From: Eledone cirrhosa | Taxonomy: Eukaryota | Length of the DNA stretch: 64,000 nt | Assembly: GCA_964016885.1 (NCBI GenBank) | Contig: OZ024743.1 | Location: 321,532,001 to 321,596,000, forward strand | Reading direction: 5' to 3' | Shown: piece by piece, positions 1-64,000 of the stretch | How positions within the stretch are numbered: the stretch's first letter is position 1 | Layout of the letters: each line of letters opens with the position of its first letter | Notes under the pieces: model-generated | The model's database searches: none | Told to the model about the DNA's origin: nothing | What the model saw: only the letters and a program-made list of their open reading frames with translations | Translations under genes and position numbers: made by a program

Positions 1-3000
1 ACATTGTGTTAAAGTGGAGCCACACAGCAACATTGTGCTGAAGTGGAGCCACATGGCAACATTGTGTTGAAGTGGAGCAACACAGCAACATTGTGCTGAA
101 GTGGAGCCACACAGCAACATCGTGCTGAAGTGGAACCACACAGCAACATTGTGTTGAAGTGGATCCACACAACAACATGGTGTTGAAGTGGAGCCACACA
201 GCAACATTGTGTTGACGTGGAGCCACATAGCAATATTGTGTTGAAGTGGATCGACATAGCAACATTGTGCTAAAGTGGATCGACATAGCAACATTGTGCT
301 GAAGTGGAGCCAAATAGCAACATTGTGCTGAAGGCAAGCCACACAGCAACATTGTGTTGAAGTGGAGCCACACAGCAACATTGTGATGAAGTGGAGCCAC
401 TCAGCAACATTGTGCTGAAGGGGAGCTACACAGCAACATTGTGTTGCAGTGGAGCCACACAGCAACATTGTGCTGAAGTCGAGCCACACAGCAATATTGT
501 GTTGAAGTGGAGCCACACAGCAACATTGTGTTGAAGTGGATCCACACAGCAACATTGTGCTGAAGTGGAGCCACACAGCAACATTGTGTTGAAGTGGAGC
601 CACACAGCAACATTGTGTTGAAGTGGAACCACACAGCAACATTGTGTTGAAGTGGAACCACACAGCAACATCGTGTCGAAGTGGAGCCACACAGCAATAT
701 TGTGTTGAAGTGGAGCCACACAGCAACCTTGTGTTGAAGTGGACCCACACAGCAACATTGTGTTGAAGTGGAGCCAAACAGCGCAAAATTGTGTTTAAGT
801 AGAGCCACATAGCAGCATTGTCCTGAAGTGGAACCACACAGCAACATTGTGCTGAAGTGGAGCTACACAGCAACATCGTGTTGAAGTGGAGCTACACAGC
901 ACATAGTGCTGAAGTGGAGCTACACAGCAACATTGTGCTGAAGTGGAGTCACACAGCAACATTGTGTTGAAGTGGAGTCACACGGCAATATTGTGTTGAC
1001 GTGGAGCCATGCAGCAACATTCTGCTGGAGTGGAGCAACACAGCAACATTGTGCTGAAGTGGAGCTACACAGCAACATTGTGCTGAAGTGGTGCCACACT
1101 GCAACATTGTGTTGAAGTGGAGCCACACAGCATCATTGTGCTGAAGTGAAGCCACATGGCATCATTGTGTTGAAGTGGTGCCACACAGCAACATTGTGCT
1201 GAAGTGGTGCCACACAGCAACATTGTGCTGAAGTGGAGCCACATAGCAACATTGTGTTGAAGTGGACCCACACAGCAATATTGTGTTGAAGTGGAGCGAC
1301 ATAGCAACATTGTGTTGAAGTGGAGCCACACATCAACATTGTGTTGAAGTGGAGCCACACAGCAACATTGTGTTGAAGTGGAGCCACATAGCAACATTGT
1401 GTTGAAGTGGAGACACACAGCAACATTGGGTTGGAGTGGTGTCACATAGCAACATTGTGTTGAAGTGGAGCCACACAGCAATATTGTGTTAAAGTGGAGC
1501 CACACAGCAACATTGTGCTGAAGTGGAGCCACACAGCAACATTGTGTTGAAGTGGAGCCACACAGCAACATCGTGCTGAAGTGGAACCACACAGCAACAT
1601 TGTGTTGAAGTGGATCAACACAACAACATGGTGTTGAAGTGGAGCCACACAGCAACATTGTGTTGACGTGTAGCCACATAGCAATATTGTGTTGAAGTGG
1701 ATCGACGTAGCAACATTGTGCTGAAGTGGATCGACATAGCAACATTGTGCTGAAGTGGAGCCAAATAGCAACATTGTGCTGAAGGCGATCCACACAGCAA
1801 CATTGTGTTGAAGTGGGGCCACACAGCAACATTGTGATGAAGTGGAGCCACTCAGCAACATTGTGCTGAAGGGGAGCTACACAGCAACCTTGTGTTGCAG
1901 TGGAGCCACACAGCAACATTGTGCTGAAGTTGAGCCACACAGCAATATTGTGTTGAAGTGGAGCCACACAGCAACATTGTGTTGAAGTGGATCCACACAG
2001 CAACATTGTGCTGAAGTGGAGCCACACAGCAACATTGTGTTGAAGTGGAGCCACACAGCAACATTGTGTTGAAGTGGAACCACACAGCAACATTGTGTTG
2101 AAGTGGAACCACACAGCAACATCGTGTCGAAGTGGAGCCACACAGCAACATTGTTTTGAAGTGGATCCACACAGCAACATTGAGCTGAAGTGGAGCCACA
2201 CAGCAACATTGTGTTGAAGTGGAGCCACACAGCAACATTGTGTTGAAGTGGAACCACACAGCAACATTGTGTTGAAGTGGAACCACACAGCAACATCGTG
2301 TCGAAGTGGAGCCACACAGCAATATTGTGTTGAAGTGGAGCCACACAGCAACATTGTGTTGAAGTGGAGCCACACAGCAACATTGTGTTGAAGTGGAGCC
2401 ACACAGCGCAAAATTGTGTTTAAGTAGAGCCACATAGCATCATTGTCCTGAAGTGGATCCACACAGCAACATTGTGCTGAAGTGGAGCTACACAGCAACA
2501 TTGTGTTGAAGTGGAGCTACACAGCAACATTGTGCTGAAGTGGAGTCACACAGCAACATTGTGTTGAAGTGGAGCCACATAGCAACATTGTGTTGAAGTG
2601 GACCCACACAGCAATATTGTGTTGAAGTGGAGCGACATAGCAACATTGTGCTGAAGTGGAGCCACATAGCAACATTGTGCTGAAGTGGAGCCACATAGCA
2701 ACATTGTGCTGAAGTGGAGCCACATAGCAACATTGTGCTGAAGTGGAGTCACACGGCAATATTGTGTTGACGTGGAGCCATGCAACAACATTCTGCTGGA
2801 GTGGAGCTACACAGCAACATTGTGCTGAAGTGGAGTCACACAGCAACATTGTGTTGAAGTGGAGCTACACAGCAACATTGTGCTGAAGTGGACCCACACA
2901 GCAATATTGTGTTGAAGTGGAGCGACATAGCAACATTGTGCTGAAGTGGAGCCACATAGCAACATTGTGCTGAAGTGGAGCCACATAGCAACATTGTGCT

Positions 3001-4950
3001 GAAGTGGAGCCACATAGCAACATTGTGCTGAAGTGGAGCCACACAGCAACATTGTGTTAAAGTGGAGCCACACAGCAACATTGTGCTGAAGTGGAGCCAC
3101 ATGGCAACATTGTGCTGAAGTGGAGTCACACAGCAACATTGTGTTGAAGTGGAGCCACACAACAACATGGTGTTGAAGTGGAGCCACACAGCAACATTGT
3201 GTTGACGTGGAGCCACATAGCAATATTGTGTTGAAGTGGATCGACATAGCAACATTGTGCTGAAGTGGAGCCAAATAGCAACATTGTGCTGAAGGCAAGC
3301 CACACAGCAACATTGTGTTGAAGTGGAGCCACACAGCAACATTGTGATGAAGTGGAGCCACTCAGCAACATTGTGCTGAAGGGGAGCTACACAGCAACAT
3401 TGTGTTGCAGTGTAGCCACACAGCAATATTGTGTTGAAGTGGAGCCACACAGCAACATTGTGTTGAAGTGGAGCCACACAGCAACATTGTGTTGAAGTGG
3501 AGCCACACAGCGCAAAATTGTGTTTAAGTAGAGCCACATAGCATCATTGTCCTGAAGTGGATCCACACAGCAACATTGTGCTGAAGTGGAGCTACACATC
3601 AACATTGTGTTGAAGTGGAGCTACACAGCAACATTGTGCTGAAGTGGAGTCACACAGCAACATTGTGTTGAAGTGGAGCCACATAGCAACATTGTGTTGA
3701 AGTGGACCCACACAGCAACATTGTGTTGAAGTGGAGTCACACGGCAATATTGTGTTGACGTGGAGCCATGCAACAACATTCTGCTGGAGTGGAGCTACAC
3801 AGCAACATTGTGCTGAAGTGGAGTCACACAGCAACATTGTGTTGAAGTGGAGCTACACAGCAACATTGTGCTGAAGTGGACCCACACAGCAATATTGTGT
3901 TGAAGTGGAGCGACATAGCAACATTGTGCTGAAGTGGAGCCACATAGCAACATTGTGCTGAAGTGGAGCCACATAGCAACATTGTGCTGAAGTGGAGCCA
4001 CATAGCAACATTGTGCTGAAGTGGAGCCACACAGCAACATTGTGTTAAAGTGGAGCCACACAGCAACATTGTGCTGAAGTGGATCCACATGGCAACATTG
4101 TGTTGAAGTGGAGCAACACAGCAACATTGTGCTGAAGTGGAGCCACACAGCAACATCGTGCTGAAGTGGAACCACACAGCAACATTGTGTTGAAGTGGAT
4201 CCACACAACAACATGGTGTTGAAGTGGAGCCACACAGCAACATTGTGTTGACGTGGAGCCACATAGCAATATTGTGTTGAAGTGGATCGACATAGCAACA
4301 TTGTGCTGAAGTGGATCGACATAGCAACATTGTGCTGAAGTGGAGCCAAATAGCAACATTGTGCTGAAGGCAAGCCACACAGCAACATTGTGTTGAAGTG
4401 GAGCCACACAGCAACATTGTGATGAAGTGGAGCCACTCAGCAACATTGTGCTGAAGGGGAGCTACACAGCAACATTGTGTTGCAGTGGAGCCACACAGCA
4501 ACATTGTGCTGAAGTCGAGCCACACAGCAATATTGTGTTGAAGTGGAGTCACACAGCAACATTGTGTTGAAGTGGATCCACACAGCAACATTGTGCTGAA
4601 GTGGAGCCACACAGCAACATTGTGTTGAAGTGGATCCACACAGCAACATTGTGTTGAAGTGGAACCACACAGCAACATTGTGTTGAAGTGGAGCCAAACA
4701 GCGCAAAATTGTGTTTAAGTAGAGCCACATAGCAGCATTGTCCTGAAGTGGAACCACACAGCAACATTGTGCTGAAGTGGAGCTACACAGCAACATCGTG
4801 TTGAAGTGGAGCTACACAGCACATGGTGCTGAAGTGGAGCTACACAGCAACATTGTGCTGAAGTGGAGTCACACAGCAACATTGTGTTGAAGTGTAGTCA
4901 CACGGCAATATTGTGTTGACGTGGAGCCATGCAGCAACATTCTGCTGGAG
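1..4950 (+). repeat. Irregular ~1.0-1.5 kb higher-order repeats (about 4 copies)
   Basis: The ordered marker series GGATCGACATAG, GCCAAATAG, AAGGC(A/G)A, GTGATGAAG..CCACTCAG, AAGGGGAGCT, TTGCAGTG recurs near 250-450, 1700-1900, 3240-3415 and 4285-4490. Confidence 0.85.
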
Positions 4951-5149
4951 TGGAGCTACACAGCAACATTGTGCTGAAGTGGAGCTACACAGCAACATTG
5001 TGCTGAAGTGGGGCCACACAGCAACATTGTGCTGAAGTGGAGCCACATAGCAACATTGTCCTGATGTCGAGCCACACAGCAACATTTTGTTGAAGTGGAG
5101 CCACACAGCAACATTGTGTTGAAGTGGAGCCACACAGCAACATTTTGAT

Positions 5150-8100
5150 GAAGTGGATCCACACAGCAACATTGTGCTGAAGTGGAGCCACACAGCAACA
5201 TTGTGTTGAAGTGGAGCCACACAGCAAAATTGTGTTGAAGTGGAGCCACACAGCAACATTGTGTTGAAGTGGAGCCACACAGCAACATGGTGTTGAAGTG
5301 GAGTCACACAGCGCAAAATTGTGTTTAAGTAGAGCCACATAGCAACATTGTCCTGAAGTGGAACCACACAGCAACATTGTGCTGAAGTGGAGCTACACAG
5401 CAACATTGTGTTGAAGTGGAGCTACACAGCAATATTGTGCTGAAGTGGAGCTACACAGCAACATTGTGCTGAAGTGGAGTCACACAGCAACATTGTGTTG
5501 AAGTGGAGTCACACGGCAATATTGTGTTGACGTGGAGCCATGCAGCAACATTCTGCTGGAGTGGAGCTACACAGCAACATTGTGCTGAAGTGGAGCTACA
5601 CAGCAACATTGTGCTGAAGTGGAGTCACACAGCAACATTGTGTTGAAGTGGAGCTACACAGCAACATTGTGCTGAAGTGGAACCACACAGCAACATTGTG
5701 TTGAAGTGGTGCTACACAGCAACATTGTGTTGAAGTGGACCCACACAGCAGCATTGTCCTGAAGTGGAACCACACAGCAACATTGTGCTGAAGTGGAGCT
5801 ACACAGAAACATTGTGTTGAAGTGGAGCTACACAGCAACATTGTGCTGAAGTGGAGCTACACAGCAACATTGTGCTGAAGTGGAGTCACACAGCAACATT
5901 GTGTTGAAGTGGAGCTACACAGCAACATTGAGCTGAAGTGGAACCAAACAGCAACATTGTGTTGAAGTGGTGCTACACAGCAACATTGTGTTGAAGTGGA
6001 GCCACACAGCAACACTGTGCTGAAGTGGAGCCACACAGCAACATTGTGCTGAAGTCGAGCCACATAGCAACATTGTGCTGAAATGGAGCCACATAGCAAC
6101 ATTGTGCTGAAGTGGAGCCACATATCAATATCGTTTTGAAGTGGAGCCACACAGCAACATTGTGCTGAAGTGGAGCCACATAGCAACATTGTCCTGATGT
6201 CGAGTCACACAGCAACATTTTGTTGAAGTGGAGCCACACAGCAACATTGTGTTGAAGTGGAGCCACACAGCAACATTGTGTTGAAGTGGATCCACACAGC
6301 AACATTGTGCTGAAGTGGAGCCACACAGCAACATTGTGTTGAAGTGGAGCCACACAGCAACATTGTGTTGAAGTGGAGCCACACAGCAACATTGTGTTGA
6401 AGTGGAGCCACACAGCAACATGGTGTTGAAGTGGAGCCACACAGCGCAAAATTGTGTTTAATAGAGCCACATAGCAGCATTGTCCTGAAGTGGAACCACA
6501 CAGCAACATTGAGCTGAAGTGGAGCTACACAGCAACATTGTGTTGAAGTGGAGCTACACAGCAACATTGTGCTGAAGTGGAGCTACACAGCAACATTGTG
6601 CTGAAGTGAATCACACAGCAACATTGTGTTGAAGTGGAGTCACACGGCAATATTGTATTGACGTGGAGCCATGCAGCAACATTCTGCTGGAGTGGAGCTA
6701 CACAGCAACATTGTGCTCAAGTGGAGCTACACAGCAACATTGTGCTGAAGTGGAGTCACACAGCAACATTGTGTTGAAGTGGAGCTACACAGCAACATTG
6801 TGCTGAAGTGGAACCACACAGCAACATTGTGTTGAAGTGGAAATACACAGCAACATTGTGCTGAAGTGGAGCTACACAGCAACATTGTGCTGAAGTGGAG
6901 CTACAAAGCAACATTGTGCTGAAGTGGAGTCACACAGCAACATTGTGTTGAAGTGGAGCCATGCAGCAACATTCTGCTGGAGTGGAGATACACAGCAACA
7001 TTGTGCTGAAGTGGAGCTACACAGCAACATTGTGCTGAAGTGGAGTCACACAGCAACATTGTGTTGAAGTGGAGCTACACAGCAACATTGTGCTGAAGTG
7101 GAACCACACAGCAACATTGTGTTTAAGTGGTGCCACACAGCAACATCGTGTTGAAGTGGACCCACACAGCAACATTGTGCTGAAGTGGAACCACACAGCA
7201 ACATTGTGTTGAAGTGGAGCCACACAGCAACATTGTGTTGAAGGGGAGCCACACAGCAACATTGTGTTGAAGTGGAGCCACACAGCATCATTGTGCTGAA
7301 GTGGAGCCACATGGCATCATTTGTTGAAGTGGTGCCACACAGCAACATTGTGCTGAAGTGGATCCACACAGCAACATTGTGCTGAAGTGGACCCACACAG
7401 CAATATTGTGTTGAAGTGGAGCGACATAGCAACATTGTGCTGAAGTGGAGCCACATAGCAACATTGTGCTGAAGTGGAGCCACATAGCAACATTGTGCTG
7501 AAGTGGAGCCACACAGCAACATTGTGTTAAAGTGGAGCCACACAGCAACATTGTGCTGAAGTGGAGCCACATGGCAACATTGTGTTGAAGTGGAGCAACA
7601 CAGCAACATTGTGCTGAAGTGGATCCACACAGCAACATCGTGCTGAAGTGGAATCACACAGCAACATTGTGTTGAAGTGGATCCACACAACAACATGGTG
7701 TTGAAGTGGAGCCACACAGCAACATTGTGTTGAAGTGGAGCCACATAGCAATATTGTGCTGAAGTGGAGCCACATGGCATCATTGTGTTGAAGTGGTGCC
7801 ACACAGCAACATTGTGCTGAAGTGGATCGACATAGCAACATTGTGCTGAAGTGGATCGACATAGCAACATTGTGCTGAAGTGGAGCCAAATAGCAACATT
7901 GTGCTGAAGGCGAGCCACACAGCAACATTGTGTTGAAGTGGAGCCACACAGCAACATTGTGATGAAGTGGAGCCACTCAGCAACATTGTGCTGAAGGGGA
8001 GCTACACAGCAACATTGTGTTGCAGTGGATACCACACAGCAACATTGTGCTGAAGTGGAGCCACACAGCAACATTGTGTTGAAGTGGATCCACACAGCAA

Positions 8101-11100
8101 CATTGTGCTGAAGTGGAGCCACACAGCAACATTGTGTTGAAGTGGTCCCACACAGCAACATTGTGTTGAAGTGGAACCACACAGCAACATTGTGTTGAAG
8201 TGGAACCACACAGCAACATCGTGTTGAAGTGGAGCCACACAGCAATATTGTGTTGAAGTGGAGCCACACAGCAACATTGTGTTGAAGTGGAGCCACACAG
8301 CAACATTGAGTTGAAGTGGAGCCACACAGCGCAAAATTGTGTTTAAGTAGAGTCACATAGCAGCATTGTCCTGAAGTGGAACCACACAGCAACATTGTGC
8401 TGAAGTGGAGCTACACAGCAACATTGTGTTGAAGTGGAGCTACACAGCAACATGGTGCTGAAGTGGAGCTACACAGCAACATTGTGCTGAAGTGGAGTCA
8501 CACAGCAACATTGTGCTGAAGTGGAGTCACACGGCAATATTGTGTTGACGTGGAGCCATGCAGCAACATTCTGCTGGAGTGGAGCCACACAGCAACATTG
8601 TGCTGAAGTGGAGCTACACAGCAACATTGTGCTGAAGTGGAGTCACACAGCAACATTGTGTTGAAGTGGAGCTACACAGCAACATTGTGCTGAAGTGGAA
8701 CCACACAGCAACATTGTGTTGAAGTGGTGCTACACAGCAACATTGTGTTGAAGTGGACCCACACAGCAACATTGTGCTGAAGTGGATCCACACAGCAACA
8801 TTGTGCTGAAGTGGAGCCACACAGCAACATTGTGTTGAAGTGGAGCCACACAGCAAAATTGTGTTGAAGTGGAGCCACACAGCAACATTGTGTTGAAGTG
8901 GAGCCACACAGCAACATGGTGTTGAAGTGGAGCCACACAGCGCAAAATTGTGTTTAAGTAGAGCCACATAGCAACATTGTCCTGAAGTGGAACCACACAG
9001 CAACATTGTGCTGAAGTGGAGCTACACAGCAACATTGTGTTGAAGTGGAGCTACACAGCAATATTGTGCTGAAGTGGAGCTACACAGCAACATTGTGCTG
9101 AAGTGGAGTCATACAGCAACATTGTGTTGAAGTGGAGTCACACGGCAATATTGTGTTGACGTGGAGCCATGCAGCAACATTCTGCTGGAGTGGAGCTACA
9201 CAGCAACATTGTGCTGAAGTGGAGCTACACAGCAACATTGTGCTGAAGTGGAGTCACACAGCAACATTGTGTTGAAGTGGAGCTACACAGCAACATTGTG
9301 CTGAAGTGGAACCACACAGCAACATTGTGCTGAAGTGGAACCACACAGCAACATTGTGTTGAAGTGGTGCTACACAGCAACATTGTGTTGAAGTGGACCC
9401 ACACAGCAGCATTGTCCTGAAGTGGAACCACACAGCAACATTGTGCTGAAGTGGAGCTACACAGAAACATTGTGTTGAAGTGGAGCTACACAGCAACATT
9501 GTGCTGAAGTGGAGCTACACAGCAACATTGTGCTGAAGTGGAGTCACACAGCAACATTGTGTTGAAGTGGAGCTACACAGCAACATTGAGCTGAAGTGGA
9601 ACCAAACAGCAACATTGTGTTGAAGTGGTGCTACACAGCAACATTGTGTTGAAGTGGAGCCACACAGCAACACTGTGCTGAAGTGGAGCCACACAGCAAC
9701 ATTGTGCTGAAGTCGAGCCACATAGCAACATTGTGCTGAAATGGAGCCACATAGCAACATTGTGCTGAAGTGGAGCCACATATCAATATCGTTTTGAAGT
9801 GGAGCCACACAGCAACATTGTGCTGAAGTGGAGCCACATAGCAACATTGTCCTGATGTCGAGTCACACAGCAACATTTTGTTGAAGTGGAGCCACACAGC
9901 AACATTGTGTTGAAGTGGAGCCACACAGCAACATTGTGTTGAATTGGAGCGACACAGCAACATTGTGCTAAAGTGGAGCCACACAGCAACATTGTGTTGA
10001 AGTGGAGCCACACAGCAACATTGTGTTGAAGTGGAGCCACACAGCAACATTGTGTTGAAGTGGAGCCACACAGCAACATGGTGTTGAAGTGGAGCCACAC
10101 AGCGCAAAATTGTGTTTAATAGAGCCACATAGCAGCATTGTCCTGAAGTGGAACCACACAGCAACATTGAGCTGAAGTGGAGCTACACAGCAACATTGTG
10201 TTGAAGTGGAGCTACACAGCAACATTGTGCTGAAGTGGAGCTACACAGCAACATTGTGCTGAAGTGAATCACACAGCAACATTGTGTTGAAGTGGAGTCA
10301 CACGGCAATATTGTATTGACGTGGAGCCATGCAGCAACATTCTGCTGGAGTGGAGCTACACAGCAACATTGTGCTCAAGTGGAGCTACACAGCAACATTG
10401 TGCTGAAGTGGAGTCACACAGCAACATTGTGTTGAAGTGGAGCTACACAGCAACATTGTGCTGAAGTGGAACCACACAGCAACATTGTGTTGAAGTGGAA
10501 ATACACAGCAACATTGTGCTGAAGTGGAGCTACACAGCAACATTGTGCTGAAGTGGAGCTACAAAGCAACATTGTGCTGAAGTGGAGTCACACAGCAACA
10601 TTGTGTTGAAGTGGAGTCACACAGCAATATTGTGCTGACGTGGAGCCATGCAGCAACATTCTGCTGGAGTGGAGATACACAGCAACATTGTGCTGAAGTG
10701 GAGCTACACAGCAACATTGTGCTGAAGTGGAGTCACACAGCAACATTGTGTTGAAGTGGAGCTACACAGCAACATTGTGCTGAAGTGGAACCACACAGCA
10801 ACATTGTGTTGAAGTGGTGCCACACAGCAACATTGTGTTGAAGTGGACCCACACAGCAACATTGTGCTGAAGTGGAACCACACAGCAACATTGTGTTGAA
10901 GTGGAGCCACACAGCAACATTGTGTTGAAGGGGAGCCACACAGCAACATTGTGTTGAAGTGGAGCCACACAGCATCATTGTGCTGAAGTGGAGCCACATG
11001 GCATCATTTGTTGAAGTGGTGCCACACAGCAACATTGTGCTGAAGTGGATCCACACAGCAACATTGTGCTGAAGTGGAGCCACATAGCAACATTGTGTTG

Positions 11101-12470
11101 AAGTGGACCCACACAGCAATATTGTGTTGAAGTGGAGCGACATAGCAACATTGTGCTGAAGTGGAGCCACATAGCAACATTGTGCTGAAGTGGAGCCACA
11201 TAGCAACATTGTGCTGAAGTGGAGCCACACAGCAACATTGTGTTAAAGTGGAGCCACACAGCAACATTGTGCTGAAGTGGAGCCACATGGCAACATTGTG
11301 TTGAAGTGGAGCAACACAGCAACATTGTGCTGAAGTGGATCCACACAGCAACATCGTGCTGAAGTGGAACCACACAGCAACATTGTGTTGAAGTGGATCC
11401 ACACAACAACATGGTGTTGAAGTGGAGCCACACAGCAACATTGTGTTGAAGTGGAGCCACATAGCAATATTGTGCTGAAGTGGAGCCACATGGCATCATT
11501 GTGTTGAAGTGGTGTCACACAGCAACATTGTGCTGAAGTGGATCGACATAGCAACATTGTGCTGAAGTGGATCGACATAGCAACATTGTGCTGAAGTGGA
11601 GCCAAATAGCAACATTGTGCTGAAGGCGAGCCACACAGCAACATTGTGTTGAAGTGGAGCCACACAGCAACATTGTGATGAAGTGGAGCCACTCAGCAAC
11701 ATTGTGCTGAAGGGGAGCTACACAGCAACATTGTGTTGCAGTGGATACCACACAGCAACATTGTGCTGAAGTGGAGCCACACAGCAACATTGTGTTGAAG
11801 TGGATCCACACAGCAACATTGTGCTGAAGTGGAGCCACACAGCAACATTGTGTTGAAGTGGAGCCACACAGCAACATTGTGTTGAAGTGGAACCACACAG
11901 CAACATCGTGTTGAAGTGGACCCACACAGCAATATTGTGTTGAAGTGGAGCCACACAGCAACATTGTGTTGAAGTGGAGCCACACAGCAACATTGTGTTG
12001 AAGTGGAGCCACACAGCGCAAAATTGTGTTTAAGTAGAGTCACATAGCAGCATTGTCCTGAAGTGGAACCACACAGCAACATTGTGCTGAAGTGGAGCTA
12101 CACAGCAACATTGTGTTGAAGTGGAGCTACACAGCAACATGGTGCTGAAGTGGAGCTACACAGCAACATTGTGCTGAAGTGGAGTCACACAGCAACATTG
12201 TGCTGAAGTGGAGTCACACGGCAATATTGTGTTGACGTGGAGCCATGCAGCAACATTCTGCTGGAGTGGAGCCACACAGCAACATTGTGCTGAAGTGGAG
12301 CTACACAGCAACATTGTGCTGAAGTGGAGTCACACAGCAACATTGTGTTGAAGTGGAGCTACACAGCAACATTGTGCTGAAGTGGAACCACACAGCAACA
12401 TTGTGTTGAAGTGGTGCTACACAGCAACATTGTGTTGAAGTGGACCCACACAGCAACATTGTGCTGAAGT
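5150..12470 (+). repeat. Tandem duplication, unit ~3.66-3.72 kb (2 copies; boundaries approximate)
   Basis: Matching ORF and marker pairs at offsets 3658 (5857/9515, 5973/9631), 3687 (7017/10704, 8614/12301) and 3716 (7527/11243). The offsets differ in steps of 29. Confidence 0.9.
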
Positions 12471-12649
12471 GGAACCACACAGCAACATTGTGTTGAAGTG
12501 GATCCACACAGCAACATTGTGTTGAAGGGGAGCCACACAGCAACATTGTGTTGAAGTGGACCCACACAGCAACATTGTGGTGAAGTGGAGCTACACAGCA
12601 ACATTGTGCTGAAGTGGAGCTACATAGCAACATTGTGCTGAAGTGGAGT

Positions 12650-15600
12650 CACACAGCAACATTGTGTTGAAGTGGAGTCACACGGCAATATTGTGTTGAC
12701 GTGGAGCCATGCAGCAACATTCTGCTGGAGTGGAGCTACACAGCAACATTGTGCTGAAGTGGAGCTACACAGCAACATTGTGCTGAAGTGGAGTCACACA
12801 GCAACATTGTGCTGAAGTGGAGTCACACAGCAACATTGTGCTGAAGTGGACCCACACAGCAATATTGTGTTGAAGTGGAGCGACATAGCAACATTGTGCT
12901 GAAGTGGAGCCACATAGCAACATTGTGCTGAAGTGGAGCCACACAGCAACATTGTGTTGAAGTGGAGCCACATAGCAACATTGTCCTGAAGTGGAGCCAC
13001 ACAGCAACATTGTGTTGAGGTGGAACCACAAAGCAACATCGTGTTGAAGTGGAGCCACACAGCAAAATTGTGTTGAAGTGGAGCCACACAGCATCATTGT
13101 GCTGAAGTGGTCCCACATGGCATCATTGTGTTGAAGGGGAGCCACACAGCAACATTGTGCTGAAGTGGAGCCACACAGCAACATTGTGCTGAAGTGGAGC
13201 CACATAGCAACATTGTGTTGAAGTGGACCCACACAGCAATATTGTGTTGAATTGGAGCGACATAGCAACATTGTGCTGAAGTGGAGCAACATAGCAACAT
13301 TGTGCTGAAGTGGAGCTACACAGCAACATTGTGCTGAAGTGGAGTCACACAGCAACATTGTGTTGAAGTGGAGACACACGGCAATATTGTGTTGACGTGG
13401 CGCCATGCAGCAACATTCTGCTGGAGTGGAGCTACACAGCAACATTGTGCTGAAGTGGAGCTACACAGCAACATTGTGCTGAAGTGGAGTCACACAGCAA
13501 CATTGTGTTGAAGTGGAGCTACACAGCAACATTGTGCTGAAGTGGAACCACACAGCAACGTTATGCTGAAGTGGAACCACACAGCTACATTGTGTTGAAG
13601 TGGACCCACACAGCAACATTGTGCTGAAGAGGAACCACACAGCAACATTGTGTTGAAGTGGATCCACACAGCAACATTGTGCTGAAGTGGACCCACACGG
13701 CAATATTGTGTTGAAGTGGAGCGACATAGCAACATTGTGCTGAAATGGAGCCACATAGCAACATTGTGCTGAAGTGGAGCCACACAGCAACATTGTGTTG
13801 AAGTGGAGCCACACAGCAACATTGTGCTGAAGTGGAGCCACATAGCAACATTGTCCTGATGTCGAGCCACACAGCAACATTTTGTTGAAGTGGAGCCACA
13901 CAGCAACATTGTGTTGAAGTGGAGCCACACAGCAACATTGTGATGAAGTGGATCCACACAGCAACATTGTGCTGAAGTGGAGCCACACAGCAACATTGTG
14001 TTGAAGTGGAGCCACACAGCAAAATTGTGTTGAAGTGGAGCCACACAGCAACATTGTGTTGAAGTGGAGCCACAAAGCAACATGGTGTTGAAGTGGAGCC
14101 ACACAGCGCAAAATTGTGTTTAAGTAGAGCCACATAGCAGCATTGTCCTGAAGTGGAACCACACTGCAACATTGTGCTGAAGTGGAGATACACAGCAACA
14201 TTGTGTTGAAGTGGAGCTACACAGCAACATTGTGCTGAAGTGGAGCTACACAGCAACATTGTGCTGAAGTGGAGTCACACAGCAACATTGTGTTGAAGTG
14301 GAGTCACACGGCAATATTGTGTTGACGTGGAGCCATGCAGCAACATTCTGCTGGAGTGGAGCTACACAGCAACATTGTGCTGAAGTGGAGCTACACAGCA
14401 ACATTGTGCTGAAGTGGAGTCACACAGCAACATTGTGTTGAAGTGGAGCTACACAGCAACATTGTGCTGAAGTGGAACCACACAGCAACATTGTGTTGAA
14501 GTGGTGCTACACAGCAACATTGTGTTGAAGTGGACCCACACAGCAGCATTGTCCTGAAGTGGAACCACACAGCAACATTGTGCTGAAGTGGAGCTACACA
14601 GAAACATTGTGTTGAAGTGGAGCTACACAGCAACATTGTGCTGAAGTGGAGCTACACAGCAACATTGTGCTGAAGTGGAGTCACACGGCAATATTGTGTT
14701 GACGTGGAGCCATGCAGCAACATTCTGCTGGAGTGGAGCTACACAGCAACATTGTGCTGAAGTGGAGCTACACAGCAACATTGTGTTGAAGTGGAGCTAC
14801 ACAGCAACATTGTGCTGAAGTGGAGCTACACAGCAACATTGTGTTGAAGTGGAGTCACACGGCAATATTGTGTTGACGTGGAGCCATGCAGCAACATTCT
14901 GCTGGAGTGGAGCTACACAGCAACATTGTGCTGAAGTGGAGCTACACAGCAACATTGTGCTGAAGTGGAGTCACACAGCAACATTGTGCTGAAGTGGAGT
15001 CACACAGCAACATTGTGCTGAAGTGGACCCACACAGCAATATTGTGTTGAAGTGGAGCGACATAGCAACATTGTGCTGAAGTGGAGCCACATAGCAACAT
15101 TGTGCTGAAGTGGAGCCACACAGCAACATTGTGTTGAAGTGGAGCCACATAGCAACATTGTCCTGAAGTGGAGCCACACAGCAACATTGTGTTGAGGTGG
15201 AACCACAAAGCAACATCGTGTTGAAGTGGAGCCACACAGCAAAATTGTGTTGAAGTGGAGCCACACAGCATCATTGTGCTGAAGTGGTCCCACATGGCAT
15301 CATTGTGTTGAAGGGGAGCCACACAGCAACATTGTGCTGAAGTGGAGCCACACAGCAACATTGTGCTGAAGTGGAGCCACATAGCAACATTGTGTTGAAG
15401 TGGACCCACACAGCAATATTGTGTTGAATTGGAGCGACATAGCAACATTGTGCTGAAGTGGAGCAACATAGCAACATTGTGCTGAAGTGGAGCTACACAG
15501 CAACATTGTGCTGAAGTGGAGTCACACAGCAACATTGTGTTGAAGTGGAGACACACGGCAATATTGTGTTGACGTGGCGCCATGCAGCAACATTCTGCTG

Positions 15601-16870
15601 GAGTGGAGCTACACAGCAACATTGTGCTGAAGTGGAGCTACACAGCAACATTGTGCTGAAGTGGAGTCACACAGCAACATTGTGTTGAAGTGGAGCTACA
15701 CAGCAACATTGTGCTGAAGTGGAACCACACAGCAACGTTATGCTGAAGTGGAACCACACAGCTACATTGTGTTGAAGTGGACCCACACAGCAACATTGTG
15801 CTGAAGAGGAACCACACAGCAACATTGTGTTGAAGTGGATCCACACAGCAACATTGTGCTGAAGTGGACCCACACGGCAATATTGTGTTGAAGTGGAGCG
15901 ACATAGCAACATTGTGCTGAAATGGAGCCACATAGCAACATTGTGCTGAAGTGGAGCCACACAGCAACATTGTGTTGAAGTGGAGCCACACAGCAACATT
16001 GTGCTGAAGTGGAGCCACATAGCAACATTGTCCTGATGTCGAGCCACACAGCAACATTTTGTTGAAGTGGAGCCACACAGCAACATTGTGTTGAAGTGGA
16101 GCCACACAGCAACATTGTGATGAAGTGGATCCACACAGCAACATTGTGCTGAAGTGGAGCCACACAGCAACATTGTGTTGAAGTGGAGCCACACAGCAAA
16201 ATTGTGTTGAAGTGGAGCCACACAGCAACATTGTGTTGAAGTGGAGCCACAAAGCAACATGGTGTTGAAGTGGAGCCACACAGCGCAAAATTGTGTTTAA
16301 GTAGAGCCACATAGCAGCATTGTCCTGAAGTGGAACCACACTGCAACATTGTGCTGAAGTGGAGATACACAGCAACATTGTGTTGAAGTGGAGCTACACA
16401 GCAACATTGTGCTGAAGTGGAGCTACACAGCAACATTGTGCTGAAGTGGAGTCACACAGCAACATTGTGTTGAAGTGGAGTCACACGGCAATATTGTGTT
16501 GACGTGGAGCCATGCAGCAACATTCTGCTGGAGTGGAGCTACACAGCAACATTGTGCTGAAGTGGAGCTACACAGCAACATTGTGCTGAAGTGGAGTCAC
16601 ACAGCAACATTGTGTTGAAGTGGAGCTACACAGCAACATTGTGCTGAAGTGGAACCACACAGCAACATTGTGTTGAAGTGGTGCTACACAGCAACATTGT
16701 GTTGAAGTGGACCCACACAGCAGCATTGTCCTGAAGTGGAACCACACAGCAACATTGTGCTGAAGTGGAGCTACACAGAAACATTGTGTTGAAGTGGAGC
16801 TACACAGCAACATTGTGCTGAAGTGGAGCTACACAGCAACATTGTGCTGAAGTGGAGTCACACAGCAACA
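12650..16870 (+). repeat. Near-identical duplication, offset 2177 bp (75 monomers + 2 bp)
   Basis: Identical translated ORFs at constant offset 2177: 12765/14942, 13461/15638, 13585/15762, 14391/16568. Confidence 0.93.
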
Positions 16871-16909
16871 TTGTGTTGAAGTGGAGCTACACAGCAACAT
16901 TGAGCTGAA

Positions 16910-19900
16910 GTGGAACCAAACAGCAACATTGTGTTGAAGTGGTGCTACACAGCAACATTGTGTTGAAGTGGAGCCACACAGCAACACTGTGCTGAAGTGG
17001 AGCCACACAGCAACATTGTGCTGAAGTCGAGCCACATAGCAACACTGTGCTGAAATGGAGCCACATAGCAACATTGTGCTGAAGTGGAGCCACATATCAA
17101 TATCGTTTTGAAGTGGAGCCACACAGCAACATTGTGCTGAAGTGGAGTCACACAGCAACATTGTGTTGAAGTGGAGCTACACAGCAACATTGTGCTGAAG
17201 TGGAACCACACAGCAACATTGTGTTGAAGTGGTGCTACACAGCAACATTGTGTTGAAGTGGACCCACACAGCAACATTGTGCTGAAGTGGAACCACACAG
17301 CAACATTGTGTTGAAGTGGATCCACACAGCAACATTGTGTTGAAGGGGAGCCACACAGCAACATTGTGTTGAAGTGGACCCACACAGCAACATTGTGTTG
17401 AAGTGGAGCTACACAGCAACATTGTGCTGAAGTGGAGCTACATAGCAACATTGTGCTGAAGTGGAGTCACACAGCAACATTGTGTTGAAGTGGAGTCACA
17501 CGGCAATATTGTGTTGACGTGGAGCCACACAGCAACATTCTGCTGGAGTGGAGCTACACAGCAACATTGTGCTGAAGTGGAGCTACACAGCAACATTGTG
17601 CTGAAGTGGAGTCACACAGCAACATTGTGCTGAAGTGGACCCACACAGCAATATTGTGTTGAAGTGGAGCGACATAGCAACATTGTGCTGAAGTGGAGCC
17701 ACATAGCAACATTGTGCTGAAGTGGAGCCACACAGCAACATTGTGTTGAAGTGGGGCCACATAGCAACATTGTCCTGAAGTGGAGCCACACAGCAACATT
17801 GTGTTGAAGTGGAACCACAAAGCAACATCGTGTTGAAGTGGAGCCACACAGCAACATTGTGTTGAAGTGGAGCCACACAGCATCATTGTGCTGAAGTGGT
17901 CCCACATGGCATCATTGTGTTGAAGGGGAGCCACACAGCAACATTGTGCTGAAGTGGAGCCACACAGCAACATTGTGCTGAAGTGGAGCCACATAGCAAC
18001 ATTGTGTTGAAGTGGACCCACACAGCAATATTGTGTTGAATTGGAGCGACATAGCAACATTGTGCTGAAGTGGAGCAACATAGCAACATTGTGCTGAAGT
18101 GGAGCTACACAGCAACATTGTGCTGAAGTGGAGTCACACAGCAACATTGTGTTGAAGTGGAGACACACGGCAATATTGTGTTGACGTGGCGCCATGCAGC
18201 AACATTCTGTTGGAGTGGAGCTACACAGCAACATTGTGCTGAAGTGGAGCTACACAGCAACATTGTGCTGAAGTGGAGTCACACAGCAACATTGTGTTGA
18301 AGTGGAGCTACACAGCAACATTGTGCTGAAGTGGAACCACACAGCAACATTATGCTGAAGTGGAACCACACAGCAACATTGTGTTGAAGTGGACCCACAC
18401 AGCAACATTGTGCTGAAGAGGAACCACACAGCAACATTGTGTTGAAGTGGATCCACACAGCAACATTGTGCTGAAGTGGACCCACACGGCAATATTGTGT
18501 TGAAGTGGAGCGACATAGCAACATTGTGCTGAAATGGAGACACATAGCAACATTGTGCTGAAGTGGAGCCACACAGCAACATTGTGTTGAAGTGGAGCCA
18601 CACAGCAACATTGTGTTGAAGTGGAGCCACACAGCAACATTGTGTTGAAGTGGAGCCACACAGCAACATTGTGATGAAGTGGATCCACACAGCAACATTG
18701 TGCTGAAGTGGAGCCACACAGCAACATTGTGTTGAAGTGGAGCCACACAGCAAAATTGTGTTGAAGTGGAGCCACACAGCAACATTGTGTTGAAGTGGAG
18801 CCACACAGCAACATGGTGTTGAAGTGGAGCCACACAGCACAAAATTGTGTTTAAGTAGAGCCACATAGCAGCATTGTCCTGAAGTGGAGATACACAGCAA
18901 CATTGTGTTGAAGTGGAGCTACACAGCAACATTGTGCTGAAGTGGAGCTACACAGCAACATTGTGCTGAAGTGGAGTCACACAGCAACATTGTGTTGAAG
19001 TGGAGTCACACGGCAATATTGTGTTGACGTGGAGCCATGCAGCAACATTCTGCTGGAGTGGAGCTACACAGCAACATTGTGCTGAAGTGGAGCTACACAG
19101 CAACATTGTGCTAAAGTGGAGTCACACAGCAACATTGTGTTGAAGTGGAGCTACACAGCAACATTGTCCTGAAGTGGAACCACACAGCAACATTGTGTTG
19201 AAGTGGTGCTACACAGCAACATTGTGTTGAAGTGGACCCACACAGCAGCATTGTCCTGAAGTGGAACCACACAGCAACATTGTGCTGAAGTGGAGCTACA
19301 CAGAAACATTGTGTTGAAGTGGAGCTACACAGCAACATTGTGCTGAAGTGGAGCTACACAGCAACATTGTGCTGAAGTGGAGTCACACAGCAACATTGTG
19401 TTGAAGTGGAGCTACACAGCAACATTGAGCTGAAGTGGAACCAAACAGCAACATTGTGTTGAAGTGGTGCTACACAGCAACATTGTGTTGAAGTGGAGCC
19501 ACACAGCAACACTGTGCTGAAGTGGAGCCACACAGCAACATTGTGCTGAAGTCGAGCCACATAGCAACACTGTGTTGAAATGGAGCCACATAGCAACATT
19601 GTGCTGAAGTGGAGCCACATATCAATATCGTTTTGAAGTGGAGCCACACAGCAACATTGTGCTGAAGTGGAGCCACATAGCAACATTGTCCTGATGTCGA
19701 GTCACACAGCAACATTTTGTTGAAGTGGAGCCACACAGCAACATTGTGTTGAAGTGGAGCCACACAGCAACATTGTGTTGAAGTGGATCCACACAGCAAC
19801 ATTGTGCTGAAGTGGAGCCACACAGCAACATTGTGTTGAAGTGGAGCCACACAGCAACATTGTGTTGAAGTGGAGCCACACAGCAACATTGTGTTGAAGT

Positions 19901-22900
19901 GGAGCCACACAGCAACATGGTGTTGAAGTGGAGCCACACAGCGCAAAATTGTGTTTAATAGAGCCACATAGCAGCATTGTCCTGAAGTGGAACCACACAG
20001 CAACATTGAGCTGAAGTGGAGCTACACAGCAACATTGTGTTGAAGTGGAGCTACACAGCAACATTGTGCTGAAGTGGAGCTACACAGCAACATTGTGCTG
20101 AAGTGAATCACACAGCAACATTGTGTTGAAGTGGAGTCACACGGCAATATTGTATTGACGTGGAGCCATGCAGCAACATTCTGCTGGAGTGGAGCTACAC
20201 AGCAACATTGTGCTCAAGTGGAGCTACACAGCAACATTGTGCTGAAGTGGAGTCACACAGCAACATTGTGTTGAAGTGGAGCTACACAGCAACATTGTGC
20301 TGAAGTGGAACCACACAGCAACATTGTGTTGAAGTGGTGCTACACAGCAACATCGTGTTGAAGTGGACCCACACAGCAACATTGTGCTGAAGTGGAACCA
20401 CACAGCAACATTGTGTTGAAGTGGAGCCACACAGCAACATTGTGTTGAAGGGGAGCCACACAGCAACATTGTGTTGAAGTGGACCCACACAGCAACATTG
20501 TGTTGAAGTGGAGCCACACAGCAACATTGTGCTGAAGTGGAGCCACACAGCAACATTGTGTTGAAGTGGTGTCACACAAAAACATTGTGTTGAAGTGGAC
20601 CCACACAGCAACATTGTGCTGAAGTGGAACCACACAGCAACATTGTGTTGAAGTGGAGCCACACAGCAACATTGTGTTGAAGGGGAGCCACACAGCAACA
20701 TTGTGTTGAAGTGGACCCACACAGCAACATTGTGTTGAAGTGGAGCCACACAGCAACATTGTGTTGAAGTGGAGCCACACAGCAACATTGTGCTGAAGTG
20801 GACCCACACAGCAACATTGTGTTGAAGTGGAGCCACACAGCAACATTGTGTTGAAGTGGAGCCACACAGCAACATTGTGCTGAAGTGGAGCCACATAGCA
20901 ACATTGTCCTGATGTCGAGCCACACAGCAACATTTTGTTGAAGTGGAGCCACACAGCAACATTGTGTTGAAGTGGATCCACACAGCAACATTGTGCTGAA
21001 GTGGAGCCACACAGCAACATTGTGTTGAAGTGGAGCCACACAGCAACATTGTGTTGAAGTGGAGCCACACAGCAACATTGTGTTGAAGTGGAGCCACACA
21101 GCAACATGGTGTTGAAGTGGAGCCACTCAGCGCAAAATTGTGTTTAAGTAGAGCCACATAGCAGCATTGTCCTGAAGTGGAACCACACAGCAACATTGTG
21201 CTGAAGTGGAGCTACACAGCAACATTCTGCTGAAGTGGAGCTACACAGCAACATTGTGCTGAAGTGGAGTCACACAGCAACATTGCGTTGAAGTGGAGTC
21301 ACACGGCAATATTGTGTTGACGTGGAGCCATGCAGCAACATTCTGCTGGAGTGGAGCTACACAGCAACATTGTGCTGAAGTGGAGCTACACAGCAACATT
21401 GTGCTGAAGTGGAGTCACACAGCAACATTGTGTTGAAGTGGAGCTACACAGCAACATTGTGCTGAAGTGGAGCCACACAGCAACATTGTGTTGAAGTGGT
21501 GCTACACAGCAACATTGTGTTGAAGTGGACCCACACAGCAACATTGTGCTGAAGTGGAACCACACAGCAACATTGTGTTGAAGTGGTGCTACACAGCAAC
21601 ATTGTGTTGAAGTGGACCCACACAGCAGCATTGTCCTGAAGTGGAACCAAACAGCAACATTGTGTTGAAGTGGTGCTACACAGCAACATTGTGTTGAAGT
21701 GGAGCCACACAGCAACACTGTGCTGAAGTGGAGCCACACAGCAACATTGTGCTGAAGTCGAGCCACATAGCAACACTGTGCTGAAATGGAGCCACATAGC
21801 AACATTGTGCTGAAGTGGAGCCACATATCAATATCGTTTTGAAGTGGAGCCACACAGCAACATTGTGCTGAAGTGGAGTCACACAGCAACATTGTGTTGA
21901 AGTGGAGCTACACAGCAACATTGTGCTGAAGTGGAACCACACAGCAACATTGTGTTGAAGTGGTGCTACACAGCAACATTGTGTTGAAGTGGACCCACAC
22001 AGCAACATTGTGCTGAAGTGGAACCACACAGCAACATTGTGTTGAAGTGGATCCACACAGCAACATTGTGTTGAAGGGGAGCCACACAGCAACATTGTGT
22101 TGAAGTGGACCCACACAGCAACATTGTGTTGAAGTGGAGCTACACAGCAACATTGTGCTGAAGTGGAGCTACATAGCAACATTGTGCTGAAGTGGAGTCA
22201 CACAGCAACATTGTGTTGAAGTGGAGTCACACGGCAATATTGTGTTGACGTGGAGCCACACAGCAACATTCTGCTGGAGTGGAGCTACACAGCAACATTG
22301 TGCTGAAGTGGAGCTACACAGCAACATTGTGCTGAAGTGGAGTCACACAGCAACATTGTGCTGAAGTGGACCCACACAGCAATATTGTGTTGAAGTGGAG
22401 CGACATAGCAACATTGTGCTGAAGTGGAGCCACATAGCAACATTGTGCTGAAGTGGAGCCACACAGCAACATTGTGTTGAAGTGGGGCCACATAGCAACA
22501 TTGTCCTGAAGTGGAGCCACACAGCAACATTGTGTTGAAGTGGAACCACAAAGCAACATCGTGTTGAAGTGGAGCCACACAGCAACATTGTGTTGAAGTG
22601 GAGCCACACAGCATCATTGTGCTGAAGTGGTCCCACATGGCATCATTGTGTTGAAGGGGAGCCACACAGCAACATTGTGCTGAAGTGGAGCCACACAGCA
22701 ACATTGTGCTGAAGTGGAGCCACATAGCAACATTGTGTTGAAGTGGACCCACACAGCAATATTGTGTTGAATTGGAGCGACATAGCAACATTGTGCTGAA
22801 GTGGAGCAACATAGCAACATTGTGCTGAAGTGGAGCTACACAGCAACATTGTGCTGAAGTGGAGTCACACAGCAACATTGTGTTGAAGTGGAGACACACG

Positions 22901-25900
22901 GCAATATTGTGTTGACGTGGCGCCATGCAGCAACATTCTGTTGGAGTGGAGCTACACAGCAACATTGTGCTGAAGTGGAGCTACACAGCAACATTGTGCT
23001 GAAGTGGAGTCACACAGCAACATTGTGTTGAAGTGGAGCTACACAGCAACATTGTGCTGAAGTGGAACCACACAGCAACATTATGCTGAAGTGGAACCAC
23101 ACAGCAACATTGTGTTGAAGTGGACCCACACAGCAACATTGTGCTGAAGAGGAACCACACAGCAACATTGTGTTGAAGTGGATCCACACAGCAACATTGT
23201 GCTGAAGTGGACCCACACGGCAATATTGTGTTGAAGTGGAGCGACATAGCAACATTGTGCTGAAATGGAGACACATAGCAACATTGTGCTGAAGTGGAGC
23301 CACACAGCAACATTGTGTTGAAGTGGAGCCACACAGCAACATTGTGTTGAAGTGGAGCCACACAGCAACATTGTGTTGAAGTGGAGCCACACAGCAACAT
23401 TGTGATGAAGTGGATCCACACAGCAACATTGTGCTGAAGTGGAGCCACACAGCAACATTGTGTTGAAGTGGAGCCACACAGCAAAATTGTGTTGAAGTGG
23501 AGCCACACAGCAACATTGTGTTGAAGTGGAGCCACACAGCAACATGGTGTTGAAGTGGAGCCACACAGCGCAAAATTGTGTTTAAGTAGAGCCACATAGC
23601 AGCATTGTCCTGAAGTGGAACCACACAGCAACATTGTGCTGAAGTGGAGATACACAGCAACATTGTGTTGAAGTGGAGCTACACAGCAACATTGTGCTGA
23701 AGTGGAGCTACACAGCAACATTGTGCTGAAGTGGAGTCACACAGCAACATTGTGTTGAAGTGGAGTCACACGGCAATATTGTGTTGACGTGGAGCCATGC
23801 AGCAACATTCTGCTGGAGTGGAGCTACACAGCAACATTGTGCTGAAGTGGAGCTACACAGCAACATTGTGCTAAAGTGGAGTCACACAGCAACATTGTGT
23901 TGAAGTGGAGCTACACAGCAACATTGTGCTGAAGTGGAACCACACAGCAACATTGTGTTGAAGTGGTGCTACACAGCAACATTGTGTTGAAGTGGACCCA
24001 CACAGCAGCATTGTCCTGAAGTGGAACCACACAGCAACATTGTGCTGAAGTGGAGCTACACAGAAACATTGTGTTGAAGTGGAGCTACACAGCAACATTG
24101 TGCTGAAGTGGAGCTACACAGCAACATTGTGCTGAAGTGGAGTCACACAGCAACATTGTGTTGAAGTGGAGCTACACAGCAACATTGAGCTGAAGTGGAA
24201 CCAAACAGCAACATTGTGTTGAAGTGGTGCTACACAGCAACATTGTGTTGAAGTGGAGCCACACAGCAACACTGTGCTGAAGTGGAGCCACACAGCAACA
24301 TTGTGCTGAAGTCGAGCCTCATAGCAACACTGTGTTGAAATGGAGCCACATAGCAACATTGTGCTGAAGTGGAGCCACATATCAATATCGTTTTGAAGTG
24401 GAGCCACACAGCAACATTGTGCTGAAGTGGAGCCACATAGCAACATTGTCCTGATGTCGAGTCACACAGCAACATTTTGTTGAAGTGGAGCCACACAGCA
24501 ACATTGTGTTGAAGTGGAGCCACACAGCAACATTGTGTTGAAGTGGATCCACACAGCAACATTGTGCTGAAGTGGAGCCACACAGCAACATTGTGTTGAA
24601 GTGGAGCCACACAGCAACATTGTGTTGAAGTGGAGCCACACAACAACATTGTGTTGAAGTGGAGCCACACAGCAACATGGTGTTGAAGTGGAGCCACACA
24701 GCGCAAAATTGTGTTTAATAGAGCCACATAGCAGCATTGTCCTGAAGTGGAACCACACAGCAACATTGAGCTGAAGTGGAGCTACACAGCAACATTGTGT
24801 TGAAGTGGAGCTACACAGCAACATTGTGCTGAAGTGGAGCTACACAGCAACATTGTGCTGAAGTGAATCACACAGCAACATTGTGTTGAAGTGGAGTCAC
24901 ACGGCAATATTGTATTGACGTGGAGCCATGCAGCAACATTCTGCTGGAGTGGAGCTACACAGCAACATTGTGCTCAAGTGGAGCTACACAGCAACATTGT
25001 GCTGAAGTGGAGTCACACAGCAACATTGTGTTGAAGTGGAGCTACACAGCAACATTGTGCTGAAGTGGAACCACACAGCAACATTGTGTTGAAGTGGTGC
25101 TACACAGCAACATCGTGTTGAAGTGGACCCACACAGCAACATTGTGCTGAAGTGGAACCACACAGCAACATTGTGTTGAAGTGGAGCCACACAGCAACAT
25201 TGTGTTGAAGGGGAGCCACACAGCAACATTGTGTTGAAGTGGACCCACACAGCAACATTGTGTTGAAGTGGAGCCACACAGCAACATTGTGCTGAAGTGG
25301 AGCCACACAGCAACATTGTGTTGAAGTGGTGTCACACAAAAACATTGTGTTGAAGTGGACCCACACAGCAACATTGTGCTGAAGTGGAACCACACAGCAA
25401 CATTGTGTTGAAGTGGAGCCACACAGCAACATTGTGTTGAAGGGGAGCCACACAGCAACATTGTGTTGAAGTGGACCCACACAGCAACATTGTGTTGAAG
25501 TGGAGCCACACAGCAACATTGTGTTGAAGTGGAGCCACACAGCAACATTGTGCTGAAGTGGACCCACACAGCAACATTGTGTTGAAGTGGAGCCACACAG
25601 CAACATTGTGTTGAAGTGGAGCCACACAGCAACATTGTGCTGAAGTGGAGCCACATAGCAACATTGTCCTGATGTCGAGCCACACAGCAACATTTTGTTG
25701 AAGTGGAGCCACACAGCAACATTGTGTTGAAGTGGATCCACACAGCAACATTGTGCTGAAGTGGAGCCACACAGCAACATTGTGTTGAAGTGGAGCCACA
25801 CAGCAACATTGTGTTGAAGTGGAGCCACACAGCAACATTGTGTTGAAGTGGAGCCACACAGCAACATGGTGTTGAAGTGGAGCCACTCAGCGCAAAATTG

Positions 25901-26330
25901 TGTTTAAGTAGAGCCACATAGCAGCATTGTCCTGAAGTGGAACCACACAGCAACATTGTGCTGAAGTGGAGCTACACAGCAACATTCTGCTGAAGTGGAG
26001 CTACACAGCAACATTGTGCTGAAGTGGAGTCACACAGCAACATTGCGTTGAAGTGGAGTCACACGGCAATATTGTGTTGACGTGGAGCCATGCAGCAACA
26101 TTCTGCTGGAGTGGAGCTACACAGCAACATTGTGCTGAAGTGGAGCTACACAGCAACATTGTGCTGAAGTGGAGTCACACAGCAACATTGTGTTGAAGTG
26201 GAGCTACACAGCAACATTGTGCTGAAGTGGAGCCACACAGCAACATTGTGTTGAAGTGGTGCTACACAGCAACATTGTGTTGAAGTGGACCCACACAGCA
26301 ACATTGTGCTGAAGTGGAACCACACTGCAA
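16910..26330 (+). repeat. Tandem duplication, unit 4731-4760 bp (163-164 monomers + 4 bp)
   Basis: Offsets 4731 (17177/21908, 17554/22285) and 4760 (19354/24114, 20282/25042, 21386/26146), with identical or near-identical translations. Confidence 0.93.
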
Positions 26331-28049
26331 CATTGTGTTGAAGTGGAGCCACACAGCAACATTGTGTTGAAGGGGAGCCACACAGCAACATTGTGTTGAA
26401 GTGGACCCACACAGCAACATTGTGTTGAAGTGGAGCCACACAGCAACATTGTGCTGAAGTGGAGCCACACAGCAACATTGTGTTGAAGTGGTGCCACACA
26501 AAAACATTGTGTTGAAGTGGACCCACACAGCAACATTGTGCTGAAGTGGAACCACACAGCAACATTGTGTTGAAGTGGAGCCACACAGCAACATTGTGTT
26601 GAAGGGGAGCCACACAGCAACATTGTGTTGATGTGGAGCCACATGCCATCATTGTGTTGAATTGGAGCCACACAGCAACATTGTGCTGAAGTGGAGCCAC
26701 ACAGCAACATTGTGCTGAAGTCGAGCCACATAGCAACATTGTGTTGAAGTGGACCCACACAGCAATATTGTGTTGAAGTGGAAGGACATAGCAACATTGT
26801 GTTGAAGTGGAGCCACACAGCAACATTGTGTTGAAGTGGAGCCACACAGCAACATTGTGTTGAAGTGGAGCCACACAGCAACATTGTGTTTAAGTGGAAC
26901 CACACAGCAACATCGTGTTGAAGTGGAGCCACACAGCAATATTGTGTTGAAGTGGAGCCACACAGCAACATTCTGTTGAAGGGGAGCCACACAGCAACAT
27001 TGTGTTGAAGTGGAGCCACACAGCGCAAAATTGTGTTTAAGTAGAGCCACATAGCAGCATTGTCCTGAAATGGAACCACACAGCAACATTGTGCTGATGA
27101 AGTGGAGCTAAACAGCAACATTGTGTTGAAGTGGAGCTACACAGCAACATTGTGCTGAAGTGGAGCTACACAGCAACATTGTGCTGAAGTGGAGTCACAC
27201 AGCAACATTGTGTTGAAGTGGAGACACACGGCAATATTGTGTTGACGTGGCGCCATGCAGCAACATTGTGCTGAAGTGGAGTCACACAGCAACATTGTGT
27301 TGAAGTGGAGCTACACAGCAACATTGTGCTGAAGTGGAACCACACAGCAACATTGTGCTGAAGTGGAACTACACAGCAACATTGTGTTGAAGTGGACCCA
27401 CACAGCAACATTGTGCTGAAGTGGAACCACACAGCAACATTGTGTTGAAGTGGATCCACACAGCAACATTGTGTTGAAGGGGAGCCACACAGCAACATTG
27501 TGTTGAAGTGGAACCACACAGCAACATCGTGTTGAAGTGGAGCCACACAGCAATATTGTGTTGAAGTGGAGCCACACAGCAACATTCTGTTGAAGGGGAG
27601 CCACACAGCAACATTGTGTTGAAGTGGAGCCACACAGCGCAAAATTGTGTTTAAGTAGAGCCACATAGCAGCATTGTCCTGAAATGGAACCACACAGCAA
27701 CATTGTGCTGATGAAGTGGAGCTACACAGCAACATTGTGTTGAAGTGGAGCTACACAGCAACATTGTGCTGAAGTGGAGCTACACAGCAACATTGTGCTG
27801 AAGTGGAGTCACACAGCAACATTGTGTTGAAGTGGAGACACACGGCAATATTGTGTTGACGTGGCGCCATGCAGCAACATTCTGCTGGAGTGGAGCTACA
27901 CAGCAACATTGTGCTGAAGTGGAGCTACACAGCAACATTGTGCTGAAGTGGAGTCACACAGCAACATTGTGTTGAAGTGGAGCTACACAGCAACATTGTG
28001 CTGAAGTGGAACCACACAGCAACATTGTGCTGAAGTGGAACTACACAGC

Positions 28050-31000
28050 AACATTGTGTTGAGGTGGAGCCACACAGCAACATTGTGCTGAAGTGGAGCC
28101 ACACAGCAACATTGTGTTGAAGTGGTGCCACACAAAAACATTGTGTTGAAGTGGACCCACACAGCAACATTGTGCTGAAGTGGAACCACACAGCAACATT
28201 GTGTTGAAGTGGAGCCACACAGCAACATTGTGTTGAAGGGGAGCCACACAGCAACATTGTGTTGAAGTGGACCCACACATCAACATTGTGTTGAAGTGAA
28301 GCCACACAGCAACATTGTGTTGAAGTGGAGCCACACAGCAACATTGTGCTGAAGTGGAGCCACACAACAACATTGTGTTGAAGTGGAGCCACATGGCATC
28401 ATTGTGTTGAATTGGAGCCACACAGCAACATTGTGCTGAAGTGGATCCACACAGCAACATTGTGCTGAAGTCGAGCCACATAGCAACATTGTGTTGAAGT
28501 GGACCCACACAGCAATATTGTGTTGAAGTGGAGCGACATAGCAACAATGTGCTGAAGTGGAGCCACATAGCAACATTGTGCTGAAGTGGAGCCACACAGC
28601 AACATTCTGTTGAAGTGGAGCCACACAGCAACATTGTGCTGAAGTGGAGCCACATAGCAACATTGTCCTGATGTCGAGCCACACAGCAACATTTTGTTGA
28701 AGTGGAGCCACACAGCAACATTGTGTTGAAGTGGAGCCACACAGCAACGTTGTGTTGAAGTGGATCCACACAGCAACATTGTGCTGAAGTGGAGCCACAC
28801 AGCAACATTGTGTTGAAGTGGAGCCACACAGCAACATTGTGTTGAAGTGGAGCCACACAACAACGTGGTGTTGAAGTGGAGCCACACAGCAACATGGTGT
28901 TGAAGTGGAGCCACTCAGCGCAAAATTGTGTTTAAGTAGAGCCACATAGCAGCATTGTCCTGAAGTGGAACCACACAGCAACATTGTGCTGAAGTGGAGC
29001 TACACAGCAACATTGTGTTGAAGTGGAGCTACACAGCAACATTGTGCTGAAGTGGAGCTACACAGCAACATTGTGCTGAAGTGGAGTCACACAGCAACAT
29101 TGCGTTGAAGTGGAGTCACACGGCAATATTGTGTTGACGTGGAGCCATGCAGCAACATTCTGCTGGAGTGGAGCTACACAGCAACATTGTGCTGAAGTGG
29201 AGCTACACAGCAACATTGTGCTGAAGTGGAGTCACACAGCAACATTGTGTTGAAGTGGTGCTACACAGCAACATTGTGTTGAAGTGGACCCACACAGCAA
29301 CATTGTGCTGAAGTGGAACCACACAGCAACATTGTGTTGAAGTGGAGCCACACAGCAACATTGTGTTGAAGGGGAGCCACACAGCAACATTGTGTTGAAG
29401 TGGACCCACACAGCAACATTGTGTTGAAGTGGAGCCACACAGCAACATTGTGCTGAAGTGGAGCCACACAGCAACATTGTGTTGAAGTGGTGCCACACAA
29501 AAACAAGCTCTACTTCAGCACAATGTTGCTGTGTAGCCTCACTTCAACACGATGTTGCTGTGTGACTCCACTTCAGCACAATGTTGCTGTGTAGCTCCAC
29601 TTCAACACAATGTTGCTGTGTGGGTCCACGTCAACACAATATTGCTGTGTGACTCCACTTCAACACAATGTTGCTGTGTGACTCCACTTCAGCACAATGT
29701 TGCTGTGTAGCTCCACTTCAGCACAATGTTGCTGTGTTGCCTCCACTTCAACACAATGTTGCTATGTGGCTCCACTTCAACACGATGTCGCTGTGTGACT
29801 CCACTTCAACACAATGTTGCTGTGTGGCTCCCCTTCAGCACAATGTTGCTGTGTCGCTCCACTTCAACACAATGTTGCTGTGTGGATCCACTTCAACACA
29901 ATGTTGCTGTGTGGCTCCCCTTCAACACAATGTTGCTGTGTGTCTCCACTTCAACACGATGTTGATGTGTGGGTCCACTTCAACACAATGTTGCTGTGTG
30001 GCTCCACTTCAACACAATGTTGCTGTGTGGCTCCACTTCAACACGATGTTGCTGTGTGGCTCCACTTCAACACAATGTTGCTGTGTGGCTCCACTTCAAC
30101 ACAATGTTGCTGTGTGGGTCCACTCCAACACAATATTGCTGTGTGGCTCCACTTCAACACAATGTTGCTGTGTGGCTCCACTTCAACACGATGTTGCTGT
30201 GTGGCTCTACTTCAACACAATGTTGCTGTGTGGCTCCACTTCAACACAATGTTGCTGTGTGACTCCACTTCAGCACAATGTTGCTGTGTAGCTCCACTTC
30301 AGCACAATGTTGCTGTGTAGCTCCACTCCAGCAGAATGTTGCTGCATGGCTCCATGTCAACACAATATTGCCGTGTGACTCCACTTCAACACAATGTTGC
30401 TGTGTGACTCCACTTCAGCACAATGTTGCTGTGTAGCTCCACTTCAGCACAATGTTGCTGTGTAGCTCCACTTCAACACAATGTTGCTGTGTAGCTCCAC
30501 TTCAGCACAATGTTGCTGTGTGGTTCCAATTCAGGACAATGCTGCTATGTGGCTCTACTTAAACACAATTTTGCGCTGTGTGGCTCCACATCAACACCAT
30601 GTTGCTGTGTGGCTCCACTTCAACACAATGTTGCTATGTGGCTCCACTTCAACACAATGTTGCTGTGTGGCTCCACTTCAACACAATGTTGCTGTGTGGC
30701 TCCACTTCAGCACAATGTTGCTGTGTGGATCCACTTCAACACAATGTTGCTGTGTGGCTCCACTTCAACACAATGTTGCTGTGTGGCTCCACTTCAGCAC
30801 AATGTTGCTATGTGGCTCCATTTCAGCACAATGTTGCTATGTCGCTCCACTTCAACACAATATTGCTGTGTGGGTCCACTTCAACACAATGTTGCTATGT
30901 GGCTCGACTTCAGCACAATGTTGCTGTGTGGTTCCACTTCAGCACAGTGTTGCTGTGTGGATCCACTTCAACACAATGTTGCTGTGTAGCACCACTTCAA

Positions 31001-34000
31001 CACAATGTTGCTGTGAGGTTCCACTTCAGCACAATGTTGCTGTGTAGCTCCACTTCAACACAATGTTGCTGTGTGACTCCACTTCAGCACAATGTTGCTG
31101 TGTAGCTCCACTTCAGCACAATGTTGCTGTGTAGCTCCACTTCAACACAATGTTGCTCTGTAGCTCCACTTCAGCACAATGTTGCTGTGTGGTTCCACTT
31201 CAGGACAATGCTGCTGTGTGGGTCCACTTCAACACAATCTTGCTGTGTAGCACCACTTCAACACAATGTTGCTGTGTGGTTCCACTTCAGCACAATGTTG
31301 CTGTGTAGCTCCACTTCAACACAATGTTGCTGTGTGACTCCACTTCAGCACAGTGTTGCTGTGTAGCTCCACTTCAGCACAATGTTGCTGTGTAGCTCCA
31401 CTCCAGCAGAATGTTGCTGCATGGCTCCACGTCAACACAATATTGCCGTGTGACTCCACTTCAACACAGTGTTGCTGTGTGACTCCACTTCAGCACAATG
31501 TTGCTGTGTAGCTCCACTTCAGCACAATGTTGCTGTGTAGCTCCACTTCAACACAATGTTGCTGTGTAGCTCCACTTCAGCACAATGTTGCTGTGTGGTT
31601 CCACTTCAGGACAATGCTGCTATGTGGCTCTACTTAAACACAATTTTGCGCTGTGTGGCTCCACTTCAACACCATGTTGCTTTGTGGCTCCACTTCAACA
31701 CAATGTTGCTGTGTGGCTCCACTTCAACACAATGTTGCTGTGTGGCTCCACTTCAACACAATGTTGCTGTGTGGCTCCACTTCAGCATAACGTTGCTGTG
31801 TGGATCCACTTCAACACAATGTTGCTGTGTAGCTCCACTTCAGCACAATGTTGCTGTGTAGCTCCACTTCAACAAAATGTTGCTGTGTAGCTCGACATCA
31901 GGACAATGTTGCTATGTGGCTCCACTTCAGCACAATGTTGCTGTGTGGCTCCACTTCAACACAATGTTGCTGTGTGATTCCACTTCAGCACAATGTTGCT
32001 ATGTGGCTCCATTTCAGCACAATGTTGCTATGTCGCTCCACTTCATCAGCACAATGTTGCTGTGTGGTTCCATTTCAGGACAATGCTGCGATGTGGCTCT
32101 ACTTAAACACAATTTTGCGCTGTGTGGCTCCACTTCAACACAATGTTGCTGTGTGGCTCCCCTTCAACAGAGTGTTGCTGTGTGGGTCCACTTCAACACA
32201 ATATTGCTGTGTGGCTCCACTTCAACACGATGTTGCTGTGTGGTTCCACTTCAACACAATGTTGCTGTGTGGCTCCACTTCAACACAATGTTGCTGTGTG
32301 GCTCCACTTCAACACAATGTTGCTGTGTGGCTTCACTTCAACACAATGTTGCTATGTCGCTCCACTTCAACACAATATTGCTGTGTGGGTCCACTTCAAC
32401 ACAATGTTGCTATGTGGCTCGACTTCAGCACAATGTTGCTGTGTGGCTCCACTTCAGCACAATGTTGCTGTGTGGCTCCAATTCAACACAATGATGCCAT
32501 GTGGCTCCACATCAACACAATGTTGCTGTGTGGCTCACCTTCAACACAATGTTGCTGTGTGGCTCCACTTCAACACAATGTTGCTGTGTGGTTCCACTTC
32601 AGCACAATGTTGCTGTGTGGGTCCACTTCAACACAATGTTTTTGTGTGGCACCACTTCAACACAATGTTGCAGTGTGGCTCCACTTCAGCACAATGTTGC
32701 TGTGTGGCTCCACTTCAACACAATGTTGCTGTGTGGGTCCACTTCAACACAATGTTGCTGTGTGGCTCCCCTTCAACACAATGTTGCTGTGTGGCTCCAC
32801 TTCAACACAATGTTGCTGTGTGGTTCCACTTCAGCACAATGTTGCTGTGTGGGTCCACTTCAACACAATGTTGCTGTGTAGCACCACTTCAACACAATGT
32901 TGCTGTGTGACTCCACTTCAGCACAATGTTGCTGTGTAGCTCCACTTCAGCACAATGTTGCTGTGTAGCTCCACTCCAGCAGAATGTTGCTGCATGGCTC
33001 CACGTCAACACAATATTGCCGTGTGACTCCACTTCAACGCAATGTTGCTGTGTGACTCCACTTCAGCACAATGTTGCTGTGTAGCTCCACTTCAGCACAA
33101 TGTTGCTGTGTAGCTCCACTTCAACACAATGTTGCTGTGTAGCTCCACTTCAGCAGAATGTTGCTGTGTGGTTCCACTTCAGGACGATGCTGCTATGTGG
33201 CTCTACTTAAACACAATTTTGCGCTGAGTGGCTCCACTTCAACACCATGTTGCTGTGTGGCTCCACTTCAACACCACGTTGCTGTGTGGCTCCACTTCAA
33301 CACAATTTTGCTGTGTGGCTCCACTTCAACACAATGTTGCTGTGTGGCTCCACTTCAGCACAATGTTGCTGTGTGGATCCACTTCAACACAATGTTGCTG
33401 TGTGGCTCCACTTCAACACAATGTTGCTGTGTGGCTCCACTTCAACAAAATGTTGCTGTGTGGCTCGACATCAGGACAATGTTGCTATGTGGCTCCACTT
33501 CAGCACAATGTTGCTGTGTGGCTCCACTTCAACAGAATGTTGCTGTGTGGCTCCACTTCAGCACAATGTTGCTATGTGGCTCCACTTCAGCACATTGTTG
33601 CTATGTCGCTCCACTTCAACACAATATTGCTGTGTGGGTCCACTTCAACACAATGTTGCTATGTGGCTCGACTTCAGCACAATGTTGCTGTGTGGCTCCA
33701 CTTCAGCACAATGTTGCTGTGTGGCTCCAATTCAACACAATGATGCCATGTGGCTCCACTTCAACACAATGTTGTTGTGTGGCTCCACTTCAGCACAATG
33801 TTGCTGTGTGGCTCCACTTCAACACAATGTTGCTGTGTGGCTCCACTTCAACACAATGTTGATGTGTGGGTCCACTTCAACACAATGTTGCTGTGTGGCT
33901 CCCCTTCAACACAATGTTGCTGTGTGGGTCCACTTCAACACAATGTTGCTGTGTGGTTCCACTTCAGCACAATGTTGCTGTGTGGGTCCACTTCAACACA

Positions 34001-34090
34001 ATGTTTTTGTGTGGCACCACTTCAACACAATGTTTCTGTGTGGCTCCACTTCAGCACAATGTTGCTGTGTGGCTCCACCTCAACACAATA
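28050..34090. repeat. Long inverted repeat: arms ~28050-29505 and ~32637-34090 (~1.45 kb)
   Basis: Mirror ORFs whose coordinates sum to 62142 (28280..28984- / 33158..33862+; 28399..28914- / 33228..33743+). Markers GAGGTGG at 28061 and CCACCTC ending at 34081 also pair. Confidence 0.9.
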
Positions 34091-36524
34091 TTGCCGTGTG
34101 TCTCCACTTCAACACAATGTTGCTGTGTGGTTCCACTTCAGCACAATGTTGCTGTGTAGCTCCACTTCAGCACAATGTTGTTGTGTAGCTCCACTTCAAC
34201 ACAATGTTGCTGTGTAGCTCCACTTCAGCACAATGTTGCTGTGTGGTTCCACTTCAGGACAATGCTGCTATGTGGCTCTACTTAAACACAATTTTGCACT
34301 GTGTGGCTCCACTTCAACACCATGTTGCTGTGTGGCTCCACTTCAACACAATGTTGCTGTGTGGCTCCACTTCAACACAGTGTTGCTGTGTGGCTCCACT
34401 TCAACACAATGTTGCTGTGTGGCTCCACTTCAGCACAATGTTGCTGTGTGGATCCACTTCAACACAATGTTGCTGTGTGGCTCCACTTCAACACAATGTT
34501 GCTGTGTGGCTCCACTTCAACAAAATGTTGCTGTGTGGCTCCACTTCAGCACAATGTTGCTATGTGGCTCCATTTCAGCACAATGTTGCTGTGTGGCTCC
34601 ACTTCAACACAATGTTGCTGTGTGGCTCCACTTCAGCACAATGTTGCTATGTGGCTCCATTTCAGCACAATGTTGCTATGTCGCTCCACTTCAACACAAT
34701 ATTGCTGTGTGGGTCCACTTCAACACAATGTTGCTACGTGGCTCGACTTCAGCACAATGTTCCTGTGTGGCTCCACTTCAACACGATGTTGCTGTGTGGC
34801 TCCCCTTCAACACAATGTTGCTATGTGGATCGACTTCAGCACAATGTTGCTGTGTGGCTCCACTTCAACACAATATTGCTGTGTGTCTCCACTTCAACAC
34901 AATGTTGCTGTGTGGCTCCCCTTCAACACAATGTTGCTGTGTGGATCCACTTCAACACAATGTTGCTGTGTGGTTCCACTTCAGCACAATGTTGCTGTGT
35001 GGGTCCACTTCAACACAATGTTGCTGTGTAGTTCCACTTCAGCACAATGTTGCTGTGTGGTTCCACTTCAGCACAATGTTGCTGTGTAGCTCCACTTCAA
35101 CACAATGTTGCTGTGTGACTCCACTTCAGCACAATGTTGCTGTGTGACTCCACTTCAACACAATGATGCCATGTGGCTCCACTTCAGCACAATGATGCTG
35201 TGTGGCTCCACTTCAACACAATGTTGCTGTGTGGCACCACTTCAGCACAATGTTGCTATGTCGCTCCACTTCAACACAATATTGCTGTGTGGCTCCACTT
35301 CAACACAATGTGGCTGTGTGGGTCCACTTCAACACAATGTTGCTGTGTGACTCCCCTTCAACACAATGTTGCTGTGTGGATCCACTTCAACACAATGTTG
35401 CTGTGTGGCTCCCCTTCAACACAATGTTGCTATGTGGATCGACTTCAGCACAATGTTGCTGTGTGGCTCCACTTCAGCACAATGATGCTGTGTGGCTCCA
35501 CTTCAACACAATGTTGCTGTGTGGCTCCACTTCAGCACAATGTTGCTGTGTGGCTCCACTTCAACACAATGTTGCTGTGTGGCTCCACTTCAGCACAATG
35601 TTGCTATGTGGCTCCACTTCAGCACAATGTTGCTATGTCGCTCCACTTCAACACAATATTGCTGTGTGTCTCCACTTCAACACAATGTTGCTGTGTGGCT
35701 CCCCTTCAACACAATGTTGCTGTGTGGATCCACTTCAACACAATGTTGCTGTGTGGTTCCACTTCAGCACAATGTTGCTGTGTGGGTCCACTTCAACACA
35801 ATGTTGCTGTGTAGTTCCACTTCAGCACAATGTTGCTGTGTGGTTCCACTTCAGCACAATGTTGCTGTGTAGCTCCACTTCAACACAATGTTGCTGTGTG
35901 ACTCCACTTCAGCACAATGTTGCTGTGTAGCTCCACTTCAGCACAATGTTGCTGTGTAGCTCCACTCCAGCAGAATGTTGCTGCATGGCGCCACGTCAAC
36001 ACAATATTGCCGTGTGTCTCCACTTCAACACAATGTTGCTGTGTGACTCCACTTCAGCACAATGTTGCTGTGTAGCTCCACTTCAGCACAATGTTGCTGT
36101 GTAGCTCCACTTCAACACAATGTTGCTGTGTAGCTCCACTTCATCAGCACAATGTTGCTGTGTGGTTCCATTTCAGGACAATGCTGCTATGTGGCTCTAC
36201 TTAAACACAATTTTGCGCTGTGTGGCTCCACTTCAACACAATGTTGCTGTGTGGCTCCACTTCAACACAATATTGCTGTGTGGGTCCACTTCAACACAAT
36301 GTTGCTATGTGGCTCGACTTCAGCACAATGATGCTGTGTGGCTCCACTTCAGCACAATGTTGCTGTGTGGCTCCAATTCAACACAATGATGTCATGTGGC
36401 TCCACTTCAACACAATATTGCTGTGTGGCTCCCCTTCAACACAATGTTGCTGTGTGGCTCCACTTCAGCACAATGTTGCTGTGTGGCTCCACTTCAACAC
36501 AATGTTGCTGTGTGGGTCCACTTC
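29507..36524 (-). repeat. Inverted satellite block (~7.0 kb, ~241 monomers)
   Basis: Monomers read CACAATGTTGCTGTGTGGCTCCACTTCAA on the + strand from GCTCTACTTCAGCA (29507) to GGGTCCACTTC (36524). The ORF track flips from - to + strand over the same interval. Confidence 0.98.
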
Positions 36525-39469
36525 GACATAGCAACAGTGTGCTGAAGTGGAGCCACATAGCAACATTGTGCTGAAGTGGAGCCACACAGCAACATTCTGT
36601 TGAAGTGGAGCCACACAGCAACATTGTGCTGAAGTGGAGCCACATAGCAACATTGTCCTGATGTCGAGCCACACAGCAACATTGTGTTGAAGTGGAACCA
36701 CACAGCAACATTGTGTTGAAGTGGACCCACACAGCAATATTGTGTTGAAGTGGAGCCACACAACAACATTGTGTTGAAGTGGACCTACACAGCAACATTG
36801 TGATGAAGTGGAGCCAAACAGCACAACATTGTTTGGAGTAGAGCCACATAGCAGCATTGTCCTGAATTGGAACCACACAGCAACATTGTGCTGAAGTGGA
36901 GCTACACAGCAACATTGTGTTGAAGTGGAGCTACACAGCAACATTGTGCTGAAGTGGAGCTACACAGCAACATTGTGCTGAAGTGGAGTCACACAGCAAC
37001 ATTGTGTTGAAGTGGAGTCACACGGCAATATTGTGTTGACGTGGAGCCATGCAGCAACATTCTGCTGGAGTGGAGCTACACAGCAACATTGTGCTGAAGT
37101 GGAGCTACACAGCAACATTGTGCTGAAGTGGAGTCACACAGCAACATTGTGTTGAAGTGGAGCTACACAGCAACATTGTGCTGAAGTGGAACCACACAGC
37201 AACATTGTGTTGAAGTGGTGCTACACAGCAACATTGTGTTGAAGTGGACCCACACACCAACATTGTGCTGAAGTGGAACCACACAGCAACATTGTGTTGA
37301 AGTGGAGCTACACAGCAACATTGTGTTGAAGTGGACCCACACAGCAACATTGTGTTGAAGTGGAGCCACACAGCAACATTGTGCTGAAGTGGAGACACAC
37401 AGCAACATTGTGTTGAAGTGGTGCCACACAAAAACATTGTGTTGAAGTGGACCCACACAGCAACATTGTGCTGAAGTGGACCCACACAGCAACATTGTGT
37501 TGAAGTGGAGCCACATAGCAACATTGTGCTGAAGTGGAGCCACACAGCAACATTGTGTTGAAGTGGAGCCACATGGCATCATTGTGTTGAATTGGAGCCA
37601 CACAGCAGCATTGTGTTGAAGTGGAGCCACACAGCAACATCGTGTTGAAGTGGAGCCACACAGCAACATTGTGTTGAAGTGGAGCCACACAGCAATATTG
37701 TGTTGGAGTGGACCCACACAGCAACATTGTGCTGAAGTGGATCGACATAGCAACATTGTGCTGAAGTGGATCGACATAGCAACATTGTGCTGAAGTGGAG
37801 CCAAATAGCAACATTGTGCTGAAGGCGAGCCACACAGCAACATTGTGTTGAAGTGGAGCCACACAGCAACATTGTGATGAAGTGGAGCCACTCAGCAACA
37901 TTGTGCTGAAGGGGAGCTACACAGCAACATTGTGTTGCAGTGGATACCACACAGCAACATTGTGCTGAAGTGGAGCCACACAGCAACATTGTGTTGAAGT
38001 GGATCCACACAGCAACATTGTGCTGAAGTGGAGCCACACAGCAACATTGTGTTGAAGTGGAGCCACACAGCAACATTGTGTTGAAGTGGAACCACACAGC
38101 AACATTGTGCTGAAGTGGAACCACACAGCAACATTGTGTTGAAGTGGAGCTACACAGCAACATTGTGTTGAAGTGGACCCACACAGCAACATTGTGTTGA
38201 AGTGGAGCCACACAGCAACATTGTGCTGAAGTGGAGCCACACAGCAACATTGTGTTGAAGTGGTGCCACACAAAAACATTGTGTTGAAGTGGACCCACAC
38301 AGCAACATTGTGCTGAAGTGGAACCACACAGCAACATTGTGTTGAAGGGGAGCCACACAGCAACATTGTGTTGAAGTGGACCCACACAGCAACATTGTGT
38401 TGAAGTGGAGCCACATAGCAACATTGTGCTGAAGTGGAGCCACACAGCAACATTGTGTTGAAGTGGAGCCACATGGCATCATTGTGTTGAATTGGAGCCA
38501 CACAGCAACATTGTGTTGAAGTGGAGCCACACATCAACATTGTGTTGAAGTGGACCCGCACAGCAACGTTGTGTTGAAGTGGAGCCACACAGCAACATTG
38601 TGTTGAAGTGGAGCCACACAGAAACATTGTGTTGAAGTGGAGCCACACAGCAACATCGTGTTGAAGTGGAGCCACACAGCAACATTGTGTTGAAGTGGAG
38701 CCACACAGCAATATTGTGTTGGAGTGGACCCACACAGCAACATTGTGTTGAAGTGGAGCCAGACATCAACATTGTGTTGAAGTGGAGCCACACAGCAACA
38801 TTGTGTTGAAGTGGAGCCACACAGCAACAGTGTGTTGAAGTGGAGCCACACAGCAACATCGTGTTGAAGTGGAGCCACACAGCAACATTGTGTTGAAGTG
38901 GAGCCACACAGAAACATTGTGTTGAAGTGGACCCACACATCAACATCGTGTTGAAGTGGAGACACACAGCAACATTGTGTTGAAGGGGAGCCACACAGCA
39001 ACATTGTGTTGAAGTGGATCCACACAGCAACATTGTGTTGAAGTGGAGCGACACAGCAACATTGTGCTGAAGGGGAGCCACACAGCAACATTGTGTTGAA
39101 GTGGAGTCACACAGCGACATCGTGTTGAAGTGGAGCCACATAGCAACATTGTGCTGAAGTGGAGGCCACACAGCAACATTGTGCTGAAGTGGAGCTACAC
39201 AGCAACTTTGTGCTGAAGTGGAGTCACACAGCAACATTGTGTTGAAGTGGAGTCACACAGCAATATTGTGTTGACGTGGACCCACACAGCAACATTGTGT
39301 TGAAGTGGAGCTACACAGCAACATTGTGCTGGAGTGGAGCTACACAGCAACATTGTGCTGAAGTGGAGTCACACAGCAACATTGTGTTGAAGTGAGGCTA
39401 CACAGCAACATTGTGCTGAAGTGGAGCCACACAGCAACATTGTGTTGAAATGGTGCCACACAGCAACAT

Positions 39470-42400
39470 TGTGCTGAAGTGGAGCTACACAGCAACATTG
39501 TGTTGAAGTGGAGCTACACAGCAACATTGTGCTGAAGTGGAGCTACACAGCAACATTGTGCTGAAGTGGAGTCACACAGCAACATTGTGTTGAAGTGGAG
39601 TCACACGGCAATATTGTGTTGACGTGGAGCCATGCAGCAACATTCTGCTGGAGTGGATCTACACAGCAACATTGTGCTGAAGTGGAGCTACACAGCAACA
39701 TTGTGCTGAAGTGGAGTCACACAGCAACATTGTGTTGAAGTGGAGCTACACAGCAACATTGTGCTGAAGTGGAACCACACAGCAACATTGTGTTGAAGTG
39801 GTGCTACACAGCAACATTGTGTTGAAGTGGACCCACACAGCAACATTGTGCTGAAGTGGAACCACACAGCAACATTGTGTTGAAGTGGAGCTACACAGCA
39901 ACATTGTGTTGAAGTGGACCCACACAGCAACATTGTGTTGAAGTGGAGCCACACAGCAACATTGTGCTGAAGTGGAGCCACACAGCAACATTGTGTTGAA
40001 GTGGTGCCACACAAAAACATTGTGTTGAAGTGGACCCACACAGCAACATTGTGCTGAAGTGGAACCACACAGCAACATTGTGTTGAAGGGGAGCCACACA
40101 GCAACATTGTGTTGAAGTGGACCCACACAGCAACATTGTGTTGAAGTGGAGCCACATAGCAACATTGTGCTGAAGTGGAGCCACACAGCAACATTGTGTT
40201 GAAGTGGAGCCACATGGCATCATTGTGTTGAATTGGAGCCACACAGCAACATTGTGTTGAAGTGGAGCCACACATCAACATTGTGTTGAAGTGGTCGCGC
40301 ACAGCAACGTTGTGTTGAAGTGGAGCCACACAGCAACATTGTGTTGAAGTGGAGCCACACAACAACAGTGTGTTGAAGTGGAGCCACACAGCAACATCGT
40401 GTTGAAGTGGAGCCACACAGCAACATTGTGTTGAAGTGGAGCCACACAGCAATATTGTGTTGGAGTGGACCCACACAGCAACATTGTGTTGAAGTGGAGC
40501 CATACAGCAACATGGTGTTGAAGTGGACCCACACATCAACATCGTGTTGAAGTGGAGACACACAGCAACATTGTGTTGAAGGGGAGCCACACAGCAACAT
40601 TGTGTTGAAGTGGATCCACACAGCAACATTGTGTTGAAGTGGAGCGACACAGCAACATTGTGCTGAAGGGGAGCCACACAGCAACATTGTGTTGAAGTGG
40701 AGTCACACAGCGACATCGTGTTGAAGTGGAGCCACATAGCAACATTGTGTTGAAGTGGAGGCCACACAGCAACATTGTGCTGAAGTGGAGCTACACAGCA
40801 ACATTGTGCTGAAGTGGAGTCACACAGCAACATTGTGTTGAAGTGGAGTCACACAGCAATATTGTGTTGACGTGGACCCACACAGCAACATTGTGTTGAA
40901 GTGGAGCTACACAGCAACATTGTGCTGGAGTGGAGCTACACAGCAACATTGTGCTGAAGTGGAGTCACACAGCAACATTGTGTTTAAGTGAGGCTACACA
41001 GCAACATTGTGCTGAAGTGGAGCCACACAGCAACATTGTGTTGAAATGGTGCCACACAGCAACATTGTGTTGAAGTGGAACCACACAGCAACATTGTGTT
41101 GAAGTGGAGCCACACAGCAACATTGTGTTGAAGGGGAGCCACACAGCAACATTGTGTTGAAGTGGGGCCACACAGCAACATTGTGTTGAAGTGGACCCAC
41201 ACAGCAACATTGTGCTGAAGTGGAGCCACATAGCAACATTGTCCTGAAGTCGAGCCACACAGCAACATTGTGTTGAAGTGGAACCACACAGCAACATTGT
41301 GTTGAAGTGGACCCACACAGCAATATTGTGTTGAAGTGGAGCCACACAACAACATTGTGTTGAAGTGGAGCTACACAGCAACATTGTTTTGAAGTGGAAC
41401 CACACAGCAATATTGTGTTGAAGTCGAGCCACACAGCAACATTGTGTTGAAGTGGACCCACACAGCAACGTTGTGTTGAAGTGGAGTCACACAGCGCAAC
41501 ATTGTGTTGAAGTAGAGCCACATAGCAGCATTGTCCTGAAGTGGAACCACACAGCAACATTAGTGCTGAAGTGGAGCCACATAGCAACATTGTCCTGATG
41601 TGGAGCCACATAGCAACATTGTCCTGAAGTGGAGCTACACAGCAACATTGCGCTGAAGTGGAGCTACACATCAACATTGTGCTGAAGTGGAGTCACACAG
41701 CAACAATGTGTTGAAGTGGAGCTTCACAGCAACATTGTGCTGAAGTGGAGCCACACAGCAACATTGTGTTGAAGTGGTGCTACACAGCAACATTGTGCTG
41801 AAGTGGACCCACACACCAACATTGTGCTGAAGTGGAGCCACACAGCAACATTGTGTTGAAGTGGAGCCACACAGCAACATTGTGTTGAAGTGGAGCCACA
41901 CAGCAATATTGTGTTGAAGTGGACCCACACAGCAACATTGTGTTGAAGTGGAGCCACACAGCAACATTGTGTTGAAGTGGAGCCACACAGCAACATTGTG
42001 CTGAAGTGGAGCCACACAGCAACATTGTGTTGAAGTGGAGCCACACAGCAACATTGTGTTGAAGTGGAGCCACACAGCAACATCGTGTTGAAGTGGAGCC
42101 ACACAGCAACATTGTGTTGAAGTGAAGCCACACAGCAACATTGTGTTGAAGTGGACCCACACAGCAACATCGTGTTGAAGTGGAGACACACAGCAACATT
42201 GTGTTGAAGGGGAGCCACACAGCAACATTGTGTTGAAGTGGAGCCACACAGCAACATTGTGTTGAAGTGGAGCGACACAGCAACATTGTGTTGAAGTGGA
42301 GGCCACACAGTAACATTGTGCTGAAGTGGAGCTACACAGCAACATTGTGTTGAAGTGGAGCCACACAGAAAAATTGTGTTGAAGTGGACCCACACAGCAA

Positions 42401-45400
42401 CATTGTGTTGAAGTGGGGCCACACAGCAACATTGTGTTGAAGTGGACCCACACAGCAACATTGTGTTGAAGTGGAGACACACAGCAACATTGTGTTGAAG
42501 TGGAGCCACACAGCAACATTGTGCTGAAGGGGAGCCACACAGCAACATTGTGTTGAAGTGGATCCACACAGCAACATTGTGTTGAAGTGGACCCACATAG
42601 CAACATTGTGTTGAAGAGGAGCCACACAGCAACATTGTTTTGAAGTGGAGCCACACAGCAATATTGTGTTGAAGTCGAGCCACACAGCAACATTGTGTTG
42701 AAGTGGACCCACACAGCAACGTTGTGTTGAAGTGGAGTCACACAGCGCAACATTGTGTTGAAGTAGAGCCACATAGCAGCATTGTCCTGAAGTGGAACCA
42801 CACAGCAACATTAGTGCTGAAGTGGAGCCACATAGCAACATTGTCCTGAAGTGGAGCCACATAGCAACATTGTCCTGAAGTGGAGCTACACAGCAAAATT
42901 GCGCTGAAGTGGAGCTACACAGCAACATTGTGCTGAAGTGGAGTCACACAGCAACAATGTGTTGAAGTGGAGCTTCACAGCAACATTGTGCTGAAGTGGA
43001 TCCACACACCAACATTGTGCTGAAGTGGAGCCACACAGCAACATTGTGTTGAAGTGGAGCCACACAGCAACATTGTGTTGAAGTGGAGCCACACAGCAAC
43101 ATTGTGTTGAAGTGGAGCCACATAGCAACATTGTCCTGAAGTCGAGCCACACAGCAACATTTTGTTGAAGTGGAACCACACAGCAACATTGTGTTGAAGT
43201 GGAGCCACACAACAATATTGTGTTGAAGTCGACCCACACAGCAAAATTGTGTTGAAGTGGACCCACACAGAAACATTGTGCTGAAGTGGAACCACACAGC
43301 AACATTAGTGCTGAAGTGGAGCCACACAGCAACATTAGTGCTGAAGTGGAGCCACATAGCAACATTGTCCTGAAGGGGAGCCACACAGCAACATTGTGCT
43401 GAAGAGGAGCTACACAGCAACATTGTGCTGAAGTGGAGTCACACAGCAACATTGTGTTGAAGTGGAGCTTCACAGCAACATTGTGCTGAAGTGGTTCCAC
43501 ACAGCAACATTGTGTTGAAGTGGTGCCACACAGCAACATTGTGCTGAAGTGGACCCACACACCAACATTGTGCTGAAGTGGAGCCACACAGCAACATTGT
43601 GTTGAAGTGGAGCCACACAGCAACATTGTGTTGAAGTGGATCCACACAGCAACACTGTGCTGAAGTGGAGCCACACAGCAACATTGTGTTGAAGTGGAGC
43701 CACACAGCAACATTGTGCTGAAGCGGAGCCACTCAGCAATATTGTGTTGAAGTGGTGCCACACAGCAACATTGTGCTGAAGTGGACCCACACACCAACAT
43801 TGTGCTGAAGTGGGGCCACACAGCAACATTGTGTTGAAGTGGAGCCATACAGCAACATTGTGTTGAAGGGGAGCCACACAGCAACATTGTGTTGAAGTGG
43901 AGTCTCACAGCAACATTGTGTTGAAGTGGAGCCACACAGCAACATTGTGCTGAAGTTGAGCCACACAGCAACATTGTGTTCAGGTGGAGCCACACGGCAA
44001 CATTGTGTTGAAGTGGAGCCACACAGCAATATTGTGCTGAAGTGGAGCCACTCAGCAATATTGTGTTGAAGTGGTGCCACACAGCAACATTGTGCTGAAG
44101 TGGACCCACACACCAACATTGTGCTGAAGTGGGGCCACACAGCAACATTGTGTTGAAGTGGAGCCATACAGCAACATTGTGTTGAAGGGGAGCCACACAG
44201 CAACATTGTGTTGAAGTGGAGTCTCACAGCAACATTGTGTTGAAGTGGAGCCACACAGCAACATTGTGCTGAAGTTGAGCCACACAGCAACATTGTGTTC
44301 AGGTGGAGCCACACGGCAACATTGTGTTGAAGTGGAGCCACACAGCAATATTGTGTTCAAGTGGAGCCACACAGCAATATTGTGTTCAAGTGGAGCCACA
44401 TAGCAACATTGTGTTAAAGTGGACCCACACAGCAACATTGTGTTGAAGTGGAGCCACACATCAACATTGTGTTGAAGTGGAGCCACACAGCAACATTGTG
44501 TTGAAGTGGAGCCACATAGCAACATTGTGTTGAAGTGGAGCCACACAGCAACATTGTGTTGAAATGGTCCCACACAGCAACATTGTGCTGAAGTGGAGCT
44601 ACACAGCAACATTGTGTTGAAGTGGAGCTACACAGCAACATTGTGCTGAAGTGGAGCTACACAGCAACATTGTGCTGAAGTGGAGTCACACAGCAACATT
44701 GTGTTGAAGTGGAGTCACACGGCAATATTGTGTTGACGTGGAGCCATGCAGCAACATTCTGCTGGAGTGGATCTACACAGCAACATTGTGCTGAGGTGGA
44801 GCTACACAGCAACATTGTGCTGAAGTGGAGTCACACAGCAACATTGTGTTGAAGTGGAGCTACACAGCAACATTGTGCTGAAGTGGAACCACACAGCAAC
44901 ATTGTGTTGAAGTGGTGCTACACAGCAACATTGTGTTGAAGTGGACCCACACAGCAACATTGTGCTGAAGTGGAACCACACAGCAACATTGTGTTGAAGT
45001 GGAGCTACACAGCAACATTGTGTTGAAGTGGACCCACACAGCAACATTGTGCTGAAGTGGAGCCACACAGCAACATTGTGTTGAAGTGGTGCCACACAAA
45101 AACATTGTGTTGAAGTGGACCCACACAGCAACATTGTGCTGAAGTGGAACCACACAGCAACATTGTGTTGAAGGGGAGCCACACAGCAACATTGTGTTGA
45201 AGTGGACCCACACAGCAACATTGTGTTGAAGTGGAGCCACATAGCAACATTGTGCTGAAGTGGAGCCACACAGCAACATTGTGTTGAAGTGGAGCCACAT
45301 GGCATCATTGTGTTGAATTGGAGCCACACAGCAACATTGTGTTGAAGTGGAGCCACACATCAACATTGTGTTGAAGTGGACCCGCACAGCAACGTTGTGT

Positions 45401-48400
45401 TGAAGTGGAGCCACACAGCAACATTGTGTTGAAGTGGAGCCACACAGCAACATTGTGTTGAAGTGGAGCCACACAGCAACATCGTGTTGAAGTGGAGCCA
45501 CACAACAACATTGTGTTGAAGTGGAGCCACACAGCAATATTGTGTTGGAGTGGACCCACACAGCAACATTGTGTTGAAGTGGAGCCACACAGCAACATGG
45601 TGTTGAAGTGGACCCACACATCAACATCGTGTTGAAGTGGAGACACACAGCAACATTGTGTTGAAGGGGAGCCACACAGCAACATTGTGTTGAAGTGGAT
45701 CCACACAGCAACATTGTGTTGAAGTGGAGCGACACAGCAACATTGTGCTGAAGGGGAGCCACACAGAAACATTGTGTTGAAGTGGAGTCACACAAAGACA
45801 TCGTGTTGAAGTGGAGCCACATAGCAACATTGTGTTGAAGTGGAGGCCACACAGCAACATTGTGCTGAAGTGGAGCTACACAGCAACATTGTGCTGAAGT
45901 GGAGTCACACAGCAACATTGTGTTGAAGTGGAGTCACACAGCAATATTGTGTTGACGTGGACCCACACAGCAACATTGTGTTGAAGTGGAGCTACACAGC
46001 AACATTGTGCTGGAGTGGAGCTACACAGCAACATTGTGCTGAAGTGGAGTCACACAGCAACATTGTGTTGAAGTGAGGCTACACAGCAACATTGTGCTGA
46101 AGTGGAGCCACACAGCAACATTGTGTTGAAATGGTGCCACACAGCAACATTGTGTTGAAGTGGAACCACACAGCAACATTGTGTTGAAGTGGAGCCACAC
46201 AGCAACATTGTGTTGAAGGGGAGCCACACAGCAACATTGTGTTGAAGTGGGGCCACACAGCAACATTGTGTTGAAGTGGACCCACACAGCAACATTGTGC
46301 TGAAGTGGAGCCACATAGCAACATTGTCCTGAAGTCGAGCCACACAGCAACATTGTGTTGAAGTGGAACCACACAGCAACATTGTGTTGAAGTGGACCCA
46401 CACAGCAATATTGTGTTGAAGTGGAGCCACACAACAACATTGTGTTGAAGTGGAGCTACACAGCAACATTGTTTTGAAGTGGAACCACACAGCAATATTG
46501 TGTTGAAGTCGAGCCACACAGCAACATTGTGTTGAAGTGGACCCACACAGCAACGTTGTGTTGAAGTGGAGTCACACAGCGCAACATTGTGTTGAAGTAG
46601 AGCCACATAGCAGCATTGTCCTGAAGTGGAACCACACAGCAACATTAGTGCTGAAGTGGAGCCACATAGCAACATTGTCCTGATGTGGAGCCACATAGCA
46701 ACATTGTCCTGAAGTGGAGCTACACAGCAACATTGCGCTGAAGTGGAGCTACACATCAACATTGTGCTGAAGTGGAGTCACACAGCAACAATGTGTTGAA
46801 GTGGAGCTTCACAGCAACATTGTGCTGAAGTGGAGCCACACAGCAACATTGTGTTGAAGTGGTGCTACACAGCAACATTGTGCTGAAGTGGACCCACACA
46901 CCAACATTGTGCTGAAGTGGAGCCACACAGCAACATTGTGTTGAAGTGGAGCCACACAGCAACATTGTGTTGAAGTGGAGCCACACAGCAATATTGTGTT
47001 GAAGTGGACCCACACAGCAACATTGTGTTGAAGTGGAGCCACACAGCAACATTGTGTTGAAGTGGAGCCACACAGCAACATTGTGCTGAAGTGGAGCCAC
47101 ACAGCAACATTGTGTTGAAGTGGAGCCACACAGCAACATTGCGTTGAAGTGGAGCCACACAGCAACATCGTGTTGAAGTGGAGCCACACAGCAACATTGT
47201 GTTGAAGTGGAGCCACACAGCAACATTGTGTTGAAGTGGACCCACACAGCAACATCGTGTTGAAGTGGAGACACACAGCAACATTGTGTTGAAGGGGAGC
47301 CACACAGCAACATTGTGTTGAAGTGGAGCCACACAGCAACATTGTGTTGAAGTGGAGCGACACAGCAACATTGTGTTGAAGTGGAGGCCACACAGTAACA
47401 TTGTGCTGAAGTGGAGCTACACAGCAACATTGTGTTGAAGTGGAGCCACACAGAAAAATTGTGTTGAAGTGGACCCACACAGCAACATTGTGTTGAAGTG
47501 GAGCCACACAGCAACATTGTGTTGAAGTGGACCCACACAGCAACATTGTGTTGAAGTGGAGACACACAGCAACATTGTGTTGAAGTGGAGCCACACAGCA
47601 ACATTGTGCTGAAGGGGAGCCACACAGCAACATTGTGTTGAAGTGGATCCACACAGCAACATTGTGTTGAAGTGGACCCACATAGCAACATTGTGTTGAA
47701 GAGGAGCCACACAGCAACATTGTTTTGAAGTGGAGCCACACAGCAATATTGTGTTGAAGTCGAGCCACACAGCAACATTGTGTTGAAGTGGACCCACACA
47801 GCAACGTTGTGTTGAAGTGGAGTCACACAGCGCAACATTGTGTTGAAGTAGAGCCACATAGCAGCATTGTCCTGAAGTGGAACCACACAGCAACATTAGT
47901 GCTGAAGTGGAGCCACATAGCAACATTGTCCTGAAGTGGAGCCACATAGCAACATTGTCCTGAAGTGGAGCTACACAGCAACATTGCGCTGAAGTGGAGC
48001 TACACAGCAACATTGTGCTGAAGTGGAGTCACACAGCAACAATGTGTTGAAGTGGAGCTTCACAGCAACATTGTGCTGAAGTGGATCCACACACCAACAT
48101 TGTGCTGAAGTGGAGACACACAGCAACATTGTGTTGAAGTGGAGCCACACAGCAACATTGTGTTGAAGTGGAGCCACACAGCAACATTGTGTTGAAGTGG
48201 AGCCACATAGCAACATTGTCCTGAAGTCGAGCCACACAGCAACATTTTGTTGAAGTGGAACCACACAGCAACATTATGTTGAAGTGGAGCCACACAACAA
48301 TATTGTGTTGAAGTCGACCCACACAGCAAAATTGTGTTGAAGTGGACCCACACAGAAACATTGTGCTGAAGTGGAACCACACAGCAACATTAGTGCTGAA

Positions 48401-49310
48401 GTGGAGCCACACAGCAACATTAGTGCTGAAGTGGAGCCACATAGCAACATTGTCCTGAAGGGGAGCCACACAGCAACATTGTGCTGAAGAGGAGCTACAC
48501 AGCAACATTGTGCTGAAGTGGAGTCACACAGCAACATTGTGTTGAAGTGGAGCTTCACAGCAACATTGTGCTGAAGTGGTTCCACACAGCAACATTGTGT
48601 TGAAGTGGTGCCACACAGCAACATTGTGCTGAAGTGGACCCACACACCAACATTGTGCTGAAGTGGAGCCACACAGCAACATTGTGTTGAAGTGGAGCCA
48701 CACAGCAACATTGTGTTGAAGTGGATCCACACAGCAACACTGTGCTGAAGTGGAGCCACACAGCAACATTGTGTTGAAGTGGAGCCACACAGCAACATTG
48801 TGCTGAAGTGGAGCCACTCAGCAATATTGTGTTGAAGTGGTGCCACACAGCAACATTGTGCTGAAGTGGACCCACACACCAACATTGTGCTGAAGTGGGG
48901 CCACACAGCAACATTGTGTTGAAGTGGAGCCATACAGCAACATTGTGTTGAAGGGGAGCCACACAGCAACATTGTGTTGAAGTGGAGTCTCACAGCAACA
49001 TTGTGTTGAAGTGGAGCCACACAGCAACATTGTGCTGAAGTTGAGCCACACAGCAACATTGTGTTCAGGTGGAGCCACACGGCAACATTGTGTTGAAGTG
49101 GAGCCACACAGCAATATTGTGTTCAAGTGGAGCCACACAGCAATATTGTGTTCAAGTGGAGCCACATAGCAACATTGTATTAAAGTGGACCCACACAGCA
49201 ACATTGTGTTGAAGTGGAGCCACACATCAACATTGTGTTGAAGTGGAGCCACACAGCAACATTGTGTTGAAGTGGAGCCACATAGCAACATTGTGTTGAA
49301 GTGGAGCCAC
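39470..49310 (+). repeat. Tandem duplication, unit ~5085-5114 bp
   Basis: Offsets 5114 (39688/44802) and 5085 (40220/45305, 40965/46050, 41671/46756, 42944/48029, 43439/48524). Confidence 0.92.
43730..44365 (+). repeat. Nested 319-bp (11-monomer) tandem duplication in one copy of the 5.1-kb unit
   Basis: The series CCACTCAG, GGTGCC, CACACCAAC, GGGGCC, GCCATAC, GGAGTCTC, GTTGAGCC, TTCAGG occurs twice (ORF ends 43733/44052) but only once in the 48.8-49.1 kb sister copy. Confidence 0.88.
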
Positions 49311-52300
49311 ACAGCAACATTGTGTTGAAGTGGAGCCACACAGCAATATTGTGTTGAAGGGGACCCACACAGCAACATTGTGTTGAAGTGGAGCCACACA
49401 GCAACATTGTGTTGAAGTGGAGCCACACAGCAACATTGTGTTGAAGTGGAGCCACACAGCAACATCGTGTGGAAGTGGAGCCACACAGCAACATTGTGTT
49501 GAAGTGGAGCCACGCAGCAACATTGTGTTGAAGTGGAGCGACACAGCAACATTGTGTTGAAGTGGAGGCCACACAGCAACATTGTGCTGAAGTGGAGCTA
49601 CACAGCAACATTGTGTTGAAGTGGAGCCACACAGAAAAATTGTGTTGAAGTGGAGCCACACAGCAACATTGTGTTGAAGTGGAGACACACAGCAACATTG
49701 TGTTGAAGTGGAGACACACAGCAACATTGTGTTGAAGGGGAGCCACACAGCAACATTGTGTTGAAGTGGAGCCACACAGCAACATTGTGTTGAAGTGGAG
49801 CGACACAGAAACATTGTGATGAAGGGGAGCCACACAGCAACATTGTGTTGAAGTGGAGCCACACAGCGACATTGTGTTGAAGTGGAGCCACATAGCAACA
49901 TTGTGTTGAAGTGGATCCACATAGCAACATTGTGTTGAAGTGGACCCACATAGCAACATTGTGTTGAAGAGGAGCCACACAGCAACATTGTTTTGAAGTG
50001 GAGCCACGCAGCAATATTGTGTTGAAGTCGAGCCACACAGCAACATTGTGTTGAAGTGGACCCACACAGCAACGTTGTGTTGAAGTGGAGTCACACAGCG
50101 CAACATTGTGTTGAAGTAGAGCCACATAGCAGCATTGTCCTGAAGTGGAACCACACAGCAACATTAGTGCTGAAGTGGAGCCACATAGCAACATTGTCCT
50201 GAAGTGGAGCCACATAGCAACATTGTCCTGAAGTGGAGCTACACAGCATCATTGCGCTGAAGTGGAGCTACACAGCAACATTGTGCTGAAGTGGAGTCAG
50301 ACAGCAACAATGTGTTGAAGTGGAGCTTCACAGCAACATTGTGCTGAAGTGGAGTCACACAGCAACATTGTGTTGAAGTGGTGCTACACAGCAACATTGT
50401 GCTGAAGTGGACCCACACACCAACATTGTGCTGAAGTGGAGCCACACAGCAACATTGTGTTGAAGTGTAGCCACACAGCAACATTGTGTTGGAGTGGAGC
50501 CACACAGCAACATTGTGTTGAAGTGGAGCCACATAGCAACATTGTCCTGAAGTCGAGCCACACAGCAACATTTTGTTGAAGTGGAACCACACAGCAACAT
50601 TGTGTTGAAGTGGAGCCACACAACAATATTGTGTTTAAGTCGACCCACACAGCAAAATTGTGTTGAAGTGGAACCACACAGCAACATTGTGCTGAAGTGG
50701 AACCACACAGCAACATTAGTGCTGAAGTGGAGCCACACAGCAACATTAGTGCTGAAGTGGAGCCACATAGCAACATTGTCCTGAAGGGGAGCCACACAGC
50801 AACATTGTGCTGAAGAGGAGCTACACAGCAACATTGTGCTGAAGTGGAGTCACACTGCAACATTGTGTTGAAGTGGTGCCACACAGCAACATTGTGTTGA
50901 AGTGGACCCACACACCAACATTGTGCTGAAGTGGAGCCACACAGCAACATTGTGTTGAAGTGGAGCCACACAGCAACATTGTGTTGAAGTGGAGCCACAC
51001 AGCAACATTGTGTTGAAGTGGATCCACGCAACAACATTGTGTTGAAGTGGATCCACACAGCAACATTGTGCTGAAGTGGAGCCACACAGCAACATTGTGT
51101 TGAAGTGGAGCTACACAGCAACATTGTGTTGAAGTGGAGCCACACAGCAACATTGTGTTGAAGTGGAGCAACATAGCAACATTGTGTTGAAATGGAGCCA
51201 CACATCAATATTGTGTTGAAGTGGAGCGACATAGCAACATTGTGCTGAAGTGGAGCCACACAGCAACATGGTGTTGAAGTGGAACCACACAGCAACATTG
51301 TGTTGAAGTGGAGCCACACAGCAATATTGTGTTGAAGGGGACCCACACAGCAACATTGTGTTGAAGTGGAGCCACACTGCAATATTGTGTTGAAGGGGAC
51401 CCACACAGCAACATTGTGTTGAAGTGGAGCGACACAGAAACATTGTGATGAAGGGGAGCCGCCCAGCAACAATGTGTTGAAGTGGAGCCACACAGCGACA
51501 TTGTGTTGAAGTGGAGCCACATAGCAACATTGTGTTGAAGTGGAGACACACAGCAACATTGTGTTGAAGTGGAGCCACACAGCAACATTGTGCTGAAGGG
51601 GAGCCACACAGCAACATTGTGTTGAAGTGGATCCACACAGCAACATTGTGTTGAAGTGGACCCACATAGCAACATTGTGTTGAAGAGGAGCCACACAGCA
51701 ACATTGTTTTGAAGTGGAGCCACACAGCAATATTGTGTTGAGGTCGAGCCACACAGCAACATTGTGTTGAAGTGGACCCACACAGCAACGTTGTGTTGAA
51801 GTGGAGTCACACAGCGCAACATTGTATTGAAGTAGAGCCACATAGCAGCATTGTCCTGAAGTGGAACCACACAGCAACATTAGTGCTATAGTGGAGCCAC
51901 ATAGCAACATTGTCCTGAAGTGGAGCCACATAGCAACATTGTCCTGAAGTGGAGCTACACAGCAACATTGCGCTGAAGTGGAGCTACACAGCAACATTGT
52001 GCTGAAGTGGAGTCACACAGCAACAATGTGTTGAAGTGGAGCTTCACAGCAACATTGTGCTGAAGTGGAGCCACACAGCAACATTGTGTTGAAGTGGTGC
52101 TACACAGCAACATTGTGCTGAAGTGGACCCACACACCAACATTGTGCTGAAGTGGAGCCACACAGCAACATTGTGTTGAAGTGGAGCCACACAACAATAT
52201 TGTGTTGAACTCGACCCACACAGCAAAATTGTGCTGAAGTGGAGCCACACAGCAACATTGTGTTGAAATGGAGCCACTCAGCAATATTGTGTTCAAGTGG

Positions 52301-55259
52301 AGCCACATAACAACATTGTGTTGAAGTGGACCCACACAGCAACATTGTGTTGAAGTGGAGCCACACATCAACATTGTGTTGAAGTGGATCCACACAGCAA
52401 CATTGTGTTGAAGTGGAGCCACACAGCAACATTGTGTTGAAGTGGAGCCACACAGCAACATTGGTTGAAGTGGAGCCACACAGCAACATTGTGTTGAAGT
52501 GGAGCCACACAGCAATGTTGTGTTGAAGGGGACCCACACAGCAACATTGTGTTGAAGTGGAGCCACACAGCAACATTGTGTTGAAGTGGAGACACACAGG
52601 AACATTGTGTTGAAGTGGAGCGACACAGCAACATTGTGTTGACGTGGAGGCCACACAGCAACATTGTGCTGAAGTGGAGCCACACAGAAAAATTGTGTTG
52701 AAGTGGACCCACACAGCAACATTGTGTTGAAGTGGAGCCACACAGCAACATTGTGTTGAAGTGGAGACACACAGCAACATTGTGTTGAAGTGGAGACACA
52801 CAGCAACATTGTGTTGAAGGGGAGCCACACAGCAACATTGTGTTGAAGTGGAGCCACACAGCAACATTGTGTTGAAGGGGAGCGACACAGAAACATTGTG
52901 ATGAAGGGGAGCCACACAGCGACATTGTGTTGAAGTGGAGCCACATAGCAACATTGTGTTGAAGTGGAGACACACAGCAACATTGTGTTGAAGTGGAGCC
53001 ACACAGCAACATTGTGCTGAAGGGGAGCCACACAGCTACATTGTGTTGAAGTGGATCCACACAGCAACATTGTGTTGAAGTGGACCCACATAGCAACATT
53101 GTGTTGAAGTCGAGCCACACAGCAACATTGTTTTGAAGTGGAGCCACACAGCAATATTGTGTTGAAGTCGAGCCACACAGCAACATTGTGTTGAAGTGGA
53201 CCCACACAGCAACGTTGTGTTGAAGTGGAGTCACACAGCGCAACATTGTGTTGAAGTAGAGCCACATAGCAGCATTGTCCTGAAGTGGAACCACACAGCA
53301 ACATTAGTGCTGAAGTGGAGCCACATAGCAACATTGTCCTGATGTGGAGCCACATAGCAACATTGTCCTGAAGTGGAGCTACACAGCAACATTGCGCTGA
53401 AGTGGAGCTACACATCAACATTGTGCTGAAGTGGAGTCACACAGCAACAATGTGTTGAAGTGGAGCTTCACAGCAACATTGTGCTGAAGTGGAGCCACAC
53501 AGCAACATTGTGTTGAAGTGGTGCTACACAGCAACATTGTGCTGAAGTGGACCCACACACCAACATTGTGCTGAAGTGGAGCCACACAGCAACATTGTGT
53601 TGAAGTGGAGCCACACAGCAACATTGTGTTGAAGTGGAGCCACACAGCAATATTGTGTTGAAGTGGACCCACACAGCAACATTGTGTTGAAGTTGAGCCA
53701 TACAGCAACATTGTGTTGAAGTGGAGCCACACAGCAACAGTGTGCTGAAGTGGAGCCACACAGCAACATTGTGTTGAAGTGGAGCCACACAGCAGCATTG
53801 TGTTGAAGTGGAGCCACACAGCAACATCGTGTTGAAGTGGAGGCCACACAGCAACATTGTGTTGAAGTGGAGCCACACAGCAACATTGTGTTGAAGTGGA
53901 CACACACAGCAACATCGTGTTGAAGTGGAGACACACAGCAACATTGTGTTGAAGGGGAGCCACACAGCAACATTGTGTTGAAGTGGAGCCACACAGCAAC
54001 ATTGTGTTGAAGTGGAGCGAAAGAGCAACATTATGTTGAAGTGGAGGCCACACAGTAACATTGTGCTGAAGTGGAGCTACACAGCAACATTGTGTTGAAG
54101 TGGAGCCACACAGAAAAATTGTGTTGAAGTGGACCCACACAGCAACATTGTGTTGAAGTGGAGCCACACAGCAACATTGTGTTGAAGTGGACCCACACAG
54201 CAACATTGTGTTGAAGTGGAGACACACAGCAACATTGTGTTGAAGTGGAGCCACACAGCAACATTGTGCTGAAGGGGAGCCACACAGCAACATTGTGTTG
54301 AAGTGGATCCACACAGCAACATTGTGTTGAAGTGGACCCACATAGCAACATTGTGTTGAAGAGGAGCCACACAGCAACATTGTTTTGAAGTGGAGCCACA
54401 CAGCAATATTGTCCTGAAGTGGAGCCACATAGCAACATTGTCCTGAAGTGGAGCTACACAGCAACATTGCGCTGAAGTGGAGCTACACAGCAACATTGTG
54501 CTGAAGTGGAGTCACACAGCAACAATTTGTTGAAGTGGAGCTTCACAGCAACATTGTGCTGAAGTGGATCCACACACCAACATTGTGCTGAAGTGGAGCC
54601 ACACAGCAACATTGTGTTGAAGTGGAGCCACACAGCAACATTGTGTTGAAGTGGAGCCACACAGCAACATTGTGTTGAAGTGGAGCCACATAGCAACATT
54701 GTCCTGAAGTCGAGCCACACAGCAACATTTTGTTGAAGTTGAACCACACAGCAACATTGTGTTGAAGTGGAACCACACAACAATATTGTGTTGAAGTCGA
54801 CCCACACAGCAAAATTGTGTTGAAGTGGACCCACACAGAAACATTGTGCTGAAGTGGAACCACACAGCAACATTAGTGCTGAAGTGGAGCCACACAGCAA
54901 CATTAGTGCTGAAGTGGAGCCACATAGCAACATTGTCCTGAAGGGGAGCCACACAGCAACATTGTGCTGAAGAGGAGCTACACAGCAACATTGTGCTGAA
55001 GTGGAGTCACACAGCAACATTGTGTTGAAGTGGAGCTTCACAGCAACATTGTGCTGAAGTGGTTCCACACAGCAACATTGTGTTGAAGTGGTGCCACACA
55101 GCAACATTGTGCTGAAGTGGACCCACACACCAACATTGTGCTGAAGTGGAGCCACACAGCAACATTGTGTTGAAGTGGAGCCACACAGCAACATTGTGTT
55201 GAAGTGGATCCACGCAACAACATTGTATTGAAGTGGATCCACACAGCAACACTGTGCTG

Positions 55260-58095
55260 AAGTGGAGCCACACAGCAACATTGTGTTGAAGTGGAGCCAC
55301 ACAGCAACATTGTGCTGAAGTGGAGCCACTCAGCAATATTGTGTTGAAGTGGTGCCACACAGCAACATTGTGCTGAAGTGGACCCACACACCAACATTGT
55401 GCTGAAGTGGGGCCACACAGCAACATTGTGTTGAAGTGGAGCCATACAGCAAAATTGTGTTGAAGGGGAGCCACACAGCAACATTGTGTTGAAGTGGTGT
55501 CTCACAGCAACATTGTGTTGAAGTGGAGCCACACAGCAACATTGTGCTGAAGTTGAGCCACACAGCAACATTGTGTTCAGGTGGAGCCACACGGCAACAT
55601 TGTGTTGAAGTGGAGCCACACAGCAATATTGTGTTCAAGTGGAGCCACACAGCAATATTGTGTTCAAGTGGAGCCACATAGCAACATTGTGTTGAAGTGG
55701 ACCCACACAGCAACATTGTGTTGAAGTGGAGCCACACATCAACATTGTGTTGAAGTGGAGCCACACAGCAACATTGTGTTGAAGTGGACCCACATAGCAA
55801 CATTGTGTTGAAGTGGAGCCACACAGCAACATTGTGTTGAAGTGGAGCCACACAGCAACATTGTGTTGAAGTGGAGCCACACAGCAATATTGTGTTGAAG
55901 GGGACCCACACAGCAACATTGTGTTGAAGTGGAGCCACACAGCAACATTGTGTTGAAGTGGAGCCACACAGCAACATTGTGTTGAAGTGGAGCCACACAG
56001 CAACATCGTGTTGAAGTGGAGCCACACAGCAACATTGTGTTGAAGTGGAGCCACGCAGCAACATTGTGTTGAAGTGGAGCGACACAGCAACATTGTGTTG
56101 AAGTGGAGGCCACACAGCAACATTGTGCTGAAGTGGGGCTACACAGCAACATTGTGTTGAAGTGGAGCCACACAGAAAAATTGTGTTGAAGTGGAGCCAC
56201 ACAGCAACATTGTGTTGAAGTGGAGACACACAGCAACATTGTGTTGAAGTGGAGACACACAGCAACATTGTGTTGAAGGGGAGCCACACAGCAACATTGT
56301 GTTGAAGTGGAGCCACACAGCAACATTGTGTTGAAGTGGAGCGACACAGAAACATTGTGATGAAGGGGAGCCACACAGCAACATTGTGTTGAAGTGGAGC
56401 CACACAGCGACATTGTGTTGAAGTGGAGCCACATAGCAACATTGTGTTGAAGTGGAGACATACAGCAACATTGTGTTGAAGTGGAGCCACACAGCAACAT
56501 TGTGCTGAAGGGAAGCCACACAGCAACGTTGTGTTGAAGTGGATCCACACAGCAACATTGTGTTGAAGTGGACCCACATAGCAACATTGTCCTGAAGTGG
56601 AGCCACATAGCAACATTGTCCTGAAGTGGAGCTACACAGCAACATTGCGCTGAAGTGGAGCTACACAGCAACATTGTGCTGAAGTGGAGTCAGACAGCAA
56701 CAATGTGTTGAAGTGGAGCTTCACAGCAACATTGTGCTGAAGTGGAGCCACACAGCAACATTGTGTTGAAGTGGAGCCACACAGCAACATTGTGTTGAAG
56801 TGGAGCCACACAGCAACATTGTGCTGAAGTGGAGCCACTCAGCAATATTGTGTTGAAGTGGTGCCACACAGCAACATTGTGCTGAAGTGGACCCACACAC
56901 CAACATTGTGCTGAAGTGGGGCCACACAGCAACATTGTGTTGAAGTGGAGCCATACAGCAACATTGTGTTGAAGGGGAGCCACACAGCAACATTGTGTTG
57001 AAGTGGAGTCTCACAGCAACATTGTGTTGAAGTGGAGCCACACAGCAACATTGTGCTGAAGTTGAGCCACACAGCAACATTGTGTTCAGGTGGAGCCACA
57101 CGGTAACATTGTGTTGAAGTGGAGCCACACAGCAATATTGTGTTCAAGTGGAGCCACACAGCAATATTGTGTTCAAGTGGAGCCACATAGCAACATTGTG
57201 TTGAAGTGGACCCACACAGCAACATTGTGTTGAAGTGGAGCCACACATCAACATTGTGTTGAAGTGGAGCCACACAGCAACATTGTGTTGAAGTGGAGCC
57301 ACATAGCAACATTGTGTTGAAGTGGAGCCACACAGCAACATTGTGTTGAAGTGGAGCCACACAGCAACATTGTGTTGAAGTGGAGCCACACAGCAATATT
57401 GTGTTGAAGGGGACCCACACAGCAACATTGTGTTGAAGTGGAGCCACACAGCAACATTGTGTTGAAGTGGAGCCACACAGCAACATTGTGTTGAAGTGGA
57501 GCCACACAGCAACATCGTGTTGAAGTGGAGCCACACAGCAACATTGTGTTGAAGTGGAGCCACGCAGCAACATTGTGTTGAAGTGGAGCGACACAGCAAC
57601 ATTGTGTTGAAGTGGAGGCCACACAGCAACATTGTGCTGAAGTGGAGCTACACAGCAACATTGTGTTGAAGTGGAGCCACACAGAAAAATTGTGTTGAAG
57701 TGGAGCCACACAGCAACATTGTGTTGAAGTGGAGACACACAGCAACATTGTGTTGAAGTGGAGACACACAGCAACATTGTGTTGAAGGGGAGCCACACAG
57801 CAACATTGTGTTGAAGTGGAGCCACACAGCAACATTGTGTTGAAGTGGAGCGACACAGAAACATTGTGATGAAGGGGAGCCACACAGCAACATTGTGTTG
57901 AAGTGGAGCCACACAGCGACATTGTGTTGAAGTGGAGCCACATAGCAACATTGTGTTGAAGTGAGACACACAGCAACATTGTGTTGAAGTGGAGCCACAC
58001 AGCAACATTGTGCTGAAGGGAAGCCACACAGCAACATTGTGTTGAAGTGGATCCACACAGCAACATTGTGTTGAAGTGGACCCACATAGCAACAT
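55260..58095 (+). repeat. Duplication, offset 1509 bp (52 monomers + 1 bp)
   Basis: ORF end pairs 55330/56839, 55635/57144, 55739/57248, 56139/57648. Confidence 0.87.
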
Positions 58096-58544
58096 TGTGT
58101 TGAAGAGGAGCCACACAGCAACATTGTTTTGAAGTGGAGCCACACAGCAATATTGTGTTGAAGTCGAGCCACACAGCAACATTGTGTTGAAGTGGACCCA
58201 CACAGCAACGTTGTGTTGAAGTGGAGCCACACAGCGCAACATTGTGTTGAAGTAGAGCCACATAGCAGCATTGTCCTGAAGTGGAACCACACAGCAACAT
58301 TAGTGCTGAAGTGGAGCCACATAGCAACATTGTCCTGAAGTGGAGCCACATAGCAACATTGTTCTGAAGTGGAGCTACACAGCAACATTGCGCTGAAGTG
58401 GAGCTACACAGCAACATTGTGCTGAAGTGGAGTCAGACAGCAACAATGTGTTGAAGTGGAGCTTCACAGCAACATTGTGCTGAAGTGGAGTCACACAGCA
58501 ACATTGTGTTGAAGTGGTGCTACACAGCAACATTGTGCTGAAGT

Positions 58545-61500
58545 GGACCCACACACCAACATTGTGCTGAAGTGGAGCCACACAGCAACATTGTGTTGAA
58601 GTGTAGCCACACAGCAACATTGTGTTGAAGTGGAGCCACACAGCAACATTGTGTTGAAGTGGAGCCACATAGCAACATTGTCCTGAAGTCGAGCCACACA
58701 GCAACATTTTGTTGAAGTGGAACCACACAGCAACATTGTGTTGAAGTGGAGCCACACAACAATATTGTGTTTAAGTCGACCCACACAGCAAAATTGTGTT
58801 GAAGTGGACCCACACAGCAACATTGTGCTGAAGTGGAACCACACAGCAACATTAGTGCTGAAGTGGAGCCACACAGCAACATTAGTGCTGAAGTGGAGCC
58901 ACATAGCAACATTGTCCTGAAGGGGAGCCACACAGCAACATTGTGCTGAAGAGGAGCTACACAGCAACATTGTGCTGAAGTGGAGTCACACAGCAACATT
59001 GTGTTGAAGTGGTGCCACCCAGCAACATTGTGTTGAAGTGGACCCACACACCAACATTGTGCTGAAGTGGAGCCACACAGCAACATTGTGTTGAAGTGGA
59101 GCCACACAGCAACATTGTGTTGAAGTGGATCCACGCAACAACATTGTGTTGAAGTGGATCCACACAGCAACATTGTGCTGAAGTGGAGCCACACAGCAAC
59201 ATTGTGTTGAAGTGGAGCTACACAGCAACATTGTGTTGAAGTGGAGCCACACAGCAACATTGTGTTGAAGTGGAGCAACATAGCAACATTGTGTTGAAAT
59301 GGAGCCACACATCAATATTGTGTTGAAGTGGAGCGACATAGCAACATTGTGCTGAAGTGGAGCCACATAGCAACATTGTGCTGAAGTGGATCCACGCAAC
59401 AACATTGTGTTGAAGTGGATCCACACAGCAACACTGTGTTGAAGTGGAGCCACACAGCAACATTGTGTTGAAGTGGACCCACACAGCAACATTGTGCTGA
59501 AGTGGAGCCACACAGCAATATTGTGTTGAAGTGGTGCCACACAGCAACATTGTGCTGAAGTGGACCCACACACCAACATTGTGCTGAAGTGGGGCCACAC
59601 AGCAACATTGTGTTGAAGTGGAGCCATACAGCAACATTGTGTTGAAGGGGAGCCACACAGCAACATTGTGTTCAAGTGGAGCCACATAGCAACATTGTGT
59701 TGAAGTGGACCCACACAGCAACATTGTGTTGAAGTGGAGCCACACATCAACATTGTGTTGAAGTGGAGCCACATAGCAACATTGTGCTGAAGTGGATCCA
59801 CGCAACAACATTGTGTTGAAGTGGATCCACACAGCAACACTGTGTTGAAGTGGAGCCACACAGCAACATTGTGTTGAAGTGGAGCCACACAGCAACATTG
59901 TGCTGAAGTGGACCCACACAGCAATATTGTGTTGAAGTGGTGCCACACAGCAACATTGTGCTGAAGTGGACCCACACACCAACATTGTGCTGAAGTGGGG
60001 CCACACAGCAACATTGTGTTGAAGTGGAGCCATACAGCAACATTGTGTTGAAGGGGAGCCACACAGCAACATTGTGTTGAAGTGGAGTCTCACAGCAACA
60101 TTGTGTTGAAGTGGAGCCACACAGCAACATTGTGCTGAAGTTGAGCCATACAGCAACATTGTGTTCAGGTGGAGCCACACAGCAACATTGTGTTGAAGTG
60201 GGGCCACACAGCAATATTGTGTTCAAGTGGAGCCACATAGCAACATTGTGTTGAAGTGGACCCACACAGCAACATTGTGTTGAAGTGGAGCCACACAGCA
60301 ACATTGTGTTGAAGTGGAGCCACACAGCATCATTGTGTTGAAGTGGACCCACACAGCAACATTGTGTTGAAGTGGAGCCACACAGCAACATGGTGTTGAA
60401 GTGGAGCCACACAGCAACATTGTGTTGAAGTGGAGCCACACAGCAATATTGTGTTGAAGGGGGCCCACACAGCAACATTGTGTTGAAATGGAGCCACACA
60501 GCAACATTGTGTTGAAGTGGAGCCACACAGCAACATTGTGTTGAAGTGGAGCCACACAGCAACATCGTGTTGAAGTGGAGCCACACAGCAACATTGTGTT
60601 GAAGTGGAGCCACACAGCAACATTGTGTTGAAGTGGACCCACACAGCAACATCGTGTTGAAGGGGAGACACACAGCAACATTGCGTTGAAGGGGAGCCAC
60701 ACAGCAACATTGTGTTGAAGTGGAGCCACACAGCAACATTGTGTTGAAGTGGAGCGACACAGCAACATTCTGTTGAAGTGGAGGCCACACAGCAACATTG
60801 TGCTGAAGTGGAGCTACACAGCAACATTGTGTTGAAGTGGAGCCACACAGAAAAATTGTGTTGAAGTGGAGCCACACAGCAACATTGTGTTGAAGTGGAC
60901 ACACACAGCAACATTGTGTTGAAGTGGAGACACACAGCAACATTGTGTTGAAGGGGAGCCACACAGCAACATTGTGTTGAAGTGGAGCCACACAGCAACA
61001 TTGTGTTGAAGTGGAGCGACACAGAAACATTGTGATGAAGGGGAGCCACACAGCAACATTGTGTTGAAGTGGAGCCACACAGCGACATTGTGTTGAAGTG
61101 GAGCCACATAGCAACATTGTGTTGAAGTGGAGACACACAGCAACATTGTGTTGAAGTGGAGCCACACAGCAACATTGTGCTGAAGGGGAGCCACACAGCA
61201 ACATTGTGTTGAAGTGGATCCACACAGCAACATTGTGTTGAAGTGGACCCACATAGCAACATTGTGTTGAAGAGGAGCCACACAGCAACATTGTTTTGAA
61301 GTGAAGCCACACAGCAATATTGTGTTGAAGTCGAGCCACACAGCAACATTGTGTTGAAGTGGACCCACACAGCAACGTTGTGTTGAAGTGGAGTCACACA
61401 GCGCAACATTGTGTTGAAGTAGAGCCACATAGCAGCATTGTCCTGAAGTGGACCCACACACCAACATTGTGCTGAAGTGGAGCCACACAGCAACATTGTG

Positions 61501-64000
61501 TTGAAGTGTAGCCACACAGCAACATTGTGTTGAAGTGGAGCCACACAGCAACATTGTGTTGAAGTGGAGCCACATAGCAACATTGTCCTGAAGTCGAGCC
61601 ACACAGCAACATTTTGTTGAAGTGGAACCACACAGCAACATTGTGTTGAAGTGGAGCCACACAACAATATTGTGTTTAAGTCGACCCACACAGCAAAATT
61701 GTGTTGAAGTGGACCCACACAGCAACATTGTGCTGAAGTGGAACCACACAGCAACATTAGTGCTGAAGTGGAGCCACACAGCAACATTAGTGCTGAAGTG
61801 GAGCCACATAGCAACATTGTCCTGAAGGGGAGCCACACAGCAACATTGTGCTGAAGAGGAGCTACACAGCAACATTGTGCTGAAGTGGAGTCACACAGCA
61901 ACATTGTGTTGAAGTGGTGCCACCCAGCAACATTGTGTTGAAGTGGACCCACACACCAACATTGTGCTGAAGTGGAGCCACACAGCAACATTGTGTTGAA
62001 GTGGAGCCACACAGCAACATTGTGTTGAAGTGGATCCACGCAACAACATTGTGTTGAAGTGGATCCACACAGCAACATTGTGCTGAAGTGGAGCCACACA
62101 GCAACATTGTGTTGAAGTGGAGCTACACAGCAACATTGTGTTGAAGTGGAGCCACACAGCAACATTGTGTTGAAGTGGAGCAACATAGCAACATTGTGTT
62201 GAAATGGAGCCACACATCAATATTGTGTTGAAGTGGAGCGACATAGCAACATTGTGCTGAAGTGGAGCCACATAGCAACATTGTGCTGAAGTGGATCCAC
62301 GCAACAACATTGTGTTGAAGTGGATCCACACAGCAACACTGTGCTGAAGTGGAGCCACACAGCAACATTGTGTTGAAGTGGACCCACACAGCAACATTGT
62401 GCTGAAGTGGAGCCACACAGCAATATTGTGTTGAAGTGGTGCCACACAGCAACATTGTGCTGAAGTGGACCCACACACCAACATTGTGCTGAAGTGGGGC
62501 CACACAGCAACATTGTGTTGAAGTGGAGCCATACAGCAACATTGTGTTGAAGGGGAGCCACACAGCAACATTGTGTTCAAGTGGAGCCACATAGCAACAT
62601 TGTGTTGAAGTGGACCCACACAGCAACATTGTGTTGAAGTGGAGCCACACATCAACATTGTGTTGAAGTGGAGCCACATAGCAACATTGTGCTGAAGTGG
62701 ATCCACGCAACAACATTGTGTTGAAGTGGATCCACACAGCAACACTGTGTTGAAGTGGAGCCACACAGCAACATTGTGTTGAAGTGGAGCCACACAGCAA
62801 CATTGTGCTGAAGTGGACCCACACAGCAATATTGTGTTGAAGTGGTGCCACACAGCAACATTGTGCTGAAGTGGACCCACACACCAACATTGTGCTGAAG
62901 TGGGGCCACACAGCAACATTGTGTTGAAGTGGAGCCATACAGCAACATTGTGTTGAAGGGGAGCCACACAGCAACATTGTGTTGAAGTGGAGTCTCACAG
63001 CAACATTGTGTTGAAGTGGAGCCACACAGCAACATTGTGCTGAAGTTGAGCCATACAGCAACATTGTGTTCAGGTGGAGCCACACAGCAACATTGTGTTG
63101 AAGTGGGGCCACACAGCAATATTGTGTTCAAGTGGAGCCACATAGCAACATTGTGTTGAAGTGGACCCACACAGCAACATTGTGTTGAAGTGGAGCCACA
63201 CAGCAACATTGTGTTGAAGTGGAGCCACACAGCATCATTGTGTTGAAGTGGACCCACACAGCAACATTGTGTTGAAGTGGAGCCACACAGCAACATGGTG
63301 TTGAAGTGGAGCCACACAGCAACATTGTGTTGAAGTGGAGCCACACAGCAATATTGTGTTGAAGGGGGCCCACACAGCAACATTGTGTTGAAATGGAGCC
63401 ACACAGCAACATTGTGTTGAAGTGGAGCCACACAGCAACATTGTGTTGAAGTGGAGCCACACAGCAACATCGTGTTGAAGTGGAGCCACACAGCAACATT
63501 GTGTTGAAGTGGAGCCACACAGCAACATTGTGTTGAAGTGGACCCACACAGCAACATCGTGTTGAAGGGGAGACACACAGCAACATTGCGTTGAAGGGGA
63601 GCCACACAGCAACATTGTGTTGAAGTGGAGCCACACAGCAACATTGTGTTGAAGTGGAGCGACACAGCAACATTCTGTTGAAGTGGAGGCCACACAGCAA
63701 CATTGTGCTGAAGTGGAGCTACACAGCAACATTGTGTTGAAGTGGAGCCACACAGAAAAATTGTGTTGAAGTGGAGCCACACAGCAACATTGTGTTGAAG
63801 TGGACACACACAGCAACATTGTGTTGAAGTGGAGACACACAGCAACATTGTGTTGAAGGGGAGCCACACAGCAACATTGTGTTGAAGTGGAGCCACACAG
63901 CAACATTGTGTTGAAGTGGAGCGACACAGAAACATTGTGATGAAGGGGAGCCACACAGCAACATTGTGTTGAAGTGGAGCCACACAGCGACATTGTGTTG
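58545..64000 (+). repeat. Near-identical tandem duplication, unit 2905 bp (100 monomers + 5 bp), second copy truncated by the window end
   Basis: Constant offset 2905: 58717/61622, 58986/61891, 59218/62123, 60223/63128. It contains an internal 406-bp (14-monomer) offset repeat (CCACGCAAC at ~59392 and ~59798). Confidence 0.93.

Follow-up and report, generated by a model that had tools for sequence, protein, structure and literature searches.

We demonstrate that, in the assembly of Eledone cirrhosa, a 7,018-bp piece of a 29-bp satellite array is inverted in place, and we consider it most likely, with a probability of roughly 0.6, that this came about through two double-strand breaks after which the piece was sealed back in reverse by end-joining. 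The whole stretch of DNA that was analysed (the window, 64,000 nucleotides, to which all positions refer unless stated otherwise) lies inside the host array from position 1 to 64000 on the plus strand; the array occupies about 321,464,300-321,831,830 of the contig and comprises 12,671 monomers over 368 kb, gap-free and without any N. The inverted block extends from 29507 to 36524 on the minus strand, contains about 241 monomers, and is bounded by strand switches at 29506/29507 and 36524/36525, between which the same repeat runs in reverse; these switch positions, together with the junction letters, are exactly as quoted in the initial annotation of this DNA. GC skew and AT skew both flip sign across the block, which is the only strand-switched segment in the 368-kb array. 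In a search of the whole genome with a 31-nt unit pattern, the 24 reverse-strand matches all fell inside the block, the 1,971 forward ones all fell in the same array, and this genome-wide search found no exact reverse-oriented copy of the unit pattern outside the block. Elsewhere in the array there is no long copy of the block either, the longest match being 1,439 bp at 99.0%. The length of the block equals exactly 242 x 29 bp, which is a coincidence: its two ends fall at different points of the unit (positions 18 and 27), and indels within the block compensate.

When the block is flipped back, the left break site is convincingly restored, and sister copies match both sides of the join. At the left junction (29496-29519, plus strand) a broken A-rich variant monomer (29496-29505) is followed by an extra A at 29506 and then by the block, with 0 bp of homology, and the 26-mer across it occurs once in the 3.0-Gb genome assembly that was searched for junction words. 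An intact sister of the pre-inversion site (26497-26786, plus strand) contains seven bases, 26507-26513, that were lost at the break and are replaced in the restored join by the single A, just as the initial annotation had proposed. This sister ranks first of about 2,190 copies on both sides of the join, over five and over eight monomers, and a second intact sister lies within the block at 32357-32646 on the minus strand (33385-33674 in restored coordinates). The restored join has a continuity excess of 0, a value equalled by none of 400 and none of 399 random in-phase joins. It shows no difference from the sister to the left of the join and six in the five monomers to the right, and six differences from the best sister in the five monomers inside the left break is a level reached by 4% of array windows. 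A rare marker monomer lies five units past the break monomer; the distance is the same in three of the eight other such copies in the window and is seven or nine in the rest. The order of monomers that had been claimed to follow the join is correct, except that one unit was omitted after the GGGG unit, before the next marked one. We tie the 6-bp net deletion to the break because the affected monomer is the sole one among 12,671 that lacks more than 2 bp. The A at 29506 can also be read as the complement of the inverted monomer's T, a variant present eight times elsewhere in the array. A break at a hairpin was considered as well and set aside: in the sister copy a 6-bp hairpin is predicted whose 3' arm falls within the seven lost bases, but stems are predicted over the greater part of every monomer, so the prediction does not discriminate.

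Once flipped back, the block would meet at either end a flank that resembles that end. In the restored array, 73% of the rare-word partners of its first 500 bp lie in the left flank and 0% lie in the right one; for its last two full 500-bp tiles, the right flank supplies 67-79% of the partners and the stretch 15000-29506 supplies 0%. This similarity and the continuity of the left join agree with the earlier claim of a genuine inversion in place. They also bear on the highly improbable reading that the block was inserted reversed from elsewhere, through re-integration of a DNA circle or by inverted duplication, for which the failure of the right join in the continuity test might be taken to speak. 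Joining the left flank directly to the right flank gives an excess of 12 at both lengths, within the random range, whereas joining it to the flipped block gives 0; for a circle, joining the end of the block to its start gives 5 and 11 rather than 0. Moreover, no target-site duplication is present at the block, a donor copy is lacking, and both ends match the expected flank. The insertion reading is largely refuted by the left join. A fold-back was likewise rejected, the flanks not being mirror copies of the block ends by monomer order; an ungapped version of this test was spoiled by indels (best 63%), and the exclusion rests on monomer order.

Satellite arrays are hard to assemble, and an assembly or library artefact, be it a chimeric read, a mis-join in the graph or a consensus that picked up a somatic event, therefore deserves mention, although we regard it as very unlikely. 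The junction words are new and found nowhere else in the genome, so that no repeat was available for a graph mis-join; two junctions are present, and at the left one the original site is recovered but for seven bases; and the sequence has no N gap. A comparison with five of nine public sequencing runs has no power for either junction, and the run contigs appear to hold only high-copy words. It used the contigs of three runs from one sample, together with the raw reads of a fourth run for the left junction and one further run for the right junction, and the sample may represent another individual. In the bin 29504-29510, the depths of 14.8, 13.1 and 25.4 equal 2/7 of 51.9, 45.9 and 89, the depths of contigs whose match stops at 29505 and which carry on as an intact monomer, so that 29506-29510 have no coverage from these runs. 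The reduced-representation raw-read run contributed a single read of 12.5 million, away from the left junction, and is equally without power. At the right junction, among the pieces listed, none crosses by more than four bases, again in a test without power, and the piece that crosses by four fits an ordinary monomer continuation with one mismatch. Words with three to four copies in the assembly have zero depth in two of the contig runs, and the share of words found in the runs (0.56-0.63) is close to the share of words with at least 50 copies (0.59).

The restored left join thus beats random positions in the array, but the restored right join does not: it is in phase, and its monomer order is statistically like that of a random join. 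The right junction (36512-36537, plus strand, switching at 36524/36525) has 1 bp of perfect homology, an imperfect match at four of five positions and no insertion, and its 24-mer occurs once in the genome. The exact 29-bp phase that had been reported for the re-joined site is indeed there, but the resulting hybrid monomer is of a type seen only here among the 12,671, and its two sides match different sisters, the block side the contexts at 39372, 40968 and 46053 and the flank side the one at 28508. The continuity excess is 13 at five monomers, a level found at 1 of 400 native positions and in 103 of 400 random joins, and 14 at eight monomers (24 of 400 and 305 of 399, respectively). By eye, higher-order landmarks suggested continuity; a formal gap-tolerant test at the right join did not rescue it, with 100 of 250 and 117 of 250 null joins scoring as well. 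The proposal that both breakpoints can be re-joined at base resolution consequently holds for the left one only, and the net loss of about 6 bp becomes a minimum rather than a measurement, since with a random-like right join the restored order does not fix the loss at that break.

The composition of the right flank opens the way to a further reading. The flank begins with five monomers (36525-36671, plus strand) that show one difference from 28537-28681, and then passes into the context that usually follows the block end, as seen in the sister contexts of the 29507 end at 40515-41400 (plus strand), 38831-39400 and 45600-46400. The sister context of these first monomers is 28508-28681 on the plus strand, with a second inside the block at about 33461-33634 on the minus strand. 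The five-monomer stretch may be an older patch or may have been copied during repair. In the latter case, the inversion would stem from a template switch of the MMBIR/FoSTeS type during replication or repair, or from an aborted strand invasion finished by polymerase-theta-type joining, and the 147 bp at 36525-36671 would be a patch whose template was either the sister at 28535-28681 or the one inside the block. We consider this unlikely, though it deserves more weight than the insertion or artefact readings. A copied patch would account for the discontinuous right join, the four-of-five match at the right junction could be seen in the same light, and theta-type joining fits the one-base insertion and seven-base loss at the left. 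However, the 147 bp, with their one difference from 28535-28681, may predate the inversion, and the array is patchy anyway, the 24 of 400 native positions being as discontinuous at eight monomers. The 4-5 bp inverted homologies of every monomer went unused, perfect homology being 0-1 bp, and there was no gain in copy number. Private changes at the four ends number 0, 6, 3 and 1 per five monomers against a block mean of 2.28; for the same reason, hypermutation at the junctions, which does not rise above the block background, was rejected.

For the right break itself, we regard it as about equally likely that nothing was lost beside an older patch boundary and that whole monomers were lost with the phase kept by chance. 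The likelihood ratio for the two readings is 0.4-0.9 at five monomers and 1.9-3.7 at eight, and the chance of keeping phase by accident after a loss of whole monomers is 1-2 in 29.

The earlier claim of little or no junction homology is borne out, with 1 bp at the right and 0 bp plus a one-base insertion at the left. Joining by MMBIR, FoSTeS or polymerase theta involves 2-15 bp of perfect microhomology, and neither junction has this (1 and 0 bp). In simulated random blunt joins, 0-1 bp of homology arises in 81% of cases (59% with 0 bp and 22% with 1 bp), perfect joins of the 4-5 bp inverted homology offered by every monomer make up 3.8%, and an imperfect four-of-five match like that at the right junction is expected by chance in 7-9%. 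Homology of 0-1 bp is therefore the random expectation and does not identify a repair pathway. Nor should it surprise that the inversion bypassed the homologous template found everywhere, as the initial annotation had stressed, because all copies of this template point the same way, and direct repeats alone cannot turn a segment round. Non-allelic homologous recombination (NAHR) between pre-existing inverted satellite copies is, in our view, exceedingly improbable. According to the part of the source available to us, large pericentromeric inversions with inverted duplications on either side usually arise in this way (10.64898/2026.07.22.740206); here, the unit pattern has no exact match in reverse orientation outside the block, junction homology is at most 1 bp, and in an array whose monomers all point one way, recombination is unable to make the first strand switch.

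We therefore favour two breaks and end-joining, in a form that departs from the simplest one. Two double-strand breaks would have released the 7,018-bp piece, and classical or near-blunt end-joining, to judge by the junction letters, would have resealed it in reverse. The left break would have lost seven bases and gained one, and the right break either would have lost bases as well or would have fallen beside an older patch boundary. The inversion probably arose once and recently, because neither junction has been copied. Balanced two-break inversions made by non-homologous end-joining are marked by 0-2 bp of junction homology, small indels and no copy gain around the junctions, and the Eledone block is similar in having 0-1 bp of homology, seven bases lost, one added and no duplication. 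It differs in that reciprocity is seen at the left break only; a templated patch or a loss of greater size may be concealed at the right one. The discontinuous right join thus weakens a simple balanced two-cut model, and the four-of-five match at the right junction and the six differences inside the left break also count against the two-break reading. Of the mechanism first put forward, the inversion in place, the low homology and the restored left site are supported; the restoration of the right site and the figure for the net loss are not.

The surroundings of the block raise the possibility, doubtful in our view, that the switch was a founding one that preceded amplification and locally stalled satellite turnover, leaving a frozen island. 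Recent large duplications cover 43% of the array and are absent from the block and its neighbourhood, and the novelty of the block is 2.28 against 0.82 and 1.14 in the neighbouring tiles. The pattern formed by novelty and missing duplicates is suggestive only: 5.3% of 7-kb windows, and five of 53 tiles including the block, reach the same novelty, and 11.7% of 7-kb windows have no recent large duplicate. The duplicate-free run 26321-42897 is the longest, and a duplicate of 99.6% from 39949 shortens it to 13.6 kb. If the idea were true, one end-joining accident would have set up a natural experiment that asks whether direct orientation is required for homogenisation.

Inversions inside satellites are already well known from human and Tribolium, and the Eledone block is a clean new example. 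As far as the available parts of these sources describe, human chromosome 1 carries a 1.7-Mb inversion in its active alpha-satellite array, chromosomes 3, 16 and 20 carry inversions in inactive arrays, and HSat3B5 and beta satellite contain more than 200 breakpoints (10.1101/2021.07.12.452052; 10.64898/2026.07.22.740206; 10.64898/2026.09.03.749043). Like these, the Eledone block is a reversed segment of a homogeneous array, and the repeat family does not change at its switches; unlike them, it is far smaller (7 kb), is the sole one in its array, consists of an unrelated 29-bp repeat, and has one pre-break site that could be rebuilt from sister copies. In Tribolium, again from the accessible parts of the reports, satellite inversion segments and macro-dyad symmetries have junctions of abruptly truncated, opposed monomers without foreign sequence; these junctions are conserved and, through amplification, present on many chromosomes in thousands of copies (10.1101/2024.12.02.626372; PMC13081366). 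The Eledone junctions are likewise truncated, opposed monomers with no foreign sequence between them, but each occurs once in the genome and both stem from one event, in contrast to the multi-copy junctions of Tribolium. In the partly accessible literature that we searched, we found no base-level reconstruction of an intra-satellite inversion and no homogenisation stalled by an inversion; supplements may hold breakpoint sequences. Satellite strand switches have been catalogued by the hundred, and the same literature, as far as it was accessible, says little on the origin of the first one. As a single case that shows no sign of function and has one break not rebuilt, the Eledone block illustrates rather than tests an answer, namely that near-blunt joins which bypass the short inverted homologies of the monomer favour end-joining as a source of first inversions in one-directional arrays.

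The window is composed entirely of one tandem repeat (29 bp x 2,203 copies) and lies at positions 321,532,001-321,596,000 of G000:C4, the 379-Mb contig OZ024743.1 of a 3.0-Gb genome. Analysis of a further 100 kb to its left and 300 kb to its right showed that the array spans ~321,464,300 to 321,831,830 on this contig (368 kb, 12,671 monomers, no N) and is bounded on both sides by AT-rich non-array sequence. An exact 31-nt unit pattern matched the whole genome 1,971 times forward and 24 times in reverse, and because this array holds all 1,995 matches and the block 29507-36524 every reverse one, the satellite is, on this test, a single-locus array carrying one inversion. As the initial annotation had described, orientation flips at 29506/29507 and 36524/36525, with the junction letters it quoted; neither junction word recurs anywhere in the genome, and every 31-mer spanning either junction occurs once in the array. 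Among the pieces listed for five public runs, whose contigs apparently hold high-copy words only and whose raw-read run barely covers the array, none spans a junction. Six short contigs of X1, a public run with a different organism label, are at least 95% like the satellite, at window positions 36490-36579; they could come from a relative, from diet or from contamination.

The block was flipped in place and not inserted. After in-silico reversal of 29507-36524, the array was divided into monomers (within the block, actual position = 66031 - restored coordinate). In this restored array, 73% of the rare-word partners of the block's first 500-bp tile lie in 15000-29506 and 0 in 36525-50000, and 67% and 79% of those of its last two full tiles lie in 36525-50000 and 0 in 15000-29506. 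Monomer order across a join was assessed by a continuity score, in which the two best one-sided matches are subtracted from the best two-sided match; joining the flanks directly scored 12 at both lengths used (5 and 8 monomers), and closing the block to a circle scored 5 and 11. A target-site duplication at the block was checked for and is absent. An inverted duplication was ruled out because no part of the block has a copy elsewhere that is longer than 1,439 bp (99.0% identity). The left flank (27600-28062) shares an identical 463-bp stretch with the block (actual positions 35793-36255); if this copy predates the flip, the flip would be younger than ~0.65% pairwise divergence (95% bound, our own arithmetic).

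The monomer broken at the left belongs to an A-rich variant, of which the window holds all 10 intact copies, and is the sole one of the 12,671 monomers with more than 2 bases missing. The proposed replacement of seven bases by one A at the restored join holds: bases 26507-26513 of the sister copy correspond to a single A. This copy, 26497, ranks best of ~2,190 on both sides of the join at 5 and 8 monomers, the next-best summed match being an in-block copy at restored 33385. The continuity score is 0 at both lengths, a value seen in 270/400 native positions and 0/400 random in-phase joins at 5 monomers, and in 231/400 and 0/399, respectively, at 8. Relative to the best sister, 6 differences fall in the five monomers inside the break and 0 in the five outside it; 4% of array windows are as far from any partner. 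An alternative reading assigns the A at 29506 to the inverted monomer, as a variant with 8 other occurrences, and moves the unexplained base to the right junction. We consider an artefact unlikely, since the sequence at the junctions is new and does not mirror the adjacent flanks, and since one junction, once flipped back, recovers the original site except for 7 bases.

At the right break, the claimed re-joining stands as to exact 29-bp phase but is not supported as to monomer order. The restored join creates a hybrid monomer of a type found nowhere else in the array; its block side resembles 39372, 40968 and 46053, after which the array continues differently from the join, and its flank side 28508 and restored 32397. 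Its score of 13 at 5 monomers is reached in 1/400 native positions and 103/400 random joins, and that of 14 at 8 monomers in 24/400 and 305/399. Tolerance of one skipped patch and an offset brought no improvement (100/250 and 117/250 null joins performed equally well, and 13/250 native positions equally badly). When phase (expected by chance in 1-2 of 29 joins) is set against the continuity distributions, it is by our own arithmetic about as likely that nothing was lost, the break lying next to an older patch boundary, as that a loss of unspecified length kept phase by chance; the ~6 bp net loss originally claimed thus becomes a lower bound.

Taking sister copies to represent the unbroken sites, we find 1 bp of perfect homology at the right junction, besides an imperfect 4-of-5 match, and 0 bp plus one added base at the left. 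Simulation of 20,000 blunt joins gave 0 bp in 59%, 1 bp in 22% and 4-5 bp in 3.8%, with a window of 4-of-5 or better in 7-9%. Every monomer (e.g. 29409-29466) carries two short dyads; in single-stranded form the unit outperforms shuffles in folding (z -2.1; 5/200 equally good), the z values for the predicted stems of two intact stretches being -2.1 and -2.4. The dyads offer 4-5 bp inverted homologies, used perfectly at 0/2 junctions, and with only 0-1 bp of perfect homology the junctions therefore look, from their sequence, like homology-independent joins. We believe, with a probability of about 0.6, that two breaks 7 kb apart freed a segment that would then have been end-joined in reverse, its left end probably trimmed by 7 bases with one added. 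The main rival, a template-switch event that inverted the block and produced the 147-bp stretch 36525-36671 by copying 28535-28681 or its in-block sister, would account for the discontinuity at the right join, but lacks microhomology at the junctions and mutation clusters, and we regard it as possible yet distinctly less probable. Ectopic recombination is highly improbable because the surrounding homology consists of direct repeats, which cannot invert a segment, and other reverse copies are absent. The initial annotation's observation is thus confirmed in part and its two-break, end-joining-like interpretation partly supported: the switches, left site and near-zero homology hold, whereas right-site order and ~6 bp as the full loss are not supported.

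Large duplications of recent date make up 42.6% of the array but are absent from the zone around the block, and the best partner lies inside the block for only 11% of the block's windows. An inversion that stalls homogenisation would be compatible with this, but we consider that reading improbable, because 5-12% of equal-sized array windows resemble the block zone in these respects. Elsewhere, two segments, one of 2,144 bp (99.9% identity) and one of 1,311 bp (100%), each recur in unchanged orientation at a distance of 224-226 kb and link surrounding stretches L010 (G000:C4 ~321,511,350-321,514,360, from L009) and L025/L026 (~321,735,200-321,740,550), and five further pieces of 424-710 bp recur at 229-241 kb; these very recent copies reflect either long-distance conversion, circle re-insertion or local misassembly. 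Monomer types characteristic of the far left end of the array recur ~215 kb to the right of it, at ~321,681,500-321,699,000 (L020-L022). Tandem duplications of 2-6.9 kb with 0-1 mismatches (window 12651-16840 and 58538-64000; G000:C4 ~321,682,570-321,696,280) represent very recent unequal exchange or assembly over-expansion. Monomers at the left end carry ~2.0 differences each from the consensus, and this number declines one-sidedly to 1.24 at the right end, as if the youngest expansion lay at the right edge and not in the middle. Both edges (near G000:C4:321,464,300 and at L035:5830-6150) grade into a few degenerate 29-bp-like units; those on the right are ~70% like the main unit, the genome matches of their stretch lie in this array alone, and the degenerate units possibly represent an older seed from which the satellite grew. 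At L035:7587-8530, 1.7 kb beyond the right end of the array, broken reading frames putatively resemble a Penelope-like retrotransposon in its endonuclease and the end of its reverse transcriptase; a Pfam search at E 0.1 gave 0 matches for 2/2 frames.

Inversions within satellite arrays are already known. Published work describes a 1.7-Mb polymorphic inversion in the active alpha-satellite array of chr1 and >200 inversion breakpoints in HSat3 and beta satellite (10.1101/2021.07.12.452052), strand switches viewed as stochastic by-products of array expansion (10.64898/2026.07.22.740206), ~129 switches per chr9 haplotype (10.64898/2026.09.03.749043), and Tribolium junctions with truncated monomers and many conserved copies (10.1101/2024.12.02.626372; PMC13081366). 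In the literature searched, consulted in part and including a minority of subscription journals, we found no satellite for which a pre-break site had been rebuilt at base level. The Eledone block is unlike the Tribolium junctions in not being an amplified dyad, belongs as a class with human intra-array satellite inversions, and appears to work like an end-joined inversion.
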